A stretch of 63,925 nucleotides of DNA, filler included, from Folioceros fuciformis (lineage: Eukaryota): NCBI GenBank assembly GCA_049999805.1. It is 10 parts of 10 records of this genome, joined end to end, with 100 filler letters (N's around TTAATTAATTAA, not from the genome) between each part and the next. Parts side by side here need not be neighbours in the genome. Positions count along the whole stretch, not along the records: positions 45,706 to 51,426 come from JBNGIO010003900.1; 9 more parts are not named here. The stretch is one strand, 5' to 3'. The notes beneath the pieces are model-generated. The model was not told the DNA's origin. It did not search any database and saw nothing but the letters and a program-made list of their open reading frames with translations. The position numbers and the translations under genes are program-made. Each line of letters opens with the position of its first letter. The first letter of the stretch is position 1. Shown here one piece after another: positions 1 to 63,925 of the stretch.

Positions 1-2650
1 CTTCCTCTCTGCAACACCATTCTGCTGTGGTGTATATCTGCAAATCAACTGTCTTCGTATACCATGATCTGCATGATACCTGTCAAACTCATCTGAGACA
101 TATTCTCCCCCTCCACCTGATCTTAGACAAGAGATGGAGCAACTGAATTCATTTTCAGCATGCTTTTTGAAGTCCTTGAAAGACTCGAACACTTCATCCT
201 TATGCTTCAGTATGTACAGCCACGTGTACCTGCTGAAATCATCAATGAAGGAGACATAGTAGTGGGCTCCTCCAAACGATGCATTCTGTGAAGGACCCCA
301 TACATCAGAGTGTATCAATTGCAAAGGTCTAGAGCTGTTCTGCACGTGTCGCACAAATGGAAACCTTGACTGTTTTCCAAATTGAAATGCAAAACACACA
401 TGACCAAGATCAGTATACTTGAACTTGGGCAATCCTTCCACCACTTTTTTTTGTTGCATAGATTTCAACTTCTCTATGTTCACATGCCCAATCCTCTTAT
501 GCCATATTTCAACATCATGTATGGCACCTGCATCATTTGCAAACATTGCTGCATTTAGCTCTGGAATGGANNNNNNNNNNNNNNNNNNNNNNNNNNNNNN
601 NNNNNNNNNNNNNNNNNNNNNNNNNNNNNNNNNNNNNNNNNNNNNNNNNNNNNNNNNNNNNNNNNNNNNNACAACAGGTTCTTCGTAATGGTTGGAACAT
701 GCAACACATCTTGCAGACTCTTCTGCTGACCATTCGGCATCCTAAGAGGAACAATTCCTCTGTGCTTTATGTCATGTTGTGTGTCATCTCCTGTACACAC
801 ATGACCATGGGGACCTGCATCCATCTTGTTAAACCACTCGCCATGCAGAGTCATGTGGTTTGATGCTCCTGAATCAATGTACCATCTCTCATCATTCTGC
901 CCATCCTGTTCAGAGAGATGTTTCATGGCGAACAACCTATCCTGGTCATTTCCAGCATTACTAGAGGAGGCATAGTTCTCGTGCTGCCTTCCTTTTCCTC
1001 TCATGTTTGCTTGCTGCTTATAGCAGTCCTTAGCAATATGACCAACCTTACCACAGTAATAACACTCCTTGTCTCTATTGGATTGGTCATGAGATTGAAA
1101 AGAACCATCTCTTCCTCTTGTGGCTCTACCTGCGCCTCTAAAACTTCCAGATTCTCTCTGGCCTTGCGCATTTCCTCCACGCCAATTGTCTTGCTGATTC
1201 TGCGTGTTCCGAGCATCACCTCGTCCTCGGAATGAACCACAACGTATGTGGCCTCTCCCACGCTGGTTAGAAAACAAAACAGTGTCTCTCCCTTGAGATA
1301 TACTTGAACCTGTGTTCAAACCAAGCTTAACTTCCTCATGCAGCAACAAAGCAACCAATTCATCCCAACTTGGGAACTCAACTCTCACAGAGATTGATGT
1401 GTCAAAGGACTTGTACTCCTTGCCAAGTCCATTCAGAGTAATTGCAACCATGTCATCTTCCGTCACACTTGCACCGATTGTACCAAGCTGATCAGCTATG
1501 GTCTTCACCTTTGTTGTATACACGAGTATGGATCTGCTACCTCGTGACAAGTTGTTGTTCTATTGCTTCAACTGGATTTTCCTAGCATGTGTGACATTTC
1601 CATAGTTCCTCATGAGTATGTCCCATGCATCCTTCAGAGACTCATATCCCGTGATCTGTATGACCATAGTATCTGAAATGCTTAAGGAGAGCCAGTGTAA
1701 CACTTTACATGCTCTCTCAGTCCAATGCTTGTGAGCAGTCTTTTGCTCCTGTGATGGAGTACGATCCATCTCTGGTTCACTCTCATCACCTGTGCAGAGG
1801 TCCCAATAGCCTCTACCTACCAAGAAGTTCTTCATCCTGAACTTCCACAAAGCAAAATTCTTGTTATCCAACTTCTCTCCCACGACCTGAGAGATATTGT
1901 CTGATCCCTGCACATTAGCCATGATTCAGGCTCCTTTACGCACCAACACTTGTCCTGCAACTCCCTACACTGCTGTAGAGCTCCAGCACTCCACAAGCCT
2001 CAATCAAATCTCAACAATTCCTGAATGTGCAGCTGACTCTTCGCTAAGCAAAAACAGCCTTTGCTCAAGCTTTCAAAAAAAAAAAAAAAAAGAAAACACT
2101 GTTTGCCAAGTTCAGGCCTTCCTCCTCGCAAATCCTGGGCCTGCTGTGGCTTCCATGGCCTGGTTGCCTCTAGTAGTTGCTGCTCCTCCTGAGTCTCTCT
2201 CCCTCTCGCGCCTCTCACGCGCTCTTGCGCCTGTAGCGCTTGTGGCGGCTTCCTACGCCGCCTACGCCGCTGCGCCTCCTACGCCTCTTAATGGCTTGTG
2301 TTGCCAGCCACCTTCACGCTCATGGCCATAGCCTCAAACCCCACCATAGCCACCGGTGGCACCAGCACTCTCTCTGGCTCTGATACCATGTTGAAATAGC
2401 ACCACAGGCATAGAAGGACTCCACAGTTCCCTTCCTTATGGTGCACAGGATGCTACATATATAGCCTTCAGGCGGGGCAACTCTCGATAAGGTAAGCCTT
2501 AGTCTCGAGCGTGCAATATCCTAGTATATCCTTATATATCCTGATAACACTTAGGTGATAGATAACTACGAGTTCAATATGGGATAACCTACACTATCCT
2601 AAGTGTTGTATGCTCTTAATAACAATTCAGTTAGAGCTTGATTTCTAACA
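1..2650 (-). mobile_element. Ty1/copia LTR retrotransposon, 5' half (5' LTR, PBS, gag, protease, GAG-pre-integrase, integrase start), decayed
   Basis: Gag ORFs 1560-1922 and 555-1550 (zinc knuckle CYYCGKVGHIAKDC, protease WYIDSGASNHM); integrase LIHSDVWGP and FIDDFSRYTW near 220-320. Reverse-complement tRNA-iMet PBS GCTCTGATACCA at 2377-2388. LTR 2389-2650 has TGTTGAAAT...ATTTCTAACA termini. Confidence 0.93.
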
Positions 2651-3500
2651 GTCGCCTCATTATTAGCACGCATCAATTTGATCGCCGCATTTTCTTCCCC
2701 ATGTTCAACTCCCTGCCAGATGGTTTTGATATCTTTGAAGACACCTTTTTGCTTTAGTAAGGAGGTGTTCATCCGAAAATTTTGCAAACACCTCCTTGGG
2801 CACTCCGACTTAGAAGCAAGCTTCAACTGTAAACTAATTGGGTGGTGGTCGGAAAGGATCGTACCAGCGAGAATATCGGACGACTGTACAAAGGCCAACC
2901 ACCCTAAAGGTAAATAAAACCTGTCCAACCTACACGCTCCCAAGTTTTGTTGTTGTTGGTTTGACCAGCTGAACATCAGGGACTGTGGTTGGCGATGTGC
3001 TGGGAGGGCCACCCAAGGATCCTGCACCGCCAAGACCGTGTCTCTCAACTCCTACCAAGACAAAGGCACCCCCCGGATATCAATTGGGCTTTCCCCTCGA
3101 ATATCCTCACAGCGTTCAACAAAGTTGAAGTCGCCAGCCAACATCCATGGAATCTGCTCATCAAGCTGATACAGCTGGAAAACTCCTGTCGCTGGTAGTG
3201 TTAGGCACGTAAATATTACAGATTCCAACCGGACCTTGAGGAGTTTGCAGCACCAGCCACACAAACCTCCCCTCCTCATCTTGCTCCGATTCCAAGATAT
3301 TGTGAGTTTGATATGGGTGAACTGTAATGGACACTCCTCCGCGGGTCGCTAACACTCGTTGAGAAGAGATGTGTCCACCTCTTGTATCCTCTGCTCTAGC
3401 TGCTGCCCATTCTGTTCTACCAGGAAGAAAGATTTTCTTCACTTTTTGGATGTGTTCCAGAGACAGTTTATGCTCTTGCAAGCACACTAACGCAATCCAA
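2651..3500 (-). mobile_element. LINE ORF2 apurinic endonuclease fragment, frameshifted and interrupted by the copia LTR at 2650
   Basis: APE motifs spread over ORFs 3161-3631, 3052-3279 and 2599-3048: VCLQEHKL, GGVSI, ICNIYVPN, WMLAGDFN, RLDRFY, SDHHPI. Confidence 0.88.
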
Positions 3501-3981
3501 AAATGCAAGGGGCACGAGCGCGTGGGATGGCGATGAGCCTGAGCACAGAGGGAAAAGGAAAAACGGTTATTTAAATTCAGCAAAAATGGTGCATATATGC
3601 AAGAGTTGAGTTGTCTGTTATTATTGATCATAAAACTACTACAATGTATTTAACCTAGGGGAAAACTTTCGAAGAAGAAAAACAACGTTGTCTTACTAAT
3701 AAAACCCTGAAATGTGCTCCTTGCTCCAAATGGAAATCATTGTGAAGAGGGCATATAGCCCAATCCTCGTGATTGTAACAGCCATACTTAACGTTGCAGA
3801 TTCCACACTCCAAGCTTTACGTTGCAGCCCCTATTACGACCAAGTTCCTGAATACCAAACCATGTCGCTCAACCTGAACCCATTTGAACTTTGCAATTTG
3901 GGTGCTGCGCTCCTCCTCGATTGGCTCTTGCTCCTTCTCGTCTACCTGTGGGCTCTTGGGTGCAAACATTGTTGTCTGTCC

Positions 3982-4704
3982 ATGGAATTCAGGAAGGGCC
4001 ATGCCCCAAGAGGTATAGAGTGCACACACTGCGGTAGGGAATGGATACCAGCAAAAAGATACTCCCCTAGGCAGTGGCTATTGCACATGAAAATTTGTGA
4101 GCATTACCCTACGAACATAGATTCGCCCAAGACAGAAGAGCAGAGAATGAAGATGGATGTGGCCAAGGCCAGGCTCAAAGCCATGGTACTAGCTAGATTC
4201 AAAGTAAGACTTGAGGACACGCCTCTAGAGGTGTCCTTCGCAAAGCCAACAAAAGGGAAACATGGGAGGATCTCTTGTCAAGAATATGAGAAGCTGATGA
4301 ACTCTGCGCTGCCTGAAGAAGAAGGAGAGCGACGTTACTACTATGCATACAGAATCAGTTCTGACAGTGTGGCTGAAAAACTGAATGAACAGGAACAGAA
4401 TCTTCTGCTGCGAGCTTCCCACATAGGTGGTGACAGTAGCAAGTCTCCCTCTGGAGCTGGAGTAGGATCAAAGGGGAGTTATGACGACTTTTACGAAGAA
4501 GGGCAGGCGCTTACATGTGAGGGAGTGACTCCTTCATCCACTCTGCCACTCCATTTACCTATCTATCTTACCATGCTTGACTAATGTCCTTACCTCCTTG
4601 TCATGTGGTTTGCAGCAATGCTGGAAGAGCTGAAAAAGGCGGAAGAACTGCTGCAGACCTTGAAGAGGAAGATCAAGGAGAAAGTCTATCACCTAGACAT
4701 ATGA
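3982..4704 (+). CDS. Hypothetical spliced ORF join(3982..4516,4616..4704), about 207 aa, with a CxxC...H...C zinc-finger-like motif and a C-terminal coiled coil; antisense to the adjacent copia pol
   Basis: ATG at 3982; motif CTHCGREW...WLLHMKIC. GT(4517)...TTGACTAAT...TTTGCAG(4615) is a 99-nt phase-1 intron that joins in frame to SMLEELKKAEELLQTLKRKIKEKVYHLDI-stop. Confidence 0.5.
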
Positions 4705-4724
4705 AGCATGTTGTGAGAACAGCT

Positions 4725-6267
4725 AGTCTAGTGTGCTGTGCCTGGCTTATGTGAGGTAGAAGCCAGGCCAAGCCCTAATGCGGTAGTGTGTTTTGAATGC
4801 AAAACCTTGGGCAAGGCCTTTGTAAGCAAATCTGCAATGTTATCACTAGTTGGAATGTATCTCACCTCAACCTCACCTGTATCAGCAGCTTGCCTGATGA
4901 AGTGGTGTGTAATTTCAATGTGTTTTGACCGTGCGTGAAAAACGGGATTCTTGAGAGGGCTATCGCCGACTGATTATCACACCATAATCTGGTGGCTCCC
5001 GATGGCAACTGCTGCAAACCCCTAAGGAATGATCGGATCCAAATAATCTCTCTCGCTGCTTGGGATAAAGCCCCATACTCGGCTTCAGTTGAAGATAAGC
5101 AGATGGTCGTGAGCTTATTGCTGGACCAAGAGACTACAGAACCCCCAAGCAGATTACAATATGCAGCTATACTCCTTCGACTATCGGGATCCCCAGCCCA
5201 GTCTGCGTCACAATAAGATGTAAGCCGCAGGCCAGCAAATTACTTAGTGTACTTCAAGCCGTGTCTTGGTGTCCCTTTCAAGTAGCAACAAGTGCTCTTT
5301 AAAGCTATCCAGTGTACTTCTCCCGGGTTCTCCAAAAACTGTGACACGTTGCTAACGGCTCTGGAAATGTCCAAACGCGTCCAGGCAGCAAGGTAAATAA
5401 GGCTACCGACTGCCTGCCTGTATGGGCGTGATGACATGATATCCTTTTCTTCTTGTGTGGAGGGGCACTGCTCCTTCAAGAGTTTCTCACCTATGGACAT
5501 AGGTGTAGACACAGGACGAGCATCAGCCATGTTAAAACTCTGCAACAGCTGATAGACAAAATGCTCCTGATGGATCTCTACAGTATGCTTATCATCAGAG
5601 AACTGGAACCGTACACCCAGAGAAAAACTAAGCTGCCCTAGGTCTGTCATATCAAATCGAGATAGCAAAACACTCTTAATCCTGGCCATTAGAGTTGCTG
5701 AGGTACTAAACAAGAAATTATCATCAACATATATTGTTAAAATTAGGAAATCCTCTCCATCCCATAATATGTATACACTGCTATTTGCATCAAGGCACGT
5801 GAACCCCAACTCAATAAGTGAAGCATAAAATGTTTCGTTCCAGGCCCTATTAGATTGTGTGAGTCCATATAAAGTCTTGAGCAATAAGCACACGTTGTCC
5901 ATATCAACTTGGAAACCTTCCGGCTGAGACATGTAAATCTCTTCCTCAAGCAAGCCATTAAGGAAGGCTGTTTTAACATCTAACTGGTGGACGAAAAGGC
6001 CATAGTGCACTGCCAAAGATAATAGTATCCTAATTGAGGTGGACTTCACCACTAGAGCAAAAGTCTCGTTATAATCCAGACCAACTACTTGGCTAAATCC
6101 TTTAGCAACAAGTCTTGCCTTGTATCGCCCTACGCTGCCATAAGTGTTAAGCTTCTTTTTAAAAACCCATTTGCAAGAGACTAGCTTACGACCCTTAGGC
6201 AAATCGACTAGCTTCCAAGTACTGTTAGCCATAAGAGAATTGTATTCAGAGTCTATGGCTTCTTTCT
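4725..6267 (-). mobile_element. Ty1/copia reverse transcriptase-RNase H, decayed
   Basis: ORF 5240-6232 has WKLVDLP, KARLVAKG, QLDVKTAFLNG and YVDD. RNase H motifs (YCDADWAGD, ADLLTKAL) continue to about 4730. It is cut at about 6268 by an LTR-like TGTCGGG start. Confidence 0.93.
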
Positions 6268-6394
6268 GTCGGGTTTTAGATGCTTAGGCAGCGAGCACGA
6301 GAGCAAGATGCAAAGACTTAGAATAATGTCATCGTCTTCATAGTCAGAGGAACGCGTTACATAGTGTATATAATAACCGCTAACCGTTTCTACC

Positions 6395-6494
6395 NNNNNN
6401 NNNNNNNNNNNNNNNNNNNNNNNNNNNNNNNNNNNNNNTTAATTAATTAANNNNNNNNNNNNNNNNNNNNNNNNNNNNNNNNNNNNNNNNNNNN
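6395..6494. other. Artificial scaffold spacer (N-run, TTAATTAATTAA, N-run); the same 12-mer recurs at 17284, 23916, 33742, 45650, 51471, 53712, 55159 and 61030
   Basis: Identical 12-mer with stops in all six frames, always centred in a 100-nt spacer. Confidence 0.97.
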
Positions 6495-6566
6495 GCGGAC
6501 CTCCGGCCGCATTGACCGCGCGGACCTCCGGCCGCATTGACCGCGCGGACCTCCGGCCGCATTGAC
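6495..6566. repeat. 25-bp GC-rich tandem repeat, about 3 copies, truncated at contig end
   Basis: Unit GCGGACCTCCGGCCGCATTGACCGC. Confidence 0.85.
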
Positions 6567-7415
6567 AACGATCTTCATCCTAGCTCCGAATTCCAGAGAA
6601 CACAAAAACATGGTTTGAGCTACTTTCCCCAAGTTACAGTGCTGCGCAGCGCAACTTCAATAACTATCAACTTCTACCCTGGCTACCCCTTTTGCGTAGC
6701 GCCAGCCATCATCTTCACAATCTAGCATCCAGTTGAGTTGGCTTCACGCCCTTGCATCAGCGCTACTCCTTCCATTATGCCTTGCTAGTATACCCTAAGT
6801 TATGTTGTCTTCCCACGTTGGGCAGCAAGGTTAGACCAACAAGTAGTTGGGAAATACCCAATATGTGTTTGACTCAACTTGCCTAAAAACATGTAGCTAT
6901 TTCCAAGTTAGTTTGCAAAATAGCTAGCTAAGCTAGGTTCATTTATCCTAGCATTGGTTTACTAAAGAAATATATTTGCTATCCTATTCTACACAACATT
7001 GGCTGAGGGCTTCTTATCTAATCGGCGGTCACCTTCATGACACCCATTCTTCCTTCAATACAATAGATTAGGTAATAATAATACTCCATCCATAAGTAAG
7101 GAGGAAAGAGATTGATAGAGGATGAAAGTATGTATATCATCCATGGGCCTTTGTGATGTGGGTCTGAAGGTTGGGACACGTGGAACCTCATCACAATCAC
7201 TACCTCAAAAAGAGTACGATAGGAAGCTAATTCATGTGCAAAACGAGATAATGGAATACCAAATAGGACATGTGGATTCCTCAATCAAAAGAGATCAATG
7301 ATATGTACTAGGTCCTCCTACACAACACAACTGCATTTGGGATTTCTCAATGTGAAAGCTGATGGCCTTGTATATCCCCCTAGTGTTGTGTGAAAGAACT
7401 ATCCCTCTCAAGATA

Positions 7416-7769
7416 TTGAAGGGAGCTTAGGACACACCGCACTTGAGGGGGCTCACTTGCACCTACACCCTACATTGAAGGGAGCTTAGGGCACATTGTG
7501 CTTGAGTTGGCTCACTTGGACCTACACCCTACATTGAAGGGAGCTTAGGGCACACTGTGCTTGAGGGGGCTCACTTGGACCTATACCCTACATTGAAGGG
7601 AGCTTAGGGCACACCGTGCTTGAGGGGGCTCACTTGGACCTACACCCTACATTGAAGTGAGCTTAGGGCACACCGTGCTTGAGGGGGCTCACTTGGACCT
7701 ACACCCTACATTGAAGTGAGCTTAGGGCACATTGTGCTTGAGGAGGCTCACTTGGACCTACACCTTACA
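7416..7769. repeat. 59-bp tandem array, 6 copies, inside a larger duplication (about 7320-7895 vs 7955-8192)
   Basis: Unit TTGAAGGGAGCTTAGGGCACACCGTGCTTGAGGGGGCTCACTTGGACCTACACCCTACA starting at 7416, 7475, 7534, 7593, 7652, 7711. A single unit with the same flanks occurs at about 8010-8068. Confidence 0.92.
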
Positions 7770-8269
7770 TTTCAAAATCTCCACCTTTAGACCAAAATAG
7801 GAGGCCTTTGTAGAGAAGAGCTTAATAAAGCCTCCTGGTCCCTATGGATGTTCTTTGCCGATAAAAGATAAAAATGATCCCAAGATAAGTAAGCACTTAT
7901 GCATTGAGTCTAAAAACAAGCCATAGCAAAGAGGGAATGGCGTCCCCTCCCCCCAACACAACTATATCTAGGATTTCTCAATGTGAAAGTTGATAACCCT
8001 CTCAAGATATTGAAGGGAGCTTAGGGCACACCATGTTTCATGGGGCTCACTTGGACCTACACCCTACATTTCAAAATCTCCACCTTTAGACCAAAATAGG
8101 AGGGCTCTGCAGAGAAGAACTCAATAAAGCCTCTTTGTCCCTATGGATGTTCTTTGTCGATAAGAGATATAAACGACCCCAAGATAAGTAAGNNNNNNNN
8201 NNACCTAATCAAAACGGCACTTTGAGTTTGCCTCACTCCAAAAGACACAAACCATGAGTATAAATGTTG

Positions 8270-8581
8270 CATTTGGTAGCACTAAATTGGTGTGGACTAA
8301 GTTGCTTATGGTGTTACTCTTCAGTTGGCCACACTAAATTGGTGTGGACTAAGTTGCTTATGGTGTTACTCTTCAGTTGGCCACACTAAATTGGTGTGGA
8401 CTAAGTTGCCTATGACATCACTCTTCATTTGGTAGCACTAAATTAGTGTGAACTAACTTGCTTATGGTGTTACTCTTCATTTGAGCGCACTAAATTGGTG
8501 TAGACTAAGTTGCTTATGACATCACTCTTCATTTGGTAGCACTAAATTGGTGTGGACTAAGTTGCTTATGGCATTACTCTT
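8270..8581. repeat. 52-bp tandem array, about 6 copies
   Basis: CACTAAATTGGTGTGGACTAAGTTGCTTATGGTGTTACTCTTCAGTTGGCCA-like units at 8280, 8332, 8384, 8436, 8488, 8540. Confidence 0.92.
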
Positions 8582-9343
8582 AAAGTTGCCACAACTCTTT
8601 CCTTGTTACAACAATTGCCTAGAAACACTTCAAGAACCCATAATTTAGAGGGATCCTTCCAAGAAGCTGGTTGTGGACCTTCCTCAATAGACCCTCATGT
8701 CATGGAAAGTTGCCCCAATGCATGTTGGATGGATGGAAGGTGTAATGGCTCTCCATAGAAGCTGGTGCTACTAGTTGAAGTCCAAGAGCTTGAGCAACCT
8801 TGCATATATAATATACCATAAGCAAAAAATATCGCTTATGAACATAAGCCCTTATAAGGGTGTAGAAAAGCACCATTTGTGTTGGTTAGGTCTAAACCAA
8901 ACCTCGGCTGCCCACAAACACTCGTCTCTCTTGTCTGCAAGTCTCTAGCAAGAGATTGAAAATGGCCTTTGGGTGACCAAAAATGAGCTACCACATGAAA
9001 GCGAAGTTTCTAAAAGACATCAGATGGCAAGAAAAGGGCACGATCAAAGGCACTCCACACAAACCTCAAGGGTTGGCCAAATCCACGCATCACCTACGTT
9101 CCAAATGCTGCACATTTAAAAAAGTCCCACCCCAGGATAACGTTATTCCAATATCTTTTAGCAATGCGCGATGCGTAATAAATCCGTTCTAGGTTTTAGC
9201 GGGGGTGTGTACCCAGCGACGGTGCTGAGCGAAAATTTGAGGCATCATCATCCATCAGTAACGCAAGGCTTAGGGGATGCAGCCACCCAAGCCAAGTCAG
9301 GCCGGGTAAAAGATCAGAGCAAGGTTGCTTGTGTCTGCCGGCA

Positions 9344-10987
9344 ATGGTGCTCCTGGTGTTAGATCCATGTTCAGCAAGTGCAACATTATGCAACAGCCGA
9401 GATTGTTGCGAGTGGGATATCTGTAGGCGGAGCCACGATACTGTTAAGCTCAGTCGGAGATGGGCCTGGAAGCCATGTGTGACACACCCTTTCAGCGGCG
9501 CCGGCAGCAGCGCATGGAAGCCAGCCATTTTCACGACTAGATGCAGCAGCAGCAGCTTGGAAGAAGGAGGAGCAGGAGGACACAGAGCCGGGGACGTGGT
9601 GGGAGGCAAGTACGTTATCGTTGGCGTGCTGGGGCAAGGAGGCTTGGGCACCACGTACGAGGCAGAGATGGGGGCTGGGGGAGAGCGGGTGGCTCTCAAG
9701 GCCATCTCCCTGCGGAGCATGAAGGGGTGGAAGGAGCTGGATCTGTTCGAGCGGGAGGCACGAGTGCTGAAATCGCTGCAGCACCCGGGCATCCCCGTAT
9801 ACCTGGACTACCTGGAGGTGGACGGGCCCTCGGACCGCTGCTTCTACATGGCGCAGAAGCTGGTTCGAGGGCAGACCCTTGCGCAGCTGGTGCACGCCTC
9901 TTACGGGTGGCGAGGCAGCGAGCAGGAGGTGGAGCGCATCGCTGTGGAGGTGCTCCGGGTGCTGGACTACCTCGGGAGCTTGCGTCCTCCGGTCTTCCAC
10001 AGGGACATCAAGCCCGACAACATCCTGCTGGAGGATGCCACCGGCAGCGTCAAATTGGTGGATTTCGGGGCCGTGCAGGAGCAGGCATCGCAGCTGCATC
10101 AGCAGCAGCAGACGTGGAGCACCGGCCTCGTGGCCGGAACCTACGGCTACATGGCCCCCGAGCAGTTCCAGAACCGGGCCTGCCTGCAGACGGACCTCTA
10201 CGGCCTGGGAGCCACATTGCTCTTCCTGCTCTCGGGAGGGAGATCGCCCTCCTCCTTCCCCCAGCACCGCCTCAGGCTCCAGTTCCGGGACTCGGTTCCG
10301 GCTTCTCCTGGCATGACTGACATCGTGGAGCGGCTGCTGGAGCCTGCGCCCGAGGATCGCTTCCAGACAGCGCGTGATGTCATTCTCGCCTTCTCATCCC
10401 TCCACGTCACGGCAAGCCTGCCTTCCAAGAGGCCTGCTCCGGTGACGTCGAGGTCGTGGTCGTCAGATCCCCCTGTAGGGAGCAGGGTGAAGGTGGTGCG
10501 CAGGACCGAGGAGGACCTAGAGATGAACATTCCTGCCGCCGGGCTCACCTGGGATGGCCTAGGCACAGGCTCCTTCGCCGTGGCCTGGAACATCTTCCTG
10601 GCGTGCTGGACGGGAATGGCAGTGAGGGGCGGGGCGCCGCTCATGGCCGCCGTATCGCTGCCCTTCTGGGTGGTTGGGGCCGGGCTCGCCCGCAACAGCG
10701 TGGACGAGGTGGGCGTGGAGGTGGAGCTCCGAGTGCGCAAGGGCCGTGGTGGCAGATTCACCCTCGCCCGCACCGCCCTAGGCCTTTGGCGTCAGGAAGT
10801 GAGCGGGGAGACTGCGGATCTGATCGGCGTACAGCTGGTGGTGCAGGGAGAGGTGAACGGTCGCATCATCACCTCTTGCCAATTGCAGGAAGGAGCTCGA
10901 TCCCACAGCCTTGGTGGCCAGAGCCTGCAACCCCTGGAGAAAGAATGGCTGATCAGGGAGCTTACCTCCTTTCTGAGCCTACCCTAG
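9344..10987 (+). CDS. Ser/Thr protein kinase of cyanobacterial Pkn2/Spk type, intronless, with an N-terminal extension and two predicted C-terminal TM helices
   Basis: Kinase motifs GQGGLG, VALK, HRDIKPDN, DFG and GTYGYMAPE. WKELDLFEREARVL and the tail FAVAWNIFLACW...SLPFW resemble cyanobacterial membrane kinases. First ATG at 9344. Confidence 0.88.
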   Translation: MVLLVLDPCSASATLCNSRDCCEWDICRRSHDTVKLSRRWAWKPCVTHPFSGAGSSAWKPAIFTTRCSSSSLEEGGAGGHRAGDVVGGKYVIVGVLGQGGLGTTYEAEMGAGGERVALKAISLRSMKGWKELDLFEREARVLKSLQHPGIPVYLDYLEVDGPSDRCFYMAQKLVRGQTLAQLVHASYGWRGSEQEVERIAVEVLRVLDYLGSLRPPVFHRDIKPDNILLEDATGSVKLVDFGAVQEQASQLHQQQQTWSTGLVAGTYGYMAPEQFQNRACLQTDLYGLGATLLFLLSGGRSPSSFPQHRLRLQFRDSVPASPGMTDIVERLLEPAPEDRFQTARDVILAFSSLHVTASLPSKRPAPVTSRSWSSDPPVGSRVKVVRRTEEDLEMNIPAAGLTWDGLGTGSFAVAWNIFLACWTGMAVRGGAPLMAAVSLPFWVVGAGLARNSVDEVGVEVELRVRKGRGGRFTLARTALGLWRQEVSGETADLIGVQLVVQGEVNGRIITSCQLQEGARSHSLGGQSLQPLEKEWLIRELTSFLSLP

Positions 10988-11620
10988 CTACTCCAGGCCC
11001 TCGGAGTCCAAGGGTCGCCTTCCTTTCCCTTCTCTTCCCTTTCCACCCTTTCATCTGGCAAGAAGCTAGTTGTTGTCATTACTGCAAGCTCCTCTCAGCT
11101 GTCCTGCTCCTCCGCCCACCTTCCATGAATGCCTCACCTCACCTCACGACGACTTCTCACTGAGCCTGCTCGATTTCACTTTATCCCTCAGTCCGGCGGT
11201 ACAGCGAACTGCAGTCCAACTTGTGTCGTTGAGGTCCGAATGGTCGATGATTACCCGGTGTCTGTCATCCGTTTCCTACCCCGTCTGCACACACCCTGAG
11301 GCGCTCCCTCTTGGTGGCATCAGCATCGCATTGTCTTCGCTCTCGCATCTCTGCCGTGGGAGGGAGTCGAATGTTGTTCGCTAGCTAGGCAAGCCTTCTA
11401 GCTATCTTAATTATTTATGTAGGTAGACTCTGAGGAGGTAGAGAGAAAGCGAACGTCGGGGTCCTACATGCCACAGTGACTACCTACCCAGGACTAAAGA
11501 GGCAACGCGAGGACCCGCGAGGTGGAGTGGGAGTGGGAGTTTGGAGTATTGCTTGCTGCCCCTGCAGGTTCCCCGCGCCCGGAGCGTCGGATCTGGACGC
11601 AGGCAGGCGAAGCAGGCAGC

Positions 11621-13330
11621 ATGTGGCAGTCCATCGCCACCTTCAAGGAAAGCCTGTCGCAGATCGCCTCCGAGGTTCTTGACACTGCGGAGGAGCTGGA
11701 AATCGCAGGATCCTCCAACTTTGCCTTACCGGAAGAAGACAATCATGGGGGGAGGAGCAGCAACAGTAACACCAGCTTTTCCCTGCCGCTGCCGCCGCCC
11801 AGGCTGTTGCTGCCGTCGTCGCCGAAGCAGCCGCTTGCTTCCGCGGATGAGGCTACGCCTCGCATGGCGATAGCATCGCCACTGCTGGGCCAGGGGCAGG
11901 AGCAGGGGCAGGGACGGGGACAGGATCATCGTGTTCAGGGCCAGGGCCAGGATGTGCAGGATCATGGCGAACGGGGTCAGAGCCAGGATGCGCAGCGGCA
12001 AGTGCAGGTGCAGCACGAAGGGGAGGAGCAGCAAGAGCAGCCGAAGAAGATGGAGACCACGTCAGGAGCTGACAGAAGGTCGATCTTGTCCGACATACGG
12101 GAAAGGGGAAGGGAAAGCGACAGGGACAGAGACAGGGAAAGGCAGCAGCAGAGAGAGCAGAAGGAGGCTGCCGCTCGGCAATTGTTGCACGTGGAAATGG
12201 AGCACATAGCGATGCAGCAGGCGGATGAAAGGGAGAGAGAGCGGCACATGGAGCAGGAGCAGCTGCGGCAGCAGGTGGCCTCCCTAACTGCAGAGCGGGA
12301 CAATGCCAAGAGGGATCTGCAGCGGCTCAGGCAGCATCTGCTGGACAAGGATGCGGCCGACAGCCAGAAGATGGATGAGGACAGCCAGCACATTGCGGAG
12401 CTGGAGGAGCGGGCTGCAGCCAGCCGGGCCCAGGCGGAGCTCCTTGAGCAAGCCCTAGCGCGCGCTTCTCAGGAGCAGGCACGCAATGCGGATGCGCACG
12501 CGATCACCCTGCAGCGGCTCACTGCTGAGAGGGATTCCTTGCAACTGCACCTGCAGCGCACCTCGGCTGCCCTGCAATCCAAGGATGAGGAGCTATCCAA
12601 CCTTCAGATAGCCTTGGGCCAGTATTGCGCAGAGATCGAAGCCCGCGATCGCCTCCACCTCCAGCTCGCTGCCGTTAAGGAAGAGGCCTCCCTCTTGGTC
12701 GCCAATCTCAGCCGTTGCACATCGGATCTGGACGCGGCTCTGGCGGCTAGGGACGAGGCTGTCGAGAGGGTGGAAGAACTGGAGGCCAGGCATGCGCAGG
12801 ACCAGGCCAACTTGCACAAGTCGGAGGAGGAGGTGGTCAGGCTGCGCCGGGCTCTGGAGCACACCATCTCTAGCCTCAACCGCATGTCCACGGATTCCCA
12901 AGTCACCGTCGACAAAGGCATTGTCGTTAAGTTGCTGGTCACCTACTTCCAGAAGAATCACAGCAAGGAAGTACTGGATCTCATGGCGCGCATTCTGGGC
13001 TTCTCGGACCAAGAGAAGGCGCAGGTTGGGCTTGCACAACGAGCAGCTACCGGAGGTGGCATCGTGAAGGGTGTGCTTGGACGTCCGGCTAGATTTGTTG
13101 GAGGTCTTTTAGGAAGCTCTGCAGCAGGATCTCATCGACCCTCTTCTACCACTTCTGCTACTACTGCTGCCCACGGCTCGTTTGCAGACCTCTGGGTCGA
13201 CTTCCTTCTCAAGGAAACTGAAGAGCGGGAGAGAAGGGAGAAGGTAAATGGAGCGCCTCCCCCTTCTCCTGGGCCTTCCTCCTCTAAAATGGAGGGGCCA
13301 GAGGATTTTGAGTATGTAGCTGTGACTTGA
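11621..13330 (+). CDS. Golgin candidate 3/4-like coiled-coil Golgi protein (GRAB and GA1 motifs), intronless
   Basis: N-terminus MWQSIATFKESLSQIASEVLD, long coiled coil, GRAB-like VDKGIVVKLLVTYFQKNHSKEVLDLMARILGFSDQEK, GA1-like SFADLWVDFLLKE. Confidence 0.88.
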   Translation: MWQSIATFKESLSQIASEVLDTAEELEIAGSSNFALPEEDNHGGRSSNSNTSFSLPLPPPRLLLPSSPKQPLASADEATPRMAIASPLLGQGQEQGQGRGQDHRVQGQGQDVQDHGERGQSQDAQRQVQVQHEGEEQQEQPKKMETTSGADRRSILSDIRERGRESDRDRDRERQQQREQKEAAARQLLHVEMEHIAMQQADERERERHMEQEQLRQQVASLTAERDNAKRDLQRLRQHLLDKDAADSQKMDEDSQHIAELEERAAASRAQAELLEQALARASQEQARNADAHAITLQRLTAERDSLQLHLQRTSAALQSKDEELSNLQIALGQYCAEIEARDRLHLQLAAVKEEASLLVANLSRCTSDLDAALAARDEAVERVEELEARHAQDQANLHKSEEEVVRLRRALEHTISSLNRMSTDSQVTVDKGIVVKLLVTYFQKNHSKEVLDLMARILGFSDQEKAQVGLAQRAATGGGIVKGVLGRPARFVGGLLGSSAAGSHRPSSTTSATTAAHGSFADLWVDFLLKETEERERREKVNGAPPPSPGPSSSKMEGPEDFEYVAVT

Positions 13331-14182
13331 AACATCACACACGACACAGGGATGCCTAGCTTGTTTCAAGTCAGATTCATTGAATAACCAACATGGCCCA
13401 TGGCATGACAACCCTGCCAAGCTCGTACTTCTCTATATCCACCATGCAGGCCAGGTGAGCAGGTTGTGAAGTCTTTTGCCCTGGATGAATTCCGCTGCTG
13501 CTTGGGCTATTGCAGAAAAACTTATGCCTCGCCTGCTGCTTTTGCCCTGGTACTACAGATCCTGCTGAACAGTGGTGAATGCTTCCTTCTTGGGCCCGAC
13601 AGCAGCGCGCAGATGCCGTGAGCGAACACGTGGGAAATAGGCAAGACTGGGGCGCCCCCTTGCCTACCGGGTCGGATGGATCGCATTTGACACAAAGGTC
13701 CTACGCTACATCTCGGAGCTATCGTACCATAAAGGTGCCCTGTGGCGAATTGGCATTTATAACCTTTTTCGGAAATGGTGCCGTGAGGCGAATTCTCCTT
13801 TGTAGCCTGGTGTTCTACAATAGTTTGCACCCAATCATGCCAACTACGACTGAAGCCAATCCACTAGATCTTTGGTGGACCGCATGTAATACTCGAAGTT
13901 TTTGAAATATCAGGATCCCGGATTCTGACGGCAAACTTCACTCAGCTGAGTCGCATGTTCGTGGCGAAAGGGCAACTACAACTCAGTGGAAATAAATTTG
14001 ATTGAATTCGTAGTTGCCTTTCCGAGTCCCATGCGTATGAATCATGCCTTCACGGAGTGCACAAGCCAGGACTGAGATCCAGATATCAGCACCAGGCGTG
14101 AGACTGCTATAATGGTGTGCTGCAAAGCAAAGCAATTTTTGTTCAGCTGTACCATGCTTTGCAATGCTGTGCTACAATAAGA

Positions 14183-17127
14183 TCACAACAATCCTCTGGA
14201 CGACACAGTGGTCTGAATCTTGTGCACAACTTCATCCAAGGAGAGGGTGCCCAAGTCTCCACCATGCCGGGTGCGCACGGTGAGCGTGTTCGTGTCGGCT
14301 TCCTTAGGACCCACAACTGCCATCATGGGAATCTTTTGCAACTCAGCGTTGCGAATCAATTTGGCCAGCCTCTCGCCGTGGGACACTTCTGCTCTGATCT
14401 CCTTCTCCAGCAGCTTCGCCACCACCTGTTGGCAGTACTCAAGTTCGCTATCCGTGACAGGCACGAGCCGAACTTGGATGGGGGCTATCCACAGAGGAAA
14501 GTCACCAGCATAGTTTTCAACCAGAATGCCGAAAAACCGTTCCACGGAGCCCAGGATGGCCCTGTGTATCATGATCGGCTGCTTCCGTTCAGTGTCCCTT
14601 GTTACATACACAAGATTAAACCGTTGCGGAAGATTGAAATCCACCTGTCGTGAGCAAATAGCAGAGAGACAGGAAGTGAGAAAACGCGTGGCGTCATCCA
14701 GCAAAGCTCAGGAATGCATAGCAGCATAAAAGCGATATAGCCCAAGCAACCAACCAAACCACTATTTCTGAAAAAAAAATCACCTGCACAGTCGAGCACT
14801 GCCATTTGCGGCCAATGGCATCCTCTATCTTGAGATCGATTTTGGGACCATAAAATGCCCCACCACCTTCGTCAATTGAGTACTCCCAGCCTTTGTCTTG
14901 GAGCGCGTCTCGCAATGCACTTGTGGCCGCTTCCCATATCGCATCGCTCCCAACTGCTTTTTCAGGCTTTGTGGAAAGGTTCACCTCATACCGCTTGAAG
15001 CCGAATTGCGACAGAACTTCCTCTGTGAGATCCAGCACACCTCGAATTTCATCCTTTATTTGATGAGGGAGACAGAAGATGTGGGCATCATCCTGCGAAC
15101 AACATCCCACATCACACACCCAGATGTCTACAACCGTCCCTCTGACTCAAAGGGAAGACCTGCATGACAAGAGCAACACTAGCAAGCGAAAACCTGAGGC
15201 TGACAAGGCACCAAAAAGTCATGTGTCGGATGATAAATAGAACACAAAGGACATACTTGAGTGAAGCCTCTAACTCGAAAGAGGCCTTGCAAGGTTCCTG
15301 ACCTCTCATATCGGTACACAGTACCCAATTCTGCAACCCTAACAGGCAGCTCCCTGTACGAGCGTAATGCATCCTTGTAAATCTGGATATGGCAAGGGCA
15401 GTTCATTGGCTTGAGCTGATACAATTCATCTTCGATCTTCATCTGATCAAACATGTTTTCCTTGTAAAAGTCAAGATGACCACTTGTCTTCCAGAGATCG
15501 AGTTTAGCCACATGGGGAGTGTAGAGGAGTTGATAGCCCCTCTGCAGATGAATCTTTTTCCAGTACTCCTCAATCAAGTGCCGAATTATTGCACCCTTTG
15601 GGTGCCAGAACACCAAGCCACCCCCCGCATCTTCCTAGATAACGAGTACAAGATCAAGCCAACGTTCAAGAGACTATGCAAATTAGTTGCCTGTGACCTC
15701 AGAAAGCGCATCATCTCTGAGCTTTGGTGGCAACAGGCTGGAAAGTCATACCTGAATAGAGAAAAGATCCAGAGTCTGACCCAGTCGGCGATGATCGCGC
15801 CTCTTAGCTTCCTCTTTCTGTTTCTGATAAGCCTCCAGCTGTTCTGCTGTTTCCCATGCTGTTCCATATATTCGTTGAAGCATCTGATTCTTCTCATCCC
15901 CCCTCCAATAAGCACCGGCCACAGACTCAAGTTCGATGGCCCTCTTGTTCAAAAGTCCAGTTCTCTCCACATGCGGACCGGCACAAAGATCCCACCACTC
16001 ATCACCTAGCTACCACAAACCACCCTCCATTCACACGTTCAATGGATTTGCATGTATCTTTCCAAAGGCTTCACCTGGACAGCTGTTCTGAAATAGAGGG
16101 AAAACAGCAGGAAAGGACAGACCGCCGGCCCTTGTGTGACCTACCTATATGGTAGATAGTGATAGGCTCGGACTCTATGCTGCTGAGAATCTCAAGCTTG
16201 TAGGGCTCTTTGATCTCAGTAACACGGCGGACAGCCTCCTCCATAGAAACTTCTTCCCTCCGAAGTGGGAAGTTCCGGCTTATGATGCGATCCTGGAGTG
16301 CAGAGCACTTGAGCTCAAGAAAGGACCGCAGATAACCAGTGGGGTAAACAATGGCACGGGTAACAGACATACCATCTCCTTCTTAATTTTCTTCAGGTCC
16401 TTATCCGTGAACGGCTCTTTGACATCAAAATCATAGTAGAAGCCCTTCTCTATCCATGGACCAATTGTGACTTGTGCTCCGGGATACAGCTTTTGTACTG
16501 CCATCGCCATGACATGGGCACACTGCAACAGCAGAGCCGAAGACGGGAAGGAAGTTAATAAAACATCAGCCCCTCCCACCCTCGCACTGGACTGGAGCTG
16601 GCGGTAGCAGCCACACCGTATGACGAATCCGGAGCAAGTTGGGAGAAGAGTCATTGGTGGGCAAAACGATGGGCCGAGCAGGAGCCTCATCTTGATCCAA
16701 GACTGGTTGCACTTCTGGCTCCGACTCGGCTTTGTCCACCGTCTCTGCACCAGCTGCAAGTGAGGCGATGCCGGATTTGCCAGCAACAGGCACACCTGTT
16801 CTGAGGCCCGGAGCAAGGCAGAAAAAAGCAACGTGGGGAGACGCCAATTGAGCGGAAGTGGAGTGCAGGGAGCTAGCTCTGGATGCCAGCAAGGCCTGTA
16901 ATACGTGAGGCCTCCCGCGAGCTCGCAGGCCTACTGCGATCCTGGGCTCCAAGCAAAGCTGCCTGCCGACGAGGACATTTACGAGCACCCTGGTTGGTAT
17001 GCGGAAAGCATTCGCATAGCTTGCAAGACAAGACTGCATTCAAAACATACCGGACGGGACCGACCAGGCAGCGCAGCGTGGGAAACGACATCATGTGCAC
17101 GGCGCACGCCGCCCGCGCCATCTCCAT
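14183..17127 (-). CDS. thrS: Organellar (chloroplast/mitochondrial) threonine-tRNA ligase, EMB2761-like. Predicted exons 17127-17051, 16989-16617, 16522-16373, 16292-16145, 16005-15752, 15634-15257, 15092-14784, 14644-14183
   Basis: [71 protein letters not shown] and the anticodon-binding domain. All junctions are GT-AG and preserve frame. The 5' exons (transit peptide) are less certain. Confidence 0.93.
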
Positions 17128-17581
17128 CTCCTCTCCGAATTGCTCCTCGGCAAAATTGCTCCTTATCCCCTAACCGGACTCGTGTGCACAAATTCACATC
17201 TCGCTTCCGTTCGTCTCGCACACCGCCTACATATGTATGNNNNNNNNNNNNNNNNNNNNNNNNNNNNNNNNNNNNNNNNNNNNTTAATTAATTAANNNNN
17301 NNNNNNNNNNNNNNNNNNNNNNNNNNNNNNNNNNNNNNNTAGCCTTCAGGACGAGTCCTGAGAATCCGACAAGCCCGGGAAAGGGCTACGCCAGGCCTCT
17401 ATAGACCACCCCGGTCCCCAAAGATCAAGAGCTCACACCCGCCTCCAGCTACTGATGAGGAGGCTGTATCTCCCATTGTTGGGGTCTACGGGGATAATGA
17501 AGCTAAGGAATGAAGTTACTGGCTAGTACACAGAGACAAAACTACAAGAGTGCAGCTAGCATGTTGACAGGTCTGATCACC

Positions 17582-18187
17582 TCATGCAAATTGACTACCT
17601 GTTGTGCTTCTTTCTCTGCTATTTGCTGTTTTCTCAAAGTGAACAGCAAATGTGCGGAACTTTGGATTTCTCAGAAGCTCTGGCTTCAGGAGGACATGCA
17701 ACTTGTAGTCCAAGTGATGGAACTGCTCCCTCAAGGTATACAAGTCCACAATCACGCTGGCCACGCTTTTGTTGAGGTTCACAAATCTTCTGTCTACAAA
17801 CAAGGCATGTGATTCCACCCTAGAAATGATCTGTGTAATTGTGGCCTGTGGTGCAGGATGTGTAGTGAGAAAATCGTTAGGGTTCCCGTGGGCGTTTAGA
17901 GCAATTCTGGGGTGGAAGTTCTGATGATCAGCACCTATGGCCAGCTCTTGAGGAACAACAATTAGGTTTTGGTAATCAGGATAGAGAGTTGAAACCAGCA
18001 AATCGTAGGCCTCGAGTAGGCGATTGCTGTGCGTAGGTCTGTCCTGGTTTCTGTGAATCCAATCTTGTGTGTGTTGGTGAATTCGTTCCGCTACATTCCT
18101 GTCGTTGAGTTGTCCTCTTGCTGAACGATTCCGCTGAACGTGCTTTGCAGGCCGAGGTTGCCAAATCTTGCCCTCGTTGTAAGCCAT
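17582..18187 (-). CDS. Hypothetical retroelement accessory ORF (coiled coil), homologous to the pre-gag ORF at 46261-46608
   Basis: 201-aa ATG ORF. FLTT...IISRVESH...VDRRFVNL...VIVDLYTLREQ aligns without gaps to FLTT...LIDRIEAH...VDKRFDNI...VIVDLHDLIEQ at 46438-46608. Confidence 0.6.
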   Translation of the reverse strand: MAYNEGKIWQPRPAKHVQRNRSARGQLNDRNVAERIHQHTQDWIHRNQDRPTHSNRLLEAYDLLVSTLYPDYQNLIVVPQELAIGADHQNFHPRIALNAHGNPNDFLTTHPAPQATITQIISRVESHALFVDRRFVNLNKSVASVIVDLYTLREQFHHLDYKLHVLLKPELLRNPKFRTFAVHFEKTANSRERSTTGSQFA

Positions 18188-18394
18188 TTGTGATGGCTGA
18201 GACTCTGATTGCGAGGATGCGCCTGAAGTGCATCCTGATTTTTTTTTTTTTTTTTCTGGGCTATCTTTTAAAGAACATTTCTAAAAGGATAAGANNNNNN
18301 NNNNNNNNNNNNNNNNNNNNNNNNNNNNNNNNNNNNNNNNNNNNNNNNNNNNNNNNNNNNNNNNNNNNNNNNNNNNNNNNNNNNNNNNNNNNNN

Positions 18395-18785
18395 TAATCA
18401 ACAAAGAAGTGAGTTTCTTATGCAGAAAAGCAAACTAAAACTAAAAACTTGAATAGTCGTGTCCTTTCGTCTAAGGGACGTAACCCTAGCCAACAGTTAT
18501 ATTGACTTAAGTATATTAACCTATGGCCTTAACGTGCTGATAACATCTATTAAATAACACTTATTTCTTCACTGGTAGCTGAGTTAATTGGGGGGAGTAG
18601 TAGTTGAGCTGGTAGGTAGTAGGGACGATAGTAGGTGAGCCTTGACTTAGGTAAAGGTTAGTAGTGATTAAAGTTAGTGTTCCTTGGCACAAATCATTCC
18701 CTTGGGAGCGAATCATACGACTACAACGACATAGAGGGTGAATGTGGACCTCACAGTGTCTCTGGACACAAGATTTCACTCCATA
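18395..18785 (-). mobile_element. Terminal part of an LTR-like element (TGTGGAG-terminus family) abutting the first methyltransferase copy
   Basis: Shares the CCCTTGGGAGCGAATCAT...CAACGA...TGTGG block with 40520-40615, 22603-22710 and 59530-59630. Left boundary uncertain. Confidence 0.6.
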
Positions 18786-19599
18786 GGGAGGCCATGAAAA
18801 AGTGGTGTAGCCGAGGTGGGCTCGTTTTATTTGTTTGAGATAAGACGAATATGTCCAATGACCACGGAGGCTTTGAAACAGTGGAGTACATTACTATCGG
18901 ATGGTCTTTGAAGGATGGGAGCAACAAACAACACACTTCAATGATGCCAAGGCAAAAGGGTGCTATCTTCAACAACGGAAGATCTATTATTGCACATGAT
19001 ACGGTTGTGAAGAAACATGTGTACCTTTCCCATGACAAACGGGTTGTCTGCCCGTATCATAGACCATTGGGGTTCATGGACAAGCTAATTCGTAGCTTCA
19101 GCAGAGAGGGTGAGTGGGTCGTGGATGTGTGTTCCGGCAGCGGGACAACATTGCTGGCATCATTGCTAGCTGGAAGAAACTGCGTGGCCATCAAAGGGAA
19201 CAAACGATGTGTAGCATACATTGCCCAGCGAGTCCATGGTAATGAAGTGCTCCCTGATGCAGTGGAGGAGCTAACATTCAACCCGCTTCAGAGAGGACCA
19301 TCACAGTACTGGGCGAAGGAGGTATGCATCAGCGAGAAGGACTGCTCTCGAGCACAAGTTGTCTCTTTGACATCGAAGAGGAGGAGCCACAAAACGAGCC
19401 CGATAGTGGTGTTGGGATAGCAAACTCTGAACAGGGTGTGGGAAGGGCCAGCATCGGACAACGAGGAAGATGGAGATGCACAAAGGGAGGACAAGGCGCT
19501 CAAGGAAGTGGACAACTTTGATCTTCAAGATGAAGCGCGAATGCAGAATGTGGCCGTTGTGTTTGACTCTGAGGTAGTAGAAGATCATCTCGTGGACTA
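18786..19599 (+). pseudogene. Beta-class DNA N4-cytosine/N6-adenine methyltransferase-like (N6_N4_Mtase C-terminal half), copy 1, 5'-truncated, with an acidic tail
   Basis: CPYHRPLGFMDKLIRSFSREGEWVVDVCSGSGTTLLASLLAGRNCVAI matches the motif X-I-II block of beta-class MTases. In-frame TGA at 18836-18838 where copy 2 has Trp; frameshifts in the tail. Confidence 0.75.
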
Positions 19600-19949
19600 G
19601 AGTAGCTGTAGAGTGTATGCTTCTTTGGGTAGATGTTGAGTTCTGTGCCCGTACATTGTACATTGAAAGACCTTATCGAAGGTGATGAATAAAATTTTTT
19701 GTACCCACTCTTCATTTTCACGGTGACTTGAGTTGGAGGGAGAGGGTGAGGGTGTCGGCTAGTCAATGCCCTCTCCCTGTAACTCAACTAACTGTCACCG
19801 TATAATCCGTGTTTTAGACTTGTCGTAAGCAAGGAAGAGGGTGTGTGATAAACAAGCACGTTCGATTTTGCGTGTGTAAAGAAGGGTGTCTTTTTTGTCA
19901 AGAAGGTCTACCCCCCTTCTAAGAGGGTCACGACATTCACCCCCTTGCA

Positions 19950-20608
19950 AGTTTGAGGTGTTACAATCATTCCATGATATGACTATTTGTCATGAACTTC
20001 ATATGATAATTATTCACGGGGTTGAGGAGTTGCATATGGTGTGGGAAACACGTAGAAGGTGGTGCATAACAGGTGGATTGGTATCTTTTATTTGGGACCA
20101 AACCAATATGCACAACGATCAAGGAGGGTTTGATACAGTTGAGTACATAATTGTCGGATGGGGTGCTACTACGAGTAGCATGAAGACTAGAGTGTCCATG
20201 CTGCCCAACACTTTGTAAGGGTCTTTGAACAATGGGTGGGCTGTACTTTCACATGACACAGTTGTGTAGAAGCTTCTATTTATGTCACTGGACAAGTTGG
20301 TGGCCTATGCTTATCAAAGACCTCTCGATTTCATGATGAAACTAATCACCAATTTTTTGGAGGAGGGAGATTGGATAATAGATTCAGGTGCATGTAGTGG
20401 GTCCTGTACACTAGCCACTCTTCTTTGTGGAAGAAACTGTATTGTCATAGATGTGGACAAGGGGTGCATGGAATTCATTCCTCAGAGAATTCATGGGTAT
20501 GATGTTCTTGAAGATGCAATAGAGGAAATGAATCATGGACCCCACCGATGAGGTTCTACTCAATGTCAATATTCTAGAGATGCTAGAAGATGTAGACAAG
20601 AGCAAACT
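19950..20608 (+). pseudogene. Beta-class DNA methyltransferase-like, copy 2, decayed and cut by a copia LTR
   Basis: One reading frame across ORFs 19886-20218 and 20282-20551, with stops at 20216-20218 and 20267-20269. YQRPLDFMMKLITNFLEEGDWIIDSGACSGSCTLATLLCGRNCIVID is colinear with copy 1. Confidence 0.72.
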
Positions 20609-22602
20609 TGTCATAGAGAAAACAAGATAATAATATTAAGTGATCACAAGAGTGTCTTATATACATAAGTTGTTTAACTCTAAGTGACCTTTTGCTATAC
20701 AACCCTAATTACTTAACCCGTGACCATGGTTATATATATACAACCTCAACGGGTCATTCCTAATGGGGTTTAACACACCCCCTTAACCACGTCGCTGGTT
20801 AGAAGTTGTAGGCGTTGTGTGCGAATCTTCAGGGTGATGACGAGCTTCGGGGTCGTCTGGAAAGGACGGCCAAAGCAAAGTTGCCGGAGTGAGGTGAACG
20901 ATTAGATGCAGGCACTAAGCTTTATCCGTTCGGTCCCACTTCTGGTGATATGAGCAATTGTCCATCAATGCTTTGTAGAAGAGAAGGGTAGATAGGAGCT
21001 ATAGTCCACCAAACCCAGAGCTTCCCTGTGGATATTGTGCTTCTGCGTTGACAAACACTTGGTCAACAAGTCGGCAGTGTTCAGCTCCGTTGGCACATGT
21101 TCAATCTGTATCACCTTCCGCTCAACAGAGTGCTGGACGAAGTGGTGCTGAAGTGGTGCTGAATTTTGATGTGCTTTGTCCGAGCATGAAAACGAGTGTT
21201 CCCAACCAAAGCAATTGTAGACATGTTGTCGCAATATAAAGTTGTAGGAATCTTCTAGTTGAAGTTCAGGCCGGCTAAGAATGATCGTTCCCACTCTGCT
21301 TCTTTGGCTGACTCTGTCAAAGCCTTGTACTCAGCTTCGGTGGATGATAGAGCCACAGAAGCCTGCTTCTTCGAGCTCTAGTTCACGGCTGCTCCCGACA
21401 AGAGAAAAAAATAGGCAGACACACTCCTATGCTCATCTGGATCAGTTCCCTAGTCAGCATCTGCATATCCAACCAAGGTGATATTCTGATCCATGCCTTG
21501 AATGCATAGTCCATGTGTTGAAGTGCCCTTCAAGTAACGGAGGATCCTTTTGACGGCGATCCAATGCTCCTGACCAAGCTTCTCCAAGAATTGGGAAACT
21601 GCACTGACAACATGCTGGATATCTGGTCTTGTCCATCAGCTTATATAGTTCAAGCACCCTATGGCATGATGATATGGCACTTGGCTCATGAGTTCCTGAT
21701 CTGTGTCATCCTATGGAGATTGGAGGGAAGTGAGCTTGATCCCAACACAACCAAGTGTGCTGACGGGCTTTGCATCTTGAAGGTTGAAGCGGCAAATGGT
21801 CTTGTTGATATACTTGGTTTGGTGAAGGAAAAGAGTTTGGTTAGCTCTATCCCTAAGGAGTTGAACCCCAAGAACAAAGGTGAGTTCTGCAATGTCCTTC
21901 ATGTCATATCGCTTATGCAGCATGGCCTTCACCCAATCCAGCAGGTCCCTATTATTTGATGCAAGGATTGCGTCATCAACATATAGAGCCAATATCACAA
22001 GATATCCTCCTTTGCAATATATGTAGACGTTGGAGTCTGCAAGGTTCTGGATGAAGCCAATGGACTTGAGGTACTTGTCGATACACGTGTACCACTCTCG
22101 AGCACTTTGCTTGAGTCCATATAGGGTCTTCTTCAATTTGCACACCCAATCTGGATGTTCCAGATCGACAAAGCCCTCAGGCTGGTCCATGTAGATATCT
22201 TCCTCTAATTCTCCATAGAGGAAGGCTGTTGAGACATCCCTTTGCTCCAGATCCCAGTCTCTAGCAGCTGCAAGGGCTAGGATCATCCTGATGGATTGTG
22301 TCTTGACGACAGGGCTGAAAGTTTCGTTGAAGTCCACACCTACTACTTGTGAGAAGCCGCGAGCAACAAGATGTGATTTGTAACGTGCTATGTCCCCTTG
22401 TGCATTCAGCTTATGTTTGAACACCCACTTGCAACTCACCGTTTTCCTTCCAGCAGGTAAGGGGCAAAGTGCCCATGTTCCATTCTTCATCAAGGAGTCA
22501 TACTCGTCTTGAATTGATGGAAGCCAATGGTGTTTGTGTGCACCTTTTATAGCCTCCTTGTAGGTTTGAGGTTTTGCTAGGTGAGGTGTGCGGGTGGAGG
22601 AG
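20609..22602 (-). mobile_element. Ty1/copia 3' half (RT, RNase H, PPT, 3' LTR at about 20609-20775)
   Basis: ORF 21711-22646 (WALCPLP, DVSTAFLYG, YVDD) and RNase H ADLLTKCL. Reverse-complement polypurine tract CCCCCTT at about 20778 next to TTTAACA. Confidence 0.9.
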
Positions 22603-23871
22603 TGTGGTGTGATTTCTTGCACCCAAGAACCACCCAAGGGCCACACATCCCCTTATTGTCGTTGCAGTCTTATGGTTTGCTCCCAAGGGAGTGAACTAGC
22701 GCCAAGGAACACTACTTATCACACTTCTACCTATCAGCCGGTCTATAGGCCTAACCATACACACAACAAAAAGGGCTGGAAGCCTAGCCTAGTCCCAAAT
22801 CAGCTCACACAACTCACACTCCTGATCTTAAGTACTTCAACTCTTCAAGATTCCCACTTCAGTCCCTTTCTCTTCACTTCTATGCATTTCACTCCAACTC
22901 TTCCTCTCTTTTCTTCAGCTATTCCCTGGAAATTGGGACACAATGGCTTCACTCCTTGCAGCCTTCAAGCATAGTGTGGATACTAGGACTGGATAGCTCT
23001 CCAAGCTCACGGTCCTGTCCCTTCACTTCAGCCAACTTGCGAATCATTCAGCCCTTGCGGACCCAGCCACACGGATCTTGATAGTCTTGGGATCTCCACG
23101 TTCCCCTAGTGGCAAGGGGAATCAAGACCTTGGTTCAGTCTCAACCGGCTCAGCGCCCTATGCCAGGAGTCCTGCACACAAGGACCAGGGACATCGCACC
23201 ATAGACCCCCCCTCCTCAATGGCAAGTCTGGCCTCTTATACTACCCCAGTCCAAGACCCCACCTCTATCTACTAGGTTAGCCTCAGTTCACTGCCGACAG
23301 TCTCTCTCCGACCTAGCCCATCCCTAATTCTGACCTAAGCCGCCCCTAACTTTGACCTAACCTAACTCTGACTTAAACCCAGCTCTATCCTAATCGTAAC
23401 CCTAACTCTAACTTAACATCAATCCAACCTAATCCCAACCCCAACCTAAACCAAGCCTAACTCTAATCTCATCCTAACCATAATTACCCGCTACCTCTTG
23501 GACACTTATTTGCCCCTACCAACAATCACCAGTGCCTCTCAAAACTGCCCTTAACTCCCTCAAACCCCTCGGACCTCCCCTTCTTCCAGTATTGTGGTCA
23601 CCTCTTCAAAATTGACCACTCTTTCTCCCCAAGTCGTAGGATCACAGGATGGAATGTTCCATTCCCTCATATTGTTAGGAAGGCCAGTCATCCGTGGAGT
23701 GTCACTCAGAACACCCCCATTGGCTTCCCCCTGACAACAAGCTACTATCCTGGCAACCCGCTCCACCACCATCAAGCTTCCCGCAGCCTCTCGGACTTCC
23801 CTTGGCTAGTTCCTCTATTGGAGCCACCTTCACTTGCCAGTGCTTAGCACAACCGGGTTCCAATTCTGGCT
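22603..23871 (+). mobile_element. LTR-like element (TGTGG terminus) inserted into the copia; close relative of 39320-40615
   Basis: Starts TGTGGTGTGATTTCTTGCAC. Extensive similarity to the reverse complement of 39590-40615, for example CCACGTTCCCCTAGTGGCAAGGG. Confidence 0.75.
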
Positions 23872-24036
23872 NNNNNNNNNNNNNNNNNNNNNNNNNNNNN
23901 NNNNNNNNNNNNNNNTTAATTAATTAANNNNNNNNNNNNNNNNNNNNNNNNNNNNNNNNNNNNNNNNNNNNGGGATAAGTGTGGCCACTAAAGGTGGAAC
24001 CCATTGGCAATCAGTGCCCGGGGTTTTGCCTCCACA

Positions 24037-26125
24037 GCAGCCTAGGACATCTGGCAGAACGCGCAGGCAGCCTGAATTCTACAAATCTGAAGACTTCAGG
24101 CACCATAAATCTCACTTGACGTACTGCTTGGCCACGTAGTCTGCATGGTATGAACCTCCAACATACAAGGATGCATTGTCGTGCCCAGATGCACCTTTGT
24201 GGCAGAAAGCCATTAACTCGGAGCTGGACTCCCTATATGAAAACAAGACTTGGGTCTTGACCAGTCTCCCACCAAATAGAAAAGCAGTTGGTAGCAGATG
24301 GGTGTTCAAAGTAAAACTCCGGGCAGATGGCTCAATTGAGAGGTATAAGGCGAGAGTAGTTGCCAAGGGGTACTCCCAAATTCCAGGAGTGGATTACGAT
24401 GACACTTTTAGTCCTATGGTCAAGCTGACCACACTCAGGCTCTTCATTGCCCTGGCTGCAGTTAATAATTATGAGCTGGAGCAACTTGATGTTACTACAG
24501 CCTTCCTATACCGAAACCTGCAAGAGGAAATTTTCATGCAAGTACCTGATGGGGTTAGCATCCCTCCTGCCTTGCCAAATCCAGTTTGTAAACTGCAGAA
24601 AACATTATATGGCTTGAAGCAAAGCCCAAGAGCATGGTTTGCAAGGATAGATGCTTACCTTCAGGATCTGGGGTACGAAAGCCTGAATGCATACATAGCC
24701 TGAAGCTGATACGAATGTATACATAAAACGTGAAGAAGCATCCTTCTTGGCGTTAGCCATTTATGTAGATGATATTATTATCTTAAGCAACTCGCCTAGA
24801 ATGATCTTCATCCTGAAGGGTCAGTTGAGCAGCGAGTTTAAGATAACAGCAGCAGGGGCACTTACTTTTTGTTTAGGCATGCAGTTGCAGCGAGATCGGG
24901 AAGCAGGGACCATCTTCCTACATCAAACAAAATATGCAATGCAAATATTAGAACGCTATGGAATGACTAAATGCAAGCCTATTTCTACTCCGGTAGAACA
25001 AAACATGAAATATGTGGCTCAAGTAGGGAGTATACCTGAGGAGGAAGCAGCAATTGTGGAGCAGTATCCCTCTAAGAATGGGTCAGTCATGCATCTAATG
25101 ATAGGCTTGAGGCCTGACCTGGCCTTCAGCTGTGGACTGACCTCAAGATTCGTCTCCAACCCAAATGCAAAGCATAATGATCTCATGATGAGGCTGTACC
25201 GGTATATTGCAGCCACTATGGACTGGGGCATCCTGTACAGTTCAAAAGCACACAAAGCTTTGCAAATGGTGGCTTACAGCGATGCAGACTGGGCCGGAGA
25301 CTCTAATAGCAGGAAGAGTATCTCCAGCTATGTGACTTTGCTTGCTGGAGGCGCCATTGGCTAGAGCAGCAGGAGGCAGCCCACAATTGCGCTGTCCTCA
25401 ACCGAAGCTGAGTACAAGAGCCTCACAGAGGCATGCAAGGAGGTCACCTGGACAGTGGGAGCTCTCACAGAGCTTGGAGTGCCACAAACCCTGCCGGTGA
25501 TCCTGTTTTGTGATAATCAAAGTGCGATAGCATTGACTATGAATCCCAGGTTCCATGCGCGCACCAAATATGTTGAAGTCCAGCACCACTACATCAGAGA
25601 AGTGGTGAATGCTGGAACAGTCAGAGTGGAATACTGTCCTACGGAGCTGATGACCGAAGATATCTTGACAAAGGGGCTTGGACGTGTGAAGCACTACCAA
25701 CACGCAGCTGGGCTCGGGCTCCGCGCATGGGGCAAGGACTTGAAGTGGAGTACAGCTCCGGATCCAGCAATCGGCAAGGGCAAGGCAGTGGCGGCGCGCG
25801 AGGACGAAGACGAAGATGAAGACGACCCTTTGAGTCGAACTTCTTTATATTAGGGTTCTAAGTTTCTTATTCTAAGTTTCTTTTTTCTTTAAGTTTATAG
25901 GCGAGAGCAGTTTATATATATATATATATATATCTTAACTACACTAACCCCACACCTGAGTGGGAGTGACAGGTCATATTTAATTACCTTTTATTAGTTC
26001 AGGTTAAGGTTAGAGGATTAGGTAACGGTTACAACTAATAACCGTCGCCTAGTCAAGTTCACAAGACATGTCCCGTGACACTCAATCTAATCTAATCACT
26101 TCTCTACGCTCACGCGAACATGTCA
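24037..26125 (+). mobile_element. Ty1/copia 3' half (RT, RNase H, PPT, 3' LTR 25967-26125), nested in the gag of the opposite-strand copia
   Basis: ORFs 24176-24703, 24747-25364 and 25455-25853 with copia RT/RNase H motifs. PPT GAGTGGGAG, then a TGACA...TGTCA LTR. Preceded by a TGTGGAGG-family LTR end at 23972-24036. Confidence 0.92.
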
Positions 26126-27597
26126 GTCATTAAACTCATGACGTCTCTTGAAGAATATAGTTGGGCGAGATGGTCCCACATTTCTTTAGATGATCCAGCT
26201 TCACTTATGTGCCTAATCATCTGTTGGGAAAGACCACTAATAATAATGTCTTGTGCCTTCTCGTCCTTTGCGTCCCAGGTACGCTTATTCTCCGGCCCAA
26301 TAGTAGGGCGATTGAGAGTGCCATTTACAACTTCCCAAAGGTCTCTATTACGAAGGACTCCACGCATTCGAAGGCGCCAAATATCATAATCTTTGCCATT
26401 GAATCTATCTTTTTCTTTGAAACCTTCACCATAATTATATATGATTGTTGATTTCGAATCGAGTGTGTCCCTATCATTGCCTCTGTTCATAGTTTCTTCA
26501 ACATATGGTTCTTCATCATGGTTCAGCCGACACATAGCAGGTGAAATCAAAGAGCACGACTATATCGTAATGAAGTTGATGTGTTCAAAAGTGAAAACTT
26601 GGCTGCAATATCGTCAGAATCATAATCTACATAGTCATCACGTAGAGGACTTTCTTCAAGGTTAGGAGAAGGAAATTTGTGTTCTAGCTTTTCAATTCTA
26701 TTGTTAAGTTCACAAACTTCATTTATAAGTAATCCTAAACTATCCTGAATTTGATACTTAAAGTCTTTTATGTCTGAATTAAATGATAAATTGTTCGATA
26801 AAACATGATCATTAGAGGAAATAAAAGGACCAGCACGAAGATTAGGAATATGTTGCAATNNNNNNNNNNNNNNNNNNNNNNNNNNNNNNNNNNNNNNNNN
26901 NNNNNNNNNNNNNNNNNNNNNNNNNNNNNNNNNNNNNNNNNNNNNNNNNNNNNNNNNNNTCAGCAATTTTGATTTTGTTTCCTTGATTGTGAGATTTAAT
27001 CAAAATTGAGCCAATATAATTTGAAATCTTCGAAGCAAGATAAGCAATTGAATCATTTGTTGAAATTTCCTTCCTTGGACATTGCAATTCACGGGTCTTA
27101 TGGTTTTCCTTTCGTTTTGCAACCAAATGTGCTTTCCAAAATATATGCTTGGATGAATATGATTTCATTTGGAGAGACTTCAATGCACAAATTGTGCATT
27201 ATGAAAATTTGAGCATAAGAAAATAGCTGCCTAAAGTAGAGCCTTCTTCAAGCATATCTAGAAATTTAGAAAATGCTAGAGAAAGGTAGCCATAGAAGAA
27301 GAGAAAAACTTATAGGCAACAAGCTTAGTGCTCAAAAATTGAGAGCAAAATGCTCTGATACCATGATGAGAATCATAAGATGCTCTCTAGTGCATATAAA
27401 TTAACATATATTATAGTGCTACAGCAAGTGCTTTTATAGCACAAACGGTTACAAGGTTGTTGTAACCAATATAACAACTAACTACTTGAGTAACCAATTA
27501 AATAACTGTATCAAACCCTAGAAATGAATTATATCTAATTCTAGGATTTAATAATACCCTAATGAGTAGTGCTCTAATATATTTGTATATTTTATCA
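26126..27597 (-). mobile_element. Ty1/copia 5' part: LTR 27364-27597, PBS 27352-27363, extra pre-gag ORF (about 26547-26860), gag N-terminus
   Basis: GCTCTGATACCA PBS; TGATGAGAAT...ATTTTATCA LTR; gag YGEGFKEKDRFNGKDYDIWRLRMRGVL (26110-26550). Confidence 0.88.
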
Positions 27598-27860
27598 ATG
27601 AGAAGGGGAGAGACCACCCAATCTTTTATGCGAGGTGGCAGTCGTGTGACGTAGAGAGGAATTATTCAACAACTGAGTGGGAAGGACTTGGTATTGTGTA
27701 CTCTTGCAAGAAATTTGAACATAACTTGCTAGCTTGCAAAGTGACTTTTCATGAAAAGTCACTTTAGTCATGTTGATCACTTTGCACTTAAGTACTTGAT
27801 GACCAAACTTGACCTTTCCGGAAGAATTGCGAAGTGGATTCTTCTTCTTTAGGAATTCAA
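27598..27860 (+). mobile_element. Ty3/gypsy RNase H fragment
   Basis: Translates to DHPIFYA...ERNYSTTEWEGLGIVYSCKKF...VDHFALKYLMTKLDLSGRIAKWILLL*EF. Confidence 0.8.
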
Positions 27861-30800
27861 TCAGACCATAGAGACAAGAGATGGAAAGCAAGATGCAATT
27901 GAAGACATAAGCGAATGAGCAAGGGTTGGATGACAGATTTCCAGGTGAAGAGCTGATCGCAGAGGTAGAAACAAAGAGTGCAGTGGAAGCGCAACGGAAA
28001 ACAAGTGGCGGGAGTTTACACCAAACTCTCACGGGAAACATCAAGAAATATCTAGAGCATCCAAGGTAGGCAAGGTTGGATTTATACACAAAGCTACTCC
28101 ATATTTTATATGGAAGGGTATATTGAACACCAAGGTCTTGATGAATAAATACGAAGGTGTTTGGATATGGAGGAAGCACGACCAGTGATAGAAGCACTAC
28201 CAGTGATAGAAGCACTACATTTGGAGGAGGCCAGAGGGCATTTTTAATAATGCCCATTGTCTCAGAGGCCTTTAGTACCTATGAATGTTTTGCTTTTGGC
28301 TCGTTTTGAAAAATGAGGAATTAATTTTGTGGGACCAATCCAACCAAGGATCCTTGAAGAAACAAACCAAACCACTCACTAGGCAAAACACTCAAAATGA
28401 TAGAATAAGAGCCTATGCCGCATTTCAAATTTGCTAAGGATTGCAAGGAGGAAGGCAATTGAGCCACATATGGCGACCAAGTGGACCTGAAGAAAGCCAT
28501 TCCCCCTACGTCAGAATGGAAGGAGGACAATGATATGGATGTTGAGGATTATGAATGGGAAAAAGTACCATAACAAAAGGAGAAAGAGTGGGCGTGAGAA
28601 GTTGTGGAAACGCTATTTGACTTCGCAAACCTACTATCACAAGAGGGTCCGGTTGATCACTAAACCACCTACAGAGAAGGGAGAAAGGATATCTACGAAT
28701 AGTGAAGGGAAACAACTCAAGAAGGGAGACCCTTCCGTGGAGGAAAGAAAGGGACATGAAGACGTACAAGGGATGATGGAGGGCAAGATTGTGAAGACAG
28801 AGAGCAATCCCACAAGTGTCGAAGGTAGCCCTATGCGATTGGAAGGAGGAAGTCAAAAATTAGAAGAAGACATTCAGTTGGTGAATCCGACTGTCTCAGA
28901 GGCCTAAGAGGCAAAGGATCTTTCTCTGCAAAGTGGTCTAGACCCAATTAGTGCCATTGCAACAACATCCAAGGGGGTTAAGCGCCCCCTCTCTGAAGAT
29001 ATCAGCACCTCACCTGTGCTACGCGCCAAGAAACATCAGCAAGGAGATTAGAGGGAGGATAGCAGTGTGAGGTCAAAGTTTTCTTGTGCAACAAATAGAG
29101 GAGGATAGCTCGGCTGTGAGTGACAATTGAATCTCCAAATAAAGAAATAGCCGATTGCCTACTAGTTAGACGGGATACTTACCATACTACTTTTTGGTTT
29201 TGCTTTAATTACACTATCGGTGCCTAGGTACCTAGCCTAGAATAGACGGCAAGCTAGGAGTATGAGATGAGTTGAGATTGCTGATCTTGATGTGGATTTC
29301 TGGTGTTGTGAAAGGATTTTGGTGTGACGTTTCTGGACTTGGCTGCGTAGCCCTTTTTATGCTGACTTTTGGAGGATTTGATCCTTCCTTATGAGGGAAT
29401 TGTCACTCTAGCCATTCACTCCAGATTTCTCACCAGTAGGGCGATTTGGTTTCGAACATTGAGGATAGCAACTTGCTCATGGGAATGGACTAGGGAAGCC
29501 TACAATAATAGAGGGTGTGGCCACTATACGAAGAGTCTCAGGGTCCTAGGGTTTCGCGTGCCACAGAGGAACATATCTTGCCTTGCGTCTTCCACGAATG
29601 AGTAGATGAGCTGCAAGTTGGGAGGTAAGCGTGACGCTCTCACGTTGCACGGCAATGGCAACGACAACACTCATTAGTAGCTTGTCGCGGATATGCTATA
29701 GTTCCCCCTGCTCACCAACGCCTTGGTCGCCACCCACACTTGTTCATACAGATCTGCGTATACATAACTCCAGTATGTGCATTGGCCATGGGTCCAAAGT
29801 GGAGCAAGAGACCTAGCCTCCTATGATGGAGACGACACGTGGTACACTCATGTTGTTGCTATGGTTGTAGACCAAGATGGGTGGGATCAAGGGCTCAAAG
29901 TGAGCCCCCAATTGGTGCTACCCCCAACTCTCATGACATGTTGAAGAGCACGTTGCCCTCCAACAATCACCACTTGTACTTCCCTCCTCAAGAGATGAGG
30001 TCCACCTCCTAATACATGTTATGCAACAAGCAATGCAAGTTTCAGATAAAGTGTTTTACGTAGTGCAACAAGCAATTGAATAAGCTATTCAGCCTCGCCT
30101 TGCCTCATTTACGTCACTCAATAGCACACCAAAAGTACGTATACGACAAAGCTGAAGGTGCATTTTAAGATGAGACGTCCTAGGGTACACAAACTTTGAC
30201 TTATGCACACAGGCATTCAATTCCAAGACACATATAGTATTGCACCAAAATCCCGCAAGGCATTCGACACACTCACCGACACCATAGCCACAACCACATT
30301 CATCATGTCAAGCCAGGCACACCAAGGTTTATAAAATCCACATCCTCAGCGACAATAAAAAATTGTGAAGTAGCCAAGCCAAGGTATGAGGCACAACTCT
30401 TAACTTGACTATAGCAAGTAGCGAGCCGAGGATGCAAAGTACGGAAGTTACACGTGTTCATGTGCCTTTGTGCTGACACCCTTACTAGGCACGGTTCTGC
30501 GAGTGGCAAAATCGGATTGACAAGTGCGGCTAGAGCAACCCGACCTGCAACAGCAGGAGAAGCCAGTACCGCAACCCACGCCATGGACATGCTTCCTTCC
30601 GCCTGATCAGCTACCTACTACTGCAATTGTGGTAATGACAAAGCTCATATGGCAATTTTGTAAACGTCAGCACTAGCTCCAATTCCCTGTCTCGCGCGGC
30701 CTCGAGCGTCAAGCGTCGAGCTTGGCAAGAATTAAACACGAGCGAAGGCATTGAAGCAACGCGCATCCAATCCCCACACCGCAAGCAATAATTCGAGATC

Positions 30801-31079
30801 AACAGGCCGTAAGGAATGCGATCCGAATGCATAGAATGAAGAACATGTAGTGGCAATAGCACTGGTGAGAGTGGCGAGCGGCACACACTAGCAACATAGG
30901 CAAGAAAAGTGTGTGTGGGACAAGGCAAAAGCATATAAACTCATGGTTGACTACATGCCTTTTTTATTTATTTCACAGAAAACCATTAAGATGAATCAGG
31001 CAAATGCCTGAAACAAGGGGTACAAGTAGTTGTGTAGGTACCTGTACACTAACCCAAGACACTGAAAATGAAGACAAAT

Positions 31080-32260
31080 GAGGGGGGGGGGGAATACTAC
31101 CCATCCTGAACCTCATTTGTGGATCCACGTATCATCACGTCCTACTCGCAGAAAGCCAGCAAATCTCCAATCCTTCCGTTTAAACCTGTGGGGAGAGGTT
31201 ATTTGGAGGTTTTCTGCCACCGTTAGCACTTGTTCCCATACGTGCCACAGTACGGCCTTGGCAGTGAACGAAGGTCTCCCACCATAAACGACTATTGTCT
31301 AATTGCTCCAAAGACCAAAGATACATGACCTACACACCAGCCCCCACCTTTGAGTAAGCACCAATGGTTTACCAGAAGTTTGGTCTAGGCCAAAGAGGGT
31401 GGACTATTCAGTGAGGACTGGATTCACCAAAGGAAAGAGACGTTGCATCCAACCTTCCACCTCTCGCTAGACCTCTCAGGCAAAATCACATTGGAAGAAC
31501 ATATGTTGGCTTTTGTGAGGAGCCCCACTACTGCATAATCTGCATGTTTCCTCCCTGGCCGCTACTAGCAACCCATCCCAACAGTCTGCATTAGGCAATC
31601 AAGCCTGAAAGAGGCACCAAACTATAAATCTAACCTTAGGAGGAATTCCGACCGTCGTCCAAAGGATGTAGAGGGCTGGCTGCCTTCTGTCGCCGGAGGG
31701 ATACGCTCCCACCTGGGGGCCAGCGGCTGATGCTACCTAACTTTCTACAAGCGCACCAAACAGAGATAAATATCTGCTGTTTGGAACTTGAGCTCCCCTG
31801 TTTGCCACTTGGCCGCGTTGGCCACCGAAAAAGATCATGTCGCAAAATCAATTGCCAATTCTCCTCCAAGCGGAACCAACATCGGATCGGAAGCTTGCTT
31901 TGCTCCTCCTAGGTAAGCCACCTTCCTCCCCGCGTCGATCTCATCAAGACTATAATGGGGCACAGGGCTGTCTAGAGGGCAGTCCTTCACTTCTACCTTG
32001 CTTCTCCAAGAATCCCTCGAGTGAACTACATGTCTTGTTTATGCAACATTACATACATACAAATCGTTTTTTGGGCCAGATCATGGAGTTGATGCACTCC
32101 CATTCATTGATTACATTGTCGTAATCAAGTTACCCAAACCAAGCAGCCACATGATGATTCACATTTCATAATAAGATTCAAGAATGTCCCACAAGTCCAC
32201 TCTATCTACATACATATTTGTGCCGTAATATCCAAATTGTAATAGAAGCCCATGGAGATT
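31080..32260 (-). mobile_element. Heavily decayed LINE ORF2 (RT remnant and C-terminal zf-RVT)
   Basis: Reverse-strand CRLC...QHMFFQCDFA at about 31480-31545 and DYDNVINEW at about 32100-32125; many stops. Confidence 0.55.
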
Positions 32261-34480
32261 AGAGTTCACCATCTTAGTCACGTGTGAGGCCAGGAGCTAG
32301 GGATCCAGCTTCTCTTCTCGTTATCATGAGAGGAACCGACTTGATAAAGGACCTAGGATCTTGCCCTTCGTTGGGTTCATGGCTCATACTCTCCGTGCCG
32401 TTTAGATGCATTCCATGCCACCCTGTAAGGTTGTGGCTCCTAACGTCGCGGTTACTCATCAATCAAATTGTGGTAGAGACGTGGACATCGCCTCCCTAGC
32501 ATGCTGGAACCAGTGGCCGTGCTCACCACCTTTCACATACCTATATAAAGCTCAACTTTAAGGATTAATCTAGAATGGCAAAATTCTTATTATAAATCTC
32601 ATAATCGAGGGTTTAGAGTTTATTTAAGAGCATGAATTTGCCCATGTATTTATGTCCTTTCTCCTCTTCGTTAGTTTGTTAGTCTTGAGCCTATGAAACT
32701 CTTGTTGAATGGAGTGTATGAAACTCTTGTTCAATGAAGTGCAAGATGAGTATGTTTCCAACTTCATATATGGTAAAAATTTAATGCAAAATATGTTATT
32801 ATTAGTATCAACTAGTATTATTTTACGTATATTATCACATTATGATTTATAAGTTCTAATTATATGAAGCCTAATTTAATAGCAAAGGTCTACTTATATG
32901 GATCTTATAATTTCAAATGGAAAATTGATTACACTAACATGTGTATATCAATTTTTAATGTTTAACTTTAGTTGAATAGAGGAAAATGATATCTGTTTTT
33001 TTTTGCAGCTTTGACAAATGCAAATATGCCCAGGTAAAATGTTTAACAGAGGGACTATCTCTTGAGTTAACATTAGATCCATAACTAATATCAACCTTGC
33101 AAGCTAGATACAAATTTAACATCTCATCACAGATCCAATTTAAGGAAGAGGAATTGCAAATAAAAAAGCTTAGAAAAGTTTGATATATATCACTGGCAAA
33201 AGACACTTATACTTTAAGAAAAAATTACAAGTGATTTTAATCTAGCTCACTTTCATAAAGTTGATAACTTGGGTAATAGTAATTAGGTAGGTGATGCTGA
33301 TTCTATATGTTATGTTGATTAAGTGGTTAACGTTGGTATAAATAAATGAATTGTAGCATTTTTTTTCTTATCATGGTTGGTTAGTTAAGAGAATCATCTA
33401 AGCATCTATACAAGTAGCATAGACAATTACTAGGTTTTAATTATACACAATACATCGTTCTCCTTAAAAACCATTAATTTGTAAACATCTTCAGCACATA
33501 AGTATAAATTGAATCAATATACATGTTTTATCCTTCTTACTTAATGCATATATTTCATATCTTTGTAGTTAGAGACATGTAGTTTGTGTTGAGTTTGTAA
33601 TATAAGTTTAAGTTGTCTTGAAGTCAATTTAATATATACATATTTGAATTTTTTTCTTCATATTTTATATGTATATTCAAAGTGCGGCGACTGAACTNNN
33701 NNNNNNNNNNNNNNNNNNNNNNNNNNNNNNNNNNNNNNNNNTTAATTAATTAANNNNNNNNNNNNNNNNNNNNNNNNNNNNNNNNNNNNNNNNNNNNCCC
33801 TCGCTTGGCTCTAGGATCGGCCAGCCATCACGGCCGGATCCAGCGCCGCCCCTGGCTGACCCACCTAGGACTGTCTGTCGATCTGGCCTCCTGGCCGGCT
33901 AGATCTGCCAGCCCACCCTCCTGCCAGCCTACTGCCGGCCGCTTGCCCAGAGGCCGCAACCTGGGGCCGCAACCTGGCTCCTACCTTCTGAATCCGGCCA
34001 AATCTAGGCCACCGCCCTATCTCGCCGGTCTGCTAATTTGGCCACCTATGCTCTGGTGATCCCTATCCACCCGACGCACCAGGGCAGCGTCCCGACACCT
34101 CCATCTCTGTCCCCAACTTCCACCAGCGACAGCCAGAGGACCCCCAGCTCGCTTTCCGCGACGTCCCAAGCTTCCTATTCCTCCGTTACCTTACCCCGAG
34201 GAACCAGAGCCCGTGTCCTATCTACCACACAACCTACCTACCCTATCGACTCACCATCAATCTAGCTATTATTCTAACCTAACCTTCCAACCTTTCCTCT
34301 ACAACACTCACCCACAAATCCAAAAAAAAAAGAAAACCTATCATTTCCCAGGGGTCTGTTCAGCATGTGGAGTCCACAACNNNNNNNNNNNNNNNNNNNN
34401 NNNNNNNNNNNNNNNNNNNNNNNNNNNNNNNNNNNNNNNNNNNNNNNNNNNNNNNNNNNNNNNNNNNNNNNNNNNNNNNN

Positions 34481-37287
34481 GCATGTGGAGTCCACAACCT
34501 ATGCCCACTGTATCGTTAGGCGGTGCATTAACAAAATAAGATGCATCTTAGGCGGTGCATCTTTCATTAATGACTTCTCACGCAAGGTGTGGGTTTATCC
34601 TTTGAGGAAAAAGGATGTTCTGATAGTGTTTCAGAAATTCATCACCCTTGTGGAGAATCAGTCTGGCCTTCGGCTGAAGTGTCTGAGGACAGACAATGGG
34701 GGAGAGTATGTCTCGAAGGCTTTCCAGTCATTATGTGATTCCAAGGGAATCAAGAGAGAATTGACTGCGCCGTATACTCCTCCCCAGAATGGTGTGGCCG
34801 AACTGATGAACAGGACCATCTAGGAGAGGATGCGTAGTTTGCTGTCAAACTCTGGATTGCCTAACGCATTTTGGGGAGGAGCAGTGGTTACTGCGATGCA
34901 TCTTATTAACAGATCTCCTAATAGGACTGTGGATGAATAGGTTCTAGAGGAGATGTGGTCTGGGAAGAAGTCGTCTTACAAGCATCTACGAGTGTTTGGC
35001 TGTGAGGCTTACTACCATGTTCCAAAGGAGTTTCGGGACAAGTTGGCACCTAAGTCTAAGAAATGTATTTTTCTTGGCTATGGTGAATCTGGTGAGATGG
35101 GATACCATCTGTGGGACCCAGAAGCCAAGAGGATGGTTCGCAGCAATAACGTGTTCTTCAATGAGACCAAGATGCACAAGAAGCCTACTCCAACTATGGA
35201 GGTGCGACGGGTGGTCTTCCAAGAACATGGATTTGACCGTCCCGCGCAAATTGAACATCGTGATGTGCAGGAACAAGTTCCTCCCCTTGTAGAAGACGAG
35301 AGAGTGCAAGCAGCTTCGGTCGAGGCGCCAGTGCTTCGTAGGTCAAGAAGGATCTCACGTCCTCGTAACAGGTATGTTGCATCTCTTGATTATGTCATGC
35401 TGACGGTTGTGGGGAGCCCTCTTATTATAAAGAGGCCATGTTAGTGACTGACAAGGACAAGTGGGAGAAGGCGATGGAGTCGCAGATGGATTCCCTCCAT
35501 AAGAACCAAACTTGGGAGTTGGTTCGGTTGCCTAGGGGCAAGAAGGCGTTGCCATGCAAATGGGTGTATAAGATGAAGGACATACCCCATTATGGCAAAT
35601 CCAAGTATAAGGCACGATTGGTTGCTAAGGGTTTTAAGCAACAGCAAGGTATTGACTTTGATGAGATATTCTCACCAGTTGTCAAAATGACAACCTTGCG
35701 ATGTGTTCTTGCTCTGGTTGCGAGGCACGACATGGAACTTTGTCCAGATGGATGTGAAGTCGGCATTTCTGCATGGTGATCTCTAAGCAGAGGTATACAT
35801 GCAGCAACCAGAGGGTTTCATTGAGAAGGGCAAAGAAAATCTGGTGTGCAGGTTGAAGAAGAGCCTTTATGGTTTGAAGCAGGCACCCAGGGAGTGGTAT
35901 TTCAAGCTCCACTCATTTATGCTTTCTCAAGGCTACAAGCGTAGCGATGAGGATCATTGCCTCTATACGAAGCAAGCTAAGGATGGAAGCTTGCTCATTC
36001 TGGTCCTCTATGTGGATGATATGCTAATTGCTGGGACTAACAGTGATGAGATTTCAGCCTTGAAGTCAAAGGTGAATGCTCGCTTTGACATGATAGACTT
36101 GGGAGAGGCAAGCCATATTCTTGGCATGTATATTCATCGAGACAAACAGAAGCGTTTGCTTTACTTGTCTCAAACTGAATACATTAACAAGGTGCTTCAA
36201 CATTTCAATATGGAGAAGGGGAAGGTATTGGGTACTTCGTTGCCTCCATATGTGAAACTGTCGAGCAAGGAATACCCAAGTTCTGCGGAGGACAAAGCTG
36301 AAATGGAGAAGGTTCCATACTCATCAGCTGTAGGGAGTTTGATGTATGCAATGATTGCTACATGTCCTGACATTGCCTTTGCAATGGGAGTGGTTAGCAG
36401 GTTTATGTCAAACGCTGGCCAGAAGCATTGGGAGGCAGTGAAAGGAGTTATGAGGTACTTGAATGGTACGAAAGCTTTGTGCTTATGTTTTGGTAGTGAA
36501 GATGCATCTGTAGTGGGATATACGGATGCTGATTATTTAGGGGATATGGACAAAAGGAGGTCCACATCAGGTTATGTCTTCATGTGCACTGGAGGGGGAG
36601 TCTCATGGCGATCTCGTTTGCAATCGTGCATAACTCTATTTACCACAGAGGTCGAGTATGTTGCGGTGACTGAGGCTTGCAAGGAAGCCTTGTGGCTTGC
36701 TCGTTTAGTGGGAGATTTGGGGATCAAGGTTGAGCTGCCAATGTTGCATTGTAATAGCCAGAGTGCTATCCAGTTGGCGAAGAATCTAGTGTTTCATGCG
36801 AAGACCAAACATGTGAAAGTGAAGTATCACTTTATTCGAGAGGTGTTGGAAGACAAGAGGGTACAGCTTGTCAAAGTTCACACCAGTCAGAACCCTGCAG
36901 ATGTTCTTACCAAGGGGCTCTCTTCGGAGCAATTCGCACAAGCTCGAACACTCATGGGCATGAGGTAGACCGCTCTCCTATGAAGGTAAATTGGCCTTTA
37001 AGGGGGAGGTTGTAGGGTTATTAAAGCCCAATGTCATTAGACTAATGTGTTAAGTCTAAGATTAGTGTCTAGTTAAGTATCATTAGTTTAGATTAGCTTA
37101 AGCTAATCTGTAGGAAGCTTCTTGCGCAACTTCCTATGCGCTTCTTGTGAAGCTTCCTAGGGAGCTCTTCTAGAGGGTATAAATACCCCCTTGAGCTCCC
37201 TTGGTATTGAGACTCTATTGTGAGAGTGTGACCTCTCTTTCTCCTCCTCTCCTCCTTCACCATGTAGCTCCTTCTAGCAATCCTTCA
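34481..37287 (+). mobile_element. Ty1/copia (Tnt1/Tork-like) integrase-RT-RNase H, PPT and 3' LTR 37011-37287
   Basis: LRTDNGGEY, PQNGVAE, KARLVAKG, YVDD, ADVLTKGL. PPT AAGGGGGAGG at 37000-37009; TGTAGGGTT...AATCCTTCA LTR. Confidence 0.94.
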
Positions 37288-40200
37288 TCCTGCGCGTAGG
37301 AGTTGGATGCCCAGGCAATATTTCAATTCTCCGATGTCCTTCATGTCAAACCTCTTGTGTAGCTATGTCTTCACTTCTGCTAACAGGTTGTGGTCATTTG
37401 TGGCAAGTATCAGGTCGTCCACATACAGGGCGAGGAGTACAACGGAGGATCCTGCTACTAGCTTATACACATTGGTGTCTGCAACATTCTAAGTGAAGTT
37501 AATGCTCAGCAGGTACTCGTGTATAGTGAGGTACCATACTCTCCCGCTCTGTTTCAGCCCGTAGATACATTTCAATAGCCTTAACACTTTGTGTGGGTGT
37601 GTAGGGTCTTGGTAGGCTTCGGACTGGAGCATGTACAGTTCCTCGTCGAGAGCGCCATAGAGGAAGGCTGTACATACGTCTATTTGCTGGAGGTCCAAGT
37701 CAAATTATGTGGCATAGGCAAGGATGAGGCGGATAGACTAGCTGCGGACTACAGGTAAGAATGTTTCTTGGTAGTCCAGCCCCTCCACCTAAGTGAACCC
37801 CCTAGCCACTAACCGTGCTTTGAATCTGGCAACTTCTTTCTTGGCATTCAGCTTAAGTTTGAATGTCCACTTGCAGGATATAGCCTTCGTGCCAGGTGGG
37901 AGGTCGACGAGGGTCCAGGTATTGTTCTTAACCAAGGATTTGTATTCGTCCTTAACTACTGACCGCCGCTGCTGGCACTCAGGGCTGCTAAGTGCTTGAG
38001 TGAGTGTGGTGGGTTCTGTAGGTAGGAGAGGGCCTGGGTTGAGTCCAGGGACGGCATGTGTCCTAAAGTCAGTGGAAGCATAAGGTGGCTCCCTCCATTC
38101 AGATGGAGGAGGTCTGTGGTGCGTGGAGCAGCGCGAGGGGTCAGGCCCAGGAGTAGACTCCTCAACCTAAGTTGGAGGCTCAAGGGGGTCAGCTGGCTCA
38201 GCTGCGTCGTCGGCCATCCTCAGGTCAGCTGTCCCCAATTACCCCTCTGCATCCAATACAGGTTGATGCATGGCTGCATCGTGGGCTAAGGTAGTAGTAT
38301 CTGCAGGGGTGTATTCAGGTGTTGTTGTAACAGGAGGTGATGCTGCATGTGCAGGTTCATCATCAATAGTGGGGAAGACGGAGGGTTGGTCAGTTGGCTG
38401 GGTGGGATCCACTGAAGGAGGTTCCCCTAGAGCAGGGCTACAAGGCTCTATGCAGGTAACACTCTTGGCGAGCACAATGCAGTCGGCATCAGGTTGTATG
38501 ACTTATATGCCTTAGAGTGCTCGCTGTAGCCGACCAGAATGAGTGCCTCTGAGCGGTTGTCCAACTTGTGTCTTCTCTCTGTAGGGATATGGGCATAGGC
38601 ACGAGATCCAAAGACTCGGAGGTGCAGAACGCTGGGCTTCTTGTTCCAAAATACCTCAAAAGGAGTCTTGGTCGGGATAGTACTGGTAATGACGCGATTA
38701 AGGATGTAGATCGCCGCCACTATGGCGTCGGCCCAATAGCCCTGTGGTAAGTTTGCCCATAGCAGCATGCTTCTTGTTATTGAGAGTAGAGTTTGGTTCT
38801 TGTGTTCTGACACACCGTTTTGTTGTGGTGTGTAGGGCACTGTGAGTTGGTGCAGGATTCCTGAAGATTGAAAGAGGTCATTAAAGGATGAATGGACAAA
38901 TTCAGTACCGTTGTCAGTTTTGAGGGTCTTTAAGAGCTGTCATGACTGCCTCTGGGCTATGGTAAGCCATTCCTTGAAGCAGGCATAGGTGTCACTTTTC
39001 AGCTGCATGGGGTAGGTCCACGTGTAGCGGCTGTAGTCATCAGTGGCTGTTAGGAAGAACGAGCACCTCCAAGGGAGGGCTCATGAACTTTGCCTGAGAT
39101 GTCCGCGTGGACTAACTCAAGGACTCAGGTGGCCCTCTGTGCAAGTGAATTGGGAAACGGTGACTCCTTCTGCTTAGCAAGGATGCATGATTCGCACACA
39201 GGTAACTGCTTGAAGAATTTGGGCAGAGGTTCTCGATGGCACTCTAGGGCTGACATGTTGATCAGCTTAGACCTATTAACGTGTCCGAGGCGGGCATGCC
39301 ATATCTGGACTCCACATACTGAATAGGTCCTTGGAAAATGGTAGGATTTCTCTTTTTCGGAATCTCTAAGTGAACCCTGTGGTGAAATGGTTAAAAGATT
39401 AGGTTAGATTAGTAGCTAGATTAATGGTGAGGCGAGGCGCGTCTTTGAAGGGTTGCTGGAATGATCTGAGAGAAGGGATGGAATGATTTGAGAGAGGAGG
39501 GAGAGTGTTGAGAGGCACTGACCATTTTGGTAGTCTTGAGAGGTTGGTCAATTTTGGTAAGGGCACCTAGTGGTGTCCATGGGACACAACCCCTATTAGG
39601 TCAGAACTAGGTTTGGGTCAGAGTTAGGGTTAGGTCAGAATTAGGGGCGGCTTAGGTCAGAGAGAGATTGCTGGGTGGTTGACTGAGGCTAACCCTAATA
39701 GATAGAGATGGAGGTTTGGGCCATGGTAGTATAAGAGGCTAGACTTGCCATTGAGGAGGGGGCTGTCTACGGTGTGATTTCCTTGGACCTTGGGTGCAGA
39801 ACTCCTGGCTTAGGGCGCTGAGCTGGTTGAGGCTAAACCAAGGTCTTGATTTCCCTTGCCACTAGGGGAACGTGGAGGATCCCAAGACTGCCAAGATTGG
39901 TGTGGCCGGATCCGCAATGGCTGACCACCTTGCATGCTGGTTGAGGTGAGGTTGCAGGGCCGTGAGCTAAGGAGGCTACCCAGCCCTAGGCCTCGCCTCT
40001 GCCTTGAAGGCTGCAAGAGGAAAGGCTGTGTGTTCCAAATTGCAGGAGAGAAGGGTTGAGTTGCAGATTTTGGAAGTGAAAGTGTTGAAGTGAGGAGTTG
40101 AGTTGAAGTGAGGAGCTGGAGGGTGAAGTGAAGTGCTGAAGTGAAGGACTGAAGTGTTGAAGTGAAGGACTGAAATGCTGGGGTGAAGTGCTGAAGTGGT

Positions 40201-43200
40201 GGAATGAAGTGTTGAATCTGGAGTGAGGAGCTAGCTGAAGTTGAGGTTCTCGTTCAACTGCGGAGGTAGCTAGCACTAGGTGCTGAGAGTTGGAGGCCAG
40301 ACTTGGGGTTGGAGCCTCCTCTCAGCACTAAAGTGATTGATACTTGGAGCTGGAAACGAGGGCTGAAGACAATGCTAGAGTTCTCATTTTGTTGAGGCTG
40401 GGGTTGGTGTTGTGGTAGGAGCTGAAGATAGGACCGAGAATTCTGATCTATTGCTGTAGCACTTAGTATATGCTGATAGATAGGGTGAGATTAGAAGGAT
40501 GTAGGTAACCTTGACATTAGTTCACTCCCTTGGGAGCGAATCATAAGACTGCAACGATAATAAGGGGAAGTGTGGCCCCTTGGTGGTTCTTGCGTGTGCA
40601 AGAAATCACTCCACACCATAGCAGGGCCTGCTATGCCTGACTTAGGTTAGGACCTGTAGTTGAGTGGACGACCTCTGTGTGTGGGTCTGGACTGTAACAG
40701 GTGATGTTAAGCCTGTACAGGTTGCTCTTAGGCAGTCCCTCAAAAGCACATGTGTGGGGAGATGACTGCCTGTAGAAGCAACAGTGCTCAGAGTCTACGT
40801 GCATGTAGAAGACCCGCTATCTCATGAGTTGGCTCATGGACATGAGGTTCTTGGCCATGCCTAGGACATAAATGACATATGTCAGGTTTAGTTCAGTGCC
40901 ATCATGGAGGCTAAAGACACAGGTGCCCTTGCCCTCAATGCGTAGACTTGTCTTGCTCTGCTCGTCTGCAAGAAATACCTGACCACCTTTTTGTGTTAAA
41001 TCGAGTGTACTAAAAAGTTCCTTCTTCTTGCAGATGTGGGTCGTCGCCCCAGAGTCAAGGTACCAGCAGCTGTCGTCACTAAGAGTGCTGGACAGGCAGA
41101 CTGCTAGTATCTTCACAGGGGCCTTTGAGCCTCCCGACTTGTTCTGTCTTACAGCCACGTTTGCGGCTGACTTTTGCTGCCATGAGGGCTCGCCTGCCCT
41201 TCTTTTTCGACACTCTCTGGCCAAGTGGCTGGGGAGGCCACACCAGTTACAGTTGCCGGTTCTCTTGATGAGGTTTGTAGGTTCTCCCCTCTGTCCCTAC
41301 ATTGCTGTACTTTTGGGTCAGGTTCTTCCCTTGCGGAAGTTTGTAGCTAATGCCTTCTCTCCCTTATTCCTGAAGGCAGATGAGAAGGCTCGACTCTACT
41401 CCTCCTGGAATAGCGCACTGATCACCTCCTCCAAGGTAATGGTTGCTATCTGACTGGAGGCAGTTGCGGTAGCGCGTATCGGGCCGTTTTGGCTCTTAAT
41501 GAAGGTCTAGTGGGAGGCAGGAAGGCTGCTCAGCAGTTGGGCGATAGCGTCCACCTCTAACATCTTCTGTCCCGTCATCGCAGTGAGCTGGGCACGAAGG
41601 TGCCGAAACCTGCTGACATGTGAGGACACCTTTTCTCCTTCTTTCATTTTGAGGGAGAAGAATTCCTGCTTGATTGCACATAGTATCATCATGTTCTGGA
41701 TCTTGTATGTCTTTTCTAACTGGTCCCATATGCCATGTGCAGATGTGAGGTACTCTACCTCTGGGACCAAGTCTGCGTCTAACCCACCGATACTGAGGTC
41801 AACAACAATGGCGTTATGATGTTCCCACTTGGCAATTTTGTCGGCTGTGGGGGTAGGACTGGCGTTGGGGTCAAGTTTGGGGTAGGTACCGTCAACAACC
41901 TGCCTGACTCCCCTGGCCAGCAAGGTGGCCTTCATCCTGACTCTCCGCACATTGTAGCCAGACCCTTAAACCTGTCCTTCTCCTTGAGTTCTGAGGTAAA
42001 GGTAGGTGTGCTTGACGATGCTGCCATGGCTGGATGTTGGGCTGGTGTGTGTAGGGAAAGGTGTTGAAGACCGCTAATGAGGGAGTTGAGTTGTGCATGG
42101 GTGACCATGTACACCTACGCCGACCAACGGAGCTATGGCTACAGTGGTTCAGGGAGGTAGGCGTGCACGTGACTCCTGTTATTAAGCTCTCGTTCCCTTA
42201 GTGGTTGATGTTAGGACATAGGTGGCGGAGCCTAGCTGGGCACAGAGTTCGGGTGCCATTGGGAACTAGGTCCTGCGCCCAGTTGAAGTCTTCGCCACTT
42301 ACGCCTGCAGCATCGGTGCACCTCAGGTGACGGGGAGCTAGCCCGGCCTGTAAGGCCCGCATGGGGCAAATAATATTTATTGCTATTTCTTCCAAGGGGG
42401 CTGGCCGAAGAGGTGAGCCCTAGGGTTTGAGTCTAGGTGGGCCGTTACTAACCGTCATGTCCCAGCAGCGTGAAGAGGTTCACCAGGTGGCCCAATGGGG
42501 AGGCGTCGAGGTCGATCTCGGCGAGGGGCGTAAAGCTCGTCGCGTCAGTTCGCATCTGGGACGCCGAACCTGCCCGTTCGCCCGGGTCGGTGCTCCCTGG
42601 CAGCGGAAGTGTCTAGGGCCTGAGGCCGTCTGATCCCGAGGTGGTAAGCGAATCCCCTGAATTTTGCCTCTGTTGATCAAGGTTCTTAAGGAAATTTGCG
42701 ACCTGGTAGATGCTCTCACGGATTTTGTTAGTGGTGGGAGATTCAGGGGTTTTAAGTTCGGGGTCGGAGCTAGGGCGTGGATTCTAGAGGATTCTAGAAG
42801 CCTGATACGAGAGCAAACTGGACAGCAATCCCTCCACGCAGCTGAGGATACTCTGAGACCTGTCAAGAATCTTCCTCAGCCCTTTGTGTGGGTTGATGTC
42901 TACGTTGCGCTAGTGTGTGGCAGGTGTTCCAGGTGCTGGCAAGGTCCCCTAGGCATTGAGTGAGTAACGCGCCGGCGTGGGTTGTTCGCAGGAACAGTGC
43001 GTGACAGAGGCGCGGCCGCGTTGCAGGGGGAATTGCTGGCACTAGGGAGGAGACTACTGCTGCCGCGGGCGTCGGGCTCTCCCTCTTCTAGGGATGCGTG
43101 CACTTTCTGCGGAGAGGTGCGCTGAGTGATCAAGTGGGCAGCCTGCGGAGTCGAGTCCCTTTGCAGGCAAGCACTCGAATCTGCTCCTACTGGAAGCGCC

Positions 43201-43473
43201 TTGCCTCGGCATGATTCCAGGATTCCTCTGGGGGTTTCAGCATGGCTTTGATACCATGAGAACAATGAGATTAGGGAGCATAGCAACTCTCAGAGCGATT
43301 CTCCTGTGTATTTGCAATTGAATAAATAAAAGATGTCTTTCTATATCAACGTCCAAACTTAAATATTAATTATCATGTCTACTTGACTTACTCTATAGGG
43401 TCGCACCGTTTCGTCTGGGTTTACCCCATATATTAGCCTAAATATAATTAAGGGTGCTACATAAGCTTTAACA
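37288..43473 (-). mobile_element. Ty1/copia, 5' LTR to mid-RT, with an about 1.2-kb leader carrying a decayed extra ORF; interrupted by two nested insertions
   Basis: PBS GCTTTGATACCA 43245-43256; LTR from 43257 (right end approximate); gag 41507-42028; knuckle/protease WYLDSGATTH; integrase PQQNGVSE; RT QIDVCTAFLYG. Confidence 0.9.
39320..40615 (-). mobile_element. LTR-like insertion (TGTGGAG-terminus family), probably a solo LTR, inside the copia GAG-pre-integrase region
   Basis: Copia coding resumes on both sides (IWHARLGHV on the left). Similar to 22603-23640. No clean TSD was found. Confidence 0.7.
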
Positions 43474-43799
43474 GGTATAGAATGTGCCTTCTCCGAATTC
43501 TTACCCCAACCTTCCGACCCAGCCCGAAGGGGACAAGCCTGCTTAAGATGATTTTGCAAGCCACATACCCCGTAAACAAGAATGGTTCATTAGTTTGCAT
43601 AGGTAGAAGCCATAGCAATCAGCACATAAGAGAATGATTATGAAAAAAAAGGGGTTGGCAAGGTACAAGAAAGTGTGTGAAGGGTCGTAACCATTCATAA
43701 CCCTAAAAAAAACTTAAAACAACGTTTCAACTTGACCTCTGACCCTAATTTAATTAATAAGTTAGGGCTGGACCCGTTAAATAATAAATCCATTATTTA

Positions 43800-44390
43800 A
43801 TACCCCGCACGGAATAGGAAGATCCTGGTAATCAAAAATTTGTGTAAAACACTTAGATGGGTCCTCCGGATCACGAACAACGACGCCTTCCGGCAAAGCT
43901 TGGAGGCTGTCGACCCTCAGCCCAAAGCGGGGTGGTTTGTTGCTATCAAAAAAATTAGAGTCCACCTTAGGAACCTCCACCACCCTGCCAATGGTCTCCA
44001 TAATTTTGCAAATTTAGTGGGACAAGCTGAACCGGCAGGGCTGGAAGACCCACCCACAAAAAGTGCCACTTGATTTTAGACTGCATAATGGAATTCCCAG
44101 GGGACCAGGCCTCCACCACCACCGGAATGGAATCTCGGACAAACAACGTTGTTTGTAGAAGGGCGTTAGTCCCCGCGGCCTCATCACACTTAACCTAGAA
44201 AGAATCGTCTACTTTCAAGAAAACATAAGGAGGAGGGCTTCCTGTTATCTTAGCCACCCATTCCTCCAGTTCCTCCATGGTAGGAGGACTTCCAAACATA
44301 CGGCGCCCCACCACCAAGCTAGCAGCAAGCTTGTCCTCCTCCCTTTGAAAAAAACTCGCCTCCGTGAGCACATCCTCTAGCAGACCCAGC
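43800..44390 (-). mobile_element. LINE ORF1 fragment (DUF4283-like)
   Basis: GRRMFGSPPTMEELEEWVAK and IGRVVEV...PPRFGLRVD...TQIFDYQDLPIPC are typical of plant L1 ORF1. Confidence 0.6.
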
Positions 44391-44644
44391 TTTAACCCTG
44401 TACCCTCTTTTGCCGAACCCGAGACATATTCTTGGGAGGGGCCTGGCTGTACCTAAGCCTACGCATAGTCCACTTCAGGTGTCCATACCTGCGAGACTTT
44501 CTTTGCCTTGGCCTTTGTTTGGCTAACGTTAGAGTGATTAGCAACCTGCACCCCCCGTTTTGCCCCCGTGCCTTGTATTTATTAGAACACATATCGACTA
44601 TTGCCGCCCACGTGCCAGCTAATGAGCCCCCCCGTAGGGGGCTC

Positions 44645-45605
44645 AGCTCGCTCCTTGTACTTCCCTTTTGAAGTGGACCTTCCTCTCACCATGAGGGCAT
44701 TGGAACCTTTCGAATGTTCTATATTCTTCTTGTTCAACTCCTCTGTTATCACCCTACCTTCTACATTTACAACAGTAAGACCATTGGCAGAAACAGAATT
44801 ACTCAAAGCTATATGAAAGGTGTCCCAGCTCTCTGGTAATGTGACCAATAGAAACATAGCTCTCACAGAATCTGGGAACGAGATACCTTGAGATGAGAGC
44901 TGGCTGAAAGTGGTATTGAACTCATTCAAATGATCGGACGTCCTCGTCTCTTCCTTCATCTTCAAGTCCACCAACTGTTTCAACTAGTACGCCTGAGAAG
45001 CCGCACTTTGCTTCTCATACAGGTCACACAACTTCTGCTATAGCTCGTAACTTGTAATCTTGTCTTTCACGTTGAAGTAGACTGACTTCGACAATGGTAG
45101 CATGATGGTAGACCTAGCAAGCTCATCTAGATCCTGCCACTCATCCTGAGTCATGCTAACGGGTTTCACTCCTAGCAACTTTATCAGCTTGATCTACTTT
45201 TTCTGCACTAAAACATTGTACACTTATTCTTTCCAGAACGGGAAGTTAGTACCATCTAACTTCTCGATATTGAACATGAGGTTTTCTGAGGACGTCATGT
45301 TTCACAATCGAGGCAAATCAACCAAAAGGCTAATTAGAAAGCGGTCGAAATGAAATGTAGATTCTATTACCCTCACTCTCGTTTCAAATCGGCTGTCCAC
45401 AAGCCGACTCGACAAGCCTAAATCCTCCGATTGAGATCTCACTGCCTCACGGCCAGGATCCTAACTAGCCCGCGCTCGCGTCGTTCACACGCGCGTCCCT
45501 TGTGTTACTTACACCTCGACTTCTGCGACCTCCGTGCTCCAATGTCCCGGCGTCCGCGACGCTCGTTGGCCCGACTGGTCCGCTGGCCTCGTTCGCGTCG
45601 CCCGC
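44645..45605 (-). mobile_element. Ty1/copia (Tork-like) leader and gag fragment
   Basis: FNIEKLDGTNFPFWKE...LKQLVDLKMKEE...LLVTLPESWD. The same gag sequence recurs at 52880-52926. Confidence 0.85.
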
Positions 45606-46260
45606 NNNNNNNNNNNNNNNNNNNNNNNNNNNNNNNNNNNNNNNNNNNNTTAATTAATTAANNNNNNNNNNNNNNNNNNNNNNNNNNNNNNNNNNNNNNN
45701 NNNNNGTTTAGTTAAGCCAAAAGCTTCATAACATGCCTTTTCATGAGGGTTACGTTGTTTGATTAGGTCAAGATGTTTCAAATGTGACTTAAGTTATTTT
45801 CATAACACATATATATACTAATGTATTCTTGACATAATGTAATTATCTTATATGTTTAATTGATCTATATCTACCTAAATTTGTTAGGTATCAGAGAGCA
45901 ATATGAGAGCAGTAGGATGCAGGTTGTGTTGTAATGAATGCACATTTAAAAATGCATTTGAAAGAATGCATTTATATTATTTTCTTGTTTGTTTTGATTT
46001 AGAAATAAATTTTCTTGATCAAGAAACATGAAATATAAAGAACATATTTTTGTGTTGATTTTTTATATAAATGCACTTATAATTTCTTTTAGATTAAGGG
46101 AGTGATCCCGACGTATCCCCTCCGATTTGCTACTCAAGCAAAATCAGCAGGAATGTGCTAGGACAACTACTTAATCTATAGTCAGATTATTAGTGGCATC
46201 TATATAGAAATTAGAATGTTTAAAAGAAAATTCTAACAACACAAAAATCTGGCCTAATGA

Positions 46261-46608
46261 ATGGCCGATCGAGCGGATGGCCGGCCTCGCCTTGCTGAAT
46301 AGATTCAATATCAGAATAGTCGCAGGCACCATGGAATNNNNNNNNNNNNNNNNNNNNNNNNNNNNNNNNNNNNNNNNNNNNNNNNNNNNNNNNNNNNNNN
46401 NNNNNNNNNNNNNNNNNNNNNNNNNNNNNNNNNNNNNGGTTTTCTAACAACTAATGTTTCCCAATTACCTATTGTTGACCAATTGATAGACAGGATCGAG
46501 GCACACCAACAACAAGTTGACAAACGCTTTGACAATATCTCACATAGAATAATTGCAGTGATTGTTGATCTGCATGATCTGATCGAACAGATAGATCATC
46601 AGCTGTAG
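46261..46608 (+). pseudogene. Decayed pre-gag accessory ORF, homolog of 17582-18187
   Basis: MADRADGRPRLAE*IQ before the gap and GFLTTNVSQLPIVDQLIDRIEAHQQQVDKRFDNISHRIIAVIVDLHDLIEQIDHQL* after it. Confidence 0.6.
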
Positions 46609-48564
46609 ATAACAAGTTGCCTAACCTTGTTGCTAACATTCTCTGACTTTGCTGCTGAAGTTGTATGTGCCTAAGGTCCTAGAGAACAGACCAACAAGGT
46701 TAGTCATTTTAGCATCTTAGTATTTTGGGAGTAGTTAGCTAACCTAGGGTACAAAAGAGGAAAATGACTGATCCCTCATCTAGCTATGGTGGGGAAGGGT
46801 TTAGGGAAAAGGACAGATTTGGTGGGTATGATTACGACATATGGGTAATCAGAATGCGTGGAGGTTTACAAAACAAAAAGCTTTGGAAGATAACTATGGC
46901 CGATGAGGATTTCCCAGCAACTTCCACCACACCCACCACTGCTGAAAAGATGGAATAGGACGAATGGGTGGCTAAGGATGAAGCTACCATGTTCTTGATC
47001 CGGAGTGGGTTAACCTCAGATATACTGAGGCAGACATCCGGATGTAAAACCTCAGCTAAAATTTGGACACAACTTCAGGACATATACTCAGGCACCAACA
47101 CAACAAGTCAGTTGACAGCCTTGCGAAATTTGCAAATTGCAAGATGAGAGATGGAGAATTAGTAGAAAAGCACCTTGGTCATTTCAGGACACTTGTCTCC
47201 AAGTTGTAGAGTGCCTCTAATGAGAGTGTCAAGGAAGACATGCTAACCTTGTACTTCTTACTATCTCTCCCAAAATCATGGTCACATTTTGTGACATCTT
47301 TTAATGCTTCACATCTTCAGACCTCAAAACTGGCAAAGGCTGCAAATGTTACAATTCCAAAAACCACCTTTGCAGAGTTAGTGGGAGCATTGCTCCAAGA
47401 AGAAGCAACAAAGGGTTCCAGTAGACGTTCTGGAAAACAGCAAGCCCTCTACACATCCAATAGGGGATGTGGAGGAGGAAAACCCTACAACATAGGTGGA
47501 GGCAGTTCATCTAGAGGTGGTGGCTCACAAGGACAAGGAGCCAGCTAGAGAAAACCCAAAAGGACAGGAAGCTATAATTGGTGCAAGTTACATGGTCACT
47601 GGGAACGAGTGTAGAAATAAGCAAGCTGGTGTTCTTCGCAAGGAGGGTTCATTTGTTGCTGAAACTCACGTGGTTGTGAAGAAACAACCTACCCCTTCAG
47701 CCCTCACAGAAGGTACACGAGTTTTTGCAAGTTCATACTTGCTTCCTTCCTGCTTGCCTATCAACAAAATTAGAGGTTAGACCAGTTGTGGACTGGTACT
47801 TAGATACACGTGCTACAGCCCACATTTGTTTCGACAAAGGATCTTTTCAAACATATCAGTCAGCTAAGGATCAATATGTTTACCTAGGTGATGACAAATC
47901 CCTAGTGTCCCCTGGTCGTGGCACAATAGACTTATCAGTTCCGTTAGGTGTAGTACTAACTCTACATGACGTTTATTATGGGCCAGACATGACTAGAAAT
48001 AAATTTAATTTCAGTCAGAAAGTTGAATGCTGACAATAATTGTCACATAATATTCACGAGAACAGAATGTCAACTGCTCGATGCATTTGATCATAGGAAG
48101 ATACTTGCCTATGGTTCTCAAGACCATGATTTGTTTCGTCTTCATATTAATAGTGGTGTCCCAACTTCTCACTTCACTCGAGACGTCACCAATGTGTCTG
48201 CACAACAAATCGACAAATCTAAGTTGTGGCTTGCGAGGTTAGGTCACCCTCACACAACAAAACTACAGAGGTTGGCTGTTAGTGACTTTTACCAAGATGG
48301 ACCAATTGGAACATTGGCTCCCCTTCCACCTTGTGAATCTTGTGTTCTTTCCAAGAGACATCAAGCTGCTTTTAAGAATAAAGCACCTCACAAGGCTTCA
48401 GAGGGTTGAGAACTTGTTCATACAGATCTGTGTGGCTCACTCTCACAGGACTCTATAGGTGGTGGGAGAAACTTCCTTACTTTTTTAGATGACAAAACCA
48501 GGTTTGTCACCACCTACATCCTAGAGCAGAAAAGTGAGTGTTTTAGACATTTCAGAGATCACCT

Positions 48565-48960
48565 TGTTGAGATGTCACCCCCGCCATGCTCAAAAGAGGT
48601 TAAAACAAGTTAGTTGAAGCAAGATGCAGAATCCCAAAAATAAGAGCACTATAACAAGGCTCTTAAACTCAAATAAAAGGAGAATTACAAAAACAACACA
48701 ATACAAGTGAAGAGGGAGTTAGACTACTAATACTAGGTGGGTTCATCCCTTCTTTTATGGACTTATGGGTGGCACTCTCATTTCGTGCCCAATATGGGAT
48801 AAATGACCCCAAACCCTACAATACCTTTTTGCCTAACATAACAAAGTCTAATAAGCTATATATATATTAATCATAACCTTAATCACTCTTACCACTAATT
48901 AGTACAAACTCAATAAGCTTGATTAGCACTAATTAATCTCAACATTAATCATGCTTAACA
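48565..48960. mobile_element. Solo LTR with a 5-bp target-site duplication
   Basis: TGTTGAG...CTTAACA termini; flanks CACCT (48560-48564) and TACCT (48961-48965). Removal restores integrase FRDYLKYAER. Confidence 0.9.
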
Positions 48961-50957
48961 TACCTCAAGTATGCTGAAAGGTGGATTGGGAAGCAGCTTA
49001 AAACATTGAGATCAGATAATGGGAAAGAGTTTACCTCAAATGAATTTCAGGCTTTCTGTGTGGCTGAAGGCATTGGTCAACAACTAACAATTGTCTACAC
49101 TCCTCAATAGAATGGAGTCGCTGAGCGCCTTATCCTAACTTTGCAATAGATATATCTTCCTTGCTACATCATGCTTCGCTTCCCTTGTCATATTGGGCAG
49201 AAGCCATTATGACTTCAACATATCTCAAAAACCGGCTACCCACAACTTCTGTTGTTGGCCAAACCCCTTATGAGGCCTTCACAAGTCGCAAACCATTAGT
49301 TCAACACTTGCAAACTTTTGGTTGCGTGGCTTATGCCTTCATGCATAAGGAGAAGAGGAAAAAGCTGTCAGATAAGGCTAAAAAGGTTCTCATGTTAGGC
49401 TACATAGAAGGAATCAAAGCCTACAAGCTTTATGATGTCCGTCAGAACAAGATTGTGTTTGCGAGAAGTGTTACTTTTGATGAAAGTTGCACCTAGGCAT
49501 CAGTGGAATCTGTTGAGGATCCTGTCCTCAACGATAATGAAGACTTAACAGGTTTTGTTGCTTCACATTTTGATCAAACAAATCACGGAACTCAGCCTGT
49601 TCAACCTGAGAACATTGTTCCTGCAGGTGGGAAAGACATAGCAGATTTTGATTTTGTAGACACGAACGAGGCAACCCGAAACCATACCTATGCTTGAAGA
49701 TCCAAATCATCCAGTCTTACATGAACAACATCCTCCTATTGCTGCAGAAGAACAGAATGCTCAAGCAATACTGGAATTGGATGATGATCCTAGTTCCACC
49801 CAGCTTGTACAGGAACCTCAGCCTACAGAACCATCTAGACAATATCCATCATGTCAGAGGCAACCTCCATATTATTACCATGCACCCGAATTTAGAGTCA
49901 CTTCCTCACATGTGGAAGTTAATGCTACAATGTCCCTGGATCCTGTCGAACCACAATCCTATCGAGAGGCGTTGAGTAGACCTGACCACATCGAGTGGGA
50001 GAAAGCTATTCAGTCAGAATATGACTCTTTAATCAAAAACGGCACATGGGAGCTTGCAAAATTGCCACCAGGCAGAAAGTTGGTTTCTTGCAAATGGGTC
50101 TTCAAGTTGAAAGTAAAGGCAGATGGTACCTTTGACAGGTACAAGGCTCGCTTGGTCGCAAGGGGGTTCTCTCAAGTCTGTGGACTGGACTATCTTGAAA
50201 CTTTCGCTCCAGTAGTCAAGCTTGCCACCCTTACAACAATCCTTGCCATATCCACACACTATGATTATGAGCTGCAAACGTATGATATCAAAACAACATT
50301 TCTACATGGGAAATTGGACACAGAGATATACATGCAGCAGCCTCCAGGATATGAGGTAAAAGGAAAAGAGAATCATGCTTGCCGGCTAATTAAATGCTTG
50401 TATGGCTTGAAGTAGTCAGCTATGAAATGGAACGCAGCTTTAGATACAGAGCTACTGGAGTTAGGCTTCACCAAGAGCAAGGTGGATAGCAGTATGTATG
50501 TCTACTTAAAGGGAGACGTGATATGCTACCTTGCAATTTATGTGGACAACCTAATACTCTCCAGCAATAGCCAAGTCTTTATAACAAGTATCACAAATAT
50601 GCTAGCCACAAAATTCAAGATGCCTAGCCTAGGCCCCTTATAGAGCTACCTAGGTATTCATATTCAAAGAAATAGACAGACTCATGTAATGACACAATCT
50701 CAGCCACGTTACCTTATGGATAGTGCTGAGCAGTTAGGCCTTAAGGATGCGAAGCCTGCTTCTACCCCTTTGCCCACAGGACTTAAGCTTAGTTGGAGTA
50801 TGTCTCTTTCTACACGGGTAGAAAAGGATCAAATGTCAAAGATACCTTACACAAAGGAAGTAGGTAAGCTGATATATGCATCGAATACAACAAGGCTTGA
50901 GGTAGCCTATGCAACGAGTGTTTTATCACAGTTCTTGGAAAATCCAGGTCCAGAACT

Positions 50958-51426
50958 GTGAACCTCCAAAGTTTGGGGTAGTAGTTTGTTTTGGTTGAAA
51001 AAGGGTTAATAGTGGTATGGTTTGGTTTTCTTTTTCAACTTATTTTTCCTAATTTTCCTTGATTTTCTGGTTATTTTTCCTATTTTTCTTTGTGCTAACT
51101 GGGTTAATTGACCAGGAAATAGTGGGTTTGGTTATAAGAGTGGGTATAGGTTTGGTCCCAGACCTGAGAAGGTTTAGGTACGGTACCAGGCCATAGGGTT
51201 GGGTGATTAGTTTAATATTAATTAAAGATATATAATATTAAATGATTAAATAATATAATAATATTAAAATAATATAATAATATAATAATGGTTTGAACAT
51301 AGGAACGGGTATCTGGGTATGTCAGTGTCAGGGGTCAGGGTCTGACGATAGGCTAGCTGATTGCTTGGCTGACATGAACGGCTGTGGAGGCCATGCGCTA
51401 GCTAGAGCTAGAGGCAGGGGTTGCAG
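50958..51426. mobile_element. LTR end; near-identical copy at 60848-60985
   Basis: Both start TGTGAACCTCCAAAGTTTGGGGTAGTAGTTTG and interrupt unrelated sequence. Confidence 0.8.
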
Positions 51427-51525
51427 NNNNNNNNNNNNNNNNNNNNNNNNNNNNNNNNNNNNNNNNNNNNTTAATTAATTAANNNNNNNNNNNNNNNNNN
51501 NNNNNNNNNNNNNNNNNNNNNNNNN

Positions 51526-52879
51526 NCCCCAGCACCCTAGGGTCAGTCTTCCATGGCCGAGGAACCATTTCGGCTGGGAGCTGATCCCGCTGAATAAGCT
51601 ACCGTTTTCAGGCTAGGTTCCGGCTGCTGATCCCACTCCTTCCCACCTCTTCTCTATCTTTCCCATTGCGCATGCTCCTCCCCTAGAGGCTGGCTCAGCC
51701 ACCAAGGGTGAACAGTTGCAGGGGAAGACTAGCGGGCGACCATCCAGCAAGGAAGAGGCGGCGTCCGCAGATCTTTGAAGATCAGACATCCTCCGAAGTC
51801 TGTGGATAGTCTAAGAGGTGGTAGATCCTTGTGGTGGTAGGGCCAGAAGCTCATTGGTGGCAGGATGTGCTAGAAGTCTAAATAAGTGGCTGGTGATAGC
51901 CGGCTAGGCTAGTGGTCCTATTAAAATAATATTTCTCAAGTAAGAGAGAGGTGAAGTCAGAGAGAGAGAGAGGCTCCTACAAGATCAGGTGAGCCTGTAG
52001 GAGGAGGGAGTCATTCACTTTTGGGAGTCAGTCTATCTCTTTGTGAGCTCTTGGAGGTCCTTTCTTCATGAGCTCTTGTGGTCTATCCCTGCTTGGTTTA
52101 GGACCTGCAGTGTGTTGCCGGCTGTGCAACGTCTGGTAGGATCGCAAGCCGTGTGTTGCCGGCTGTACAGTGTCTGGTAGGATTGCAGGCAGCGTGTTGC
52201 CGGCTGTACAGTGTCTGGTAGGATCGCGGGTAGCGTGTTGCCGGTTGTGTAGTGTCTGGTAGGATCACAAGGTGTAATGACCAGGGTGAAGGGGCTTGCC
52301 CCTAGCTCTTGATTGTAAAGGGTGTGTCTTTCTCTCGACCTGTCCACTCTTGTTCCTTGCTTGGTCAAGTGCTGTAGGCCGGCCATGTCTCATGGCGTCT
52401 GGTAAGGTTGTGGGGAGAAGATACCCAAGAGGGGAGTGTGTTCCCTTCTTCCTTTTGTTTGGGGTTAGTCTAGTGACTCTTGCCGGGTAGGAGGAGTCCG
52501 TAGGGAAGTGTACAAGGTAGTGGTGTTGTTGCTGGTTGCTGGTAGTTGTTGGTGTTGGTGCTGGAGCGAGAGAGTGAGTGAAGGAAGTCTTAGATCTCAG
52601 AGGTTAGAGTCGTTGTAGTGACTGGAGTGAGTTTGTGGGCACCGAGAGAGGTGCAGCTGACCGCCGGACAGCGAGGCCTGTCCTACGCCTGATCAGAGCT
52701 GGAGGGGAGCCCTCGAATCCATCATCGAGTCGATCAAGTCCGACCCTCCATCCACAGCAGCAAGGAACCCCATCGCTCCTTCGTGGGAACGAAACCCAAT
52801 GTCTCAACGACAGTGGGATAAGTGTGGCCACTAAAGGTGGAACCCGTCGGCAATCAATGCCCGGGGTTTTTCCTCCACA
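51526..52879 (-). mobile_element. LTR-like element (TGTGGAGG subfamily) containing an about 41-bp tandem repeat (about 52105-52270); its terminus recurs at 23972-24036 and 53027-53110
   Basis: Shared GGGATAAGTGTGGCCACTAAAGGTGGAA...CCTCCACA end abutting copia coding sequence in three places. Confidence 0.7.
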
Positions 52880-53110
52880 TCTTTCCAGAACAGGAAGTTA
52901 GTACCATCTAACTTCTCGATATTGAANNNNNNNNNNNNNNNNNNNNNNNNNNNNNNNNNNNNNNNNNNNNNNNNNNNNNNNNNNNNNNNNNNNNNNNNNN
53001 NNNNNNNNNNNNNNNNNNNNNNNNNNCCAATGTCCCAACGACAGTGGGATAAGTGTGGCCACTAAAGGTGGAATCCGTCGGCAATCAGTGCCCGGGGTTT
53101 TGCCTCCACA

Positions 53111-53667
53111 CTTGGGACGTAGATGACATCTTCTAAGGTTAACTCTGTGCCATCACGCAGTGTGAAGACACAAGTGCCTCTGCCCTGAATAGGCAGGCTT
53201 GACTTACTTTGTTCATCCGCAAGAAATACCTGACCGCCTGTTTGTGTCAGGTCTAGGGTTTTGAAGAGTTCCCTTTTCTTGCATATGTGGGTGGTGGCCC
53301 CTGAATCAAGGTACCAGCAAGTGTCATCACTCCGAGTGCTGAACAAACATACTGTAAGTATCTTCACAGGGGCCTTGGAGTCTGATTTATTCTGCTTCAC
53401 TGCTACGTTTGCTGTAGCCTTTGGTTGGCGTTGGGGCTCACCTGCCTTGCGTTTACGGCATTCTCTTGCCCAGTGGCCAGGGAGGCCACACCAGTTGCAA
53501 CTGCTAGGTCGCTTGGCAGCATTGGAGGGTTCTCCCCTCTGTCCTTGGGTTGTTCCTCCTCGGAACCTTGACTTTCCTTTGCGGAAGTTGGTAACTAATG
53601 CTTTCTCCCCTCTGTTCTTTGCAGCTGAGGAGAAAGTGCGACTCTGCTCCTCCTGGAACAGCGCACC
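53111..53667 (-). mobile_element. Ty1/copia gag-protease fragment, same family as 40817-41450
   Basis: CNWCGLPGHWARECRKR and WYLDSGATTHICKK. Confidence 0.88.
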
Positions 53668-53767
53668 NNNNNNNNNNNNNNNNNNNNNNNNNNNNNNNNN
53701 NNNNNNNNNNNTTAATTAATTAANNNNNNNNNNNNNNNNNNNNNNNNNNNNNNNNNNNNNNNNNNNN

Positions 53768-55114
53768 TACCCGGGAGATCGTCCTGCTGTTTCTCCCCCA
53801 TAGGGAGCTTTGCTTCACGAGACAAATGAAACCTCAGCAGGTCCTGTAGGTTTAGACCTAAAGATCACACCTTTCCTGCCAAAATCAAACACACAAGCTG
53901 TCCCGTACAACCACGGTCTCCCAAGGAGCACCTTGTACCCCAGGTCAGACACTGGCCTCATGACAATGTAGGTTAGCTTGAACATGATCCCTCCTATCAC
54001 CGTGGGTACATCCTTCAACACTCCTAGAGGCTTCCTCTTGGTCTGATCTGCCATCCGAAGGTACACGCGGATAGGGTCAAACTCCGTGAACCCCAAACGA
54101 TGGGCTGTGTCCTCCGTCATGAGATTGACACCAGACCCCGTATCCAACGGTACATCCGGCACCAGACAACNNNNNNNNNNNNNNNNNNNNNNNNNNNNNN
54201 NNNNNNNNNNNNNNNNNNNNNNNNNNNNNNNNNNNNNNNNNNNNNNNNNNNNNNNNNNNNNNNNNNNNNNTGGGACTAACAGACAAGAGCTGTCTCAAGC
54301 TCACCACAAACTCCTGGTCAAGCAAGGCGTCAGCAAATCCAGCAACCTTCATGGCCAAAGCCTCCCTTGCTGTTGTTGTCTTAGGAGGATTGATCCCTCC
54401 ATCCTCCTCGCCTCTCAACCTTCTCTCCTTCCTGTTCCTTCTCCAAGGGACTTGCACTCTCCACCACCCCTGTCACAAGAGGGTCTGCAAACGTGACCTT
54501 CTTAGACCGGTGCATCAGCCTAGTCAGCTCTTCCTCCAGCATTGCAGCAACCTCCTTGCTGATGACGGGTGGAAATGCTGATTCTTCAACCTCTCCTTCA
54601 TCTAGTTCACCTTCCTCTCGATGAGGTGGATCAACCTCTTGTCCAGTTGACACATCATTCTTCCCTTGCTGGATGAGTGGTTCCTCCCTTGCCTCTGATG
54701 GTTTAGGAGTGTTGTCACGTTCTCTCCTCCTTCTCTTCTCTTCCTTCTTCGTCCTCTCCCGATAACGACGTTCAGAACGAGTGGTGACCCTTGCCACCAT
54801 GACTTCTTCACCATCGCTAGCTTCGCCTGAATATCCCTCCTCCACAATGCCAGAAAATGCTTGAGAGTCAATCAAAGGCTCCTCCTCAGCCTCCACCGAC
54901 AACACAGGTGCGCTTGTCACCGGAGTTGTTGTCTCCACCGCAGGAGGAAGTCCCTCTTGCGGTGCCTCCGTGATCCTCACTCCGGATCTAGGCAGCGCAG
55001 GCCTAGGGATGCCCGAACACCTTGGATCCCCAGCCCTGTGCCTTGGATCCTTACACACCTGACAAAACGGCACAAATCCAAGTTGCCTACGTGGCTCTGT
55101 GCACTCGTTAGCAT
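53768..55114 (-). mobile_element. Ty3/gypsy gag C-terminus and aspartic protease
   Basis: Knuckle-like CQVCKDPRHRAGDPRC; protease VPLDTGSGVNLM...LRMADQT...VLLGRPWL. Confidence 0.82.
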
Positions 55115-55214
55115 NNNNNNNNNNNNNNNNNNNNNNNNNNNNNNNNNNNNNNNNNNNNTTAATTAATTAANNNNNNNNNNNNNNNNNNNNNNNNNNNNNN
55201 NNNNNNNNNNNNNN

Positions 55215-56690
55215 TCAATTCCTAAGAAGTATCTGAGTTCACCAAGATCCTTCACCTTGAACTCTTTTTGCAGATTCGCCTTGACATCTGCAATACCATC
55301 TGCATCATCTCCTGTGATGATCAGGTTGTCAACTTTAACGACAAGACACACTTGTCCTATCTTGGTCTGTTTTACAAACAGATTGTGATATGCGTCTCCA
55401 ATCACAAACCCTCGCTCCTCCAAATAGCTTGTGATACGAGCATTCCATGCTCTAGGTGCCTGTTTGAGTCCATACAATGCCTTCTTCAGTTTGCAGTCGT
55501 ATGTTAGAAACTTATGATGAACATAGCCTTTAGGCTGTTCCACATACACTTCCTGCTGCAACTCACCATTCAAGAAAGCATTCTTGACATCCATTTGCCA
55601 TAATTTCCATCCTTTAGCTGCTGTTAATGCTATGACTGTCCTTACAGTTGTCATCTTGGCTATTGGACTAAAGGTTTCCTCATAATCAAGACCATACTGT
55701 TGTGCATATCCCTTTGCAACCAACCTGGCCTTGTAACGCTCCAGCGTTCCATCTGGCTTGAACTTTGGCTTGTACACCCACTTAGAACCAATAGGAACCT
55801 TGCCATCAGGCAATTGAACCAAAACCCACGTTCCGTTCTCAACTAATGCTGAATATTCTTCATCCATGGCTTGACACCACTTATCATCTGTCACTGCCTC
55901 AGCAAACTTGGTTGGCTCCTTACAAGCTGTGACCCTTGTCATATACGCATAATGTTGCGCATTGTAGCTTGTATAGGTGTACCTGTCAATGGGTTTCCTA
56001 ACCCTCTCAGATCTCCTTGGTCTTGGTTCATTTTGAACCTGCCTTGCATATTGTTGCTCCTTAGCACCTGGCATTTCCACAAACGGAATGCCAAACTCAC
56101 TGTCAATGCTCTCACTACTTGAGGATTCATATCCCTCATTTCCAGTTTTGCTGCTTTCTACTCTCCCCCTCACTGACGAATCCGGGTCAGTGGTCTTCGG
56201 TTTACCATTCCGCAATCGTCCAGACCATGGATACACCGTTGGTGATCCACCATTGGTCACATCCTCACTCTTTGCTGGAGTACTCTTAAAAATACTCTCC
56301 CCTGTGGGTTCGTCATAGGGTAGTGCAACTGAGTTGCTATAGCAGGAGGCTAACTCATCAAATACCACATCCCTGCTTATCAGGATCTCATGTGTGGATG
56401 GCACATAACACTTATATGCCTTCCTATTTCGTGCATACCCCAGAAAAACACTCTTCACTGCTTTAGGATCCAGCTTCCTACGCTTCTCATCAGGTACATG
56501 CACATATGCAATGCACCCAAACACTTTCAAGTGCCTAATATCCGGCTTATAGCCATACAGTCTCTCAATTGGTGTAGCATCATGAATTCCTGCCGTAGGA
56601 GTTTGATTCCGTATATACACTGCCTTCATCACTGCTTCTGCCCAATAATCATTAGGTAAGCACTTCTCATTCCGCATTGCCCTTGCTGAT
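55215..56690 (-). mobile_element. Ty1/copia integrase-RT fragment
   Basis: Long ORF with YWAEAV, LKVFGC, KARLVAKG and QMDVKNAFLNG. Confidence 0.93.
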
Positions 56691-56699
56691 CAGGGTTAG

Positions 56700-57996
56700 T
56701 ACCTTATTGATCATAGGGTAACCTCAAGAAATCATTCGGAGGCTGATGGTTTAGCAGAAAGAATGGTACAAACATGTAAGAGTGCTTTGAGGAAATATTG
56801 TCTAGTAATGGACAAGAGTGAGTGGGATAGGATGTTACCATTTCTTGCGATGGGTTATAGGATGAGTAGGCAAGCATCGCTGGGAAAGTTTTCACTGTAC
56901 ATGCTTTTGTTTGGGCGTAGACCACACTTATCTGGGATGTTAGAAGACAAGGTGAATGCTATAGTGGATTTGGACGATCTTAATAAGTGGTTAAAGATAG
57001 TCACGTATAGAGCGGAGTTGTTTAGAAAAATAATGCCTATGGCAATAGATAATTTGTTAATAGCTCAACATAGGGATGAGCTAAGATACAGGAAAACAAG
57101 GAGTGGACATTTCAAGCCCAAGGTGAAAAAGTTTGAAGTTGGAGATTATGTATAGTTGTAGAGGAAGACGATGACAACAATTGATACAAGTGCGAGTAGG
57201 ATAATATTAAGGGTGAGAAGTGTGAAGTTGAATGGAATTCTGGAGTTGGAGGGAAAGGATGACACAACTTGTTTGGAACCCATGAAAAATTGTGCACCCT
57301 GTCATTTACTTCACTTGAATCCGATAATTGATGTGCAAGCTTTTGTGCCAATGAAGGGGTTCGCTTGTACAGGTTGTGGAGATTCTGGAGGTGATCATTG
57401 CATGTTGTTGTGTGATAGGTGCAATGATGGGTGGCATACTTTTTGTTTAGAGCCTCCGCTAGAAGCAGTGCCAAGTGGGCAGTGGTTTTGTCCAATGTGT
57501 GTAGCAGTTGATACATTGTGAAGGGCACTATGTTCGGCGTGTATGTATGTTGATGAAAAGTTTGTTAAAATGGCCTTCCAATGAGAGATGGTTAGCAGAT
57601 TAAGGGGGGGAGAGAAGGTGTCGCAGAGAGGGAGAAGGAGTAGAGGATAGCTATTCCTTTTGTCGATCTCGTGTGTAGTAAACCACCAAAGAGTGGCAGG
57701 ATGACCAGTAGCCTTGGTGTNNNNNNNNNNGCTACTCCTTTCGTCGATCTTGTATGTAGTAAACCACCAAAGAGTGGTAGGACGACCAGTAGCCTTGGTG
57801 TGCACGACAGAGAGGAAGCACTCAAGGGGAGGCATCTAGGTGCACTGTTAACAAGAATATACGCGTATATCATATAGGGGCTGGCCACCCCATATACATA
57901 TGAATGCATGCTACATATATATAATATATATGAGTGTTCATAGACGCTTAGGGTTAAGTTCAGATGTTGGGGAGCAAGACCTCTTGAGGCACGACA
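56700..57996 (+). mobile_element. Ty3/gypsy 3' end: integrase C-half fused to a PHD finger, PPT, 3' LTR 57619-57996
   Basis: HSEADGLAERMVQTCK...WDRMLP...LLFGR...FEVGDYV continues in the same frame past two TAGs to CTGCGDSGGDHCMLLCDRCNDGWHTFCLEPPLEAVPSGQWFCPMC. PPT AAGGGGGGGAGAGAAGG; TGTCG...CGACA LTR. Confidence 0.88.
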
Positions 57997-59529
57997 CTCG
58001 CAACCAGAGCAAGAACACATTGCAAAGTGATCATTTTGACAAGTGGTGAGAAAATCTCATCATGGTCAATACCTTGTTGTTGCTTAAAACCCTTAGCAAC
58101 CAATCGTGCCTTGTACTTGGGTTTGCCATCATGGGGTATGACCTTCATCTTATACACCCATTTGCATGGCAATGCCTTCTTGCCCCTAGGCAACCCAACC
58201 AACTCCCAAGTTTGGTTGTTACGGAGCGAATCCATCTGCTACTGCATTGCCTTCTCCCACTTGTCCTTGTTAGTTACTGACATGGTCTCTTTGTAACAAA
58301 AGGGCTCCCCACAATCCGTCAGCATGACATAATCAAGAGATGCAACATACCTGTCAGGAGGACGTGAAATCCTTCCTGACCTACGAAGCACAGGCGCCTC
58401 GACCGGAGCTGGTTGCACTCTGTCCTCTTCTACAAGTGGAGGAACGGGTTCCTGCACATCATAACGTTCAACCTGCTCTTAACGGTCAAGTCCATCTTCT
58501 TGGAAGACCACCCATCGCACCTCCACAGTTGGAGTAGGTTTCTTGTGCATCTTGGTCTCATTGAAGAACACGTCATTGCTGCGAACAACCTTTTTGGCTT
58601 CTAGATGTCATAAATGGTATCCCATCTCACCAGAGTCACCATAGCCAAGAAAAATACATCTTCTAGACTTGGGTGCCAACTTGTCTCAAAACTCCTTTGG
58701 AACATGGTAGTATGCCTCGCAGCCAAACATTCGTAGATGCTTGTGAGACGGCTTCTTTCAAGACCACATCTCCTCTGGAACCTGCTCATTCACAGCCTTA
58801 TTAGGAGATCTGTTAATAAGATGCACCGCAGTAGACACTGCTTTTGCCCAAAATCCGTTAGGCAATCTAGAGTTTGATAACAAACTACGCATCCCCTCCT
58901 GGATGGTCCTGTTCATCCGTTCAGCCACACCATTTTGGGGAGGAGTATACGGGGCAGTCAATTCTCTCTTAATTCCCTTGGAATCACATAATGACTAGAA
59001 AGCCTTCGAAACATACTCTCCACCATTGTCTATCCTTATACACTTTAGTCGAAGGCCATACTGATTCTTCACAAGGGTGACAAATTTTTGAAACACTGTC
59101 AGAACATCATCCTTTTTCCTCAAAGGATAAACCCACACCTTGCGTGATAAGTCATCTATGAAAGTAACAAAATAGGATGCACCGCCTAATGATACAATGG
59201 GCATAGGTCCACAAACATCACTCTGAACCAATTCAAGAGGTTTACTTTTGTGTTTACCTCTTGCTCCATGTGGTGATCTCGTCTGTTTCCCATACAAACA
59301 ATGCCCACACACGGAGAAATTGGAGATGTCAAAAGCAGGGACGTAACCAAAACGAGATAAGATCTTCATTCCTTTTTGAGACATATGTCCTAACCCACAA
59401 TGCCACAAGGAAACATTTGGCTGTTTTGTTACACAAATCACATGATCCTTGACAGTGGTTACCTAAAGTGAGTACAAAGTGCCACACTTCAATCCATGAG
59501 CTAACACAAGCGAACCTTTGGAGATGTTC
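57997..59529 (-). mobile_element. Ty1/copia (Tork-like) integrase-RT fragment, close relative of 34481-35730
   Basis: LWHCGLGHMS, VQSDVCGP, PQNGVAERMNRTI and KARLVAKG; near-colinear with the 34.5-35.7 kb copy. Confidence 0.92.
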
Positions 59530-60847
59530 TGTGGGGGCAAACATTGCACCCGGGGGTGCTGCGAGGTCCATACAAACCCTCTTTGTCGTTATAGCACTGG
59601 GATTCGATCCCAAGGGAATGATTTGTGTCAAATAACATAGGTTTACTTACAAAGTCAGTTACTACCCAAGGTCAGTCTCTACTTACCTGACACTCATCTA
59701 CCTATCGTTCGGCTACCTCTACTCCTGTCGCTGCTCGGCTACCTCTGTCGCCCCTCAACTACCTGGACCTTGGACTACCTGACAGACCTACTCAGCTACC
59801 GGGGGAAGTCCCTTCAACCACCGTCTCCCGGCTACCATAATGACTCTTCGACTACCTCGGCTCCCAACTACCTCCGTTGTCTTTCTACGACGGTCGCGGT
59901 TTTGGCTACCTCAGTGGGACCCAATTTTCTCTTTCTTCTCTCGCTCTCCCCTCTCTCCTCTCTCTCCCCCCCTTTCTCTCTCTAACTCTAGGTAACTTAC
60001 CTCTTCCGATTTCTTCCCGCTTTTAATCGTCGCCTTGGAGTCTTTCATCTCCGCGCACTCACAGTTCCTCAGTCACACACACACACATACACACAGGATC
60101 TCTCTCTCTCACAACCACGCTGTGTCTCACCAGTTGATCTTCCACCAAGTTCTGACTCACTGTCCGACTGCGTTCGGGCCGCTCACTCCCTCACTCCTCT
60201 TGCGCACGCCATTCACACTCAGCGGCCCCTAGTCCATTGATGCTACGGCACTCTCACACAACACGCCACCCAGTCCTCAGTCTCACCTTCGTACCTCACC
60301 TCCAGGCAGCCTCTCATGAAGACCCTACCACAGCCCCAACCCGCAACTCTTCATACACCGAAATCACAACACTCTCAGCGCTTCAGACTACTCCCCACAG
60401 TGCCCCCAACTCACTCGTCTCAGTAAACGAATCAGGTTGGACCCAACCACGAGCCGCTCACGTTTCACCTCCGCCCATCATCAAAGAGGCGCAAAAATCT
60501 ACCGTCGTCTCCCGTCACACTTCCACAACACCTATCCACTTCAGCCCCTTTTGCCAGATCTTCCAATACTCTAGACACCTCTTACCAGTCGCGCACACTC
60601 TCTCGGTGCGACACCTTCACCACTCAGATTACGACCCCTCCACTTATCCACTACTTGCACACAGCCAAACCGACTCCTCAATCACGACTTCGCCATCGTC
60701 CGCATCCACGACGTCGTTCCCACACACACACCCCTCACGACAGTGACCGCTCAGGACCGCCTTCCCACTTCACAAACACACCATCTTCGACTCTCTCATT
60801 CTCACATTCACAACACACAGATACTTCATCCTTCGCCGTTTCCCCAC
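59530..60847 (+). mobile_element. LTR-like element start (TGTGG-terminus family) followed by C-rich sequence
   Basis: TGTGGGGGCAAA...TGTCGTT...TTCGATCCCAAGGGAATGATTTGTG is shared with 18685-18785 (reverse). Confidence 0.6.
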
Positions 60848-61084
60848 TGTGAACCTCCAAAGTTTGGGGTAGTAGTTTGTTTTGGTTGAAAAAGGGTTAA
60901 TAGTGGTATGGTTTGGTTTTCTTTTTCAACTTATTTTCCCTAATTTTCCTTGATTTTCTGGTCATTTTTCCTATTTTTCTTTGTGNNNNNNNNNNNNNNN
61001 NNNNNNNNNNNNNNNNNNNNNNNNNNNNNTTAATTAATTAANNNNNNNNNNNNNNNNNNNNNNNNNNNNNNNNNNNNNNNNNNN

Positions 61085-61237
61085 NGGGGAAGAGGGCGAG
61101 GTTACGGGGTGTAGAGGTGGAGGAAGGGGAAGAGGGCGAGGTTACGGGGTGTAGAGGGAGAGGAAGGGGAAGAGGGCGAGGTTACGGGGTGTAGAGGGAG
61201 AGGAAGGGGAAGAGGGCGAGGTTACGGGGTGTAGAGG
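61085..61237. repeat. 40-bp G-rich tandem repeat, about 4 copies
   Basis: AGAGGGCGAGGTTACGGGGTGTAGAGG recurs at 61091, 61131, 61171 and 61211. Confidence 0.9.
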
Positions 61238-61619
61238 TTTTGCTGGCCAAAAATTCTCGAAATGCTTGCAACTCCTGGCACCTTCTGCTCTCGTGGTGCG
61301 GATGCATCTAGATACCAGAGTTGCGTACATGGAGGGACATGCCCACGGATATCAGAGGATCAAAACGTCTGTGAACTTCTGACTCGTCCTAGCGCTGTAG
61401 GTTGAACACAGATGACGGTGTGGTTACAAGGGGAATTCCGATATCACACGGTCGGATACGTTGGATGCAGGATCGATTCAACCCATGCAGTGGATGCAGC
61501 ATCGATCAAAACTTGAGTCATTTCGTCGCCTACGCATTACATCTTTGTCCGGAGTAGGATGGTGTCACGAGACGCTCCTTCATTGAAAGGAGAAATCGTC
61601 TTAGTCCGAACCAATCACA

Positions 61620-61758
61620 GGGACCGGACCAACCAAACACAGGGACGGGACCAACCAAACACAGGGACGGGACCAACCAAACACAGGGACGGGACCAACC
61701 AAACACAGGGACGGGACCAACCAAACACAGGCACGGGACCAACCAAAAACAGGGACGG
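61620..61758. repeat. 22-bp tandem repeat, about 6 copies
   Basis: Unit GGGACCAACCAAACACAGGGAC. Confidence 0.9.
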
Positions 61759-62139
61759 ATTGGAAAAGCCAAAAAAAGCGACGGAAGTAGGCGCTTGACA
61801 AATAGCACGAGGACTTCCCGGTTGCGGAGCGCAAGAGAGACAGGGCAAGGTACCTGGCAAGCTTCCTTGCGTNNNNNNNNNNNNNNNNNNNNNNNNNNNN
61901 NNNNNNNNNNNNNNNNNNNNNNNNNNNNNNNNNNNNNNNNNNNNNNNNNNNNNNNNNNNNNNNNNNNNNNNNGAGCGCAAGAGAGACAGGGCAAGGTACC
62001 TGGCAAGCTTCCTTGCGTGCGCACCACGCTGGCGTTTCCAACAAGTAGAGCTGGCAGAGGCTTTCTTGCCACCGAAATTGCTTTGTCAAGGTTGCCCGAC
62101 TCGATCCCTCCTCGAGAGTGGGAGTCGAGGGCGTTGTGA

Positions 62140-63190
62140 ATGGCGGAAGTGCTCTTCTTGAAGCAGGCGGGCACGTATGCCGTGAGCAGGCCCACCTACC
62201 CCCCGGCGCTCTTCGCCTTCCTGTCCAGTTTCACGTCGGAACACAAGCTCGCCTGGGATGTAGGCACGGGCAACGGGCAGGCCGCGTCTGGGGTATGGAT
62301 CCTCTCGTCTAGTGTCTCCTGTCTCTTGTGTCGCCGAGCTCGTTCGCAATGTGACTCCCTTCCCCCTTCTCCTCCTCCTCCTGCAGGTGGCGGAACACTA
62401 CGAGAAGGTGATCGCAACGGACGTGAGCAACCCGCAGCTTTGTCACGCGCGGAAGCTTCCCAATGTGACCTACGTCCTGACGCCCCCGGTGATGACCATG
62501 GAGGAGCTGCACGCCACCGTGGGGCCGCAGGGATCAGTAGACCTGGTGACCGTGGCGCAGGCTCTGCACTGGTTCGATCTGGACACCTTCTACGCGCAAG
62601 TGAAGCTCGTCCTCCGCCAGCCCGGCGGCATCATCGCGGCCTGGAGCTACAAGCTCCCCGTCGTGACCCCCGCCGTGGACGCCGTCCTCACCGCCTTCTA
62701 CAAGGTGACCGACCCCTTCTGGGCGCCCGAGCGCAAGCTGGTGGACGAAGACTACACCACTATCGATTTCCCCTTCGACCCTGTGCTCCAAGACGGCCGC
62801 GGCGTCGGCCCCATCCGCGACTTCGCCTGCGTCAAGGAGCTGTGCCTGGAGGAGTACCTCATGTACCTCAGGTCCTGGTCCTCGGTGCAGTCCGCCCTGG
62901 ACCAGAACGTCACCCTCCTCACCGGCCGCGTCCTCAAGGACTTCACGGACGCCTGGGGCGAGCCCCTAGAGCGCCGCCCCGTCAGGTGGGACATCGTCCT
63001 GCTCCTGGGCAAGCCCCCCGTCGACGCCCTGGAGGAAGAGGAGGAAGAGGAGGAAGAGGCGGAGGACGAAGAGGAGGAGGACGGCGTGCAAGACACCGGG
63101 GCAGAAACCGACGCCGTTGCTGCAGCCGAGGGAAACGTCGATGTGCGGTATCCTTCTCCTGCTCCTAACCCTAACCACCACCAAGAATGA
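62140..63190 (+). CDS. SAM-dependent methyltransferase (Methyltransf_11, embryo-abundant-protein-like), join(62140..62292,62387..63190), with an acidic tail
   Basis: FLKQAGTYAVSRPTYP, AWDVGTGNGQAA and VDLVTVAQALHWFD. A 94-nt GT-AG intron joins the two ORF-track frames. Confidence 0.92.
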
Positions 63191-63588
63191 GACAACAAAC
63201 AACAAAACAGCCTGAGCGTGAATTGTTGAAAATATATGGAGTCACGATTCTTCTCATAAACATCCTAACACAGCCTTGAACTCAGCTTGGCTTGGCCGGG
63301 CCTGATGTCGACTACTCGAAGCTCGTCATCACGAATGCGCGTCGATGGTGACTGGGCCAGGACCTTACGCTCCGATCTCTATCCACCATTGCATATGAGC
63401 CTGCAAGCGACAGTGTGGTAGGTGGCCCGTTACTCACTGGCCACTCCCGAACAAGAATTGTATAAGCAAATCGATGGCAGCAGCGGCAGCTGGTTGCAAC
63501 CTTCAGGAGTTTGACAGTGTGCTTTCGCATTGGAATGTAGAAGACGCTTGAAGGCGTCGGACCTGCATCCTCTACCTAGCATTGTGCG

Positions 63589-63925
63589 ATGAAGATGTTG
63601 GATTGGAATGCGCTTGCAATTTGCTCCCTCAAGCTGCTGCTGCTACTGCTCATGGTGGTCATGGCGGAGCATCTCAATGTGTGCAGGGGAGCGGACGTGT
63701 GGGTGACGTACGCGGACCAGACCCGGCTGCTCTCCTACGATGGCTCGTACGACTTCGCACCCGATTCGGACGTGACGTCTTCGAGCATTGTGGTGAACGA
63801 GAGCAACACGTACCAATCCATGGCGGGGTTCGGGGCGGCGATCACTGATTCCGCAGCCTGGCTCATCAGCATCCTGCCAGGGGTGGATCGTGGGGAGGTG
63901 ATGCAGCGGCTGTTCGGGTACGGGG
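63589..63925 (+). CDS. Secreted glycoside hydrolase family 30 (glucosylceramidase/beta-1,6-glucanase-like), 5' partial, running off the window
   Basis: My translation (not in the ORF track): signal-peptide-like MKMLDWNALAICSLKLLLLLLMVVMA, then DVWVT...IVVNESNTYQSMAGFGAAITDSAAWLI...EVMQRLFG, the GH30 N-terminal signature. Confidence 0.78.
   Translation, partial: MKMLDWNALAICSLKLLLLLLMVVMAEHLNVCRGADVWVTYADQTRLLSYDGSYDFAPDSDVTSSSIVVNESNTYQSMAGFGAAITDSAAWLISILPGVDRGEVMQRLFGYG

Follow-up and report, generated by a model that had tools for sequence, protein, structure and literature searches.

The question raised by this locus is whether a second gene lies between the primer site and gag of a Ty1/copia element in Folioceros fuciformis, and whether such a gene belongs to the element or came to it from elsewhere. 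The copia superfamily is usually described as one gag-pol unit. The window, which is the whole stretch of DNA analyzed (63,925 nt), consists of 10 scaffolds chained via N44-TTAATTAATTAA-N44 linkers, and three 100-N gaps lie within it (18295-18394, 26860-26959, and 46338-46437). Rfam and tRNA scans of the whole window gave no matches. A scan for sigma-70 promoters and terminators found nothing, and this type of scan is inapplicable to a eukaryote.

The element in question, at 45706-51426, is a dead Ty1/copia element as judged by its Pfam domains and their order. The decayed ORF in its leader is called copy 1 below.
45886..45897, plus strand: primer binding site (PBS)-like site, AGGTATCAGAGA, which differs by 2 mismatches from a PBS of the tRNA-iMet type; the leader starts here.
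45898..46763, plus strand: leader, 866 nt including a 100-N gap, with 17 ATG triplets.
46261..46337, plus strand: what may remain of the N-terminal part of the leader ORF, MADRADGRPRLAE, with TAG at 46300-46302, then IQYQNSRRHHG to the gap.
46338..46437: assembly gap with a placeholder length of 100 N, which covers the counterpart of about residues 27-104 of the 201-aa ORF described below.
46438..46608, plus strand: conserved helical part of the leader ORF, made up of 56 open codons (GFLTT...IDHQL) and the stop.
46764..50961, plus strand: gag-pol, in about 15 open pieces split by in-frame stops and frame changes, with Pfam domains in Ty1/copia order.

The domains between 46959 and 50643 follow one another as Retrotran_gag_2, Pol_BBD, gag_pre-integrs, rve, SH3_retrovirus, and RVT_2. 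Scores above the Pfam cut-offs were obtained for Retrotran_gag_2 (E 1.1e-9), Pol_BBD (3.3e-17), gag_pre-integrs (2e-9), SH3_retrovirus (3.2e-24), and RVT_2 (2e-37), and rve (1.8e-7) was slightly short of its cut-off with 31.8 of 32.6 bits. The copia-type gag, the integrase ahead of the reverse transcriptase, and the RVT_2-type reverse transcriptase (RT) are those of Ty1/copia. The PBS-like site taken alone is at chance level, with its 2 mismatches; the whole window holds 5 matches to TGGTATCAGAGC at up to 2 mismatches, and 5.8 are expected by chance. About 180 nt of the scaffold precede the site, a direct repeat at the opposite end of the scaffold is absent, and the start of the leader is AT-rich (20-30% GC).

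A decayed ORF had been described between the PBS and gag at 46764, and the frame was found as described. It runs over 46261-46608, from an ATG at 46261 through the in-frame TAG at 46300-46302 to a stop at 46606-46608, and a spacer of 155 nt separates this stop from the gag ATG at 46764. The PBS-like site, the ORF, and gag follow one another on the same strand, which is the position of a 5' sense extra ORF. There is 1 in-frame stop in the 246 visible nt of the ORF versus about a dozen breaks in the 4.2 kb of gag-pol; the leader ORF is thereby shown to decay at a rate about equal to that of the gag-pol of its element.

An intact relative of this frame lies on another scaffold of the window.
17582..18187, minus strand: ORF-A, intact, 201 codons from the ATG and 232 codons from stop to stop; the sole full-length member.
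17714..17872, minus strand: residues 106-158 of ORF-A, the part common with copy 1, by alignment.

The open run of ORF-A was equalled in only 2 of 2000 dinucleotide shuffles. The segment of copy 1 behind the gap aligns to residues 106-158 of ORF-A without gaps, as had been stated, with 23 of 53 residues identical (43%, E 5e-13). When ORF-A was compared with the six frames of the window by tblastn, copy 1 was the sole non-self match at E<1 (1.7e-9). Similarly, a profile built from the two members placed only copy 1 and ORF-A below the inclusion threshold, 2 of the 1523 six-frame ORFs of the window.

The kinship is carried by the protein. The DNA identity of the copy 1 segment and ORF-A is just 50%, and blastn finds nothing. 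By codon position, identity peaks at the second and is weakest at the third (26, 37, and 19 of 55 for positions 1, 2, and 3; chi-square p 0.0025), and the synonymous differences are saturated (pS 0.905) while the non-synonymous differences are not (pN 0.392). No stop and no indel occurs in the 55 shared codons, and both remaining phases are stop-rich. The codon-position pattern, together with saturated synonymous and unsaturated non-synonymous differences, indicates that the shared stretch diverged as a protein. Judged from the aligned codons, copy 1 and ORF-A are shown to have diverged under protein-level constraint, and the preliminary description was right on this point. Since the known members number two, a proper dN/dS test is impossible. 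The likeness claimed for the two N-termini (MA...PR.A..[VI]Q) stands only in part: it is visible by eye, with 8 of 24 residues identical across a 2-residue gap and with the TAG inside, but tblastn against the six frames of the window gave no HSP for it at E<=50.

The part common to copy 1 and ORF-A has the sequence pattern of a 43-residue amphipathic helix of six heptads, with regular 3-4 hydrophobic spacing that covers residues 117-159 of ORF-A. At the 4-3-4-3 positions (n=13, segment 12 to 54), hydrophobic residues occupy 13/13 in ORF-A and 11/13 in copy 1. AlphaFold2 (AF2) in single-sequence mode predicts a helix at residues 117-173 of ORF-A with low confidence; the model as a whole is poor (mean pLDDT 36, pTM 0.18) and below the quality for a fold search. 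The complex prediction for two copies of ORF-A residues 100-180 (score 0.02, mark 0.32) is evidence neither way. The heptads of a putative coiled coil are therefore present as a residue pattern, and the roles proposed for the product, oligomerisation and anti-silencing, are guesses. HSBP1 (PF06825) matched the copy 1 segment weakly over 39 residues (E 0.011, 16 bits), both being heptad-repeat helices. Kinship to HSBP1 was rejected: 16 bits is below the Pfam cut-off of 28.6, ORF-A has no match, and the likeness is that of one helix to another.

Database searches gave no relative in 1.84 billion representative proteins, Pfam, or PDB sequences. ORF-A matches no known Pfam family, which also goes for those named after extra ORFs of Ogre, Retand, and Athila. 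The families PF03078 (Athila ORF-1), PF10536 (plant mobile domain), and PF04195 (Transposase_28) were matched neither by ORF-A or the copy 1 segment (E<=0.1) nor by the leader ORF of the third copia described below (Pfam-A, E<=0.01). A full HMMER search of the representative proteins returned 3 matches at E 1e-4 to 1e-3; these are repetitive proteins with 4-7 matching stretches each and were rejected as artefacts. Word-based protein searches (near lengths for ORF-A, longer lengths for the copy 1 segment and the third copia gag) gave nothing, PDB sequences gave one match at E 0.74, and NCBIfam gave matches at E 0.04, well under its cut-offs. The metagenome contigs yielded 254 pattern matches, of which 0 were confirmed. 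The best ESM Atlas scores, 0.78 for ORF-A and 0.82 for the third leader ORF, were set aside, being at the level that shuffled proteins reach.

The window also contains a third copia, whose gag N-terminus matches that of the element of copy 1.
26110..26535, minus strand: gag, with DUF4219 and Retrotran_gag_2, cut off near 26110.
26547..26859, minus strand: leader ORF, at least 103 open codons (26550-26858) following a 100-N gap, with its stop at 26549-26547.
27352..27363, minus strand: exact PBS, TGGTATCAGAGC.

The gag N-termini of the two elements are identical at 23 of 35 residues (E 2e-17), which confirms the common gag N-terminus noted before. The leader of the third copia is 816 nt from the exact PBS to gag, and the 866 nt from the PBS-like site to gag in copy 1 resembles this length. 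Its 103-codon sense ORF, whose open run was equalled in 2 of 2000 shuffles, ends 11 nt ahead of the first gag AUG (26535). This frame had been taken as a further relative of copy 1 and ORF-A, and no search gave significant similarity: with BLASTP the E value was 24 for one of the two, and the other was not matched at E<=100, hhalign gave a probability of 0.07%, and the frame is missing from both the tblastn list of ORF-A (E<=50) and the list of the pair profile (E<=10). The position of the third leader ORF thus matches, and its kinship to copy 1 and ORF-A is not detectable at the level of residues. Since no relative of the ORF is detectable in the third copia despite the common gag N-terminus, conservation of the ORF does not extend over that gag group.

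The surroundings of ORF-A were then compared with the two leaders. All 5 matches to TGGTATCAGAGC at up to 2 mismatches sit elsewhere, and no PBS-like site was found near ORF-A; no LTR pair was found on its scaffold. Repeats and inverted repeats around ORF-A are short pairs at chance level only, and its flanks gave no blastn match to the leader of copy 1 or to that of the third copia. On the upstream side lie a 17-nt A run, a 100-N gap, and an opposite-strand DNA-methylase-like ORF. It had been proposed that gag is invisible here since the contig ends. The scaffold end is indeed nearby (17340), but the 242 nt between it and the stop of ORF-A exceed the 155-nt spacer of copy 1, and still no gag-like frame is found in them. 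The earlier picture of one Ty1/copia lineage seen in three pieces was accordingly reduced to a single piece in a copia leader, with ORF-A lacking a visible PBS, LTR, or gag and the third frame lacking detectable kinship.

Depth and composition describe ORF-A further. The summed contig depth in run X1, which is not a copy number, was 42-57 over ORF-A, 29-80 over the adjoining DNA, and 629-764 over a copia RT on the same scaffold; this depth does not suggest a family of close copies. Run X4, presumed to be RNA, gave no coverage of 17340-21263, which says nothing about expression. Among the 6 listed differences between the runs and the window in ORF-A, 3 alter a residue and 3 are silent, too few to demonstrate constraint. 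The GC of ORF-A is 0.47 overall and 0.55/0.37/0.49 by codon position. Its GC3 of 0.49 is inside the 0.38-0.51 span of the 8 copia ORFs measured in the window, and the GC3 elsewhere is 0.75 in a kinase gene and 0.62 and 0.69 in two other non-TE-like ORFs. The composition of ORF-A is copia-like and unlike that of host genes, with few comparators.

We tentatively read the ORF as a 5' sense extra ORF that is lineage-restricted, belongs to a copia group, and codes for a small coiled-coil protein, and we give this reading somewhat less than an even chance. Copy 1 and ORF-A would form a small orphan gene family in long 5' copia leaders, in sense and directly upstream of gag. The copia genomic RNA would be bicistronic, with the leader ORF translated first and gag reached by reinitiation, leaky scanning, or shunting over a leader with 13-17 AUGs. 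The product would be a small coiled-coil protein that may self-associate or bind Gag or RNA. ORF-A would represent this gene in another, diverged element, and the gag of that element may lie past the scaffold end or may have been removed by adjacent insertions. The leader ORF would evolve faster than gag, and the ORF of the third copia would then be diverged beyond recognition or separately derived. The extra-ORF reading is supported by the position in a copia leader, the homology, the coding-type divergence, the heptads, and the parallel decay, as well as by the architecture of the third copia, the copia-like composition of ORF-A, and the lack of a cellular relative. It is weakened by ORF-A, around which neither PBS, LTR, nor gag is visible and for which nothing points to close copies, by the third copia, in which no relative of the ORF was detected, and by a membership of two only. 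The fuller claim that a Ty1/copia group is bicistronic, with a protein of about 200 residues that forms a coiled coil, belongs to no known family, and is under purifying selection, and with gag a few to about 150 nt further on, is possible but doubtful.

Extra ORFs in plant LTR retrotransposons are already known and form a heterogeneous class. In the available part of the survey by Neumann et al. 2019 (PMC6317226), those of copia fall into 45 similarity groups, and CDD matches exist for 21.4% of all extra ORFs. The eORF-5'F type described there resembles the present ORF in lying in sense between the 5' LTR/PBS and gag, in lacking a conserved domain, and in its high divergence between elements, and differs in that here one copy alone, copy 1, is seen inside an element. 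The survey covers 5,376 Ty1/copia elements, the total of its lineage table, with an extra-ORF threshold of 250 codons; ORF-A, with 201 codons (232 from stop to stop), is under this threshold, which is a convention and not biology. The 5' sense type is reported for the gypsy lineages Tekay (33%), TatII (23%), and Ogre (21%). Within the same part of the survey it is a clear feature of no copia lineage, the Bianca and Ikeros rows being small and their columns ambiguous, and this weakens the extra-ORF reading. The SIRE lineage of copia also carries an extra sense ORF that is heterogeneous, in 74% of SIRE elements and in 19 similarity groups (PMC6317226, available part). It is, however, an env-like ORF between pol and the 3' LTR and not in the leader, and SIRE elements average 9.9 kb. 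ORF0 of rice Retrosat2, as given in the accessible portion of PMC3485330, is likewise an extra ORF of unknown function in one plant group, divergent next to a conserved polyprotein; Retrosat2 differs in grouping with gypsy-type RIRE3 and RIRE8 and in being abundant, and the two were compared by description only. Such documented cases of divergent, lineage-restricted extra ORFs (PMC6317226, PMC3485330, to the extent available) support the extra-ORF reading.

The main alternative, possible although we consider it unlikely, is capture or transduction. The ORF-A family would belong outside copia, as a cellular orphan or part of another mobile element, and one copia sub-lineage would have taken a member into its leader, for example by template switching, copy 1 being the dead captured copy. 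The bare surroundings of ORF-A and the absence of close copies agree with this, and a third copia without a relative is expected if the insert was confined to one sub-lineage. Captures by plant LTR retrotransposons are frequent, mostly in sense, and present in one or few copies, as the accessible part of PMC7264820 describes, and the maize Bs1-type transduction treated there is alike in these respects, with foreign coding sequence in sense in one or few copies. The sole donor-gene candidate for the copy 1 segment is ORF-A. Transduced pieces usually retain a resemblance to the cellular donor gene. Here the DNA of the sole relative is 50% identical, and there is no known cellular family. The 50% identity and the saturated synonymous sites indicate that ORF-A itself is not a recent donor, and the divergence arose with both lines under protein constraint. 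The databases searched hold no cellular relative, and the base composition of ORF-A, set against few comparators, is copia-like and not host-gene-like. A long leader that contains a long sense ORF at the equivalent place occurs in the third copia too, so that copy 1 is not alone in this architecture. What separates a conserved extra ORF from a transduced gene is its presence in all or most copies of an element family (Vicient and Casacuberta 2020).

It is clearly improbable that the two sequences have no present function, being relics of once-coding sequence or of an unrecognised element nested in the leader, with the 201-codon frame surviving by luck. Two members only with relatives found nowhere, a dead copy 1, the 3 residue-altering differences among the 6 listed, and the low-confidence AF2 model all fit such an account, but past selection on the protein is evident from the codon-position pattern and from a pN much lower than pS, and the 232-codon open run is rare among shuffles. 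Very improbable is the last account, in which the leader frame is an N-terminal extension of Gag, formerly continuous with gag and later split by decay or assembly errors: in the third copia the leader ORF overlaps an open stretch in the gag frame and one frame change would join both, but the leader ORF and gag frames differ in both elements, the spacer of copy 1 has stops in all three frames, and ORF-A has its own stop, behind which gag similarity is lacking.

With the extra-ORF reading as the tentative choice, the locus has the following meaning. A dead copia element carries a worn gene for a predicted helical protein between its primer site and gag, and the only known relative of this gene is ORF-A. 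The basis is two sequences in a fragmentary assembly, and the main present value is that of a pointer. If the gene was captured, it would be one further example of gene transduction with little wider weight. If the ORF is regular in a copia group, a 5' accessory gene would be added to the superfamily. If the bicistronic reading is true, this gene would parallel, in copia, the 5' ORFs that have until now been linked to gypsy lineages such as Ogre, and gag would need an unusual mode of translation, by reinitiation or shunting past 13-17 AUGs. A regular ORF would also offer a tractable case for gag translation behind a long upstream ORF, and the binding of its small helical protein to Gag or RNA would be amenable to testing.

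The window of 63,925 bases is made up of ten small scaffolds chained by N44-TTAATTAATTAA-N44 linkers and is not one stretch of chromosome, and adjacency across a linker carries no meaning. Assembly gaps of 100 N are also present within scaffolds. The three pieces compared here lie on three different scaffolds.

Linkers and scaffolds
6395-6494, 17240-17339, 23872-23971, 33698-33797, 45606-45705: linkers between scaffolds
51427-51526, 53668-53767, 55115-55214, 60986-61085: linkers between scaffolds, continued
17340-23871: scaffold of ORF-A, an intact ORF
23972-33697: scaffold of the third copia
45706-51426: scaffold of copy 1, a dead element

Copia fragments were found throughout the window, with at least 8 RT cores sharing 36-63% mutual identity and one pair sharing 83%. 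Two more PBS sites of the tRNA-iMet type belong to other copia elements (2377-2388, minus strand, 0 mismatches; 43245-43256, minus strand, 1 mismatch). The distance from PBS to gag-like frame, with the frames read by eye, is much shorter in these two than in the elements described below, about 460 nt for the 2377-2388 site. This indicates that a long leader, the stretch from the PBS to the gag ATG, is not general among the copias of the window. Separately, a 595-codon open frame at 9200-10987 (plus strand) carries a complete protein kinase domain (Pkinase, E 9e-33) at a GC3 of 0.75, far above every copia ORF of the window, and is probably an intronless host gene.

The Pfam domain order of copy 1 was Retrotran_gag_2, Pol_BBD, gag_pre-integrs, rve, SH3_retrovirus and RVT_2. 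The integrase thus precedes the RT, and copy 1 is a Ty1/copia element. Its gag-pol is split into about fifteen open pieces. The leader measures 866 nt from the PBS-like site to the gag ATG and holds a decayed ORF, whose position in a copia leader is clear.

Leader features of copy 1
45886, plus strand: PBS-like site, AGGTATCAGAGA, two mismatches
46261, plus strand: ATG of the leader ORF, 13 codons, then an in-frame TAG at 46300
46338-46437, plus strand: 100-N gap, reached by 11 more codons past the TAG
After the gap, plus strand: 56 open codons, stop at 46606-46608
46764, plus strand: gag ATG

One in-frame stop per 246 visible nt of this ORF is in line with the decay of its own gag-pol.

The part after the gap was compared with ORF-A.

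Position of ORF-A
17582-18187, minus strand: ORF-A, 201 codons, intact

The gapless alignment reported in the preliminary description was reproduced, with 23/53 residues identical to ORF-A residues 106-158 (E 5e-13). When all six frames of the window were searched, the copy 1 segment was the sole non-self match below E 1 (E 1.7e-9), and a profile built from the pair retrieved only these two members among 1523 six-frame ORFs. Judged from these alignments, the relationship is real and far beyond chance. The resemblance also described between the N-termini (MA...PR.A..[VI]Q) is visible by eye and produced no hit at E<=50.

Over the shared stretch, DNA identity is only 50%, without a blastn match. 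Identity by codon position was 26/55, 37/55 and 19/55 (second > first > third; chi-square p 0.0025), and pS was saturated at 0.905 against a pN of 0.392 (Nei-Gojobori). The 55 shared codons contain zero stops and zero indels, and stops abound in both shifted phases. These data indicate that, over most of the period since the copies split, the stretch evolved as protein, so that the proposed conservation at the protein level holds as selection in the past. The 232-codon open run of ORF-A was matched by 2/2000 dinucleotide shuffles of the 955-nt segment. Positions spaced 4-3-4-3 (segment 12 to 54; ORF-A residues 117-159) are hydrophobic at 13/13 sites in ORF-A and 11/13 in copy 1, which is the pattern predicted for a coiled coil of six heptads. 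AlphaFold2 on ORF-A alone gave a helix over 117-173 at very low confidence (mean pLDDT 36).

The third copia was similarly analyzed. Its gag N-terminus is indeed common with that of copy 1 (23/35 identical, E 2e-17).

Leader feature of the third copia
27352-27363, minus strand: PBS, exact

The leader is 816 nt with 13 ATGs, and its sense ORF (26550-26858, minus strand), no shorter than 103 codons, stops 11 nt ahead of the first gag AUG. An open run of that length arose in 2/2000 shuffles of this 32%-GC DNA. Copy 1 and the third copia, with their common gag N-terminus, therefore both carry a long leader with a sense ORF abutting gag. However, the claim that three related pieces exist stands only for copy 1 and ORF-A. 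The third piece gave a BLASTP E of 24 with one member and nothing at E<=100 with the other, reached an hhalign probability of 0.07%, and was missing from the six-frame tblastn and pair-profile lists of the window. The leader ORFs of copy 1 and the third copia are thus not recognisably alike in sequence. The third copia is truncated inside gag near 26110, where it faces the pol 3' end of another, oppositely oriented copia. The stretches 24140-25853 (plus strand) and 26110-27363 (minus strand) belong to separate truncated elements in a tail-to-tail arrangement and do not form a single one.

Around ORF-A, no PBS-like site was found nearby, no LTR-like repeat on its scaffold, and no gag-like frame in the 242 nt from its stop to the scaffold end; the spacer of copy 1 is just 155 nt. 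A copia RT lies 3.5 kb upstream on the same strand, and the pol of that copia stops near 20977. ORF-A as seen in the window cannot be placed inside a copia. Membership of a copia lineage is shown for just one of the pieces, that of copy 1, which sits in a copia leader. Upstream of ORF-A lie a 17-nt A run (18239-18255, minus strand, 52 nt before the ATG), a 100-N gap directly next to it, and a DNA-methylase-like ORF on the opposite strand. The A run may represent a tail left by a non-LTR retroelement or retrocopy that inserted upstream. The methylase-like ORF (18839-19420, plus strand, frame reaching upstream to about 18668) matches the C-terminal SAM-binding part of N6_N4_Mtase (PF01555, E 1.4e-9), a mostly bacterial and viral family. 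It stands head to head with ORF-A, with an in-frame stop upstream, and may be a pseudogene, an exon or a piece of some mobile element.

The GC3 of ORF-A (0.49; GC 0.47) is within the range of eight window copia ORFs (0.38-0.51) and nearly equals that of the copia RT on its own scaffold (GC3 0.51, GC 0.47). GC3 is 0.62-0.75 in the protein-kinase gene and in two further ORFs that are not TE-like. With few comparators, this hints at a TE-like base composition. Contigs of two DNA runs were aligned at >=80% likeness, and their summed depth, which is no copy number, was 42-57 over ORF-A, 29-80 over 18866-20609 and 629-764 over the copia RT (run X1), and higher at the ORF-A flanks 17340-17557 and 18430-18865 (159 to 1535). 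This indicates only that ORF-A gives no hint of belonging to a close-copy family. Six listed differences between runs and window inside ORF-A (3 synonymous, 3 non-synonymous) are too few to weigh.

On the same scaffold, a very abundant repeat at 22572-23225 (summed depth 1993-6410 in X1 versus 30-80 nearby) adjoins the 5' side of the copia RT at 22652 and is also covered by contigs of a run guessed to be RNA. Its ORF (22585-22974) is without a Pfam match, and short pieces 80-84% alike occur on three scaffolds (18678-18756, 40522-40578, 59559-59637). Differences of run X3 from 17340-23871 were mainly C>T (253) and G>A (210), with every other change at 8-53, which is what bisulfite-treated DNA would resemble.

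Database searches returned no usable match in NCBIfam or PDB sequences, no match in word-based searches of 5.8 billion clusters, and zero confirmed loci in metagenome contigs. HSBP1, the only Pfam match, was rejected as the family of the copy 1 helix (Pfam 16 bits, below the 28.6 cut-off), as were, on inspection, three repetitive proteins from a full HMMER scan of 1.84 billion representatives. ORF-A itself was absent from the protein collection searched. The source organism thus seems absent from it, and the lack of matches is weak evidence about other species.

The best-supported account, a tentative one, builds on where the copy 1 ORF lies, its homology to ORF-A, the divergence of coding type, the heptads, the third copia architecture and a TE-like ORF-A composition. 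In it, a copia group would have a lineage-restricted extra ORF in the 5' sense position (upstream of gag, same strand), which encodes a small coiled-coil protein. This ORF would be translated from genomic RNA before gag, with some way for gag to be translated behind it, and would evolve faster than gag. ORF-A would itself be located in an element, and the product may self-associate or bind Gag or RNA. In the main rival, rather doubtful, a single copia sub-lineage would have captured a foreign gene. Capture accounts for ORF-A appearing solitary and for the third copia lacking a relative; it agrees badly with synonymous divergence at saturation, the absence of any cellular family in the searches and the ORF-A base composition. 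A relic without function is improbable, set beside the coding-type divergence, and so is an N-terminal extension of Gag, set beside the different frames of leader ORF and gag in both elements.

Neumann et al. 2019 (PMC6317226) report 582 Ty1/copia elements with extra ORFs of 250 codons or more, in 45 similarity groups mostly without known domains. There, SIRE is marked by a 3' sense extra ORF (74%), and the 5' sense type appears under the gypsy lineages Tekay, TatII and Ogre and as a clear feature of no copia lineage. Vicient and Casacuberta 2020 (PMC7264820) place conserved additional ORFs in most copies of a family and transduced genes in one or a few copies, usually in sense orientation. 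Rice Retrosat2 is described with an ORF0 whose function is unknown and whose sequence diverges between homologous elements (PMC3485330). Full-text searches, covering literature outside subscription journals, found no description of a 5' extra ORF in copia. If real, the leader ORF would be an addition to the known, heterogeneous class of plant LTR-retrotransposon extra ORFs, in a position unusual for copia.
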